Assembly: GCA_964016885.1 (NCBI GenBank)
Contig: OZ024755.1
Coordinates: 42,842,001 to 42,906,000 of the forward strand
Reading direction: 5' to 3'
DNA length: 64,000 nucleotides
Source of the DNA: Eledone cirrhosa
Taxonomy: Eukaryota
Shown here: positions 1-64,000 of the stretch, in pieces
How positions within the stretch are numbered: the first letter of the stretch is position 1
Layout of the letters: each line of letters begins with the position of its first letter
Translations under genes and position numbers: made by a program
The notes under the pieces: generated by a model
What the model was told of the DNA's origin: nothing
The model's database searches: none
What the model saw: only the letters and a program-made list of their open reading frames with translations

Positions 1-1145
1 ATACACCTAGATGAGATGTAGTTTGATTTGTACCAGGAAAAATCACCACTGACGCCCTCTTCCTTGTGAAGCAAATGCAGAAAAAGTACTTGGCTAAAAG
101 CAAGCCACTCTACTTAGCATTCATGGACCTAATGTAAGCTTTTGACACAGTCCATAATCTGGTGGCCCCTCAGAAAATAAGGGGTAGATGAGTGGCTTCT
201 GAGAGCAATACAAGTAATGTAGATTGAGGAATTCAGTGTACAGGTGGGGGACCATTAGGGTTCCATCTTTAGCCCCCTCCTCTTTATTATTGTCCTACAT
301 GCTATAACAGAGGAATTTAAGACTGGCTACCCATGGGAACTCCTATATGAGGATGACCTGGCCCTTATAGTTGAATCTTTGACAGAATTAGAGAAGAAAT
401 TTCAGGCATGGAGGCACGGCTTGGAAAAGTGAGCAGAAAAGAAAACAGGGTTCTGATTCCCTCAGGGAAATGACCCTACTCTGGATGCAGGAAAGGAGTA
501 GGTAGGAAATTAGGCAGGCTAGCAAAAAACACAGACTTCATAAGTGGACGTTGCACAGGGGTAGTAAGCAAAGACCCTCAGGGAACAAGCACCTTTAAAT
601 GCACAGAGGACCCCATTAAATAGTTGATAGCTTCTGCTACGTGGGTAACCAAATCAGTAGCGTTGGTGGATGTGTGGAAAGTACAGTTGCCAGAGTACGA
701 ACAGGATGGAAACAGTTCAGGGAGCTACTGTTGTTGTTAGCTACAAAAGGTCTCTTACTGAAGTTAAAAGGTAAGCTGTATAATGCCTGTGAGTGCACAG
801 CAATGCCACATGGAAGTGAAACATGGGCACTGCATGCCAAGGATCTACAGAGATTTGAAAGAAATGAAGCCTGTATGCTACAATGGATGTGTAACAGTAG
901 TGTGTGTGAACTGTAAAATGTAAATGAATTGAGTGTGAAACTGGGCATAAGAGGGATCAAATGGTGTGTGCAGGAGAAGACTGCAATGGTATGGACATGT
1001 GATGTGCATGAAGGATGACAGCTGTATAAAAAGTTGCTCGGGGTTGTAGGGTACTTCGAAAGAGGAAGACTTAGGAAGACATGGGATGAAATGATAAAGG
1101 CTGACCGAGACCTCTGGAGCTACAACATACGACAAAAGACCCGAG
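1..1145 (+). mobile_element. Degenerate RTE-clade LINE fragment (RT and C-terminal region)
   Basis: Peptide remnants (VARVRTGWKQFRELL, HGSETWAL, LYEDDL) match the intact RTE ORF at 51028-52689; many stops and frameshifts. Confidence 0.85.
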
Positions 1146-1317
1146 TCAACATTCCAGCCCAGACTGTAAACATGGCCTGTGCATACAAGGCATGGCGCGG
1201 CCAACTGGCCAGATCCTCTTCATAATGGTACCACCCAGTTCCACACTGTAAACATGGTTGGTGTTAGGAAGGGCATCTGTAAAAATCCCAACCAACACAC
1301 AGTTTTGATATCTGCAA

Positions 1318-2317
1318 GGTATGGTGTGGCCATCTGACCAGACCTCTCTCATAACAGGACCACCCACTAACATGGACCCCACTATGAGCTAGGTATGACG
1401 TGGCCATCTGACCAGACCTCTCTCATAACAGGACCACCCACTAACATCGACCCCACTATGAGCTAGGTATGGTGTGGCCATCTGACCAGACCTCTCTCAT
1501 AACAGGACCACCCACTAACATGGACCCCACTATGAGCTAGGTATGGTACGGCCATCTGACCAGACCTCTCTCATAACAGGACCACCCACTAACATGGACC
1601 CCACTATGAGCTAGGTATGGTGTGGCCATCTGACCAGACCTCTCTCATAACAGGACCACCCACTAACATGGACCCCACTATGAGCTAGGTATGGTGTGGC
1701 CATCTGACCAGACCTCTCTCATAACAGGACCACCCACTAACATGGACCCCACTATGAGCTAGGTATGGTGTGGCCATCTGACCAGACCTCTCTCATAACA
1801 GGACCACCCACTAACATGGACCCCACTATGAGCTAGGTATGACGTGGCCATCTGACCAGACCTCTCTCATAACAGGACCACCCACTAACATCGACCCCAC
1901 TATGAGCTAGGTATGGTGTGGCCATCTGACCAGACCTCTCTCATAACAGGACCACCCACTAACATGGACCCCACTATGAGCTAGGTATGACGTGGCCATC
2001 TGACCAGACCTCTCTCATAACAGGACCACCCACTAACATCGACCCCACTATGAGCTAGGTATGGTGTGGCCATCTGACCAGACCTCTCTCATAACAGGAC
2101 CACCCACTAACATGGACCCCACTATGAGCTAGGTATGACGTGGCCATCTGACCAGACCTCTCTCATAACAGGACCACCCACTAACATCGACCCCACTATG
2201 AGCTAGGTATGGTGTGGCCATCTGACCAGACCTCTCTCATAACAGGACCACCCACTAACATGGACCCCACTTTGAGCTAGGTATGGTACGGCCATCTGAC
2301 CAGACATATCTCATAAC
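1318..2317. repeat. 74-bp minisatellite, about 13.5 copies
   Basis: Unit GGTATGGTGTGGCCATCTGACCAGACCTCTCTCATAACAGGACCACCCACTAACATGGACCCCACTATGAGCTA recurs every 74 nt from 1318. Confidence 0.97.
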
Positions 2318-2608
2318 GTGGTTGACCCAACTAACCCATGCAAGCATGGAAAAATAGATGTTGATAAATACTTTAAAATAAGGTTTCCTATCGTAGAACC
2401 ACCGCCGGCTTTAATCAGTTTAGTACCAAAACAGTTACAAGTGCATTTGTTTTTAAATCTGATCTTTAAAAAATTATTTTCTCAAATAGAGAAGTTTCAA
2501 AATTATATCTGTCCTTAGTTTTGTTACAATATTTCTAGTAATATATTCTACTTTAATTTCTAAAATAGTCGAACATTCTTAGAGGTTTCTTTCACTAAAC
2601 TAACTTAA

Positions 2609-2814
2609 CCCTTTAACATTTAAACCGTCCATATCCGGCCAGAATCCTCTCACCTCTTTCTGTTCAAACCGGCCGTAATTGCACCCTCATACCAATGTTA
2701 AGGTATTGTTCTCAAAATAAATAATGTCAAAATCTCATAGAATCAATATTATGTGATAAAGTTTTTACTGTGAAAATACAATAATAAATATAGAGTGATG
2801 TAAATGCTAAAGGG
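2609..2814. mobile_element. piggyBac-type MITE
   Basis: TTAA on both sides (2605-2608, 2815-2818); imperfect TIRs CCCTTTAACATTTA / TAAATGCTAAAGGG. Confidence 0.75.
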
Positions 2815-3000
2815 TTAATAATTATAAAAGACAGATTTTTACATATTGAAATCATATATATATTGTCTGTTGCTGTAGAGATCTCTGGTGTTCTCAGTCC
2901 CTGAACTACCAGAGAAGGGCATTCCAGGTGAGGTGGTGTAGCTGTTGCAGTGGCTGTCACAAGCTATTCTTTACAGTAATGTCATTGCCATTTTGAGGTG

Positions 3001-3870
3001 CAACTGAGATATACCACCTAGATTGGGGTGTAGAGTCTGTCACTCCCTACCACAGCTGAGATATACCACCTAGACTGGGGTATAGAGTCTACCACTCCCT
3101 ACCACAGCTGAGATATACCACCTAGACTGGAGTATAGAATTTGTCACTCCCTACCACAGCTAAAATATACCACCTAGACTGGGGTGTAGAGTCTACCACT
3201 CCCTACCACAGCTGAGATATACCACCTAGACTGGAGTGTAGAATCTGTCACTCCCTACCACAGCTGAAATATACCACCTAGACTGGGGTGTAGAGTCTAC
3301 CACTCCCTACCACAGCTAAGGTATACAGCCTAGACTGGAGTGTAGAGTCTGTAGCAAGAGTTGCCTCCCTTGTTATGACAATCACGTCACCGCTCTCTAG
3401 ACAGGAAGTAGCTGGAGTTACTTCCCGTTGGGGTGGCAGAACCCTTTTTGTCACTTCCGTCCTGGGACCCTATAAAAGGGATACTCAGGGCGATCTCACT
3501 CTCTTCTAACTAGCCTGGCCCTTCGGCCAGGCGCGTTCGCCTGGCAACCCTAACATGGTCTCTTGCGAGTTAACTTCAAAACGGTAACAAATAACTTTAC
3601 TTCATTCTTTCATCTACCCATGGACATGTCAACAATTCTATTCTACATAACTTCAACTTGTTAATTAAACTTTATACACACAACCTAGTGTCTTGCTATA
3701 TTCATACACACCAGTATTTTGTTATAAGTCTGTCACTCCCACAGCTGAGATATACCACCTAGACTGGGGTGTAGAGTTTACCACAGCTGAGCTATACACC
3801 CTAGACTGGGTGTAGAGTCTAACACTCCCACAACTGAGATATATCACCTAGACTGGGGTGTAGATTCTAT
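3001..3870. repeat. About 51-bp minisatellite split by a solo LTR
   Basis: Unit ACAGCTGAGATATACCACCTAGACTGGGGTGTAGAGTCT(G/A)(T/C)CACTCCCTACC in 3001-3349, shorter degraded units in 3727-3870. Confidence 0.9.
3350..3726 (+). mobile_element. Solo LTR, probably Gypsy-type
   Basis: 4-bp TSD AGTC (3346-3349, 3727-3730); ends TGTAGCAA...TTGTTATA (degraded TG...CA); internal TATAAAAGGG at 3471. Confidence 0.7.
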
Positions 3871-3954
3871 TACATTAAAGAAATGTCATTGCCTGGCCAC
3901 TTTATTTCAATCATGAAAATTTCAGTTGTTTGAAGGAAAATTTCAATACTTTAA

Positions 3955-4183
3955 CCATTTTGTGACCATATTTCTAATGACACACACTTTATTTCAGTTA
4001 ATTAACGAAAAATTATGAGTGGGTTATTAAAATCATTAATTATTTCATAACTAATGTAACTTAACGAATGGTTCTTATATAAAATTATGCTGGAAGATTT
4101 TAATATAAATAAGTAACCTTTAAAATGGGTGCTTTGGTTTCATAGAACCAGAGCCAATTTAGGCAAAGTTGGTAACAAAAGGA
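3955..4183. mobile_element. Diverged piggyBac-like MITE
   Basis: TTAA-CCATTTTGTGACC ... GGTAACAAAAGGA-TTTA imperfect termini. Confidence 0.35.
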
Positions 4184-4304
4184 TTTATATAAGCAGTTTT
4201 AGGTAGCTAGCTTATTGTTGAAAGTGCTCAGAAGATTTCATTAGTGGCCCCTAAATATAAACATAACATAATATTTTTTGGAACTTTTCTGTTCTCAATT
4301 TCAG

Positions 4305-4413
4305 TTACTTCCTACTAGAAGAGAGCAATGTTCCCTGTGAACTCATTGACATCAGTGTGGGAATAATGCAAAACATAATGGAACCATTTAGCTTTCTACT
4401 TGGTCAAATTCAG
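4305..4413 (+). CDS. ENGASE: Internal exon of a probable cytosolic endo-beta-N-acetylglucosaminidase
   Basis: Acceptor tttcag/ and donor cag/gtaaga; encodes YFLLEESNVPCELIDISVGIMQNIMEPFSFLLGQIQ; joins in phase 0 to VIPMK at 15826, giving FSFLLGQIQVI, which recalls the ENGase F-x-x-x-LGEIQV segment. Confidence 0.6.
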
Positions 4414-4565
4414 GTAAGAATCTTCATTACTTTTACATCCACTTTTCCCTTTTGGCATCGGTTGGACAGGATGTTCTGAGACAATATTTTGCAGCTGGAT
4501 GCTCTTCCTGATGCCAACCCTTTTAGACACCTCTTATGAAACACAAAGATGATGATAATAATTAT

Positions 4566-5055
4566 TTGGCAGTATCGGTAGAGCGTCGGACGCCATGCTT
4601 TGACGCATAGTTACGGCTCTTTCCATTCTGAGTTCAAATCTCGCCCAGGTTAACTTTGCCTTTCATCAGTACGGGGTCGATAAAATAAAGTACCAGTAAT
4701 TATACTAGGTAATTGCTGGCCTTGTGCCAAAAGTAGAAACAATTATTATTATGGTGGTGGATTGGCAGTATCGTTAGAGTGTCAGACAACATGCAGCATA
4801 GAGTTATGGCCCTTTACGTTCTGAGTTCAAATCCCTCCAAGTTTAGCTTTGCCTTTCATCCTTACATCATCATCATTATTTTACGTTTGCTTTTTCCTGC
4901 TTGCAAGGGTGGGACGGGTCCTATTCAGCACAGCATCTCTCCACTTGTCACGGTCCTTCGTCATCTCCTCCGTGAGTTTCAGTAACCAGAAGTCTGCTCT
5001 TACCACCTCCGCCCATGTTTTTCAGGATCAATAAAATAAAGCAACAGTAATGTAC
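4566..5055 (+). mobile_element. Two tandem tRNA-derived SINEs with a Deu/Nin-like domain; the second is interrupted by an antisense RTE 3' end (about 4865-5025)
   Basis: B-box-like GAGTTCAAATC and motif GCCTTTCATC...GGGGTCGATAAAATAAAGTACCAG; inserted (CAT)n tail plus RTE C-terminal sequence. Confidence 0.7.
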
Positions 5056-5258
5056 GGGTCCCAATATTTCGGATGTACCATTAATTATAAAGGGGTCCAT
5101 TGGGAAACTAAAAGAATACCAGAAATTACCTTTCTATTCCTCTCTGTGGTTCCAACAATATTTATTTACAATCTCACATTGTAGCAGCTTCCTAATTATA
5201 ACCACATTTCATATTACACAATGCTTCAAGCAAACTACAGCACTCTCATGTATGTGTG

Positions 5259-5293
<35 letters not shown>

Positions 5294-5298
<5 letters not shown>

Positions 5299-5647
5299 TA
5301 AAAGGAATTCCAACTTTGTCTGATTTACTCGTTTTATATACAATCCTTTAAAATTATAATGATATTATAATGAAATAGTATGGTAGAATATTAAATGTGA
5401 AGTGTTAATTGAACAAGTACTTTCATGCTTTCGCAATCTTCAGGTTCATATTCAGTGGTGACAGTCAAGTTTGCAATTTTTATCACTGAATATGAACCTG
5501 AAGATTGCGAAAGCATGAAAGTACTTGTTCAATTAACACTTCACATTTAATATTCTACCATACTATTTCATTATAATATCATTATAATTTTAAAGGATTG
5601 TATATAAAACGAGTAAATCAGACAAAGTTGGAATTCCTTTTATTAAT
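5294..5647. repeat. Perfect fold-back repeat (164-bp arms, 26-bp spacer) between (TA)n tracts
   Basis: 5294-5457 is the reverse complement of 5484-5647. Confidence 0.97.
5494..5530 (+). ncRNA. Minimal type I hammerhead ribozyme motif (mirror copy at 5411-5447, minus strand)
   Basis: GAAC-CUGAAGA-UUGCGAAAGCAU-GAAA-GUAC-UU-GUUC: stem I GAAC/GUUC, conserved core, palindromic stem III AGUACU. Confidence 0.75.
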
Positions 5648-5648
5648 A

Positions 5649-5692
<44 letters not shown>

Positions 5693-5698
<6 letters not shown>

Positions 5699-6453
5699 AT
5701 ACTTTGGGAGGGTCATGTTGCCAATAAGAAGCACACGCACCAGTTGCTTTCACTTCGATTTATTATAATAAATTTATAATAAATTTATAATAAATTTATA
5801 AATTTATAAATTTCTGGTTGGTTGGTTGGTTCCACAACCAGATAGTTGTTTATATATTGTCATAGTTCTTTCGTCACACACTCTGTGACCTCTTCAGTGA
5901 CTGGGGATTCCTTTCTTTGTTTTTGTGCCTCTCCTTTGTTCTGTCCTACGCCATTTTGTTTCTGTGTGTGTGTTGTGTGGCAATAAACATAAAAGAATTA
6001 CAACCAAAATTAAATAGAAAATATGAGTGGAACAGCAACATCACAACTTACAATTAAGGACAAAATGAAAACACACACACACATAGAACAAACAACCAAC
6101 AGTAACATGTAAATAAACAAATAAATAAATGAACATAAACACACACAGACACCCGGATGTGGCGCATGCGCAGACTAAGCACACAACACACACACAGAAA
6201 CAAAATGGCGTAGGACAGAACAAAGGAGAGGCACAAAAACAGAGAAAGGAATCCCCAGTCACTGAAGAGATCACAGAGTGTGTGACGAAAGAACTATGAC
6301 AATATATAAACAACTATCTGGTTGTGGAACCAACCAACCAACCAGAAATTTATAAATTTATAAATTTATTATAATAAATTGAAGTGAAAGCAACTGGTGC
6401 GTGTGTTTCTTATTGGCAACATGACCCTCCCAAAGTATAACAATATCGGTTTC
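5693..6453 (+). mobile_element. 5'-truncated Penelope-like element end (5979-6453) preceded by an inverted pseudo-LTR copy (5693-5978)
   Basis: 5980-6058 encodes AINIKELQPKLNRKYEWNSNITTYN*, matching the GIY-YIG C-terminus at 37314-37390; 5693-5978 is inverted relative to about 6181-6446. Confidence 0.85.
6258..6300 (+). ncRNA. Hammerhead ribozyme motif in a PLE pseudo-LTR (other copies at 5859-5901 and 37072-37114, both minus)
   Basis: GUCA-CUGAAGA-G(A/G)UCACAGAGUGUGUGAC-GAAA-GAAC-UA-UGAC. Confidence 0.8.
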
Positions 6454-6850
6454 ATTCTCAGACCGGGTGATGTGTTGTTTCCTTGAGCAAGACACTTTAT
6501 TTCACATTGCTCCAGTTTACTCAGCTGTAGAAATGAGACGATAGGGACTGGGGTCCCTATCATTCCACTGCAAAGTGGTCGTGGAGGTGCCACGGCAAAA
6601 AAGCACCCAGCACTCACTGTAAATGAGGTTGGTGTTAGGAAGGGCATCCAGCTATAGAAATCAACCCAGAATCAGTTCCAGTCCCACCCTTGCAAGCAGG
6701 GAAAAGGAGACGTAAAATGATGATGATGATGATGATGTAAGGATGAAAGGCAAAGCTAAACTTGGAGGGATTTGAACTCAGAACGTAAAGGGCCATAACT
6801 CTATGCTGCATGTTGTCTGACACTCTTACGATACTGCCAATCCACCACCA
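6454..6850. mobile_element. 5'-truncated CORE-type SINE (+, 6454-6737) abutting a Deu/Nin-type SINE head (-, 6738-6850)
   Basis: CCTTGAGCAAGACACTTTATTTCACATTGCTCC core and (GAT)n tail; then the reverse complement of 4752-4864. Confidence 0.75.
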
Positions 6851-6873
6851 TAAATATAATTATTATTGGTTTC

Positions 6874-7170
6874 TTATATAGACACAAGGCCTTCCTTATT
6901 AATGCTAGTGAGTGCAGATTCTGTTGTTTTTTTGTATTTTTTTGTGCAATTCACGACGTATAAAAATGGTGTATATGTTTGATGTTTTGTCTGCTTGGTG
7001 TTGTGTAGTTTTTTTAGTAGTGCATTGATGTTGTTTTGCAATTTGTTGTAATGTGTCCGTTTTCTGAATTTAGTTCCACTTATCATTTTCATGAGGTTGA
7101 GTTCGAAGGCATTGAGTTGGGGGTTATTTGGTGGAATTTTGCAGCATTTGAATCTGTATTTTTCCCTACA
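6874..7170 (-). mobile_element. N-terminal fragment of a Penelope-like ORF (Hydra-type)
   Basis: KYRFKCCKIPPNNPQLNAFELNLMKMISGTKFRK resembles the N-terminal region of YRDD-type PLE ORFs. Confidence 0.5.
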
Positions 7171-7191
7171 CATACACTCACACATGTGTGC

Positions 7192-7238
<47 letters not shown>

Positions 7239-7539
7239 TGTGTATATGTGTATATATGTGTACGTATATTTATTTTATATATATTTTTAAACACATATAT
7301 ATGTGTGTGTTTGCATATGTGTGTAGGTATATATACATGTATATGTGTATGTATGTATATATATATATGTATATGCATATCTTGTGTGTGTATTTGTTTA
7401 TATTTAAGTTATTTTTTTATTTATCCCCCCCCCCCCCTCACACACTCACACTTATCGTTGTCAACACGTCCCCTCCCTTTTTTTACTTTATTTTGTTTTT
7501 GATTTTTACCTTTACTTTCTTATATGTATATATATATAT

Positions 7540-9610
7540 ATAAATCTGAGGATGTGTGTGTTAAGGTTTGTAACGGATTCACGTCCACAATTTCCAATGG
7601 ATTCAATTACAAAGTTGGGACAATTATTGCTTTTCGTCAGGAAAAGGTCATGAAGCAAAAAAATTTCAAATCCATTAACAATAAGGGCAAAATCGATCAT
7701 GATCATTCCCCCTCTCTATAATTTAACTGCTTTACTCTCTCTGTCGCTCTTCACTCCCTATACTGCAGTAGAGCGTTCCCTAACACTGCAGTAGAGCGTT
7801 CCGTATTGACATATGGCTTATCTGGGGCATTTTCAATCGGCCTATTGCAAATAACAACCCGCAAAATAACACTTCATATAACAGATTAATGCTATAGACA
7901 TATGAATCGGAATGTAACCCATGAACTTTTTCCTGGGCAAAATTATTCGAACAGACATGACCTCATTGACAGAGTGTTCAGACTGAAACAGGTTAAACTC
8001 ATGGCTTTAATCAAAAAGGGTCATGTATTTGGGACTGTAAATTGTGACATGTTCACCGTCGAATGGCAAAAATGAGGGCTGCCACATGCTCACATTTTGA
8101 TTTGGTTAGCTGATAAAATCAATTCAAATGCCATAGACAGCTTCATTTCGGCTGAAATCCATAACCCAGCAACTGACCAGGAATTACATGACATCGTCAA
8201 AGCTAACATGCTCCGTGTACGTCGGGTCCTAATGAGCATCACACGTGTCTGGGGGTCGTGCAGTAAGGGATACCCCCCAAAATTTGTTGACCAGACTCTG
8301 CCTGGTGGCGACGATACCCCCTGTACAGGCGGAGACGGCCCGAGAACGGTGGCTTCACCACAACAGTAAAGGGAGGTCAAGTCGAAAATAGATGGGTGGT
8401 CCCTTACTGCCCGCTTCTTTTGAAGATGTTCAACGTCCACATCAACGTTGAGTTTTGCAACTCCGTCAAGTCGATAAAATACATATGCAAATATGTAAAT
8501 AAGGGCTCTGATGCCGCAATGTTCGCATTTTAAGCTGAAAATAGCAGGGACGAGGTCACAGAATACCTGGCGGGGCGGTACATCAGTAGCAATGAAGCTT
8601 TTTGGTGCCTGTTTGGTTTACCCCTACACCAACGGCACCCCTCCATCGAACAGATTGCAGTACATTTGGAAAATGGGCAAAGGGTTTACTTTACGGACCA
8701 AACCGCCGCCAAGTTGGTCGCTGATCGGAAAGAGACCACTCTGATGGGTTTCTTCAAACTTTGCCAGTTCGATACATTTGGTCAAACAATTGTGTACCCT
8801 AGGTTCCATCCTACTTTATATGGTTGAAAAACACTTGGGTGCGAAGAAAGTCAGGTCAGGCTGTTGAAAGACATCCTGGTGTAAAATTTGACAGCTGTCT
8901 TCGAAGGGTTTACATTGTGCCCCCAAGTCAGCATGAGTGCTTTCATCTCCGCCTTCTTCTGCATGAAGTTGTAGGCCCACAAAGTTTTCAGGACCTCAAA
9001 ACTGTTGATGGAGAAATATGTGATATGTACCGGGAAGCCTGCTTTAAGTGTGGTCTTTTGGAAGATGATTTGCAATGGGATTCCACTTTAGCAGAGGGTG
9101 CTTTGTTGAAATCACCTAAAGTCTACGGGAACTCTTTGCCATTTTGCTTCAAAAGTGTGAATTGGGTGATCCCAAATCTTTATGGGTCAAGTACAGAGAC
9201 TTCATGTCTGAGGACTTCCTGGGCCTGGCTCATCTGCAGTATCCTTCAGTGGAAGTTGGTTACAGCGACATTATCTACAACAGGGCACTCATTGATATCG
9301 AGGATGCCCTCCTCGACATGGGTAGGAGTGAGTTGGTGACGTATGGCTTGCCGTCAACCGTCAGAGAGGAAGCTAACACGTTGGCCCTGGATTTGTTGCG
9401 GGAAACAGCATATGACATCGAATCTCTTTCCCAATAGTTAGAGGAAAATGAGCCCAGACTTCTGTTGGACCAAAGGTTGGCCTATTTAACTATCATTGAC
9501 GCGTTTCTCGATGCTCCTGGGGGTACCGGAAAAACTTTTGTAACAAAATTGATTCTGGCTAAGATTCATCAGGAGAAAAATATTGCGTTGGCCGTTGCAT
9601 CGTCCGGGAT
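7540..9610 (+). mobile_element. Degenerate Helitron RepHel fragment
   Basis: Rep motifs EWQK*GLPHAHILIWL and HINVEFCNSVKSIKYICKYVNKG; Pif1 Walker A FLDAPGGTGKTF and AVASSGI; many frameshifts. Confidence 0.9.
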
Positions 9611-12376
9611 CACTGTGGACTGTGTGTTTTTTTTTTGTCGTGACACCTACACGACCTCATTTATTTTGGACTGGATGTTGTGGTACCAACATAACTTTAC
9701 ATCGAAAGGGGTGGTGTGGATGGGGTGGGGGTGGTGGGACGTGGTGTATTTTTGTTAGAGGTGCCTACTGACTGTAGGTTTTGCTTTGTACTTAGGCAAG
9801 GCGGGTCTTCTGTATTAGTGTGTAGCGCCAAAGATCTCGGTCCAGTGACATTGTCTTGGAGAGGTGTAAGTGTGTGAGGTCGGAATTTATCAAGTCGTCT
9901 CAGGTTTTTCTTGGTCTGCCTACTCCGTGGCTACCGCCCTGCACTTTTTTATACAGCTGTCGTTTTTCATGCGCATCACGTGACCATACCAACGTAGTCT
10001 TCTCTCGAGTAAACAACATCTGATCGCTCTTATTCCTAATTTCTCCCTTAGTTCATTTATGCTTTGCCGTTCACGTATATTACTATTACACATCCAACGG
10101 AGCATGCAAGCTTCATTCCTCTCCAGTCTGCGTATATCCTCTGCACACAATGCCCAAGTCTCACTGCCATGTAACATTGCTGTTCGTATGCAGGCATCAT
10201 ACAGCCTGCCTTTCATTTTTAGAGAGAAACCTTTAGCGGCCAATAGTGGTATAAGCTCTCTGAACTTTTTCCATCCAGTTCTGACTCTGGCTACTGTACT
10301 TTCAGAGCACCCTCCACCACTGCTGATTTTGTCACCCAGGTAACGGAAGGTGTCCACTATTTCTATAGAACCATCTGTGCAATGGAATGAGCTAGTATTC
10401 TGTGGGCACTTGCTGCTACTTATTGCACCAGAGCACCGGCCACATATAAAATCTATATTCTTAGTTAGCTTACCTGTGATCCCACTACATCTTTTATGCA
10501 CCCATACTTTGCATTTGGGACATAAAATGGAGTTTCTGCCTACTCCTTTCCTACACACTGAGCATGGCCATTTCCCAGATGGGACCAGTACCCTATTTTC
10601 CTTCCTACAAACTAGAATTTTAGTCTTAGACAGGTTAATTTTAAGGCCTTTTGATTCAAGGCCATGCTTCCATGTTTGGAATTTCTTCTCTAGTTCAGCC
10701 ATTGATTTAGCTATGAGCGTTAGATCATCTGCGTATAGGAGTTCCCGTGGGCAGCCAGTCTTGAACTCCTCTGTTTTAGCCTGAAGGGCAATAATAAATA
10801 GTAGGGGGCTAAGTACTGAGCTCTGATGAACACCAACTTTTACGCTAAACTCTTCACTGTATTTGTTGTTAATTCTAACCTTGCTGACTGTTTCTTTATA
10901 CATGGCTTGTATAGCTCTCACAAGCCATTCATCAACACCTAGTTTTCTAAGAGCCCACCAGATAATTGAGCGGGGGACTCTGTCAAAGGCTTTCTCCAAG
11001 TCAACAAAAGCTAAGTATAGGGGTTTACTTTTAGCTAGGTACTTCTCCTGTAGTCGTACAATGAAAAGAGCGTCTGTTGTACTTTTACCTGACACAAACC
11101 CGAACTACATTTCATCTAGATCAATTCGCTCTCTGATTAGTTGCGCTATTACTTTTTCTGTGACCTTCATGACCTGGTCAATTAATTTATATATATGTAT
11201 ATATATATATATATATGCATATATATATATATATATATATATGTAGAAAAGATGAATATAAAATGAAAGTGCTTTTTTTTAAAAAAGGAATTTATTAGGT
11301 ATTGACATATGTTTCTGTAACAGACGGAATACCTATGTATAGCTGCTTGCGTAATCATATAATGTTAGCAAGTATTCGATAGCAAATGTATAATCAGTTG
11401 TCACTTCTTCAGAGATATTGGATATATTGGAAAAAATCAGAAAAATTGAAGTATTTATATTAGTTGTAGTAAAGGAAAAAGAGAGGGGATGGTATATGAC
11501 AGATGGCAATTCAATTTACTGGTAAACAAGTATATAAAGGGTTTCTAATGAGAATACAATGAGTACATGGTTTATTTTATCTAAATCAGAATTTTTGGGA
11601 GTGCCTATTTTAATCTATACTTGACCAATTGAACAATGGACAGGGCTGGTCAATTAATTTAATGCCTCTATAGTTTCCCCTATCTAGGGCATCACCTTTA
11701 CCCTTGTAGCAGTTAATGATGATGCTACTGCGCCAGTCCTTCGGAACGACCCCATTCTGTATGACTTAGTTTACTATCCGGGTGACCATAGTGTGTCCCA
11801 CCGTTCCAGATGCTTTCAGCATTTTGGCAACTATTTCCGAAGGCCCGGCCGCCTTGCCCGTCTTCATGTCTTTGATCGCCTTACTTATTATACTACCTTC
11901 AACTTGCACTGCTGGTCCCTCTATTGGGTCGATGTGGGGAAGACTGTCTTTCTCCCAATTAATCTCCTCATTTAGTAGCCTTTCGTAGTGACACTTCCAA
12001 GCTACCTTCTTATCAGCGTCAGTGATGGGGCAAGTACATCATCATCATTTAGGACACACTTCTCCCTGACAATATCACTGTTTTCCTTGACACATTGCCT
12101 AGCAATCCTGAACACCTCACGTTTTTGGTCCACGCGTTGTAGAACATGCTTGAACTTTCTTTCCTCTGCTTCCCTTCTTGCGAAGTACACTTGTCTCATA
12201 GCTTCCCTCCTGGCCACTTGATAGTCTTCTCTACTTCCCCCATCCCGCCATGCTTTCCAAGCCTGCTTTTTGGCCTTGATTGACCTCTCCACCTTACTGT
12301 TCCACCACCAAGTTACTCTCCTCCTGCCTATAGGCCTGCTCCAGCCACAGGTTTCATCTGTCGCCTTCAGCAGGTT
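9611..12376 (-). mobile_element. RTE LINE, 5'-truncated, interrupted at 11190-11645
   Basis: ORF 9920-11095 with FVDLEKAFD, LYADDL and PHD-like cysteines; upstream part continues at 11646-12376. Confidence 0.93.
11190..11645 (-). mobile_element. (TA)n-tailed insert with a 16-bp TSD and a hammerhead-like motif (PLE-like end)
   Basis: CTGGTCAATTAATTTA at 11174-11189 and 11646-11661; minus strand CUGAAGA...GAAA-CAUAUG-UC followed by AAUAAA and (TA)n. Confidence 0.6.
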
Positions 12377-12429
12377 ACATATATATATATGTATATACAT
12401 ATGTATATATATGTATATACATATGTATA

Positions 12430-12471
<42 letters not shown>

Positions 12472-12478
<7 letters not shown>

Positions 12479-13255
12479 TGGGCATTGTGTGCAGAGGATC
12501 TGCACAGACTGGAGAGGAACAAAGCTTGCATGCTCCGTTGGATGTGTAATAGTAATATACGTGAACGGCAAAGCATAAATGAACTAAGTGAGAAATTAGG
12601 AATAAGAGGGATCAGATGCTGTTTACTCGAGAGAAGATTACGTTGGTATGGTCACGTGATGCGCATGAAAGACGACAGCTGTATAAAGAAGTGCAGGGCA
12701 ATCAAAATAGATGGTAGTTACGGAGTAGGCAGACCCAGAAAAACCGGGGACGATCTGATAAATTCCGACCTGGCACACTAACACCTCTCTAAGACAATGT
12801 CACTGGACTGAGATCTTTGGCACTACGCAGTAATACAGAAGACCCGCTTTGCCTAAGTACAAAGCGAAACCTACAGTCAGTAGGCACCTCCTAACCAAAA
12901 ATACACCCCCATCCCACTACCCCTACCCCCACCCCCATCTACACTACCCCTTTCTCTGTAAAGTTATGTTGGTCCCACATCATCCAGTCCTAAATAAATG
13001 AGGTCGTGTAGGTGTCACGACAAAAAAAACACGCAGTCCACGCTGTAATGTGGCCGTGTAGGTAACATGGTAAAAACCTCCCAGTCCAAACTGTAAACGG
13101 AGTTGGTGTTAGGAAGGGCATCCAGCCGTATAAAATCTGTCAGACAGTCCTATATGAGCAAGACAACCAATCTTGCCTCACGTGGGACAATTCCCGTCTA
13201 AACCCATGCTAGCGTGGAAGATAGACGTTAAACGATGATGATGATGATAATGATG
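12472..13255 (+). mobile_element. RTE LINE 3' fragment with 3' UTR and (GAT)n tail
   Basis: [23 protein letters not shown]...GRPRKT; ends CCCATGCTAGCGTGGAAGATAGACGTTAAAC(GAT)n. Confidence 0.9.
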
Positions 13256-13272
13256 ATATATATATGTATATA

Positions 13273-13349
<77 letters not shown>

Positions 13350-13667
13350 GAATATACATACATATATATACGAATACAGACGTACACTAGTATGTATATA
13401 CATACACACATACATACATATATATATGTACGTATGGGTTTACCGAACATTTATTATAATGCTCGGTTTGTTTGTAAACAAACATCCTGAATTTGTAACC
13501 GTACAGTGTTCGGCAACCATCGTTGCCCTTTTGTTCAACACTGACAAAGGAACGATGAACTAGTTTCTAGCTTATTAGCTGTAATCAGCACCGTATACCT
13601 TCCTGTCCATCGATTGAACGTTTGAAAGTATATACTTTCCTTATGCATATTAATGTCTGAGCAGCCT

Positions 13668-13725
13668 AAGCAGGCAAAGATGTTTGTGTATTAAAATTTT
13701 AATACACAAACATCTTTGCCTGCTT
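13668..13725. repeat. 58-bp perfect palindrome
   Basis: AAGCAGGCAAAGATGTTTGTGTATTAAAA followed directly by its reverse complement. Confidence 0.9.
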
Positions 13726-14641
13726 GATATGCTTGTTATTTTATGCGATACCTTTGCCATACAGTAATTATATATGCCTAGTACCATTGCTTGTTTCCTG
13801 TCTAGCTGTCCTGTATATGCCTAACGCATTTCTACTCTCTATACGCTTGCATATGTACTGTTAGTGTCCTCGTATTACGAGTAACTTTCTACCTTAATGT
13901 CTCTTTAATTATTATACTATTCCCTTGTAATCTCTGTCGCAGGCATTCCACTCTGTAAATACGAAACTGTTGATGACAACATTAATCTATATGATTGTTC
14001 AGTTGAATAGGAAGTTAATTATATGTCCAAACTTTGCTAGTGCTCCGATGATTCCAAACGAAAGTTTGGAAGAAACGATTGTCAGCAATAAAATGATTTG
14101 AACATAGTTTTGATTATTGTGTAATTTATATATATATATATATATGTTGTTGTAGTTGATGTTGTTGCTGTGTTCAAATCTGAGATATATATATACATAT
14201 ACACACATATATATATATACACGCACACATTCAACACAGAGAAAGGAGTTAGGAGTTTGTCAACAGGTCAGACACCTTAGTGTAGATAGGGTAATGACTT
14301 ATGTGGTGGTCGGGAGCGAGTGTAGACGTTATTGTGATGGCGGTGGGGCAGTGAGTTGTATCAAGTTCATAGTTCACGTGGCCCTTTTCCTCTCTTTTCA
14401 AAATTTGAATTTATGGCCATTTTGCAATGGGGGACAAGTAAGCGTAAAATGTAAAATTTAAATAGAGATTGCTCTGGAAAAATAAATGGAATATTTCTGT
14501 AGCTTCCACAGCTTTTGTCAGAACATTTCCCCGGAGTGCAATGAGCAAAAATTTTGTTGTATTTTGATCTTTCAGAATACGAAAATTAATAAAATCTTAC
14601 CCCCACAAAAAACAGTGTGTTAGGTGTAAAATGATAATGAT

Positions 14642-14689
<48 letters not shown>

Positions 14690-15431
14690 CATATATATAC
14701 ATATCAGCCGACTGGACACTGCCCACAACAGAACAACCCGTCTAACCCATGCTAGCGTGGAAGAACAGACGTAAAACAGTGATGATGATGATGATGATAT
14801 ATAAATATATATATATAAAAATAAGAAGTGTAAGTCAACAGGGTAAAATTAGCTTCATTTATTCATATTCACAGCTATATATAGTTCAGTGATAGCCATT
14901 ATTCAACAGCTATGACCTCATCAGGCAGTAAGAACTTGAACAGAAAAAACAGGAAAACATGATGTTGTAATGGATTTTACAGTATTAATTCATTGATGTG
15001 TTCAGCTCCTGGGAGTGTTGTTAGTCCTCTCAGGAACTGGAAGCATATGATTTAGAATGAACAAATTCCAGCATCCAAAGGATATGTCCCCCATCTCATT
15101 ATATTATACCTACCCCCAGCCGAAAGTCTACTGAAATTCTTCAGAAACAGGTCAGCCAGTTATTATTGCTTTTAACTGCATGTTCTAGTCCGGTTGACCT
15201 ATTTCACTGTGGTTGTAGTGGTGTTAGCAGGTCAGTTAGCCAACTACAATCCCCTTGTGTTGTCAGGTCTACCATTAAGTCTTATAGTGGGAGATGCTAC
15301 AAAACTGTGTTGAAATGTAGGAGTGTAAAGAATTACAATCTTGTTAACATGAATCTCCTGTTAGAATATGTGGTATCTCATATTTTCATTGAAACATATC
15401 TATTATAGATATGTGTGTGTGATGATAACAT

Positions 15432-15672
15432 AGATATGGACATGTGATGCACATGGACGATGGGTGAAGAAGTGTCAGCAAATCCCAGTGGAAGGAAGCT
15501 GCAGTAGAGGTAGACTAAGAAAGACTTGGGCAGAGGTGGTAACAGCTGACCTCAGATCACTGAGACTTACAGAGGAGATGACAAAGGAACACATTGAGTG
15601 GATAGATGCTGTGCTGAGAAGGACTTGTCCAACCCATGCTAGCATGGTAAAGCAGACATTAAAATAATGATG
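15432..15672 (+). mobile_element. Old RTE 3' end
   Basis: KKCQQIPVEGSCSRGRLRKTWAEVV plus tail CCCATGCTAGCATGG...TGATG. Confidence 0.8.
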
Positions 15673-15825
15673 CCCATCAGGGTTTGGGTGTCAGTTCCCT
15701 GCTGTTTATTACAGTTCTTTATGACACAACAGAGAAGTTAAAGTCTGACGTTGGTGATGTTTATCTATTTTGGTCTCTATACATGTCTATATATCCATTA
15801 CTCTCAACCCATTTTACTATTTCAG

Positions 15826-16155
15826 GTGATTCCTATGAAAGGTTCTCAAAGATATTCTGTGAACATCACAGATTTACGAGCTATATATGTGAGTGACACT
15901 AAGAAGATCATCACAGATTGGCAATGTAGTGATATGTCATTGGTACACTACTATAACATCTACGTTACTATTCCAGATCAACAACAACAACTTGTAGGAC
16001 AGAGCATCAGCTGCAAGTTAGTCTGTAGTTATTCAGCAGAAAGAGAGGAAGAGCAACACAAGTTCTGTGATATTACACTAACTGTGCAACCAGTGATGAG
16101 GAATGGCTGGGTCATACCTACCAACTGTTGTGTCTCTACACACCTTCAAAAATAA
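15826..16155 (+). CDS. ENGASE: Last coding exon of the probable ENGase (C-terminal FN3-like beta domain)
   Basis: Acceptor ttttactatttcag/G; open to TAA at 16153-16155; W...YYNIY...LVGQS...LTVQPVMRNG pattern resembles ENGase C-termini; non-repetitive sequence. Confidence 0.6.
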   Translation: MIPMKGSQRYSVNITDLRAIYVSDTKKIITDWQCSDMSLVHYYNIYVTIPDQQQQLVGQSISCKLVCSYSAEREEEQHKFCDITLTVQPVMRNGWVIPTNCCVSTHLQK

Positions 16156-16319
16156 TACTAACCACATTGAAACAACTTTCACCTTTCACATATTCTTGTC
16201 TATATTTGAGGCACTGATTCAAAAGATATGCCACCCCAGGTTTTCAACATACAGCATCCATCTTGCCTTATTTGTGCCGTAGAATTAAGATCACCATTTT
16301 GGTTTTGTTTTTATGTCTC

Positions 16320-16658
16320 ATCATCATCATTTCATTTTACGTCCACTTTTCCCTGCTTGCAAGGGTGGAACGGGAACTGATTCTGGCTTGATTTCTACAG
16401 CTGGATGCCCTTCCTAACACCAACCTCATTTACAGTGAGTGCTGGGTGCTTTTTCGCCGTGGCACCTCCACGACCACTTTGCAGTGGAATGATATGGACC
16501 CCAGTCCCTATCGTCTCATTTCTACAGCTGAGTAAACTGGAGCAATGTGAAATAAAGTGTCTTGCTCAAGGAAACAACACATCACCTGGTCTGAGAATTG
16601 AACTCACAACCTTTCAATTGCAAGGCCAATGCTCTAACCACTAAGCCATGTGCCTCCA
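16320..16658 (-). mobile_element. Full-length tRNA-derived CORE-type SINE with an RTE-type tail
   Basis: A box TGGCTTAGTGG, B box GAGTTCAATTC, CORE-like centre, tail CCCTTGCAAGCAGGG...(GAT)n. Confidence 0.85.
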
Positions 16659-17000
16659 TATGTCTATTAAATAAATTTATTATAAAATTATTCTGACACC
16701 AACACCTGACCTTAAGGTGCTTTTCTGTTACATTTGGACCAAGTTTCCTGTGTAAGAGTACTTTCTTTCTTCTCTCCGTCTTGGAGGTTCTAAAAAATGG
16801 TCATGGGAAGTTCCCTTCCTACATAGACTTAAACAGTAGAAAAAACAAACAAATTGCACTGTGTAACACAATTTTTGTCCTTAAGTAGAACCTATTATTT
16901 TCTATTTGCTTATACCTGGAAAGTATGAAAAATGCTTAATATTTCCTTAAAACTTTGCTTTTATGGCCATGATAATATTTCTATATTTACCTAATCCCAG

Positions 17001-19285
17001 ACTTGTTCCCCGATCTCCTCGAGGCGGTCTACTGCAACTGGCAACAGAACGGGAGAATTCCCTGTACTGTGACCAAGGGCGTAGTCACGCTAGTGAGGAA
17101 GGACGAGAACAAGGGGGACGAAATAAGTAACTTCAGGCCCATAACACTGCTAAATACAGAGTTACAGATTTTGGCCAAGGTGCTAGCAAAGAGGTTGGCG
17201 CTTGTCGTGGGCAACCTGGTGGGAGATGCGCAGACATGCGCTATCCCGTCCAGGTCCATCCATGACAACCTCCACCTCATGCGATACATCATAGAGAGGG
17301 TTGGGAACGAACCCGGCTTTGGTGGGGCTCTGATCAACTTGGATCAATCTAAGGCGTTCGATAGGGTCGACCATGGTTACCTGGATGCGGTGCTAGCGGC
17401 GGCAGGCTTCGGACCCGTTTTCAGGGGCTGGATCACTGCTATGCACAGCAGCCGCATCTGCTCTAGGGTGAAGGTGAACGGCTACCTCTCGGAGCCGTTC
17501 AAAATCGCGCGGTCCATCCGACAAGGGTGCCCTCTCTCCTCCCTTCTGTATGTGTTGACTCTCGAGCCACTACTGCGGAAGTTGGAGTTGTTGCAGGGCT
17601 TCCCTTTGGAACCGGGATTGCGGAAAGCGGTGTCGGCCTACGCCGATGACGTGACAGTAATGGTGTCGACGGCCTCCGAAATCGAGGCGGTCGGCACCTT
17701 ACTGGAGGAGTACGAAAAGTTCACAGGGGCTAAGCTGAACCGGGACAAGTCGATCGGTTTGCAACTCGGCACGTGGAGGGGCAGACCGATGCCCTCCGAT
17801 GGCGTCGTCGGACGCTGGACGGAGGGCCCGGTGAAGTTGCTCGGGGTCTGGTTCGGACCGGACCTCCAGGTGGAGAAAAACTGGGCGGAGGTTACGAACA
17901 GGGTGTTTGCACTGACCCAGAAGTGGGCCAGTTGCAAACTATCCCTGAAAGGTCGGGCGGAGGTGGCGAACACCTACATAGCGTCCGTCATCTACTACCG
18001 CCTGACCGTAGTGCCCTGCCCAAGGGAAACCCTCACCAAGATGGAGCGCGCGCTCTTCCAATTCCTTTGGAAGAGGCGGGCTCCTATGGTGAGGAGATCC
18101 ATCTGCTGTCAACACCCTTCGAAAGGAGGGCTGGGGATGCCGTGGCTAATGATGCGTAAACACGCATTAAGGCTACGGCACCTCTACGTATTCCTCACCG
18201 GACAACCGGTGTGGGCCTCGTTTGTGAGACGAACCTTTCCCAGACTCGTCTCACTCACCGAGCTGCAATCCTGGGTCAAGCAAAGACCGAGAAAACTGGG
18301 CGCCTGGCACACTGAGTGTGCCCAGGCGCTCACCGCCCTCTGGCAGGCGGATCCGGTTATCAGTGGAGACTCCACCGCAACATTCTATAGAGGGCTGGTA
18401 CGCAGCAGGTGCGACGACGCCCTCGGAGAAGCCCTAGACATGGAGGAGGACGAACTGGCCAGCCTGTTCGGTAGGACATTCAGCCCGGGACCTATGGACA
18501 ACTTCCAGAAGTCCCTGGCCTGGCAGTGCTACCGAGGGGCTTTACCCGTTCGAGAAAGGCTCTACAGACACGGGCGCCCGGGTAGGGACCCCGCCAAAAA
18601 GATCTGTCCCAGATGCGTGTGCGACGAGGAAACCATTGCACACGCATTGGTACACTGCTCGGGCGTAGCCGATCTGTGGGGCTATGTCGAACAACTGCTG
18701 TCAAGGGTGGGACCGATCCGGTTGACCACCGAGTCTATTGTGATGATCAAGCCGCCTCCCCCCTTCAAAGATGAAGCAGGGGCGGTGTTTCTGTGCGTGA
18801 TAGCCATGGCGAAAGAGGTTGTATGGTGGACGCGTCTGAAAGGACTGAGGTCAGGCAACTTTCTCTCTGGCCAACAACTGGTCCGTTTCTTCCGATATCA
18901 TTTCGGAAGAAGGATCAGGATGGAGAGAGAGGTGCTGCACCCCAGCCGTTTCTATGAAAGATGGGTGAAAGTGGCGAGAATGGCCCGTGTAAATGGGCCT
19001 TCACTCTACATCAGACTATAGGTGAAGAAGATGAAAGACCAAGGGAGCACCCCTTCTCTGTGCTCCTGAGGAGAAGGGTTGCACACTTTTTTCGGGGGTG
19101 TGTGCGACCCTCCAAGGCGCCTCCTCTCTATTGAGGATTTTGTTAAAAATTTTATTTTTTGTTATATCTTATTTTATTTTTATATTTTGTTATTGCCTCC
19201 TCCTTATTGAGGACGCCCTTTTGTGTAAACTCCCCCCTTTGTACTTGTCCCACTTTTGATGCCCTAGTGGCAAATAAAAGAAACA
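17001..19285 (+). mobile_element. Young 5'-truncated L1/Tx1-clade LINE; uninterrupted 672-aa RT plus zinc-binding ORF at 17003-19021
   Basis: NFRPITLLN, LDQSKAFDRV, RQGCPLS, AYADDV, LSLKGR, CPRC...ETIAHALVHC; 19-bp TSD TATATTTACCTAATCCCAG (16982-17000, 19286-19304). Confidence 0.93.
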
Positions 19286-19326
19286 TATATTTACCTAATC
19301 CCAGGAAAACTGCCAAATGTGAACAG

Positions 19327-21665
19327 TAGGCATATGACTTTTTTACAACCCCATATGAGCATGCTATTTTCTAATGAGGTTTTTGTCATGTAGTTTTTTT
19401 GTAAATTTTGAAAAAAATTCTTGCACATACTAAATTATATTTTTAATTTTTTGGTAATTAGCCAGTCCCATAAAATAAATACCTAAAACAATAAATTATG
19501 ACAATAAAAAATTTATTTTAATTATTAGTTAAACAAAATTGAATCACTAAGGTTCTACTACTTTTACAAAATGGCAAAAGGTCCTGCACAACTTTTACAG
19601 CTCGCTCAGCGCAAATGTTCGAGCATTGCGTCACAATTGGAGATTCTTTATTAGACCAAAATCTTCTGACGGTGTTTGCAGCCTTTTCACACTTGGCCTT
19701 AATTATTTGGTCAATGAGTTTCTGCTTGCTGTCAGCTCTATACAGTTGACTGGAGAACCACATTTTCCCCCACATTCCGCAGATGTATTCGGCACCAGCG
19801 CGCAGCTTCGCTCGTTCATCAGGCATCAATAAATTGCTTGGCTATTCCAATGAGCATTGTCCAAATTAGGTAATTTCTTTAAATTTATTTTAGGAAACGT
19901 ACTGTTTTCAAAGAAATGTTGCACGGCTTTCATGAGATGCTGAAGGAAATCCATGTCACTTCTCCAGCGCGTCAGGTTTTCATTAATTTCCGTCGTTCCA
20001 TTTGAAAAGTTCTGCTTCAGTTCGTCATAGTTCTTTAAAATGGCCTCAACAAAGTAATAATTGATATATGGCGAAGTTGTTTTACTACTATATAGTTGAT
20101 CAAAATAAACTTTCAATGCACGGTCTAAAATGTGGTGCTGGCATCCAACATATAATGGCTTGCTGTAACTGCGACGTGCGAACTCACTGTTGAGCATGGC
20201 AACAACTCCTGCCTTTTTGCCGGTATTGACACTAGTTGTGCCGGAGACTATCATCACGATAGATTCCCACAGTTCATATTTGTCAATAACTTCTTTCAAT
20301 TCATTAAATATAGTAAGAGCCTATCCATCGGTTAATGCCATTGGCCTCAGGCGTATTTCTTTCTCATCATTTTTTATCACTACAACCTGATATTCTATGT
20401 CTCTCATTCGTTTTCCATCAAAATGAAGGCTCCAGTTTTCCCTTTTGAGTTCATTTTTCCACTTTTCCATGAGTTTCTCACCTTCTCTGATAACTGCTTT
20501 GTGCACTACCGACTGACTCGGGGTGCTCACCTTAATACCACCACTTTTAAATTTGTTGCAAACTGCTGCTGTTTTTCTACTAGGTAATTTAGTATTTCTT
20601 ACTAGGTTAACAGCATGAGCTGTGTTTTCTCTTTTTCGTTTTTCTTCTGGCGAAGGTGAAGATTTGTAATCGCTGGTATTTGTATCGGTCTCACTGTATC
20701 TTTCATTTGAGTCCAGATGAATGTATGAGCAGGATGGCTTATCATGATCTAGTTCTTGATTTTTGTTTTTAATTCTCTTAGAAGGATAGATTTTCTTTTT
20801 ACTGTCTATTTTCATTGTAGTATACCCAACCTTTCCACAACTCTCAACTTGCTTTTCATAAAATGACAAATCTTCGCTAACCATATCCCATATTTTTTAG
20901 TAATGTCAAACAGATTATTGAAATTCGCAGAGCCAGGTCTTTTCACTTCTTTTTCCTTTTTTTAAAATTATTTTTTCAATTTTTCGAGGTATTGAAAGTT
21001 TGTTGATAGTTGGAAAGCTGAACTTTTCCCATAAACTTTCACATTCTCCAGTAATTATCTTAATTCTTTTTTTTGGTATTTTTCTCTTCAGCAGCAAGAG
21101 TGATATATCTACCAACGATCTGTTGGTCAGTAGGTAGCTTGCATAATTCGATTAATGAACTTTGAATTTTCGTTTTCCTAGATTTCTTTCTCTTCTCAAA
21201 ATGACAAATATTTTGTGCCCAAATCTTTTTACTTTCCTCTTTAGCAACTGGATTTTTATACATCTGAAATTTATAATATTAATATAATTATAAATATTAA
21301 AATATATTAATAAATATACCTTGCAAATTTTAATTTATTCTATTTATGTATTTTATGAATTTTATGAACAGATTAAACTGACAAAATAAGTGATGAACAA
21401 GCAATAAAGGTGATCCATTAAACAATTTGAAGAAGAATACTATATTTTATAAACTGTTAAATTGCACACTATATTTTTATTACATACACACGTATATGCA
21501 ATTCTATATTAGTTAATCAATGTTAAAGAATCTACCTTGTGCAAGCGTTTTTTAAAATTCTAATATTTTTTAACATGCTCACAACTATTTTCTAGTAAAA
21601 GTTCATCTGAAAATGGCATGCTCATTTATTTTTTTTAACAAAAGTGTACTTTAGGAATATGCCTA
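19327..21665 (-). mobile_element. Full-length hAT-superfamily (hATm-like) DNA transposon with a broken transposase
   Basis: 8-bp TSD GTGAACAG (19319-19326, 21666-21673); TIR TAGGCATAT; subterminal ATGAGCATGCYATTTTC; motifs LHFDGK, TTSVNTG, GCQHHILD, NICAERAVK spread over frameshifted ORFs. Confidence 0.88.
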
Positions 21666-21789
21666 GTGAACAGTCTCATTCAAAGAAAGTTGGAATAAAA
21701 TGACATGATTAAAAAAGTAGCATTTATTTATTCTAGCATTATACAAAAAACTTAGAAGTGAGTGGGTTTTCAGGATTTATGCTTAAGGT

Positions 21790-22070
21790 GCAAATTATTT
21801 TTATAGTCTCCCATCATGTTTTCATTATATGATCCTTGGTAGTGACGTTCAAAGTTAAGTATATCCTGGCAGAAGCGCTCGCCTTGTTCAGAGTATGTTC
21901 CCGTGTTACCCTTGAATTTATCAAGATGAGTGTCAAGGATATGTATTTTGAGGGACATCCTGCAACCCATTTTGCTGAAGTTCTTCATCAGAGTTTCATC
22001 AAGCTCCACATAATTTTCGGCCTTGTGATTTCCCAAGAAGGCCCAAACCAACAAAGCTGTTCCACGCTGC
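21790..22070 (-). mobile_element. DNA-transposase C-terminal fragment (TcMar-m44-like)
   Basis: FLGNHKAENY...GCRMSLKIHILDTHLD...SEQGERFCQDI...YQG...MMGDY. Confidence 0.65.
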
Positions 22071-22086
22071 CTCTTCTTATATATAG

Positions 22087-22330
22087 GTGGAGGTGTATGG
22101 CCTAGTGGTAAGGTTGTTGAAATTACGATCATGACGTCATCAGGTTCAATTCCTGGACTGGGTCATGTTGTATTCTGGAGCGTCATTTGTCATTGCTTCA
22201 GTATACTCAGCTGAAAATGAGTACCAGTAATAGTTTGGGGTTTAACCATGTGATGTTCAGGCATCCTCTCCAGTTGCTTCACACCACAGAAACTGCAATA
22301 AGTACCAGCCTCAGCCTCTAGGCTTGAGAC
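22087..22330 (+). mobile_element. Diverged CORE-type SINE
   Basis: TGGCCTAGTGG A box, GGTTCAATTCC B box, ACTCAGCTGAAAATGAGTACC. Confidence 0.6.
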
Positions 22331-22451
22331 AAACCAAACATCTTATTTATTATATGAGGGGCCCACCAAACCTGCCCCAGGGCCCCACAAGATCTATATC
22401 TAGTGGTGGGTGACAGTGGGAGTTATAGCTGTCTTCTACATTAAACTGGTA

Positions 22452-22671
22452 GTCACATTAAGTAGTTCTAATCATACACTCACATGGAAAAGGCATTAAC
22501 AATCTCTTTTTGTTGGATCACTAAATTATGAGACTTAAACATACAGTCTATTTAATAATTTAACCATTTGAATAGACTGTATGTTTAAGTCTCATAATTT
22601 AGTGATCCAACAAAAAGAGATTGTTAATGCCTTTTCCATGTTAGTGTATGATTAGAACTACTTAATGTGAC
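22452..22671. repeat. Fold-back repeat (101-bp arms, 18-bp spacer)
   Basis: 22452-22552 vs 22571-22671, about one mismatch. Confidence 0.95.
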
Positions 22672-22887
22672 AGTTTTATTTTAGTTAGTATTTTATATTT
22701 AGATATATATTGTTTATTTCAATTTGTTAGGCAGGATAACACTCTAGTATTTAGTATTTTAAAATAATTTTATTATGGGATCGTAGTCTGTATTATTTAT
22801 AGGGCCATTCAGTAAATATTTTGATTTTCTTCTGGGTGTTTCAACTTTGAGATGTAGCTGTTTGACCTTCATTATACATTATATATA

Positions 22888-23039
22888 CCGTATTTCCCGG
22901 CATTGAAGATGCTACTTTTTCCCTAAAATAAGTCTCAAAAATCTACCATGCGTCCTGGAGGCCAAAGATTGTTTATTATTTTTTTTTCAAATTTTTGCTT
23001 GTCAAAATTAGGGTGGGTCTTCAGCACCAAGAAATACGG
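22888..23039. mobile_element. Tc1/mariner (pogo/Tc2-like) MITE
   Basis: TA-CCGTATTTC ... GAAATACGG-TA termini with TA TSD. Confidence 0.8.
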
Positions 23040-23075
23040 TACATATGTATGTATAATTTGCTTCATTATACATAC

Positions 23076-23200
<125 letters not shown>

Positions 23201-23221
23201 TATATATATATATATATATAT

Positions 23222-23266
<45 letters not shown>

Positions 23267-23759
23267 TTTCGTACTCATTACGCATGTACGCAAATATGAT
23301 TTAAATACTTAAATTGTATAAATCGGAGATTACATCTGGTATATATCCAATATAGTATGCAAGTGAACATTTTGTTTGCAAATTAGATTTTAGATATGTA
23401 CGCAACATATTAATTTTTTCATTTGTATATATATATATATAATATATATCCTAAACCGACGGTAGTCGGTTTAGTTTAGTATAATATTGTTGTCTTAGTG
23501 ATTTCGTTGGCAATCGTCTCTTTACAGCATTATTAGAATGTCTTCCGATTATCAAAATCACATGAAAGTTATATGAGCATGGAGAGTAAATCATTGCACA
23601 TCTCTTAAGCTAAAAATCTCGAAATTTCGTTCAGCACAAAAAAAGTTATGATCAAAGTTTGCTGAAAAAAACTGTGTTCAAGTGAGTAAGTGAGTGAGTA
23701 AGGGTGACGCTCTGTGCATTTGATGCATCTCTTGGGACTGGTCAGAGGAGGATAAGGGG

Positions 23760-24315
23760 TTATTCGGGGTGCGGCGCTTATTCGAACCCTCCCCCAGTGA
23801 CTGCGGTTATTCGGGGTGAGACGCTTATTCGAACCCCCCCCCCCCGCTTATTCGAACCCTCCCCCCAGTGACTGCGATTATTCGGGGTGCGGCGCTTATT
23901 CGAACCCTCCCCCCAGTGACTGCGGTTATTCGGGGTGCGGCGCTTATTCGAACCCTCCCCCCAGTGACTGCGATTATTCGGGGTGCGGCGCTTATTCGAA
24001 CCCTCCCCCCAGTGACTGCGGTTATTCGGGGTGCGGCGCTTATTCGAACCCTCCCCCAGTGACTGCGATTATTCGGGGTGAGGCGCTTATTCGAACCCCC
24101 CCCCCCCCCCACAGTGACTGCGGTTATTCGGGGTGCGGCGCTTATTCGAACCCCCCCCCACAGTGACTGCGATTATTCGGGGTGAGGCGCTTATTCGAAC
24201 CCTCCCCCAGTGACTGCTGTTATTTGGGGTGAGGGTCTTATTCGAACCCCCCCTAGTGACTGCGGTTATTCGGGGTGCGGTGGTTATTTGAACCCCCCCC
24301 CAGTGACTGCGGTTA
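23760..24315. repeat. About 49-bp GC-rich minisatellite (mirror at about 27873-28290 with fewer units)
   Basis: Unit GCTTATTCGAACCCTCCCCCCAGTGACTGCG(G/A)TTATTCGGGGTGCGGC. Confidence 0.92.
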
Positions 24316-24642
24316 TTTTTTTGAATTTGAATTTTAAATGTTGATACAATGTGGCAGTAAACATTAATCATTGAGCTAATTAGGAGCTATTATGTTCTCC
24401 TATCTCGCGATAAGTGGTCACACGTTGCAAACTAGTTGAGGTTGTCTTCTATTTATATTCAAATGAGTAATCACTCACTGCATTGTTCTCTTTCAAAGCA
24501 GTCGCTGATTGATATACTAGAAATTCAGAAAATCATTTGGATTTGTACTAATAGTTGTGAATAGTTGTGCTATTTTTTGTACCGATAGGTGCGAGTAGTG
24601 AACTCATTTGCGATAGGTGCGAATAGTGTGCTCATTTGACAT

Positions 24643-25305
24643 ATGAAAATGACGTCTCTCGGCTTTTTTATCGGCTTATTTATTTTGACTATTACAAATG
24701 AAAAATTTGTTTCCCTGCAAAAGTCTCGCCAAAATGGTCGCAAAAAAAATCGCAAAAGGTCACTTCATACGTTTCGCGGCTTTCGAAAAAAGTCACCATA
24801 TACGTTTCGCGGCTTTTTGATCGGCTTATTACTTTTTTGCCTGGCGCGAAAATGCAATATTTCCATTTCGAATGAAACAATTCCACAATCGGGCAATTCG
24901 AATGATGAAATTCACATTCAGGCGGCTTTTTACAAATCCAATAAACGAATTTACCCGATTTCCAATCAGAAATATAGAACACGTGCACTGATCTTATCAT
25001 TGCTTATTATCGGTTGTGTTGAATTAAATCCTGGACCTGAATTTGAATTCAATGAGACTGATAGTGCTTCCGAATGTCCCAAAGATCAAAAAATTCATAA
25101 AGAGAATGAAAAACGGAGAAAAAATGCCATTAGGAATAGGGAGTATAAAAAACGGAAAGCTGCTGAAATAAAAGAAAAAAGACAATCAGAACAAGCAAAA
25201 CATATGAATAATGCATACCAAAAAGCGCGTGAAGAAAATACAAAAATCCAAAAAAAATTATCATGTGAAAAATTGACAAAAAATCGACAAAAATGGCGTG
25301 CGTGA
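24643..25305 (+). CDS. Putative transposon-derived ORF with a 2A-like peptide and a basic/charged tract
   Basis: LSLLIIGCVELNPGP (GCVELNPGP at 25012-25038) followed by a K/R/E-rich helix; runs into about 63-bp tandem repeats. Confidence 0.4.
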   Translation: MKMTSLGFFIGLFILTITNEKFVSLQKSRQNGRKKNRKRSLHTFRGFRKKSPYTFRGFLIGLLLFCLARKCNISISNETIPQSGNSNDEIHIQAAFYKSNKRIYPISNQKYRTRALILSLLIIGCVELNPGPEFEFNETDSASECPKDQKIHKENEKRRKNAIRNREYKKRKAAEIKEKRQSEQAKHMNNAYQKAREENTKIQKKLSCEKLTKNRQKWRA

Positions 25306-26883
25306 AGAAAATCCAAAAATCCAAAAAAAAATTATCATGTGAAAAATTGACAAAAAATCGACAAAAATGGCGCGCGTGAAAAAAAATCAAAAAAACCCCA
25401 AAAAATTTGCATGTGAAAAATTGACAAAAAATCAACCAAAAATGGCGCGCGTGAAAAAAATCCCAAAAAAATTTGCATGTGAAAATTGATATTTGCCTTC
25501 TATTGCATTAGAATTTGTCATGTTTAATTAAAATGTTATTTTCAACTAAATGCAAATGGTGCAAATTTGCTCCATTTAGATTCAGTTGTTAATGCTCACC
25601 TACTAATTTAAAAAAATTGTATTTTCTTAAATGACTCTTATTTATCATAAGTTAATATTTTTAAGATAGGTGAGTGCTCCACGATCTGACCTATGTCCCC
25701 GCCATGTGGAGTGGATGCTTGTACCAATTAGATAAAATATCTCAACTTATTTCTGTGACTCCAATGCACAGGCTGACACTGTAGCTTGAATTAAATTCAA
25801 AATTGGTACAAGTAACTAAGAGGTCACAAAAGAATAGCTTCACTTTCACCTATAGTTTTCATTAACATCATTTTTGGGATTTTTTGATAGAAGTAACTAA
25901 AGTAATAACTATTTAATTAAGTAGTTGTTGTTTGCATTGCCTTGAAAAATAGGAAACTAGCTAGAAAAATGCGTACAGCAAAAAAAAGTAATATTGTTGG
26001 AACAAACCTTTAAAAATACAGGACAAGGAAGTAAGATAAACCTTTAAAAATACAGGACAAAGAACTAAGATAAAACTTTAAAATTTATATTCCTTGTCCT
26101 ATTCTTTTAAAGTTTTATCTTAGTTCTTTGTCCTGTATTTTTAAAGGTTTATCTTACTTCCTTGTCCTGTATTTTTAAAGGTTTGTTCCAACAATATTAC
26201 TTTTTTTTGCTGTACGCATTTTTCTAGCTAGTTTCCTATTTTTCAAGGCAATGCAAACAACAACTACTTAATTAAATAGTTATTACTTTAGTTACTTCTA
26301 TCAAAAAATCCCAAAAATGATGTTAATGAAAACTATAGGTGAAAGTGAAGCTATTCTTTTGTGACCTCTTAGTTACTTGTACCAATTTTGAATTTAATTC
26401 AAGCTACAGTGTCAGCCTGTGCATTGGAGTCACAGAAATAAGTTGAGATATTTTATCTAATTGGTACAAGCATCCACTCCACATGGCGGGGACATAGGTC
26501 AGATCGTGGAGCACTCACCTATCTTAAAAATATTAACTTATGATAAATAAGAGTCATTTAAGAAAATACAATTTTTTTAAATTAGTAGGTGAGCATTAAC
26601 AACTGAATCTAAATGGAGCAAATTTGCACCATTTGCATTTAGTTGAAAATAACATTTTAATTAAACATGACAAATTCTAATGCAATAGAAGGCAAATATC
26701 AATTTTCACATGCAAATTTTTTTGGGATTTTTTTCACGCGCGCCATTTTTGGTCGATTTTTTGTCAATTTTTCACATGCAAATTTTTTGGGGTTTTTTTG
26801 ATTTTTTTTTCACGCGCGCCATTTTTGTCGATTTTTTGTCAATTTTTCACATGATAATTTTTTTTTGGATTTTTGGATTTTCT

Positions 26884-27546
26884 TCACGCACGCCATTTTT
26901 GTCGATTTTTTGTCAATTTTTCACATGATAATTTTTTTTGGATTTTTGTATTTTCTTCACGCGCTTTTTGGTATGCATTATTCATATGTTTTGCTTGTTC
27001 TGATTGTCTTTTTTCTTTTATTTCAGCAGCTTTCCGTTTTTTATACTCCCTATTCCTAATGGCATTTTTTCTCCGTTTTTCATTCTCTTTATGAATTTTT
27101 TGATCTTTGGGACATTCGGAAGCACTATCAGTCTCATTGAATTCAAATTCAGGTCCAGGATTTAATTCAACACAACCGATAATAAGCAATGATAAGATCA
27201 GTGCACGTGTTCTATATTTCTGATTGGAAATCGGGTAAATTCGTTTATTGGATTTGTAAAAAGCCGCCTGAATGTGAATTTCATCATTCGAATTGCCCGA
27301 TTGTGGAATTGTTTCATTCGAAATGGAAATATTGCATTTTCGCGCCAGGCAAAAAAGTAATAAGCCGATCAAAAAGCCGCGAAACGTATATGGTGACTTT
27401 TTTCGAAAGCCGCGAAACGTATGAAGTGACCTTTTGCGATTTTTTTTGCGACCATTTTGGCGAGACTTTTGCAGGGAAACAAATTTTTCATTTGTAATAG
27501 TCAAAATAAATAAGCCGATAAAAAAGCCGAGAGACGTCATTTTCAT
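26884..27546 (-). CDS. Mirror copy of the 2A-like ORF
   Basis: Identical 220-aa translation; 2A-like codons at 27151-27177. Confidence 0.4.
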   Translation of the reverse strand: MKMTSLGFFIGLFILTITNEKFVSLQKSRQNGRKKNRKRSLHTFRGFRKKSPYTFRGFLIGLLLFCLARKCNISISNETIPQSGNSNDEIHIQAAFYKSNKRIYPISNQKYRTRALILSLLIIGCVELNPGPEFEFNETDSASECPKDQKIHKENEKRRKNAIRNREYKKRKAAEIKEKRQSEQAKHMNNAYQKAREENTKIQKKLSCEKLTKNRQKWRA

Positions 27547-28775
27547 ATGTCAAATGAGCACACTATTCGCACCTATCGCAAATGAGTTCACTACTCGCAC
27601 CTATCGGTACAAAAAATAGCACAACTATTCACAACTATTAGTACAAATCCAAATGATTTTCTGAATTTCTAGTATATCAATCAGCGACTGCTTTGAAAGA
27701 GAACAATGCAGTGAGTGATTACTCATTTGAATATAAATAGAAGACAACCTCAACTAGTTTGCAACGTGTGACCACTTATCGCGAGATAGGAGAACATAAT
27801 AGCTCCTAATTAGCTCAATGATTAATGTTTACTGCCACATTGTATCAACATTTAAAATTCAAATTCAAAAAAATAACCGCAGTCACTGGGGGGGGGGTTC
27901 AAATAACCACCGCACCCCGAATAACCGCAGTCACTAGGGGGGGGGTTCGAATAAGACCCTCACCCCAAATAACAGCAGTCACTGGGGGAGGGTTCGAATA
28001 AGCACCGCACCCCGAATAACCGCAGTCACTGGGGGGAGGGTTCGAATAAGCGCCGCACCCCGAATAATCGCAGTCACTGGGGGGAGGGTTCGAATAAGCG
28101 CCGCACCCCGAATAACCGCAGTCACTGGGGGGAGGGTTCGAATAAGCGCCGCACCCCGAATAATCGCAGTCACTGGGGGGAGGGTTCGAATAAGCGGGGG
28201 GGGGGGGGGGGGGGTTCGAATAAGCGTCTCACCCCGAATAATCGCAGTCACTGGGGGAGGGTTCGAATAAGCGCCGCACCCCGAATAACCCCTTATCCTC
28301 CTCTGACCGGTCCCAAGAGATGCATCAAATGCACAGAGCGTCACCCTTACTCACTCACTTACTCACTTGAACACAGTTTTTTTCAGCAAACTTTGATCAT
28401 AACTTTTTTTGTGCTGAACGAAATTTCGAGATTTTTAGCTTAAGAGATGTGCAATGATTTACTCTCCATGCTCATATAACTTTCATGTGATTTTGATAAT
28501 CGGAAGACATTCTAATAATGCTGTAAAGAGACGATTGCCAACGAAATCACTAAGACAACAATATTACTAAAACTAAACCGACTACCGTCGGTTTAGGATA
28601 TATATATATATATATACAAATGAAAAAATTAATATGTTGCGTACATATCTAAAATCTAATTTGCAAACAAAATGTTCACTTGCATACTATATTGGATATA
28701 TACCAGATGTAATCTCCGATTTATACAATTTAAGTATTTAAATCATATTTGCGTACATGCGTAATGAGTACGAAA

Positions 28776-28836
<61 letters not shown>

Positions 28837-28986
28837 CGTTCATACAAACATACAAGTATAATCATATTTATGAAGGTTATATGCATTTATACATAGACAT
28901 TATACATACTTATTTAATAATACCAACACCAGAACCAAACATTTCTTAATAAAACAACAATAATCATTTATTTCTTGATATTTACA

Positions 28987-29026
28987 CGAAGAAGAAGAAG
29001 AAGAAGAAGAAGAAGAAGAAGAAGAA
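28987..29026. repeat. (GAA)n microsatellite
   Basis: About 13 GAA units. Confidence 0.9.
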
Positions 29027-29111
29027 AATGATGATGAGGGAGGGGGGGGGGGGAGAAAGAGGAACAAAACAAGTGGAGGAGGAGGGGGATTATTGGAGTC
29101 GGAAGAAGAGA

Positions 29112-29380
29112 AAATGCACAGAGCGTCACCCTTACTCACTCACTTACTCACTTGAACACAGTTTTTTTCAGCAAACTTTGATCATAACTTTTTTTGTGCT
29201 GAACGAAATTTCGAGATTTTTAGCTTAAGAGATGTGCAATGATTTACTCTCCATGCTCATATAACTTTCATGTGATTTTGATAATCGGAAGACATTCTAA
29301 TAATGCTGTAAAGAGACGATTGCCAACGAAATCACTAAGACAACAATATTACTAAACCGACTACCGTCGGTTTAGGATAT
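29112..29380. mobile_element. Third copy of the Helentron/HINE-like terminal segment
   Basis: Near-identical to 28328-28600; ACTC micro-repeat and terminal hairpin CTAAACCGAC-TACC-GTCGGTTTAG. Confidence 0.55.
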
Positions 29381-29538
29381 AGAACAGACTTCTGCACATT
29401 TTCTTTCTACCAAATTTCACTCACATGGCATTGGTTAACCCAAGGCTATATTAGAAGACACTTGCCCAAGGTAGCAAGCAGTGAGGACTGAATGTGAAAC
29501 CATGTGGTTGCCTCCTTATCCAGTCAGTCATGCTATGT

Positions 29539-30812
29539 TTACAATTTTAGGTTGGTAGTTGACCTGTAAAAGCCATCATCTTGGTGGACTTGTTCTGTGG
29601 AACACAAATATAAGTTGTCAACAGGCTGCTCACCAAAATTACAGTTTATAAATCGTTCATATATGTCAGGTTTGATCTGATGTGATCCAATCAACCGACT
29701 GACCTGGTGAGTTAGTTTCATTATAGTCATATGAGGTGTAAAAACTTCATCAACCAACAGTTTCTCTTCTTGAAAGTAACATTTCAGTTTTTTAACAAGT
29801 CCTGTGAGTTCTTCTGGAACATCTGCGCAACCATAGATGACTCGGTTAGAGAATTGGTTGAGGTTTCTTATTCTTATTGGATTACAGCCAGCAACTGTTC
29901 TGGAAAGTTCTCCATGGAGATTTTTCAACAAGGTTGTAGCATCAGCAATTTGGGATGTCTGGTCTAGATGCAGCATGCACAGTGTTAGATGCAGACAAAC
30001 AGGTGGAATGAAACAATCAATGTAGGTTGGTTCATTCTTTAAGATTTCTTCCTTCATCGATGCAACTCTTTCCAATATTTCTTCATTCGTTATTCTCAAT
30101 GCTACAAAAAAATTGGGCCTTTTGGTTTTTGCACAGAATTCATCATCACAGAAAAGGTTAGGATCACTTAGCATTTCAGGTCCAGAATCTGATTCAAGAA
30201 GAAAATTTTCTTCAATATTGCATTTTAGTTGTTCTTCATAATTTGATATTACATCTGTTATTGTCATTTTACTTCCAGTTGACCCAAAAACCAAATCAAG
30301 ACGTTGTACTTTATCCCAAACTTTTATTGTCTTGTACTTGAAGTAAAATATTCTGTGTTTTGGAATGGCCAGTGTATAATAATCAACTGAAGAGATATCT
30401 TCCCAAGAAAAACTACTAAAAGATTTCTCAATAATTCCAACAAAACGATCCATATAACCTATGATAAAATCTTCAGATTTTATGTTGTCATCCCACAGAA
30501 TTCTAGAAATTACATCAGAAGCTGTCTTCATTGCTGGTTTCTTGTCAACAATTTTATCTTCTTTATTTTTTAAACATTTTTTTTTGGCATGTTTCACAGT
30601 TGGTTTGTTTTTACCTTTGACAGGCTCCATTATATCACCACTTTCGTTCTCTGTCACCCACTGAAGGCAGGCATCAACCAAATTCTGTATCATAGGTTTA
30701 CCAACAAATTGCTCAGATTTTTCCATTAAAAATGTCAACAGTTGTGTACTGTTTGTACTTGTAAGAATGTTTGAGAATGGAATTATGGCAGGGGTGACAT
30801 CAGGATATTGCT
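29539..30812 (-). CDS. LENG9: LENG9-like gene, last exon: end of RWD, MJ1316/DUF504, AKAP7-like 2H phosphoesterase
   Basis: MKTASDVISRILWD...IGYMDRFVG...IPKHRIFYFKY...VWDK (MJ1316); RPNFFVALRI, LHLTL and PHMTI (two HxT motifs); acceptor ttttatttgcag/ at 30813/30812. Confidence 0.85.
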
Positions 30813-31883
30813 CTGCAAATAAAACACACATAATAAAATTAGATATTTATGATTACACATTGACAATAATAGACTTTTGTATTAAAAAATAAAAGGGACA
30901 GGGGTTAGCCTTGCAAGTTCCATATTGGACATGTTTTGTGGGAAACTCAAGTTTTGTGTGTCCAATTTCATTACTCCAGAATCATTGCTATGAGTACCAG
31001 CTATATAACTGGGTTAACACTTCTAATGCCAAACTACCTGAAACCACACCTGGTTCTATGACACTCAGCTGTATATTTTAAAGTATTTATGTTTATCTAA
31101 AAACCTACCATCATAATTGTTTCTACTTTTGGCACAAAGCTAGCAATTACCCAGTACATTGTGGGTACTTTATTTTATCGACCCCGTAAGGATGAAAGTA
31201 TTTATATTTATCTAAAAACCTACCATCATAATGTTATGTAAGACCATTTATGTTTAATAATAAGAAAGTTATTTTACTAAATCTTTCCAATTTCTTGATT
31301 ATTTTCAAAATGGATTTTAAAATTACGGGCAGAATTTTTCATTTGGGTTAAGTTAGAGAATTATCTTGCTAACATTCTTCCTTTATTAAAAACAGATCTA
31401 TCTGTACTTGATAAAGAAATAGTCATTCTTACAGCAGTAAGAATCTATAGATAGTAGAGTGTAGTACCAAATACATTGGTTAGTATTACAGTTTTAATGT
31501 TGTAGAGATTTAATTTGTCATTCATCTCCCTATCGATACAAAACCTTCTGGAACTAACACTGTTTCTACATTACAAAGGTATTCATCTTAAAATGGTCAT
31601 CATCATTTAACGTCCACTTTCCCTACATAGAGTCACTACCTAAGCAGGGCTACTGACCTCCCAGACAAGCCGAAAGGTCTGTATCTAGCTTAAGAACAGT
31701 CATATGTTCTATCAAGGACACAGGAGAGGTTGTCGTGTTTTTTTACACAATTAAGGGTCTTTCCAACCCCTTCTTTGGCAGGCTTTCTACGGGATACACT
31801 TCTTACCACCAACCACTTTACTGGTTCATGTTTATCTAAAATTATGATTTGTTTCAACATAAGTTTTTCCAATATATTCTTAC

Positions 31884-32058
31884 CTGTTAATTGAAACTTG
31901 AGTGAAAGATTCTTTACTTGAAGCTGGATTGTAATGATGTATGCAAAGTCACCAACAGATTCTATTACTTTACATCTTGATTGGAGGTGTGCTTTTAATT
32001 GAGAAATTTCTTGTGCCACACAACCAGGGGTTTCAATGTTTTCATTGTCTGCCGCCAT
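31884..32058 (-). CDS. LENG9: LENG9-like gene, first coding exon (N-terminal RWD-like domain)
   Basis: ATG at 32058; donor ag/gtaaga at 31884/31883; phase-1 splice gives LKFQLT-E-QYPDVTP (RWD YPxxxP); total CDS 1449 nt = 482 aa; upstream acceptor ttttcctacag/ at 32070 implies a further 5' UTR exon. Confidence 0.8.
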
Positions 32059-32879
32059 TGATGGTTATTCTGTAGGAAAATAAAATTTACCAAAAAAAGA
32101 AAAAAGAGAAAGAAATGAGAGAAAAGCAACAAAATATATTATAAATAATGAAGAGCATTTAAAATGTGGAAATATCCAATCAACTTGAACCTTTTCAATA
32201 GCAACCCACCTAACCCTATGGTTCTACTAAGCTGTTTATTTTAAAGTATTTATAGAGAGGGCACACCTCACCCTATAAACATACTGTGTATGTATGTATA
32301 TATATATATTTTGTTATACTTGGGGAGGGTCATATTGTTGTAATAATATTGCCAGAAATAATAACAGAACACACAGCTTGGTTGGTTTTCGCTTCTGTAT
32401 CTTTTATATCTCCATAGTTAATTTATTTGGCAATCAATGTTTATCATTGATTGACCAGCGGTTAAAAATACAGATATAAATATATATATATATATAGTCT
32501 ATCAAAGTTCTTTTGTTGCACATCTGCAGCAACATCAGTGGTACTATTATGTTTCCTCCTGTTGTATTGTATGTCTACACCATTTTTATATATTTATATA
32601 TGCATACACACACATGTGTGTGTGTGTGACTGTTGGCTGTGACTTGAAATGGATTTTGATAATATTTATAGTAGATTGAGGTGTCACATAGAACCTTTTC
32701 TTTTTGCTTTATACATAAATTTGGCTGCTATTTCTAACAGATCTAGCTAACTACCATAAATAGATTTCACTTATAATACTTTACAGAATGTCTGTATGTT
32801 CTTGCAAAGTAAGACTGCAATAAAGCTGCTACTTCAGAATTCCTTGCAAACTATATGACTAAGGAATTAGGATCTATTG

Positions 32880-33650
32880 TCATTAAATGAGGAATTACGA
32901 TATTTCTCATTCCAAAGCCTCTGGATAAACAACATTCTTGGTTTTCTCCTGTGGTGCTACAATGAAGAGACAATCAGGGTTTCCAAGCCTTGTTGTACCA
33001 ACATAGAGTTGATTTGTGAAAAGACAGGATCTGCCAGGTTCAACCCAACGACTTTCAATGATTGCCCTTGAGATTTATTGATGGTTATGGCAAAACCGAG
33101 TCTGATAGGGAATTGAAGTCTTTGAAATTCAAATGGCAAATCAGTTGGCTTCAGAGGTATTCTGGGAATGAAACAATTGTCACCAGCAAATTTCCTGGCA
33201 TGAACATTGGACATCATATTTTTGATGATGAGTCTTGTGACATTGCAAAGTTTTGGAGGATCCAGATTATGAAGTAACATAACCGATGCTCCAAGCTTCA
33301 GTATCAGGTTGTGTGGAGGAATTCCTGCTTGTTCAAGACTATTCAAACAAATTTAATTGGATAGTTTACAACCTGGTTTAGGGAACTGATTGTGTCAACT
33401 GATTTTTAGCATCTTTTCTTTCATGGTAACATGTCCAGCAGCCTTCTGTTGATTTATTTTACAGCAACATTTTTCAGTGCTAAGATTGCTTGTTCCCAGA
33501 GACATTGTCTGATCTGAATATTTGCAAACACTCTTGCAATCAGTTCTTGTTCTGTGTCAATGATATGGCCAAATGACAACTGAATATGGTCATTGGAGTC
33601 CTTTTCAAAAGCCCATTTCCCAATTTAAGTAGTTGGATGGCAAACTCACT
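32880..33650 (-). mobile_element. Helitron Pif1-helicase C-terminal fragment
   Basis: GIPPHNLILKLGASVMLLHNLDPPKLCNVTRL, FQRLQFPIRLGFAITINKSQGQSL. Confidence 0.88.
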
Positions 33651-33664
33651 GACACTTTCATCAC

Positions 33665-33962
33665 CAGTCAAGTGGTGCTGACAGAAGCCCCCCCCCCCCC
33701 CACACACACACAGTCAAGTGGTGCTGACAGAAGCCCCCCCCCCCCCCACACACAGTCAAGTGGTGCTGACAGAAGTCCTCCCCCCCACACACACAGTCAA
33801 GTGGTGCTGACAGAAGTCCCCCCCCCCTCACACACAGTCCAGTGGTGCTGACAGACCCCCCCCCCCACACACAGTCCAGTGGTGCTGACAGAAGCCCCCC
33901 CCCCGCCCACACACACAGGCAAGTGGTTCTGACAGAAGTCCCCCCCCCCTCCCCCCGCCACA
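33665..33962. repeat. About 43-bp minisatellite with poly-C
   Basis: CAGTC(A/C)AGTGGTGCTGACAGAAG-(C)n-(AC)n, about 7 copies. Confidence 0.9.
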
Positions 33963-34046
33963 CAATGAAGTGGATCCGACACATACAGAACGTCTCAATA
34001 AATGATAGTCAAAATATATCTAATTACTGTCCGGTAACTTTGCAGC

Positions 34047-34650
34047 TATATATATATATATATAATCCAGGGATATATATATATATATTATCCAGGGATA
34101 TATATATATATATATATTATCCAGGGATATATATATATATATTATCCAGGGATATATATATATATATATATATTATCCAGGGATATATATATATATATTA
34201 TCCACGGATATATATATATATATATATTATCCAGGGATATATATATATATATATATTATCCACGGATATATATATATATATATATTATCCAGGGATATAT
34301 ATATATATATTATCCAGGGATATATATATATATATATATTATCCACGGATATATATATATATATTATCCATGGATATATATATATATATATTATCCACGG
34401 ATATATATATATATATATATATATTATCCACGGATATATATATATATATATTATCCACGGATATATATATATATATATTATCCACGGATATATATATATA
34501 TATATTATCCAGCGATATATATATATATATATATTATCCAGGGATATATATATATATATATATTATCCACGGATATATATATATATATTATCCAGGGATA
34601 TATATATATATATTATCCAGGGATATATATATATATATATTATCCACAGA
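34047..34650. repeat. Compound satellite: (TA)n punctuated by TATCC(AG/AC)GGAT
   Basis: About 21 units of TTATCCA(G/C)GGA plus variable (TA)n. Confidence 0.95.
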
Positions 34651-34722
34651 TAACTTGAACCGTTAAGGTATATTATCCTTGGTCATGTCAAATATTTATA
34701 ATACATTTTGTAAAAGATTTTG

Positions 34723-34783
34723 TATTTTATCTGATGAGAGCGTACCAAATTTTTGGTGCCCTTGAAATATATATAATAGAATA
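34723..34783 (+). ncRNA. Hammerhead ribozyme motif
   Basis: UAUUUUAU-CUGAUGA-GAGCGUACCAAAUUUUUGGUGCCCUU-GAAA-UAUAUA-UA-AUAGAAUA. Confidence 0.75.
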
Positions 34784-35139
34784 AATATGGTTTTATAAAT
34801 ATAGTTTCCATTTATTTAATATCATTGAATATTATACTCCAGACAGAAATCTGTCGAGTGCTCTGAATCAGTTATAAACATTTATATTTGTTGAATTTCC
34901 AACAAATTGAATATCCCTTCTGCTTCATATATACATATATATATATATATAGTATATATATAACGAAGGAGGTGTGGTAAGGAACCAGATGGACCATAAC
35001 GCACCAGAGTACTCAATATTTAGGGTAGTAGAGTGGGTAATAGGAAAATGATTGACCCCGACGGCAGAGCTCAAGCCGTTTCAAGGGCTATTTTTGGACT
35101 AAATTTAGTCCAGAAATAGCCGTCGGGGTCAAACATTTT

Positions 35140-35192
<53 letters not shown>

Positions 35193-35886
35193 TAATAAAT
35201 GAACAGAGAACAAAAAACAGAGGGGCAGTACAAATGATATGGGTTTTAGTTTCATGCTTGAGAGTGAGGTGTGTGTGTATATATATATTATAATTCTGCT
35301 TGTGCTATATATATAAATATATATATTATAATTCTGCTTGTGCTATGTATGTTCGTAACGCTTTACTATGTTACACACATCTACATGTAAATACATAAAC
35401 AGATACACAGACAACACAAGTGCAAACACACACATTTACTCATACATATTCATAAATAGACATATTTTACAAAATAATTATTACATACACACATCTCTAT
35501 GTAAGGAAGGAGCTGGTGAAATGCTATAGCAATGAGCGTTCCAAGATTAGCTATACTTGTGTGAGTGTATGTGTGTGTGTTTTGTATGAGTGTATTTGTG
35601 TGCCTTTGTGAGTGTATGTGTCTTGTTTTTAAATTAGCCCGGAGTAAACAGACCCACCTGGGCACCTCGTTGAGTGCTCTAGCCGGCATACTGAAGTATC
35701 GGTAACTAACCAACACATACTCAAATATATATATATACTTTATAAATAACAATCAAAGAGGGTTTAAGACATGTTTTAAACACTCTGATTGTTATTGATA
35801 AAGTATTTTGGCTCTGTATTACACTTGTTATTTTACATTGAGTTATTTTCATACTTGTAATATTACCCACATTATATATATATATA

Positions 35887-36715
35887 TTCATTCATTCATT
35901 CATTTTACGTCTGCTTTTTCCCTGCTTGCAAGGGTGGGACAGGAACTGATTCTGGCTTGATTTCTACAGCTGGATGCCCTTCCTAACACCAACCTCATTT
36001 ACAGTGAGTGCTGGGTGCTTTTTTGCCATGGCACCTCCACGACCACTTTGCAGTGGAATGATAGGGACCCCAGTCCCTATCATCTTATTTCTACAGCTGA
36101 GTAAACTGGAGCAATGTGAAATAAAGTGTCTTGCTCAAGGAAACAACACATCACCCGGTCTGAGAATTGAGCTCACAACCTTTCGATTGCAAGGCCAATG
36201 CTCTAACCACTAAGCCATGTGCCTATACGTGTGTATATATATATATATATAATCTGTCTGTCTGTCTGTCTGTATGTATGTATGTATGTATATATATAGT
36301 AATAATAATAAATTTGAAGACTAAAATCCAAAGAGGGCTCGATAAGGATAAATATATATCAAATATATAAGTGGAGGCACATGGCTTAGTGGTTAGAGCA
36401 TTGGTCTTGCAATCGAAAGGTTGTGAGTTCAATTCTCAGACCGGGTGATGTGTTGTTTCCTTGAGCAAGACACTTTATTTCACATTGCTCCAGTTTACTC
36501 AGCTGTAGAAATGAGATGATAGGGACTGGGGTCCATATCATTCCACTGCAAAGTGGTCGTGGAGGTGCCACGGCAAAAAGGCACCCAGCACTCACTGTAA
36601 ATGAGGTTGGTGTTAGGAAGGGCATCCAGCTGTAGAAACCAAGCCAGTATCAGTTCCCATCCCACCCTTGCAAGCAGGGAAAAGCGGACGTAAAATGAAA
36701 TGATGATGAATGATG
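35887..36715. mobile_element. Head-to-head inverted pair of full-length CORE-type SINEs (35887-36224 minus, 36372-36715 plus)
   Basis: Both closely match the 16320-16658 copy; heads about 150 bp apart. Confidence 0.88.
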
Positions 36716-36754
36716 ATATAAGAACTGTAGAGCAAATATTTATTAAAATAACAG

Positions 36755-36861
36755 ATTAAAGTTTAAGCAAAGAATCGCTGCTTTCACCCTTAACGGGATC
36801 TTCTGAAACTCAGAAGATCGCGTTAAGGGTGAAAGCAGCGATTCTTTGCTTAAGCTTTAAT
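36755..36861. repeat. Short fold-back with a degenerate hammerhead-like core
   Basis: About 50-bp arms around AAAC; CAGAAGA-UC(C/G)CGUUAAGGGU-GAAA. Confidence 0.7.
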
Positions 36862-36874
36862 AAATATATATATA

Positions 36875-38520
36875 TTTCGTTTCTGAATTTGTTTAGCAAG
36901 ATTCTTTATCTGAAAACGTGTGTTGAAACCGATATTGTTATACTTTGGGAGGGTCATGTTGCCAGTAAGAAACACACGCACCAGCTGCTTTCACTTCAAT
37001 TTATTATAAATTAAATTTATAAATTTCCGGTTGGTTGGTTGGTTCCACAACCAGACGATTGTTCATATATTGTCAAAGTTCTTTCGTCACACATTCTGTG
37101 ACCTCTTCAGTGACTGGGGATTATTTTCTTTGTTTTTGTGACTCTCCTTTATTGTGTCCTACGCCATCTTGTTTTTGTGTGTTGTGTGCTTAGTTTGCGC
37201 ATGTGTTACATCCGGGTGTCTGTATGTGTTTATATTTGTTTATTTATTTGTTTATTTACATGTTACTGGTTGGTTGTTTGTTCTATGTGTGTGTGTTTTT
37301 TCATTTTGTCCTTAATTGTAAGTTGTGATGTTGCTATTCCATTCATCCTTTCTATTTAATTTTGGTTGGAGTTCATTTATGTTTATTGCCTCTGTGATTT
37401 GTCTAAACATTGCGTCTTTTCTGTGTGTAGATTCTATTTTTATTTCTATGTTCTTTAATTTACCCTTATGTACTATTTTAGCATGTTGGTAGAGTACAGA
37501 TGATTCTTTATTATCTTAAAGCTCTCGCCAGTGTTCATTTATCCGTTCCCCTACGCTACGAGCTGTCTCACCTATGTACACTATATTCTTATCTCTACAT
37601 TGTCCTTCAGTACATCTTATGCTATATACTACATTTCTAGTTTTACAGTTAATATGGGGGCTTAGTTTACAGATTATACATTTCTTATCTATACAGGGAG
37701 GTCTTTGAAAAGGGTATGTATTGCTAATAAGTGTTTTTATCAAGGTACCTCTCGATATCTTAATATTGAGTTTATGTTTATCTAGGGCCCTTCTGAATTT
37801 GTAAGCTAATTCACCTCTAGGGGTTGTATCGATGAACATTACACTCTGGTATTTATTGCTATCATACCATAAGTTTATTCTATTAACCTTATTCCTAGTT
37901 CTTTCTATTCTATTCCAAAATTTGCTCCTATACAAGGGGTAGGTCCCATTTGTATCATTATTTACCATTTTTTCCCATTTGGTTCTGGCTCCTCTATATA
38001 CTCTGATCTTATCTCTCTGATTGTAACCAGAGAACTGCATACGGTGGATGAAGTGTTGTATGTGTCTCTCTAGTTCTTTGGGGTTGTACATGCGGGACAC
38101 GTTCCTCATCACCCGTACCAAATCCGCAATCAGTATGTTGATTTTGGTATGGTCCGAAACAGCTGAGTTTCGGTGGATCAGATATTTGGAAGTCATGGGT
38201 TTGGCATAATGGGAATGGAGGATCTGTTTTTTGTTATTGATAGTATCTAACCAGAGCTCTGTGTCTAGTACAGGTAATCGATTGTTGGGGTGTTTGCCCT
38301 GGGTAGTCTATAGTAACTCTAATACTCTGGTGGATGGAGTTAGCTATTTGCTGGACCTTTCCATGGTGTTTTTCTCTAATTCCTGACTGTTCTCTAGTGG
38401 GGGTGTTTTTACTACAATGTTTATATCATCAACATAGCGGGAGTACATTATCAGGGTTAAGAGGTTGCTGTCTTCTAATTGTTCTTTAAGTTTAAGTTTA
38501 AGTCTATTGTCCCACCAAAC
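36875..38520 (-). mobile_element. 5'-truncated Penelope-like element (Naiad-like): RT end, thumb, GIY-YIG, pseudo-LTR
   Basis: VWWD...YSRYVDDI; CxxxxCxxC linker; VVYSIRC...YIGETARSVGERINEH; frame continues past the TAA at 37516 to RQITEAINI...LNRKDEWN; HHR at 37072-37114. Confidence 0.88.
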
Positions 38521-39950
38521 TACTATGCTTCTATCTCGGAGCCCCTCCTGAAGGACGCAATTACCTTTGCCAGGAATTTTACCACCATTACCGATGCTGA
38601 GCAAGTTGTTATCCTCCACACCCGTAAGACCTTTCTATACCACGATGGATCTTACTGGATCAACAAGAAGTCTCAGACCCCATTTGACGTCAGCATGGGA
38701 GTGAGTGACTTGGCTGAAATTAGCGACCTTGTGGGCCTATACATTTTACATCACCCGAAGAACCTCTTTACTGGCCTAACCGGAGGTTTATACCGAGACG
38801 ACGGCCTCTTCGCCCTGCACAAGGTTAACCCCAGAACCACCGATGGGTTTCGAAGAAACTTAAGCTCGTTCTTCTGTAATCTAGGATTTAGTATAACTAT
38901 AGAATCTAATATGACTAGGGCCAACTTCTTAGATGTCACTCTCGACCTAGATACTTGCCTCTATTACCCGTACCACAAACCTAACGAGTCCCTTAGATAT
39001 ATTAATGTTAATTCTAACCAGCCCCAAAACATCACTGATAACTTAGTAAATAGCATATCTATTAGAATCTCTGGCCTCTCTGCCAATGAAGATATTTTTA
39101 ACGCCTCTGCCTCCTACTACAATGACGCCAGAGGAGGAATAGGCATAGGCAGATTAGCTGGTACAACCCTCCATTCAATAGAGAGGTCTCTACATCTATA
39201 GCTAGGATTTTCTTCACTTTGCTGAACACACACTTCCCCATACAACATAGGTACTACACCATCTTTAATAAGAACACAATAAGACTCTCCTACTCCACCA
39301 CACCTAACCTAGCTAGGAATATAGCCAATCACAATTCTAAAAAATTAAATAAGCCAACCACCTCCGAACTGGGGCCTTGTGTAATTGCCTAAATAAGGAA
39401 GCCTGCCCACTTGAAAACAAATGCCTGACAAATGATATCGTATACAAATGCGATGTCATCTCAGGCACCGATGATTGCAACACAAAAAGACTTACATCGG
39501 CATGACTTCCAATAACTTTAAGACCCGTTGGTATGCCCATACCCACTCCTTCAGAATACCGGACAAATCAAACCAGACAACACTCGCCTCCTATGTTTGG
39601 GACCTCAAAAGGAACTCCACCCCCTTCACGCTTAAATGGAAAATACTCCAGAAAGCGCGCTCTTACAACGGAGGACACAAGGGCTGCGACCTTTGTATCT
39701 CAGAGAGCTACGATATTTTATTTGCCAAGGGCCCGCTGCTGAACAAACTCTCTGAACACTGCCCGAACTGCATGCACAAAAACTTTGCAACTTTCAAATA
39801 CCTTAAGCCAGTTGTTAATGCCCGATGGCTAAAAACGACTTCCCCCTTTTAGCCCCTCTACCTCCTTCCCGTCCCACCCCTACTCAATCTGAAACACGGC
39901 CACTATGGTTATGTGAGTACCTCTTACCTATCTGCATTTTCTGCTTGTAG
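38517..39950 (+). mobile_element. 5'-truncated Penelope-like element (YRDD, Hydra-like clade)
   Basis: FDVSMG...LVGLYIL, GLYRDDGL, NFLDVTLDL, PYHKPN; CNCLNKEACPL; TYIGMTSNNFKTRWYAH; CDLCISE; LLNKLSE...CMH. Confidence 0.88.
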
Positions 39951-40105
39951 AGCTGTTTTTATGTGCCTGTGTATATGCGTATATTTATGAGTACTTATTT
40001 GTATGTATTTGTATGAGTGGCCGTTCGTTTGTATGCATATCGCTGTGTGTAGGTGCGTTCACATGTCATCTATGTGTGTACATTTATATGTATGTATATT
40101 GTGTA

Positions 40106-40137
<32 letters not shown>

Positions 40138-40255
40138 GATATGTATGTATATGTGTATATATATGTATATATATGTATGTGTATGTGTGTAAAAATATAT
40201 ATATTTAATATATATATATGTATGTATATATATATATGTACATGTATGTATGTGA

Positions 40256-40370
40256 AGGCGTGTGGCTGAGTGGTTAGAGAATTGGATTCGCAATCGTAAG
40301 GTTGTGAATTCGATTCTTGGACCAGGCGATGCGTTATGTCCTTGAGCAAGACACTTTATTTCACGTTGCT
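40256..40370 (+). mobile_element. SINE head fragment (tRNA-like plus CORE start)
   Basis: TGGCTGAGTGG, GAATTCGATTC, GTCCTTGAGCAAGACACTTTATTTCAC. Confidence 0.7.
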
Positions 40371-40509
40371 CTTTCTACCTGGAGTTGCGACCGATAGATA
40401 GTATTAGCAATTGGAAAGACCAACGGAAACATTGTTCCCTCGGTCCGATTTGACGAAAGTCGATCGTTTCAAAAATGTATGTATATGTATATGTGTGTAT
40501 ATGTATATA

Positions 40510-40568
<59 letters not shown>

Positions 40569-40683
40569 GTATATGTATGTATGTATGTGTATATGTGTAT
40601 GTATGTATGTGTATATGTGTGTGTATGTGTGTGTATATATATGTGTATATATATATATATATACATATGTATATATATATATG

Positions 40684-42826
40684 TGATGGTGTACTTGCCA
40701 TCACTGACGCTGATAAGAAGGTAGCTTGGAAGTGTCACTACGAAAGGCTACTAAATGAGGAGATTAATTGGGAGAAAGACAGTCTCCCCCACATCGACCC
40801 AATAGAGGGACCAGCAGTGCAAGTTGAAGGTAGTATAATAAGTAAGGCGATCAAAGACATGAAGACGGGCAAGGCGGCCGGGCCTTCGGAAATAGTTGCC
40901 AAAATGCTGAAAGCATCTGGAACGGTGGGACACACTATGGTCACCCGGATAGTAAACTAAGTCATACAGAATGGGGTCGTTCCGAAGGACTTGCGCAGCA
41001 GCATCATCATTAACTGCTACAAGGGTAAAGGTGGTGCCCTAGATAGGGGAAACTATAGAGGCATTAAATTAATTGACAAGGTCACAGAAAAAGTAATAGC
41101 GCAACTAATCAGAGAGCGAATTGATCTAAACGAAATGCAGTTCGGGTTTGTGTCAGGTAAAAGTACAACAGACGCTCTTTTCATTGTACGACAACTACAG
41201 GAGAAGTACCTAGCTAAAAGTAAACCCCTATACTTAGCTTTTGTTGACTTGGAGAAAGCCTTTGACAGAGTACCCCGCTCGATTATCTGGTGGGCCCTTA
41301 GAAAACTAGGTGTTGATGAATGGCTTGTGAGAGCTATACAAGCCATGTATAAAGAAACAGCCAGCAAGGTTAGAATTAACAACGAATATAGTGAAGAGTT
41401 TAGCGTAAAAGTTGGTGTTCATCAGGGCTCCGTCTTTAGCCCCCTACTATTTATTATTGCCCTTCAGGCTATAACAGAGGAGTTCAAGACCGGCTGCCCA
41501 TATGCAGATGATCTAACGCTCATAGCTGAATCAATGGCTGAACTAGAGAAGAAATTCCAAACATGGAAGCATGGCCTAGAATCAAAAGGCCTTAAAGTTA
41601 ACTTGTCTAAGACTAAAGTTCTAGTTTGTAGGAAGGAAAATAGGGCACCGGTCCCATCTGGGAAATGGCCATGCTCAGTGTGTAGGAAAGGAGTAGGTAG
41701 AAACTCTATTTTATGTCCCAAATGCAAAGTATGGGTACATAAAAGATGTAGTGGGATCACAGGTAAACTATCTAAGAATATAGATTTTATATGTGGCCAG
41801 TGCTCTGGTGCAATAAGTAGCAGCAAGTGACCACAGAATACTAACTCGTTCCATTGCACAGATGGTTCTATAGAAATAGTGGACAGCTTCCGTTACCTGG
41901 GTGATAAAATCAGCAGTGGTGGAGAGTGCTCTGAAAGTACAGTAGCTAGGGTCAGAACGGGATGGAAAAAGTTCAGAGAGCTTATACCACTATTGGCCGC
42001 TAAAGGGTTCTCTCTAAAAATGAAGGGCAGGTTGTATGATGCCTGCATACGAACAGCAATGTTACATGGCAGTGAGACCTGGGCATTGTGTGCAGAGGAT
42101 ATACGCAGACTGGAGAGAAACGAAGCTTGCATGCTCCGCTGGATGTGTAATAGTAACATACGTGAACGGCAAAGCATAAACGTACTAAGGGAGAAATTAG
42201 AAATAAGAGGGATCAGATGTTGTTTACTCGAGAGAAGACTACGTTGGTATGGTCATGTGATGCGCATGAAAGACGACAGCTGTATAAAAAAATGCAGGGC
42301 AATAAAATTAGACGGTAGCCACGGAGTCTAAAAACCTGGGACGACTTGATAAATTCCAACCTCACACACTTACACCTCTCCTAGGCAATGTCACTGGACC
42401 GAGAGCTTTGGAGCTACACAAGACCCACCTTACCTAAGTACAAAGTGAAACCTACTACAGTCAGTAGGCACCTCTAACAAAATACACCCCCGTCCCACTA
42501 CCCCCACCCCATCCACACCGACCCCTTCAATGTAAAGTTATGTTGGTGTCACAACATCCAGCCCGAAACAAATGAGGTCGTGTAGGTATCACGACAAAAA
42601 AACACACAGTCCACGCTGTAATGTGGCCGTGTAGGTAACACAGTAAAAACCTCCCAGTCAACACTGTAAACGTGGTTGGTGTTAGGAAGGGCATCCAGCC
42701 GTAGAAAACCCGCCAGACAGTCCTATGCGAGCAAGACAACCACTCTTGCCTCAAGAGGGAAAACCCCCGTCCAAACCCATGGAAGCGTGGAATATGGACG
42801 TTAAACAATGATGATGATGATGATGA
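40684..42826 (+). mobile_element. RTE LINE, 5'-truncated, with a few stops and deletions
   Basis: ORFs 40991-41830 and 41879-42331 match 51028-52689; 3' UTR and (GAT)n tail; flanked by (TA)n. Confidence 0.93.
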
Positions 42827-42886
42827 TATATATATATATGTATATGTGTGTATATGTATATATATATATGTGTATATATATATATG

Positions 42887-42926
<40 letters not shown>

Positions 42927-42968
42927 AGTATATATATGTATATATATATATATATATGTATATATATG

Positions 42969-43098
<130 letters not shown>

Positions 43099-43105
43099 GT
43101 ATATG

Positions 43106-43162
<57 letters not shown>

Positions 43163-43166
43163 GTAT

Positions 43167-43480
43167 ATCATCATCATCATCATCACCGTTTTACGTCCGT
43201 TCTTCCACGCTAGCATGGGTTAGACGGGTTGTCCTGTTGTGGGCAGTGTCTGGTCGGCTGACCATGCCTTGCTCATACAGGAACTGATCTGGCTTGATTT
43301 CTACAGCTGGATGCCCTTCCTAACACCAACCTCATTTACAGTGAGTGCTGGGTGCTTTTTCGTGGCGCCTACACGTCCACTTTACAGTGTGGGCTGGGTG
43401 CTTTTTTGCCGTGGCACCTCCACGACCACCTTGCGGTGGGGGGGGGGGGGGGCATATTGTTTATATGCTTCAGCATGTAC
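43167..43480 (-). mobile_element. SINE/RTE-type 3' fragment
   Basis: (CAT)n, CCACGCTAGCATGGG and GATGCCCTTCCTAACACCAACC shared with SINE bodies. Confidence 0.7.
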
Positions 43481-43572
43481 CCATGGGAGGTCGGGTACCC
43501 TATATATATATATATATACGTGGGAAAGTAAGAAATCGGAGAATAGACTGTTAAAACATGTTTATTTAAAAC

Positions 43573-43615
43573 AGCACCTACGTACGTTTCGCCCAGTTGG
43601 GCTTCTCAAAGGCAT
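43573..43615 (-). ncRNA. Hammerhead motif with U3-A8 core
   Basis: UUGAGAA-GCCCAACUGGGC-GAAA-CGUACG-UA; stem I imperfect. Confidence 0.5.
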
Positions 43616-43863
43616 AAATAATCAAAAGTGTTCCTTACATTGCTCGGAAAGAGTTTTTGAAGTTAAATCCACGTCAAGGTTCATTGCTCGCAAAAATAGC
43701 TTGTTTTGATTTTGCAGCAGGTCAAGGGAGGTAACTCTGGTCGGTGTTAGGGCAGTCTTTCCCGGACAAATTTTTTTTTTTTGGCATACTCTACTTGGTA
43801 AATAACTATATGTATCACCTATCCTCCCCTTTTTTTTCTCTCTCTCTCGATACGTAAATACTG

Positions 43864-43895
<32 letters not shown>

Positions 43896-43897
43896 AA

Positions 43898-44240
43898 TAT
43901 ATAATATATAAGAACAAAAGATGGTTAAAAGAGTTCCATGTATTTTATTATGCGCATCTCAAAAACAAATACCATCATGCAATAATATTTGTGTTTTCAT
44001 CAGATAAAACAGGAAGACATGATATGAAGGTTAAAAAACACTTGTGGATAGTGCAGTTTTAAATCAACAGTTGATTTAAAACTGCACTATCCACAAGTGT
44101 TTTTTAACCTTCATATCATGTCTTCCTGTTTTATCTGATGAAAACACAAATATTATTGCATGATGATATTTGTTTTTGAAATGCGTATAATAAAATACAT
44201 GGAACTCTTTTAACCATCTTTTGTTCTTATATATTATATA
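43898..44240. repeat. Fold-back repeat (171-bp arms, 1-nt centre at 44069) carrying HHR motifs
   Basis: Near-perfect mirror; + strand HHR at 44128-44196: GUUUUAU-CUGAUGA-stem II-GAAA-UGCGUA-UA-AUAAAAU. Confidence 0.93.
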
Positions 44241-44486
44241 TACTCCAGTCCTACAAACTGTAGAGTGCTTCTTATCCGATATCTGCATTGCTTTATTGTA
44301 CTACAATAAAACTCACCTCCTACATATATAAATATATATGTATTTATGTATATATATATATATATATATGTATATGTGTGTATATGTGTGTGTATGTGTG
44401 TATATATATATATATATGTATATGTGTGTATATGTGTGTGTATATATATATATATATATATGTATATATGTGTATATGTGTGTGTA

Positions 44487-44531
<45 letters not shown>

Positions 44532-44619
44532 CGAAGATGTGGTAAGGAACCAGATGGACCATAACGCACCAAAGTACTCAATACTTAGGGTAGTAGAGTG
44601 GGTAATAGGAACAAGTATG

Positions 44620-44715
44620 ACCCCGACGGCAGAGTTCAAGCCGTTTCAACGGCTAATTCTGGAGTAAATAAGAATTTTTAGCCTGATAAATAAATAGCCG
44701 AACTTATCAGGGGGT
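44620..44715 (-). ncRNA. Hammerhead motif with a full stem III and GUC triplet, core CUGAUAA
   Basis: ACCCC-CUGAUAA-GUUCGGCUA...UAGCCGUU-GAAA-CGGC(9 nt)GCCG-UC-GGGGU; partial copies near 35053, 50091 and 55158. Confidence 0.65.
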
Positions 44716-45074
44716 AATTCCATATATGGGAAGATAGTAATTGTCACAAGGATTGGTCAAAAGTTTGTTGTTAAGACAAATGATTCTATCATGGCATTTA
44801 GTGGAAGGTAGGGGTAGCTAAACTTGCAGGTAGAACAAAGAGGGAGTGGGGGAAACCCAGTCAAGCGTTGAAAGTGAAATCTATACAGCAGTTTCTAAGG
44901 ATAGTGTATAGAAGGTTGAAAAAAGTGTACTGGAGAAGAGGAGAAGTGGGTGTTGAAAAAATAGGTAAATCGAAAGGGAGTAAACAAAAAAGCCATTATA
45001 AAAATGAGGAAATAAATATATAAAAAATATAAAAAACAATTTCTGGTTACTACTCCCCTTTCACAATCACCAAA

Positions 45075-46012
45075 TCTCTCTATGCTGACGATCTGGTTCT
45101 TATAGCAGAATCAGTAGAGGAGCTAGAGAATAAATTCTGGCTATGGAAACAGCAGTTGGCAGCAAGAGGACTGAGAGTGAACCTAGCTAAGACAATAGTG
45201 TTGATGAGTAGAAAAGAGGACAAAACTCTGAAATGGCCATGTTCGATATGCAGAAAGGAACTGGCATAAATTCTATAAAATGCACACAATGCAGATCCTG
45301 GGTACACAAGAGATGAAGCAGGATAGCAGGCAAGCTAACAGGTAGGGAGAAATATGTATGCAGTAGATGTACAGGGAAATTAGACAGTAGAAGTGGTGGA
45401 TAGCTTCTGGTGCCTAGGAGATCAGATTAGCATGGGAGAAGGGTGTTCCGAGGCCATAGTATCTAGAATGAGGACGGGTTGGAAGAAGTTTAGGGAGCTG
45501 CTTCCTCTGTTGACGAAGAAGGGTTTCTCCCTGAGTACGGAAGGCCGGTTGTATGATGCCTGTGTGAGGAGCGCGATGCTGCATGGTAGTGAGACATGGG
45601 CAGTAACTGCAGAGGACATGCGACGGCTGGAGAGAAATGAGGCAAGCATGCTCCGTTGGATGTGCAGTGTAAATGTGTGTGAACGACCCAGCTTAAATAT
45701 GTTGAGAGAGAAACTGTGTCTGAGAGGGATAGAATGTAGTGTACAGGAGAGGAGACTGAGGTGGTTTGGACATGTGATGCGCATGGAGGATGACCGATGG
45801 GTGAAGAAGTGCCAGGAATTGCCAGTTGAAGGAAGACGTGGTAGAGGTAGACCACGAAAAACATGGGCGGAGGTGGTGAGAACAGACCTCAGATCATTGA
45901 AGCTCACGGGGGAGATGACGAAGGACCGTGACGAGTGGAGAGATGCTGTGCTGAATAAGACCCTTCCCACCCTTGCAAGCAGGGAAAAGCGGACGTAAAA
46001 TGATGATGATGA
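45075..46012 (+). mobile_element. RTE LINE 3' part, second subfamily with a very short 3' UTR
   Basis: LYADDL, HGSETWAVTAEDMRRLERNE, GRPRKTW; tail CCCTTGCAAGCAGGGAAAAGCGGACGTAAAA(TGA)n. Confidence 0.9.
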
Positions 46013-46020
46013 TATATATA

Positions 46021-46152
46021 TATATTGTTATGCTTTGGGAGGGTCATGTTGCCAACATTATTGGCAACATGACCCTCCCAAAGTATAACAATATCGGTTT
46101 CAACACACCTTTTCAGATACAGAATCTTGCTAAACAAATTCAGAAATGAAAT
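46021..46152. mobile_element. Extreme end of the Naiad-like pseudo-LTR with a small fold-back
   Basis: TATTGTTATGCTTTGGGAGGGTCATGTTGCCAA / TTGGCAACATGACCCTCCCAAAGTATAACAATA; continues as the reverse complement of 36875-36930. Confidence 0.75.
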
Positions 46153-46239
46153 ATATATATATATATATATAATATAAGTTAAAACAATGAAATAAAAAAT
46201 CAAATCATTCACTGCTTTATGATCGTTTCTAGATGGTGA

Positions 46240-46428
46240 TAATTGTTTCTACTTTTTGGCACAAGGCCAGCAATTATCCCAGTACATTACTGGTACTTTA
46301 TTTTATCGACCCCCGTAAGGATGAAAGGCAAAGTTAACCTCGGCAGGATTTGAACTCAGATCGTAAAGGGACGTAACTATGTTGGAAAGCATAATCCAAC
46401 CCTCTACCGATACTGCCAATTCACCGCC
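46240..46428 (-). mobile_element. Deu/Nin-type SINE (other pieces at 31117-31198, 48310-48455, 49200-49298)
   Basis: CTGGTACTTTATTTTATCGACCCC...GGATGAAAGGC...GGATTTGAACTC. Confidence 0.72.
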
Positions 46429-46556
46429 CTTTCTAGATGGTGATAATGCATTGTATCTCTACTCAGTTATTGATCTATGTAAGTTTACAAACATATGGAT
46501 TACATTGAGTTCTTCATGCAGAATAGACCCCACAACTTACAGTGGATACCTCTGTG

Positions 46557-46612
<56 letters not shown>

Positions 46613-47284
46613 GACACCTGGAATATAGCTTAAGAGAAATTTGAAGATAATGGTATGATAGGCACTCAATATTTTGAACTGGTTTATAGAATTCTCTTGG
46701 CCTTTGTCACTCTAAGTAGAACTTTAAAGAATTAGCTTTTAAAGAATTTCCCTTTTCTTTAAACCCATCAACCATGACCGACCCCCAACGATCTTATAGA
46801 CACCTGAAATATAGGCATTAAGAGAAACTTAAAAATTAGAAGTTTAGGGAGCTGCTTCCTCTGTTGACGAAGAAGGGTTTCTCCCTGCGTACAAAAGGCC
46901 GGTTGTATGATGCCTGGGTGAGGAGCGCGATGCTGCATGGTAGTGAGACATGGGCAGTAACTGCAGAGGACATGCGACGGCTGGAGAGAAATGAGGCAAG
47001 CATGCTCTGTTGGATGTTAGCTTAAGAGAAACTTAAAAATAAGGAGTGGCACCCCATTCTGAACTTGTTTATAGAATTCTTTCTGCCTTTGTCACTCTAA
47101 ATATAAATTATAGCTTTAAAGAATTAGCTTTTAATGAATTCCCTTTTCTATCAACCAATGACCTCCACCCATCCCACTCCCCACCCTCTCCTACCACCTG
47201 AAAAGAGCTATTTATATGAAGTGTTTCTGTAGGAAAGGTAAAGAAAAAGAGAGTGTCTATGTAGGCTACAGAGCTTTTTAGTTA

Positions 47285-47321
<37 letters not shown>

Positions 47322-48072
47322 CATAACTAAGCTCTGTTACCTACATAGAGCACTCTTTTTTCCTGGACTTTTCCGACGGAATTACTTCATTTATATATAT
47401 ATATAGTAGAATAATCGAGTATCGGAAAAACAGCTCACGAATTAACGATAAACAATATCCGATATGTGTGGCAGAGTGCTCACTAATTTGGATAAATCAG
47501 AGCTATAACCATCGTTAAATTACCAACACATAGAGATTATGCCTAAAATCACCCGTACAGCCGAAAAAGAACGACCAGGAAGATTCGGGTCACTCAAATA
47601 AAATATCAATAAATCAATAATTTAAATGAATGTAAAAAACTTAGCCGGACCCGCTAGAAGGGTGTTAAATCTAGCTTCTTGGGTTTCTGCAATTCCTTAA
47701 TCCATTCACTATCAGCCCACATAAAAAATATATATAAGACTTCTAGAGAAGGACCGGACGGGAAGAGCTTTCTCAACGGGTTCTGTCTGATAATAAAGAA
47801 GAGACTCTTAGCCAGAAAGCACATGGTGCTCAGCAAGGGAGATAACCTCTATATTAGCGAAAAATTTTCGGTAATGTGCAAATTATGTAAAAATACAAAA
47901 TATCACATATCGAATCAGAGTGCTCAATAGACGTGTTAAAATAAACAGGAGCTATTCATCAGTCAATAAGATATATATATATATATATAGTTATAACTAA
48001 AAAGCTAGACCACTCTCTTTTCCTTTACCTTTCCTACAGAAACACTTCATATAAATATATATTTATTTATAA

Positions 48073-49084
48073 TCTATATATATACAACTGAGGATGTCTA
48101 TCTGTGTGTGTAAGTTTGAATCCCTAAAACTCGAGAACCACCAAACCGACTGTTTTCAAACTTTACACATGTAATACTTATGTTTCAGGGAGTGTTCTGA
48201 GCAAAACAAATTTCAAATTTTCAATGCCCTAGGGACTGCATTAGGTGATTTAGCGATCTCTCTCTATAATTCTTAGTCTTTCTCTTTTTAGATAGATACA
48301 TACATATAACTGTTTCTACTTTAGGCACAAGGCCAGCAATTACCCAGTGCGTTACTGGTACTTTATTTTATCGACCCCGTAAGGATGAAAGGCAAAGTCA
48401 ACCTCGGCGGGATTTGAACTCACATCGTAAAGGGACGTAACTATGCTGGAAAGCAATATCTATCTGTATGTCTGACTGTCTGCATTACGTCACTTCCTTG
48501 AGGATGTCTGTGTGTATGTGTGTGTCTGTGAGTTTGAATCCCTAAAACTCAAGAAGTACCCAACAGATTTACATGTGTATTACTTATGTTTCAGGGAGTG
48601 TTATGCACATAACATAAATTCAACTTTTTTTTATCGCATTAGGTGAAAAACTGCGTTTTTAAAGATTTTTAGGGGTTTTTTGAGGCGTTACTTCAGACCG
48701 ATTTCCTTGAAATTGTAACTATGTATTAGTCAGTCTCTTCTTCATACCGTAAGCAAAGAAAATCCAACTTTCTTATGGCCTAGGGCCCGCATTAGGTGAA
48801 AAACTTCATTTTTTCAGCTTCTTAGCGCTTTTTTAGCCGATTTTCCCGAAATTTAAAGACAGATTATGCACAAAAAAAAAATTCATTTTCTTGATCCCCT
48901 TGGGCACGCATTAGGTGAAAACCTGCTTCATCGAGAAAAATCTTAAAGATTATCCAGCAATCAGAGTATTCGGTTTATTTTCTTTACATATTGTCCAGGC
49001 ATGCAGTTTTTCCACGATTAGGTCTGTTGGCGGCACGCATTCCAAAATACCTTATCCCGTGCAACGTCGGGTACCACTGATAGT
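48073..49084 (+). mobile_element. Non-autonomous Helitron with an inserted SINE
   Basis: Starts A/TCTATATATA; 3' hairpin CCCGTGCAACGTCGGG about 10 nt before ATAG/T (degraded CTAG); internal GCATTAGGTGAAAA repeats. Confidence 0.7.
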
Positions 49085-49329
49085 ACATTATAAAGAAAGA
49101 AGAAATATTAGACATAAATAAATACCTATTTTTTCCTTCAAATTCCCTACTGTACATATGCATGTATATGTATGTATACAAATATATCTGTGTACCTCTT
49201 TTAACTTTGCCTTTCATCCTTACGGGGTCAATAAAAAAAAGTACCAGTAATACACTAGTATATTTGCTGGCCTTGTGCCAAATGTAGAAACAATTATTAT
49301 ATTTATTTATATATAGATACAATTATATA

Positions 49330-49520
49330 TAGTATAACTTAACAAAAAAGAAAAACGAACACAGATATATACATATATGTGTTCAACTCGTAATGGACCA
49401 GAATCGCTGTAGTTAGTATTTTTTTCACCTTAGCGATTCTGGTCCATTACGATTTGAACACATATATGTCTGTGTCTGTGTTCGTTTTATTTTTTTGTTT
49501 TTTTTGTTCAGTTATACTAT
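49330..49520. repeat. Imperfect fold-back repeat
   Basis: CATATATGTGTTCAACTCGTAATGGACCAGAATCGCT / AGCGATTCTGGTCCATTACGATTTGAACACATATATG. Confidence 0.85.
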
Positions 49521-50236
49521 ACGGCTCGGAAAGACCTCTTTCCTAGAGCTAATTTTATTTTAAGAGATTATTTTGAGTTTCTAACTCAATACATGCCTTT
49601 GATATACAATTATATATATATATATACCCACCCACGCAACCTTTTATAAAGAATATTTGTTAAACTCTACCTGAAATGTCCGTAAGAAGAGGAGCTGTTC
49701 CTATAATGAAACAGATAACTGATGTGTTTATAGTAGGTAACGTTTTTATTTACATCACTTTAATTATTGCCAACGATGTTGCAATACTTTGACAAGGGAG
49801 GTAAGTCTTAGCTTCAACTTCTCTCTCAGCAGTATTTGGGGGGCGATACCTTAGAATTGGGCCCACACTTGCATATTAACTTACTGTCTCTTATCAAGTA
49901 TAATTCAGAAAGGATTTCCTTACAGAATTTAGTTTATAATCGATTCGTTTATACATACATACGCGCGCCTCTCACTCTGTATATATATATATATATATAA
50001 TCAAGGTTTAGCAAATAAGCGCTTTGTGCGTGTAGGGATATATACTTTATTATTATATATATATATATATATATATATAGGAAAAATTATGACCCCGACG
50101 GCAGAGCTCAAGCCGTTTCGACAGCTATTTCTGGACCCTAAGTATTGAGTACTCTGGTGCCTTACCACAATTACTTTGTTATATATATATATATACAGAG
50201 GTTATATTTAATTTGTTGGGATTCAACAAGCTTAAC

Positions 50237-50281
<45 letters not shown>

Positions 50282-50438
50282 GTGGTAGAGCACTGGAAGG
50301 TAATATCCGTAATGGTAGAGACTCAGTCCATGGGACGAGTTAGGTAGCAGTGGTTACACAACAGTTAGTTCACCATACCGAGAACAATTGTTTCACCTTA
50401 GCGGTTGTCCTTCCTGTTCCTTATAACCTTGTCCATTA

Positions 50439-50476
50439 CGAGCTGAGGATCCGCTAAGGTGAAACAATTGTTCTCG
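50439..50476 (+). ncRNA. Minimal hammerhead motif inside fold-back 50350-50505
   Basis: CGAG-CUGAGGA-UCCGCUAAGGU-GAAA-CAAUUG-UU-CUCG. Confidence 0.72.
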
Positions 50477-50521
50477 GTATGATGAACTAACTGTTGTGTA
50501 ACCACCTCTGCATATATATAT

Positions 50522-52788
50522 ATCATCATCATCATCATCATCAGGTTTAGCGTCCGTGTTCCACGCTTGCATGGGTTTGGACGGGGGTTTTCCCACTTGA
50601 GGCAAGAGTGGTTGTCTTGCTCGCATAGGACTGTCTGGCGGGTTTTCTACAGTTGGATGCCCTTCCTAACACCAACCACATTTACAGTGTGGGGCTGGGA
50701 GGTTTTTACCGTGTTGCCTACACGGCCACATTACAGCGTGGACTGTCTGGCGGGTTTTCTACAGCTGGATGCCCTTCCTAACACCAACCACATTTACAGT
50801 GTGGGGCTGGGAGGTTTTTACCGTGTTGCCTACACGGCCACATTTACAGCGTGGACTGTGTGTTTTTTGTCGTGACACCTACACGATCTCATTTGTTTCG
50901 GCCTGGATGTTGTGGGACCAACATAACTTTACATTGAAAGGGGCGGTGTGGGTGGGGTGGAGGTGGTGGGACGGGGGTGTGTTTTGATAGAGGTGCCTAC
51001 TGACTGTAGTAGGTTTTTACTTTGTATTTAGGTAAGGCGGGTCTTCTCTATTACTGAGTACCGCCAAAGGTCTCGGTCCAGTGACATTGTCTTGGAGAGG
51101 TGTAAGCGTGTGAGGTCGGAATTTATCAGCTCGTCCCATGTTTTTCTGGGTCTGCCTACTCCGTGGCTACCGTCTATCTTTATTGCCCTGCACTTTGTTA
51201 TACAGCTGTCGTCTTTCATGCGCATCACGTGACCGTACCAACGTAGCCTTCTCTCGAGTAAACAACATCTGATCCCTCTTATTTCTAATTTTTTCCTTAG
51301 TTCGTTTATGCTTTGCCGTTCACGTATATTACTATTGCACATCCAGCGGAGCATGCAAGCTTCGTTCCTCTCTAGTCTGCGTATATCCTCTGCACACAAT
51401 GCCCAGGTCTCACTGCCATGCAGCATTGCTGTTCGTATGCAGGCATCGTATAACCTGCCTTTCATTTTTAGGGAGAACCCTCTAGCGGCTAATAGTGGTA
51501 TAAGCTCTCTGAACTTTTTCCATCCAGTTCTGACTCTAGCTACTGTACTTTCAGAGCACCCTCCCCCACTGCTGATTTTGTCACCCAGATAACGGAAGCT
51601 GTCCACTATTTCTATAGAACCCTCTGCGCAGTTGAAGGAGCTAGTATTTTGTGGGCACTTGCTGCTACTTATTGCACCAGAGCACCGGCCACATGTAAAA
51701 TCTATGTTCTTAGTTAGCTTACCTGTGATCCCACTACATCTTTTATGCACCCATACTTTGCATTTGGGACATAAAATGGAGTTTCTACCTACGCCTTTCC
51801 TACACACTGAGCATGGCCATTTCCCCGATGGGACCGCCGCCTTATTTTCTTTCCTACAAACTAGAACTTTAGTCTTAGCCAGGTTAATTTTAAGGCCTTT
51901 TGATTCTAGGCCGTGCTTCCACGTTTGGAATTTCTTCTCTAGTTCGGTCATTGATTCAGCTATGAGCGTTAGATCATCTGCGTATAGGAGTTCCCATGGG
52001 CAGCCGGTCTTGAACTCCTCTGTTATAGCCTGAAGGGCAATAATAAATAGTAGGGGGCTAAGTACAGAGCCCTGATGGACACCAACTTTTACGCTAAACT
52101 CTTCACTATATTCGTTGTTAATTCTAACCTTACTGACTGTTTCTTTATACATGGCTTGTATAGCTCTCACAAGCCATTCGTCAACCCCTAGTTTTCTAAG
52201 AGACCACCAGATAATGGAACGGGGGACTCTGTCGAAGGCTTTCTCCAAGTCGACAAAAGCTAAGTATAGGGGTTTACTTTTAGCTAGGTACTTCTCCTGT
52301 AGTTGTCGTACAATGAAAAGAGCGTCTGTGGTACTTTTGCCTGACACAAACCCGAACTGCATTTCATCTAGATCAATTCTCTCTCTGATTAGTTGCGCTA
52401 TTACTTTTTCCGTGACCTTCATGACCTGGTCGATTAATTTAATGCCTCTATAGTTACTCCTATCTAGGGCATCTCCTTTTCCCTTATAGCAGTTAACGAT
52501 GATGCTGCTACGCCATTCCTTCGGAACAACCCCATTCTGTACGACTTGGTTAACTATCCGGGTGACCATGGTGTGTCCCACCGAACCAGATGCCTTCAGC
52601 ATCTCAGCAACTATTTCCGAAGGCCCAGCCGCCTTACCCGTCTTCATATCTTTGATTGCCTTACTTATTATACTACCTTCAACTAACACTGCTGGTCCCT
52701 CTATTGGATCGATCTGGGGGAGACTGTCTTTCTCCCATTTGTTCTCCTCATTTAGAAGCCTTTCGTAGTGACACTTCCAAGCTACCTT

Positions 52789-52791
<3 letters not shown>
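50522..52791 (-). mobile_element. Young RTE LINE, 5'-truncated; uninterrupted 553-aa ORF at 51028-52689
   Basis: NYRGIKL, QFGF, FVDLEKAFD, GVHQGSVLSP, LYADDL, PHD finger, RYLG, GRPRKTW; 3' UTR with an internal duplication of about 110 bp and a (GAT)n tail. Confidence 0.95.
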
Positions 52792-52829
<38 letters not shown>

Positions 52830-52835
<6 letters not shown>

Positions 52836-53119
52836 GATATTAATAAATGGAAACTATATTTATAAAACCATATTTATTTCATTATTCATATTTCAGGGAT
52901 ACCACATTAAATTATGGTATGCCTTCATCAGACAAAATACAATATATAACAGTTTTACAAATAAGCTTTGACGTACCCTATTAAAATGCAACCATTATTT
53001 TTGGAAGCCATCCGGATAGTGTGCTTATATCAGTTATATCAGTTATAAAAATGTCAGTGCTTTATATCAGTTATAAAAATATTTACTTGTTGTATCCCAA
53101 CAATTTTAAATAGAACTTT

Positions 53120-53169
<50 letters not shown>

Positions 53170-53786
53170 AGAGTTCTATTTAAATTGTTGGGATACAACA
53201 AGCAAATATTTTTATAACTGATATAAAGCACTCAACAAATATTTGGAGTAAAAATACGATATTAACAAATGGAAACTATATTTATAAAACCATATTTATT
53301 TTATTATACATATTTCAAGGACACCAAGTTAAATTATGGTGTGCTTTCATAAGATAAAATATAATATAGATCAATTTTATAAATAAATATTGACATACCC
53401 TTAAAGAATGCAACCATTACTGTTGACATACCCTTAAAGAATGCAACCATTATATTATATATATATATAAAGAAAAAAAGATGAAATCGAAAATGCAACT
53501 GGAGTCTTATTTTAAAAAAAAAAAAAAATTTATTTGGTTCCTTTACCGGTTTCGCAGTTCTTATGCTTTTCAAAAGTAGAGTTGAGATGGAGTCCACAGA
53601 CCCTCCATCTCAACTCTACTTTTGAAAAGCAGAAGAACTGCGAAACCAGTAAAGGAACCAAATAAATATATATATTTTTAAAAAAATAAGACTCCAGTTG
53701 CATTTTTGATTTCATCTTTTTTTCTATATACTTTCACTCGTGTAGGACACCTCAGTTATTTTTCATTTTGTTAAAAAAAACCTCAC

Positions 53787-53835
<49 letters not shown>

Positions 53836-54296
53836 ATGATATTAAATAAATGGAAACTATATTTATAAAACCATATTTATTTTATTATATATATTTGAAG
53901 GGTACCAAGACAACATTGGTACGCTTTCATCAGATAAAATACAAAGTTTGTTTTATAAATAGAGACGTACCCATGAAATCATACCTTATTGGTTGGAAAT
54001 TCACTGGATAGTCAGATGAATAGATAGACTATCCAGTGAATTTCCAACCAATAAGGTATGATTTCATGGGTACGTCTCTATTTATAAAACAAACTTTGTA
54101 TTTTATCTGATGAAAGCGTACCAATGTTGTCTTGGTACCCTTCAAATATATATAATAAAATAAATATGGTTTTATAAATATAGTTTCCATTTATTTAATA
54201 TCATTGAATATTTACTCCAGTAAACTGTTGAGTGCTCTAAATCAGTTATAAACATTTATATTTGTCGGACTTCCAACAAATTAAATACTCCTTCTA

Positions 54297-54300
<4 letters not shown>
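52830..54300. repeat. Cluster of PLE-like end fragments and fold-backs in (TA)n
   Basis: IRs at 53057-53232, 53470-53725 and 53834-54206 (180-bp arms, 13-bp spacer); HHR motifs at 52875-52939 (-), 53619-53654 (+, U3-A8), 54099-54162 (+, GAAA changed to CAAA) and 53295-53362 (-, CUUAUGA). Confidence 0.85.
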
Positions 54301-54343
<43 letters not shown>

Positions 54344-54394
54344 TATATATATAGTATATATATATAGTATATATATAGTATATATAGTATATAT

Positions 54395-54432
<38 letters not shown>

Positions 54433-54668
54433 TTTACGTCCGCTTTTCCCTGCTTGCAAGGGTGGGACAGGTCTTATTTAGCACAGCATCTCTCCACTCG
54501 TCACGGTCCTTCGTCATCTCCACCGTGAGCTTCAATGATCTGAGGTCTGTTCTCACCACCTCCGCCCATGTTTTTCGTGGTCTACCTCTACCACGTCTTC
54601 CTTCAACTGGCATTTCCTGGCACTTCTTCACCCATCGGTCATCCTCCATGCGCATCACATGTCCATAC

Positions 54669-54670
<2 letters not shown>
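54395..54670 (-). mobile_element. RTE 3' end (second subfamily)
   Basis: WYGHVMRMEDDRWVKKC...LASREKRT plus (GAT)n. Confidence 0.9.
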
Positions 54671-54735
<65 letters not shown>

Positions 54736-54948
54736 TATATATATATATATATATAGTATATATATATATATATATATATATACAGTATATATAGTATATA
54801 TATATATATATATATAGTATTAATATATAGTATATATATAGTATATATAGTATTAATATATAGTATATATAGTATATATATATATATAGTATTATATATA
54901 GTATATATGTATAGTATTAATAAAATAGATGTTCTTTTGATCAATTAC

Positions 54949-55001
54949 ATTTTATTATACAGATTTCGGATGTACAACAGTACGTCCTCATCAGACAAAA
55001 T
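54949..55001 (-). ncRNA. Hammerhead ribozyme motif
   Basis: AUUUUGU-CUGAUGA-GGACGUACUGUUGUACAUCC-GAAA-UCUGUA-UA-AUAAAAU. Confidence 0.8.
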
Positions 55002-55962
55002 ATAATGATACATGACATACCCTGAGATGATAAATGGTTAAGATTTAATCAAGGTAGTGATTACCCGATATAAAATTTTACTTATATAATATCTGTGTGA
55101 GAGTGAAAAAACGTAATGAATTCATTAGAGAGTGTGGGAATAAGAAAAATATCCATCGAAACGGCTTGAGGTCTGCCGTCGGGGTCATACTTTTTCCTAT
55201 ATATACATGTATATATTATATTTTGTTGCAAAATGCGGTCTCCAACTATATCTCGGTTCCAACAGCCCAAAGTCAGCAGCTGGGAAACCACAAACCTGCC
55301 CAGTTAGACAACTTGCTTAGAATGGAAGAAATCGACGCACCAGGCTGGATGTCTTGTGTAATGTTCTTCCCCGACAATTCACATCGCCAACTTTACACTA
55401 TCTTTACTACGCTGCCAACCGCGCACCAGCTCCCTGCATTGGTAACTCCACCGGTTTAGTTTACCGCCAGTAAAACTCACAAAAATCCTGTGTATAATGC
55501 TTTCAATCAGTCACATAATCCATTGCTTGTTTTTCCTCTCTTTTGTTTGGGGAGCAGTGTTTCAGTGATACCATTTTCAGCTGATGATTGACTTTACAAT
55601 CTTCTTCGTAACACTACTCACTTCGTAGACCTTTATCGGCCCGACAAAAATCCACAATATATAAGGTACAGAGCGTTGTTTTGAAAATTAGATTTGTTAA
55701 AGAGCGGAGAATTTGAAAATTAGGTAGTGAAATAGAGCTCTGCCGTATCCAATCTGGGGGTTTTATAACTCCACCTATTAGGCTAATTTACTTAGTCAAA
55801 AAATACAGCGGAAGCTCTATTTCACTACCTAATTTCCACAGCCAAGCGCCCTCGCGAGATTCCCCAGTTACCTCTATTAGGCGAGCCGCCAGTGAAGAGA
55901 GGAACCTCGCAGTCAGCGGCCCGACTCTCCCAAACGTCTCGAAAACCACAGGCTGAAAAAGG

Positions 55963-58279
55963 TTTTTATTATACAAAGCAAATAAATAAATTTACAGTAG
56001 AATAACATAACAAATATGTTTTAAATATATACATAAATAACATTACAAATGCTTAGACAACATTATAAATTGCTCGCGATTCTTTCAGAAGGATATATTC
56101 CTTTAATGTTGCAATATTAAAGAAAATATAAAGGAAGGGGTGAACAACCGAGCCAACACCAGAGCAAAAGACAGCAGCCAGGAGTACTGGGCAAACTCTC
56201 TAATGATTTTTGAGGCAAGCCAGCACACTCGCAGCGTTGCCTCGGGTGATGGCGAGGCTGATGCGCTGAAACAGCCAAGCACCCTCGCGAGATTCGCCAG
56301 TCACCTCTATTAGGCGAGCCGCCAGTGAGGAAAGGAACCTCGCAATCAGCGGCCCGACTCCCCCAAACGTCTCGAAAGCCACAGGTTGAAAAATGTAGCT
56401 GGCTGACAGATCAGAGTTTTTGAGGGTCTTACTCCGCTCGGCTGCAGAAGCTGTGACTCTTATCCTAACCGCAGCATCCAGGATGTGGGAAAGAGCAAAA
56501 GAGTCACTAACAGTGACGTCCCAGACAAGGCACCTGTCAGGTCTTTTGCCGTCACTTCTGGACAACCCAGATGGTTCCAAGACTGAGGGGATATTCCGGG
56601 CCAAAGCTCTCTTCAGAATGCCGGCATTCAGGCGGCAAGAAAGACCGTGGAGGCCTGTAGACGTCAGCTACCAATCTGAGGGCAATGGAGACACGAAGTT
56701 CGTCCAGGCTGAGTAGGCCACCAACGTTGGCCACGGGTAGGTCATCGACCCAGTCGCCTGAGTATTTGGCGCTGGCAGATAGTAAGCGGCACCTTACAAA
56801 CTGATCTGACTGGACGAAGAGGGAGTCGAAGGTGGTCTTCGAACTTATGCTTATGATGTCCTCCACCTTCTCAGGAAGAGACACGCCCAACTCACTCCAT
56901 TGCTAGAGAGCTTCACCCAACTCCCTATTGGAACTAGTCCATGTTGGAGAGGAGAGGATGTTGATCACCAGGGTGGAGCAAGCGTGGGTGGAGGAAAGGA
57001 AGCAGGGGAGAGAGAGGGACGAACACTTATGAAGACCAAGACCCCCAAATCGCTTGGGCAACGCAGTCTGACCAGACACTCGAGTCTCTCGAAGATTAGG
57101 TCGTCGAAGCGTTGGAGGCAGGACGGAAATCTGTGAGAGGGGCTGACCCTGAGCAGATACAGAAGCTTAGGAATAGACAGATAGTTTCTGAGTATGAAGA
57201 AACCTTGATGGGGTTCGATAACTTCGATATTCCTCAGCAGCTGCTCAAGGCCAACCAACTTCGATTGGAAGGTTGACTCAAAGGCCAGGTCTCTGATTGG
57301 GGCTCCTAAGGAGCACCAAGCTGACGGGGAAGGAGCACGATGGAAGGGAAGGACTCTGCAAACAGGTCGATCAGCTGTTGGTGTTGAGAAGCCGGGTGGT
57401 TGAGGATCCAGAGCTCACATTTGGAGCTATTGATCTGGAGACCCCGGCGGCCAAGCTCCTCCACCATCCTGTTGGCAGTGGCGAGAACCATATCTGGAGT
57501 TCCCGCCAAACAGGCATCGTTGAGGTACCAGACATTGAGGTCCAACTCAACCCCCATCTTGGTGACGTCATCAATGCCCAGTGCAAACAGTGCCGACCCG
57601 AGTGGGTCACCCTGTTGGACTCCTGAGGCAGAGGTGATGATCTGGTCACCGAAAGAGAGGTAGGAGGGCTCCGATAAGCCTGCCAAGCAAAGTGGTAGAG
57701 TTGTGGGACCCTCTCTCTTACTGGGCCGAAGACGATGTTGTGGCTGACGGAGTTGAAGGCATTCCTGAGGTCAAGTTTGAGGATGACCTTGGGGGGTCGA
57801 GGAGGGCAAGTTGGTAAATGCTCTGGTAGTGTGGACAGCAGCCTCACATCCCAACCTGGTACCCGCCCCCAGCTGGATGGGGGAAAATTCCTCCGCCAGT
57901 GAGTCGGAGACCAACAGCAAACACGCCTTTCGGCGAAGAGTGCAGCCAACCGCAATGGGGCGCAGGTCCCCGTTGGGTTTGGTGAGACCAAATAGCACCG
58001 AAGAACAGTGGGCGGATGAACGGCAGAATGGTCACTGAAGAGAACTGATTCACAAACTGAGTCAGACTCTCCAAGACCTTGAGTCCAGCATCACCGGCCA
58101 ATAAGGAGATACCATCCTTGAGGTGTTGAGGACGAAGGCCGTCAATTCCCGCGCCTGACCCAGCGGGGAAGGATGAAATCGCCTTTCTGGTGATATCGGT
58201 GGTGTAAACCGGTCTCAAGTATTCTAGTGGTTCGGGCCAGTGTAGCTGATCATCTGGGGGTGCCGATGGGTGCTTCTCT
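55963..58279 (-). mobile_element. CRE-clade (RLE-type) non-LTR retrotransposon, 3' part, frameshifted
   Basis: GLRPQHLKD, LRPIAVGCTLRR, QLGAG...GCEAAVH, LKLDLRNAFNSV, GVQQGDPLG, WYLND; RLE motifs DGKRPD, WDVT, PVAFETFG, FQRISLAITRGNA. Confidence 0.88.
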
Positions 58280-58670
58280 TGTGGGTATGGTGCAGTGTGA
58301 GGGGGCCGGAAGCTGGGGAGTGCTCAACCGGAAGAGTGCTTGACCGGAAGGGTGCTTGGCCGGAAGGGTGTTTGACCGGAAGGGCCAGCAGATTGGCCTC
58401 TCTCTAGTGGTGACCAGGAACGGTGTGGACGCGAGCTTGGCAGCTCCCGGGTGTTAATGAGTTGGACGCACGTGGAAGAGGAGAAACAAGCCTTGGGATT
58501 TAGCGGCGCCTATGAAAAGCGGTAAGTGAGATAGCTTTTTCTAACCACAAGCTAAACTGAGATCTGATTGAAAAAAAAAAAAAAAAAAATTTCTCAAAAA
58601 AAAAGCTACTGGAAAAACAGAGAGGAGTCTGTTGTTTTTTTTTATTACGTACCGCAAGACAAATTAGGAT

Positions 58671-59432
58671 ATGGCTATGAGACTACGAACGAGCGAAGCG
58701 ATTAGGGCATTTACCGGTGAAGGCGATGTTGTGACTTGGCTGCGAAAAGTCCGGCTGGTCGCAAGCTTACAGAAGATAGAAGATGTGGCTGGCCTCATGG
58801 CACTGTACCTCGAGGGGGACGCGTTGGTACTCTTCCTTGAGTTGGATGAACACAGCCAAAGGGATGCGCAAAAGATTGAGAGGCGCATGATGGAAGCGTT
58901 CGCAGAGGGACCGTTAGCCGCTTTTGCTAAGCTGGCAAGAATTAGATGGAACGGTGAACGCGTTGACATTTTCGCAGCGGAAATACGGCGATTGGCCATG
59001 TTAGCTGGATATCAGGAGGAATGCGAACGCGCGGTGCGGTTGGCGTTCATAAATGGATTTCCAGACGACATAGCGGTGAAACTGCAGCAAGTCCCGGGTT
59101 ACAAAGAAATGGAGTTGTGTTCACTGGTGGAACAAGCCCGGATCATAGCAGAAGATGCCAAAAAGAGTGTTGCGGCGATAGCAACTACAGAGGCTCAAGG
59201 CAGCTGGCAGCGAAATGGTGAAAGGGAGGCAACCACGGCACGCGGTCGTCCGCGAACGTTTAGAGGTCGCTGTTTTAGGTGCCAGGGCCAGCACATGGCG
59301 AGAGACTGTAGAGAGTCAAGGCCGGAAATAATATGCTACCGGTGTAAGCGACCAGGCCACATCGCTACTAACTGCGACCAGCGAAACGATCCAAGGGGAA
59401 CTACTGTGCCGGTAGTTGCCCCTTACGAGTAG
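58671..59432 (+). CDS. gag: Gypsy gag with two zinc knuckles
   Basis: CFRCQGQHMARDC and CYRCKRPGHIATNC. Confidence 0.85.
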   Translation: MAMRLRTSEAIRAFTGEGDVVTWLRKVRLVASLQKIEDVAGLMALYLEGDALVLFLELDEHSQRDAQKIERRMMEAFAEGPLAAFAKLARIRWNGERVDIFAAEIRRLAMLAGYQEECERAVRLAFINGFPDDIAVKLQQVPGYKEMELCSLVEQARIIAEDAKKSVAAIATTEAQGSWQRNGEREATTARGRPRTFRGRCFRCQGQHMARDCRESRPEIICYRCKRPGHIATNCDQRNDPRGTTVPVVAPYE

Positions 59433-62216
59433 AGGCTCTGCCCGTGGTGGAAGTTTTCGTGAGGGGAAAGCCAAAGCGAGCCCTCATGGACACGGGCTGT
59501 ACGATGACACTGGTGACCATGGGGGTGGCGCAGAGGTGGAGAGGGAAGAGCAGCATAAGGGCAGTCGACGGCAGGAAAATTGAATGCCGAGGTCGCAGCG
59601 AGGTGGAGATGGCGGTACGGGGAAGGAAAATAAGGCTTTCTGCCATCGTAGTTGACAACGTGGTGGATGGGATCGGCGTGGTTATGGGCATGGATACAAT
59701 TGGCCGTCTAGGAGGCGTCAAAGTGAACAACGTCGGTGTGTCGTTTGGCGGCGTTGCATCGGTATGTGCTGTGAGTACGCGACAGGAGAACCAGAAAGCC
59801 CACGAGGAGAAATACCCCGCTTACACTGTGCAGGACAAAGACTTCAAGGCCGTGTTCGATGGGCAGCGATGGGTTGTTGAGTGGTACTGGAAGGGAGAAC
59901 CACCAACACTGAAGACCAAAGTGGGCTGCTCTCAACACACATTGAAGGGAAGCATTAGGAGCGAGTTCGAGCGAGAGGTAGAGAGATGGATTGAGGAGGG
60001 CATACTGCTTCCCTGGAAAGAGGAGGTGAAGTGCGGAGTATTGCCGTTAATGGCGGTGGCGCAACCCACGAAGAACAAGGTGAGGCCAGTACTGGACTTT
60101 CGGGAGCTGAACGAGCACGTGTCATGCCACACGGGTGGCGAGGTCACGGATGTCTGTGGGGAAACCCTGCGTGAGTGGAGACGCATGATCTAAAGTCGGC
60201 ATACATGCAATTGCATATAGATGAGAAGCTCTGGCAGTATCAGCTGGTCAAGTATAAGGGCCGGACATATTGCCTGACCAGGCTCGGTTTCGGGCTGAGC
60301 TCCGCATCGAAGATCATGGCGGCGGTCCTCAAGACCATTCTGGGAAAGGCCGACAAGATGAAGAGGGCCACTAACTCCTACATTGACGACATCCTAGTGG
60401 ACGAGTCTGTAGTGTCGGCGGCGGAGGTCACGAGCCATTTACAGGGGTATGGACTGGCTGTGAAGCCGTCAGAAGTGTTGGAGGGAGGAGCCGCGCTTGG
60501 ACTTAGGCTACAGCGAGACAGGACGGGCGTGTTAGTATTCCAGAGGGGAAATGAAGTTCCAGAACTGGGCCCAAGTATGAGTAGGCGGGAGCTTTTCTCG
60601 GTGTGTGGAAAGTTGGTGGGTCACTACCCGATTGCTGGGTGGCTCTGGACGGCATGCAGCTATGTTAAGAGACGAGCGGTAGGGGTGACTTGGAGTGACA
60701 GAGTGGGAGAGAGGACGGTGGCCATGATGCAGGAGATCGTGGAGAGGGTGAAGGCCGACGACCCAGTGCGGAGACGCTGGTATGTTCCCAAATCGCAGAG
60801 CGGGACCGTATGGTTCGATGCCAGCAGCATAGCGCTGGGTGTCATGTTGGAGATAGGAGGTGTTGAGGTCGAGGATCCAGTCTGGCTTAGGAAGAAGGAC
60901 GACTGCAACCACATCAATGTGGCCGAACTGGACGCAGTGTTGAGAGGGGTGAACCTCGCCCTGAGGTGGGGACTGCGCACCATCGAGATACGCACCGACT
61001 CGGCTACTGTACTCGGATGGGTGAGATCAGTGCTCACCAGTGAGAAGAGAGTGCGAACGAGAGGGGCGGCAGAGATGCTGATAAAGTGCCGCCTGGGAAC
61101 TTTAGGAGAGCTGGCCACCGAGTTCGACCTGAGGCTGAGCGTAGTTTTCGTGCCCTCAGAGAAAAATAGGGCGGACATCTTAACTAGGGTGAAGAAAGCC
61201 TGGATGGAAGCGTCGGAGGAGGTAGAAGATGAGATAGCTGCCGTGTGTCGGCTGACCGAGTCGGATCTGAAGGGTTGCATGACATGCACCACATGGGAGT
61301 GGATAGGACCCTGTTCCTAGCCAGGCGAATTGACTCAGACGTTAACAGACACAGTGTTCAAAGGGTGGTTAGAGGCTGCGTCCGATGTCAGTCCATTGAT
61401 CCCGCCCTGGGTGTGCACGGAACGGGAAGCCTCCCGGTGGATCGCGACTGGAAGTGATTGGCGGTGGATGTAACGCACTACCGACAGGGAACGTATCTCT
61501 CGATGGTCGACTGTGGACCAGGACGGATGGCGATATGGAGGGAGATGAAAACTGGAACGGCCGAGGAAATCATGCGGACATTGAGAGCGGTGTTCTTGGA
61601 GCGGGGCCCTGTGGACGAACTGCTGATGGACAACAGCGCAGCATTCCGCTCGGAGGTGCTGAGGGAGATGCCCGATGGATGGAAGGTGGACCGTTTCTTC
61701 AGAGCAGCGCACAGGCCGAGCGGGAATGGAATTGTGGAGCGACACCACCGGACGATCAAGGCAATGGCGGAGCGGGGCCATATCTCACCAATGGAGGCAG
61801 TGTTCTGGTACAACATGTCCCCTCAGGTGGGACAGGTTGAGGAATTGGTGCCACACAGAGCAGTATTCAGATACGAGTGGTGGCACCCGTGCACGCCACC
61901 ACAACGGCCAGTGGGGAGAGAGAATGCATTCATGCAGGTGGGCGAAGAAGTCTGGGTTAAGCCTCCAGATGCACGTTGCACATCTCAATGGGGAAGGGGA
62001 ACGGTGATGGCCGTAAATTCCCAGAACAATGTGTCCGTGGATGGAGTACCACGTCATGTCCTGGATGTCCGTAGAATCACTGTGTCAACGGACTCCAAGG
62101 AAGCGGAAACCCAAAGTGCCGCCCCAACACTGCGGAGATCGCAAAGAAGTCGCAAACCACCAACCTGGACAGCAGACTTTCATATGCAGAAGGACGAGGG
62201 GGAAATTGATCCTTGA
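59400..62216 (+). pseudogene. pol: Gypsy pol, disrupted
   Basis: PR ALMDTGC; RT RPVLDFR, DLKSAY, YIDDIL; RH WFDASS; IN HHMG...CVRC, DVTHY, GNGIVER; frameshifts near 60185 and 61270, stop at 61455. Confidence 0.88.
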
Positions 62217-62484
62217 GAGCACTCCCGGAAGCTGGGGAGTGCTCGACCGGAAGAGTGCTTGACCGGAAGGGTGCTTGGCCGGAAGGGTGCTTGGCCGGAA
62301 GGGTGCTCGACTGGAAGGGCCAGCAGATTGGCCTCTCTCTAGTGGTGACCAGGAACGGTGTGGACCCGAGCTTGGCAGCTCCCGGGTGTTAATGAGTTGG
62401 ACGCACGTGGAAGAGGAGAAACCAGCCTTGGGATTTAGCGGCGCCTATGAAAAGCGGTAAGTGATATAGCTTTTTCTAACCACA

Positions 62485-63810
62485 TCTCTTTCAGACGCAC
62501 AAGAGAATCAGAGTTGCACGGAGCAAGGGAGGACAGAGAAGAGAGGAGACGGACAGCCCCTTTAATGTCAAATTCGCTGGATTTGGCATTGACCGCTCGC
62601 TTGAGGTCTACCGGTTGTTTGTTGGTGGACACCGAGCTCGGTGTCGAACTGAGATGAGACATGGTTGGGGTGGACTCAAACAGCTGGAACTGCTGCTTGA
62701 GAGAGGACGTGAGGGAACCCGAGTTCGCATTGTGCACGTGAAGAGAGATGAGGGGAAACAAAAACAATTTCTGCCAGTCAGACCTATTGTTGGACGAGCA
62801 AACGTTTTTCAGTAAATTAGAGAGGGCGCGTGCAAAGCTATTCCGAGCTCCCTTAGAGATCCGGTTAACGAGCTTTGATTTTGAGAAGCCCTGGAGGGCT
62901 GTGGCAAAGTCGTCGGTAGAGAGTTGGTCATCAAAGCGTAGGGCATCCCCGCGGAATACGTCGGAGCTGAAGTAGCACCGATTACAGGTCCAGTGTTGAA
63001 GCCTTTCAGCTTGAACTATGGTGATGCCGACACAGCTTCTGTGGTAGCTTGCGTGGCATAGGTGACATTTAAATGTTTTTAAGTACCGGCTAGTGCGGGC
63101 ACAGAGAGCGCAATCAGGTGGTGGGCTGGCAGCAGCTGGCAGTTGAAGGTCAGCGTTGGAATTCGGTGGAGGGAGCGAGTCAGTAAAGGAAACAGCAGTG
63201 GTTCTAACGGTGGGACTAGAGCGGAGTTTGGGTGGTGAGCTAACAGTTGTAGGGGTGGTGTGGTTGACCGGGTTGGATTCGTTTGGAATCTGCCGTGAAG
63301 AGGAGGAGGGGGTAGGTGGGGGAAAGTTAGCTCCTCTCGTGCGTGCCGCAGTTGGTGGGGAATGAGAGGTCGAAGGGTGACCGTTTGTCACATAGTCGTT
63401 CCACCAAGCAGATCTCTTGGTCATTCGACGCATGCCACCGTCGCCTAGAGTGCACTAGGTTAAAGTGGTGGCAACTTTAGCAATCGGCAATCGCCGGTGA
63501 TAGTTCGGTCGAAACATCGGGCCACCGACGGGTTGAACGAAGACATAGGTGGGCTGTGCGCGAGGAGGAAGTAAGGGTTGAGCAAGGGGAGGGATAGAAA
63601 GTGGAGAAGGGGTGAGAAGATTATGAGTGCGTGGAGAGGAGTGTGGTCATGTGAGAGGCAGGTAAATACAGTGGGAGAGAAAGAGCACAGAACATGCAAA
63701 GAGAAGGAAAATAAAAACGCTAGAAATACAAAATCTAAGGCTGTGAGTTTGCGTAATAGTTCACAGTACAAACCGAAATTGTGAGTTTGTGTGAAAAAAC
63801 AAAAAAACAC
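62485..63810 (-). mobile_element. CRE element 5' part: 5' UTR and N-terminus with a PHD finger
   Basis: CALC...CHLCHASYHRSC...WTCNRC; removing the Gypsy element restores LKEKHPSAP across the insertion; 5' boundary uncertain. Confidence 0.8.
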
Positions 63811-64000
63811 ATGGGCAAGACTTCAGTAAAATCAAAACCTGAATGATAGTGATACAAGATGTTTACAATTACAGAGTGATTACATTACTGGTCCTGAAAT
63901 CTCTCAAGTGGTCAAAGCTTCTAATTCTGTGAAATAGAATGGAAGTATGGATTGACCTTTCAGTCACACCTGACTATAAATAGATTCAGGTTATTTCAAG

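What the first reader, a model, noticed from the sequence alone, without database searches (positions are those of the whole stretch)
23262..28780. 5.5-kb palindrome with convergent mirrored 2A-peptide ORFs
Seen: arms of about 2.8 and 2.7 kb around a 21-bp spacer, bounded by (TA)n. The 220-aa mirror ORFs are identical, but the arms differ in minisatellite copy number, homopolymer lengths and a few bases (GGGACTGG vs GGGACCGG, AATCAACC vs AATCGACC). It lies between two convergent genes. Inference: a giant version of the fold-backs found throughout the window, able to form a cruciform or a multi-kb hairpin RNA. It may be a Helentron end copied back on itself.
Basis: partly seen in the sequence, partly recalled or inferred. 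Interest (0 to 1): 0.72.

Follow-up and report, generated by a model that had tools for sequence, protein, structure and literature searches.

The report
Folded-back copy of a Helitron transposon
This 5.5-kb mirror-image stretch is one copy of a young rolling-circle jumping gene (Helitron) whose copies all carry an inverted duplicate of their own tail; this copy likely folded back inside that duplicate during or soon after insertion and was re-copied onto itself, so it is likely a one-off accident and not a working two-gene unit.

Summary
The palindrome is in the sequence as described (arms 23262-26083 and 26105-28780, 21-nt loop). It is not a new element. Each arm is part of a young family of about 50 copies of a shortened Helitron in an octopod genome. 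Normal copies run A|TC...CTAG|T without target duplication, have an 11-kb HLE2-type parent (2A-like motif, Rep, helicase, UCH, no endonuclease) and end in a 1,115-bp cassette bounded by 174-bp inverted repeats. Only 1 of 48 loci is palindromic, and its centre is unique in the genome. The right arm runs on to a true transposon end at 29377; the left arm stops in (TA)n. Both arms share three minority markers found together in none of 47 other copies, which points to one donor. Best reading: fold-back DNA synthesis inside the 3' repeat, rejoined through TA repeats. The mirrored 'ORFs' are deletion stubs of the transposase gene. No read bridged the centre, so an artefact is not excluded; private differences in each arm argue against it. 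The scan noted this lineage's fold-back tail and 2A motif before, on other DNA. Added here: flipped, swapped and replaced cassettes show the tail rearranges often.

The parts
23078..23262 (.). Left junction: (TA)n tract with three extra GAG interruptions (23150, 23197, 23222) that repeat the first letters of the arm; no Helitron terminus here
   Evidence: no such interruption in the last 110 nt before this module in 13 other copies or in the right arm
23263..26083 (+). Left arm: inferred secondary (fold-back) copy of the element body; lacks the outer ~550 bp of the 5' end
23449..23474 (+). Inner 5' terminus: TC preceded by A, then a 10-bp stem-loop; the 12-bp subterminal repeat follows
23750..24318 (+). 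~46-bp minisatellite; left arm has the family's standard 13-unit order, right arm lacks three units
24640..25305 (+). Transposase stub: first ~196 codons of the RepHel frame, cut by an internal deletion at about 25228 and joined to the parent's 3' non-coding part
25012..25038 (+). 2A-like motif GCVELNPGP (C where the 2A core has D); activity untested
25957..26083 (+). Internal inverted copy of the element's 3' end (first 127 of 174 bp), standard in the family
26080..26108 (.). Fold-back centre: AAAA / 21-nt loop / TTTT; junction 26-mer occurs once in the genome
26105..26231 (+). Mirror of the inverted repeat; reads on + as an intact 3' terminus ending CTAG, but is followed by element body instead of host DNA
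26084..29377 (-). Right arm plus extension: inferred original insertion, 'long 5' variant' of the family, lacking its spacer and true 3' end
26884..27549 (-). Mirror transposase stub with 2A-like motif at 27151-27177
28781..28830 (.). (TA)n tract internal to the long variant; the point where the mirror image ends
28831..29377 (-). Outer 5' module with second stem-loop terminus; precise A|TC junction with host DNA at 29378/29377
   Evidence: a contig of run X2 covers 29152-30000
29539..30846 (-). Host LENG9-like gene (RWD, MJ1316, AKAP7 2'-5' ligase-like), last exon; stop codon 160 bp from the element

Best explanation
The palindrome is a single, rearranged copy of a non-autonomous HLE2-type Helitron family whose 5' end sits at a precise transposon junction on the right, and whose 3' end likely broke or stalled inside the family's inverted-repeat tail, likely folded back on four A-T pairs, was likely extended by a polymerase along its own body for 2.8 kb, and was likely joined to the host through TA repeats. 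Shown: family membership, ends, parent element, uniqueness of the palindrome and of its centre, arm asymmetry, shared and private variants. Inferred: the fold-back, the TA-guided rejoining ((TA)n is its own reverse complement, so an inverted copy can pair with any TA tract), and the timing. I favour an aborted integration rescued by host repair over a later break (about 55:45), because no trace of the original 3' end remains and the arms differ about as much as young family copies differ from the family majority. It likely has no function of its own.
For: Arm matches at least 40 loci at ~100%. 49 exact matches of the body/inverted-repeat junction; only the window has an opposite-strand pair. 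Centre 26-mer: 1 match in 3.0 Gb. 45 of 45 scored 5' ends follow A, 45 of 45 scored 3' ends precede T; neighbouring repeat units join without added bases in 6 copies. Right arm continues to A|TC at 29377 as in the long variant (13 of 47 copies carry its inner module); the left arm ends in TA with three junction-specific repeats of the arm's first letters. Both arms carry long variant + a short duplication beside the stem-loop + C25399; 0 of 47 other copies have all three. Private substitutions: 3 left, 1 right, 3 of the 4 at CpG; other full-length bodies carry 0.97 singletons per 1,764 bp. One fold-back accounts for the lost spacer, the regenerated CTAG end and its read-through. Inverted duplications with 2-8 bp inverted microhomology are described in humans (PMC3907307, passages); Helraiser lacking its right end still makes canonical TC-A junctions with odd 3' ends (PMC4778049 section 11).
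Against: No contig or read bridged the centre or the left junction in the 6 runs laid. The 4-bp hairpin is unstable by itself (+1.7 kcal/mol), and 158 of 1,075 positions in the cassette offer such a hairpin, so the microhomology is no more than chance. The same junction would result from deleting the spacer out of a full panhandle-primed dimer. The shared markers lie in slippage-prone sequence, and gene conversion between arms could also make them shared. The CpG excess (3 of 4 versus 2 of 28 singletons, Fisher p 0.008) compares unequal regions and tiny numbers.
Confidence: 0.68

Rival explanations
1. Trapped hairpin dimer. In the single-stranded transposition intermediate the 3' CTAG end pairs with its internal inverted copy, primes synthesis along the body, and gives body-IR-spacer-IR'-body'. 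This dimer integrated here and later lost its spacer; dimers resolved from the other end give copies with a flipped spacer, as in parvovirus flip/flop (recalled).
For: The 174-bp panhandle puts the 3' end exactly at the body junction. 1 of 47 copies has the spacer flipped, 1 has a sister family's spacer in flipped orientation, 2 have homogenised inner edges, 1 has the spacer replaced. The cassette is kept in a sister family about 75% identical in the protein.
Against: 0 of 47 other copies and 0 of the first 100 listed of 387 sister-family matches form a mirrored pair. It needs a second event (spacer loss). Flips also follow from ordinary recombination between inverted repeats. The left arm lacks a true terminus.
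Confidence: 0.13
2. Sequencing or assembly artefact: a fold-back read or a mis-join of two loci through the repeat.
For: Unique junction with no read support here. Fold-back artefacts make up about 0.6% of ONT genomic reads (PMC12870357, passages); the platform of this assembly is unknown to me.
Against: Flanks are different and each arm has private substitutions absent from all other scored copies, plus a 3-unit deletion; a folded read would give arms alike but for read errors. A graph mis-join through the repeat would keep the spacer. The right junction is bridged by a contig of sample S2. The same paper saw virtually no fold-backs in HiFi data.
Confidence: 0.1
3. Two independent insertions landed tail to tail in one TA tract; the middle was later deleted and the arms homogenised.
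For: The family targets TA-rich sites and has a same-strand pair 5.2 kb apart.
Against: The three-marker haplotype is in both arms and in 0 of 47 others; the left copy has no outer A|TC end; it needs three or more events.
Confidence: 0.05
4. Penelope-type twin priming: an antisense RNA of the Helitron was reverse-transcribed from both ends of a cut TA tract, giving a mirror insertion with a tail on one arm (lead from earlier notes e1-8668198, e1-10326545).
For: Mirror form, one longer arm and a TA border match that architecture; weak GIY-YIG hits lie at 37516-39852.
Against: The right end coincides to the base with the Helitron's own A|TC terminus, which an RNA route does not explain; the centre is a self-complementary turn in the DNA.
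Confidence: 0.03

Closest known systems
proto-Helentron of Phytophthora (PMC4067079 section 11; PMC11417382 section 24; both read)
   Same: HLE2-type RepHel without endonuclease; 3' CTAG; inserts between A and T without duplication; ~12-nt terminal inverted repeats; stem-loop at the 5' end.
   Different: 5' TC instead of TT; stem-loop directly beside the left repeat; animal host; UCH domain and 2A-like motif; 174-bp internal inverted copy of the 3' end with a variable spacer.
HLE2-reverse, FoHeli3/4/5 of Fusarium (PMC5148889 passages; PMC11417382 section 24)
   Same: 5' hairpin upstream of the left inverted repeat, none at the 3' end; multiple 5' termini, explained there by self-insertion.
   Different: Different terminal letters; the passages read describe no long fold-back tail and no palindromic copy.
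Canonical Helentron / DINE-1 / HINE (PMC4067079 passages)
   Same: Rep F-W-R signature, subterminal inverted repeats, internal minisatellite, no target duplication.
   Different: No endonuclease found; stem-loop at the opposite end; A|T instead of T-rich target; G-A-P instead of G-S-P in motif 2.
Fold-back inverted duplications (PMC3907307 passages)
   Same: Mirror arms around a non-duplicated spacer bounded by a few bases of inverted microhomology.
   Different: Kilobases instead of megabases, 21-nt instead of 0.8-70-kb spacer, healed locally in a TA tract, and started inside a transposon.
2A/StopGo peptides, class A (PMC12338488 passages; core D(V/I)ExNPGP from an abstract)
   Same: Leucine-rich stretch, G-x-V-E-x-N-P-G-P near the start of a long frame.
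   Different: Cys replaces the core Asp; in the window it precedes only about 90 residues of a truncated frame.

Membership tests
Helitron-like elements (any) | Autonomous partner with Rep (HUH) and PIF1 helicase sharing both ends | tested here: met
   ~11.2-kb copies on C13 and C10 share both termini; PF14214 E 1.5e-26, PF05970 E 3.2e-20. Both frames are interrupted.
Helitron-like elements (any) | No target-site duplication | tested here: met
   Neighbouring repeat units join with no added bases in 6 copies, clearest in L043 and L065.
HLE2 group | DUF6570 and Rep F/Y-w-R signature; UCH typical of subgroups c/d | tested here: met
   DUF6570 E 9.2e-18, FWRLEYQQRG, UCH E 1.7e-7 (criteria).
HLE2 group | Short terminal inverted repeats | tested here: met
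   12-bp repeat after the 5' stem-loop and 31 nt before the 3' end (output, read by eye).
HLE2 group | Placement in the HLE2 clade by phylogeny | not tested
   No labelled reference set was fetched; homologues share DUF6570/UCH.
Helentron (strict) | APE endonuclease after the helicase | tested here: not met
   No Pfam endonuclease hit in the two parent frames scanned; UCH follows the helicase.
Helentron (strict) | [quoted passage not shown] | tested here: not met
   A|T in 45 of 45; stem-loop at the 5' end relative to the ORF.
HLE1 (canonical Helitron) | 5' TC, 3' CTRR, A|T target | tested here: met
HLE1 (canonical Helitron) | G-L-P in Rep motif 2, no DUF6570 | tested here: not met
   G-A-P and DUF6570 present.
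Fold-back inverted duplication | Inverted microhomology at the edges of a single-copy spacer | tested here: inconclusive
   4 bp present, but such matches are common in this cassette (158 of 1,075 positions).
Fold-back inverted duplication | Both arms from one template | tested here: met
   Three-marker haplotype in both arms, 0 of 47 others; conversion between arms not excluded.
Foldback/MITE-type mobile palindrome | Palindromic unit dispersed in several copies | tested here: not met
   1 of 48 loci; centre unique.
2A/StopGo peptide | Core D(V/I)ExNPGP | tested here: not met
   CVELNPGP in window, parent and a sister copy.
2A/StopGo peptide | Ribosome skipping | not testable with these tools
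   Needs a reporter assay.

The most novel reading that the evidence does not exclude
This Helitron lineage uses its inverted tail as a self-priming panhandle, so that transposition passes at times through a hairpin dimer, like rolling-hairpin replication; the 5.5-kb palindrome is a trapped dimer, and the flipped, swapped and replaced spacers are its resolved products and a route for capturing DNA.
Probability: 0.13. Interest if true: 0.75.

Novelty: new variant of a known kind. Interest (0 to 1): 0.38.

Why it matters
The palindrome alone is a damaged transposon copy. Its value is as a footprint: with 5 of 47 sister copies altered at the same cassette, it shows that the long inverted tail of this HLE2 lineage is a site of frequent rearrangement. 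How HLE2 elements end a round of copying has not been shown in the papers read, and this family gives a direct test (delete or shorten the internal repeat; look for dimers). I found no paper listing a Helitron with such a tail or a palindromic copy in three full-text searches (listings and abstract starts only). It also shows that a near-perfect multi-kb palindrome can sit in an animal assembly 160 bp from a gene's stop codon, where it could be fragile or yield double-stranded RNA (untested).

Tried and rejected
Read support: no joint at the centre in X1, X2, X4, X5 or X1, X2, X3, X9. This is no evidence of absence: the contigs drop rare paths beside sequence at 300- to 13,000-fold depth, and X9 is reduced-representation data from another sample. 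A 59-nt contig at single-copy depth in X1 lay on both sides of the loop in two pieces, not across it; it may be a tandem-unit variant and was not counted. No RNA holder listed; X2 covers the gene and the stub but little of the unique DNA at 22267-22800, which looks like an RNA library but is not on record, so no expression claim is made. First reading as a canonical Helitron1 from the ends alone: dropped after the parent's domains. L076 first scored as flipped: only one inner edge is converted. A complete count of mirrored pairs in the sister family could not be made; only 100 of 387 matches were listed. Rfam gave only a weak tRNA at 36382-36439 and no ribozyme in the window. The 219-aa stub and the 205-aa spacer frame have no Pfam hit; the spacer frame has a sub-threshold PHD-finger likeness (score 0.82). 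A look-up of earlier notes by sequence found nothing. PMC12338488 does not mention helicases or transposons in its main text. Supplementary figures of PMC11417382 (S17-S19) and PMC4067079, not seen, may bear on the end comparison. No structure or complex prediction was run.
Full report
Observation. The palindrome is present as described: arms 23262-26083 and 26105-28780 (2,822 and 2,676 nt), a 21-nt loop, TA tracts outside. The two 221-codon frames are identical at the DNA level. After parsing the minisatellite by unit, the arms differ by four substitutions (23739, 23806, 25434 private to the left arm; 28004 private to the right), a three-unit deletion in the right arm, and homopolymer and TA-length changes.

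Setting. The window lies on contig C15 of a 3.0-Gb genome. The neighbouring gene, ending at 29539 on the minus strand, is LENG9-like, 74% identical to an Octopus vulgaris protein and 68% to an Argonauta one, so the host is likely an octopod.

The arm is a dispersed transposon. A 1.7-kb piece matched 40 scored candidate loci at up to 100%. An exact 30-mer at the junction of body and internal repeat gave 49 matches; two are the window's arms, and no other two lie on opposite strands near each other. I fetched all 47 others and parsed them. Normal copies are about 3.6 kb (up to about 4.4 kb with extra 5' modules). All 45 scored 5' ends are TC after A and all 45 scored 3' ends are CTAG before T; two copies were too long for the 5' end to be in range and two end in a variant. 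In six copies lying in repeats, neighbouring units show the empty site with no added bases. The 5' end holds a 10-bp stem-loop followed by a 12-bp repeat whose complement lies 31 nt before the 3' end.

Parent. A protein search found a 1,904-codon frame on C13 and a broken one on C10. Both lie in ~11.2-kb elements with the same two ends. The protein has the 2A-like motif, DUF6570, Rep with FWRLEYQQRGAPHIH, PIF1 helicase and, after an in-frame stop, the helicase end and a UCH domain; no endonuclease hit. By the criteria in PMC11417382 (passages and section 24) and PMC4067079 (passages and section 11) this is an HLE2 element with proto-Helentron/HLE2-reverse-like ends, not a strict Helentron. The window's 'ORF' is the first ~196 codons of this frame, cut by a deletion at a 4-bp match and run into 3' non-coding DNA. 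Its motif has Cys for the core Asp, also in the parent and one sister copy; only 1 of 62 homologues, most of them covering other parts, showed a similar motif.

The family's tail. Every normal copy ends in a 1,115-bp cassette: a 174-bp inverted copy of the 3' end, a ~770-bp spacer, then the true end. A sister family keeps the design with an unrelated spacer. Of 47 copies, 44 have the standard spacer (2 of them with one inner edge converted to the other), 1 has it flipped, 1 has the sister's spacer in flipped orientation, and 1 has it replaced by a short palindromic repeat. Earlier notes of this scan describe the lineage's fold-back tail and 2A motif on other DNA; they are unreviewed and agree with what I had found.

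What happened here. A contig of run X2 spans this junction. It runs through the body into the internal repeat and, 156 nt into it, turns at AAAA-21-TTTT; this centre occurs once in the genome. The mirror copy passes the regenerated CTAG end, copies the whole body and stops in the TA tract that the long variant carries internally. The left junction is TA-to-TA, with three extra repeats of the arm's first letters not seen in 13 other copies. Both arms carry the same three minority markers (13, about 6, and 7 of 47 singly; 0 of 47 together). One donor, one turn and a TA-guided rejoin explain all of this (inference). The arms' 4 substitutions in about 2 x 2.7 kb are close to the 0.97 singletons per 1,764 bp of other full-length copies, so the event is about as old as the family's spread.

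Against. The 4-bp match is weak and common; the same junction could come from spacer loss in a panhandle-primed dimer; no read bridges the centre. The artefact reading stays at about 0.1 because a folded read would not give each arm its own substitutions, three of four at CpG, nor a unit deletion.

Other fold-backs. A scan found 12 short-spacer palindromes in the 64-kb window, this one included, against 25 in 460,529 bp of 55 fetched loci, about half of which is the element itself. One (22452-22671) is single-copy; several at 52820-54202 share a dispersed repeat that earlier notes assign to Penelope-like stubs (not tested). They need not share a mechanism with the giant one.

Verdict. Real with about 0.9 probability; a one-off fold-back of a young non-autonomous HLE2 copy (0.68); probably without function. 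The lineage's tail is a variant of Helitron design that I did not find in print, and the palindrome is its most extreme rearrangement. Interest 0.38. Papers: PMC11417382, PMC4067079, PMC4778049 passages plus the named sections; PMC5148889, PMC3907307, PMC12338488, PMC12870357 passages only; others as listings. Parvovirus flip/flop and templated-repeat junctions as a repair signature are recalled.

Noticed in passing
L043 (C3:198.31 Mb), L088 (C1636), L084 (C28:136.38 Mb), L064, L076: The 3' cassette is flipped in one copy, carries a sister family's spacer in another, is replaced by a short palindromic repeat in a third, and has converted inner edges in two.
   Followed up: partly
L088:845-1852 and 6075-7001: The DNA on the two sides of this copy is itself a large inverted duplication (about 99%), on a small unplaced contig.
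   Followed up: no
L123:1971-2588: The standard spacer holds a 205-codon frame with a weak PHD-finger likeness; the sister spacer is unrelated.
   Followed up: partly
L122:2850-9998, L124: Two ~11.2-kb near-autonomous parents; both end the long frame at the same place inside the helicase, with the rest and a UCH domain in frame behind the stop in L122.
   Followed up: partly
L047, L060, L066, L069, L072, L079, L087: Many copies carry two to seven stacked 5' termini, some as 25-bp tandem units of the stem-loop.
   Followed up: no
window 22452-22671: 220-bp palindrome (101-bp arms, 18-nt loop) in single-copy DNA; X1 and X4 contigs stop at its arms.
   Followed up: partly
window 5293-5648, 43897-44241, 52820-54206, 36755-36861, 49341-49499, 50350-50505: Further short fold-backs beside TA tracts; those at 52820-54206 share a dispersed repeat also found inside L084.
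   Followed up: partly
window 35916-36683: 309-bp inverted arms around a spacer with a weak Rfam tRNA match at 36382-36439 (SINE-like).
   Followed up: no
window 26093-26125: Contig depth here reaches about 13,000 against 5-8 in unique DNA (X1), so relatives of this tail number in the thousands; one sister 30-mer alone has 387 exact matches.
   Followed up: partly
window 7890-9758, 32957-33352, 37516-39852, 16976-19021, 58668-62216: Remnants of another Helitron with G-L-P in motif 2, Penelope-like GIY-YIG pieces, an L1/Tx1-like RT frame and an LTR-retrotransposon-like gag-pol region.
   Followed up: no
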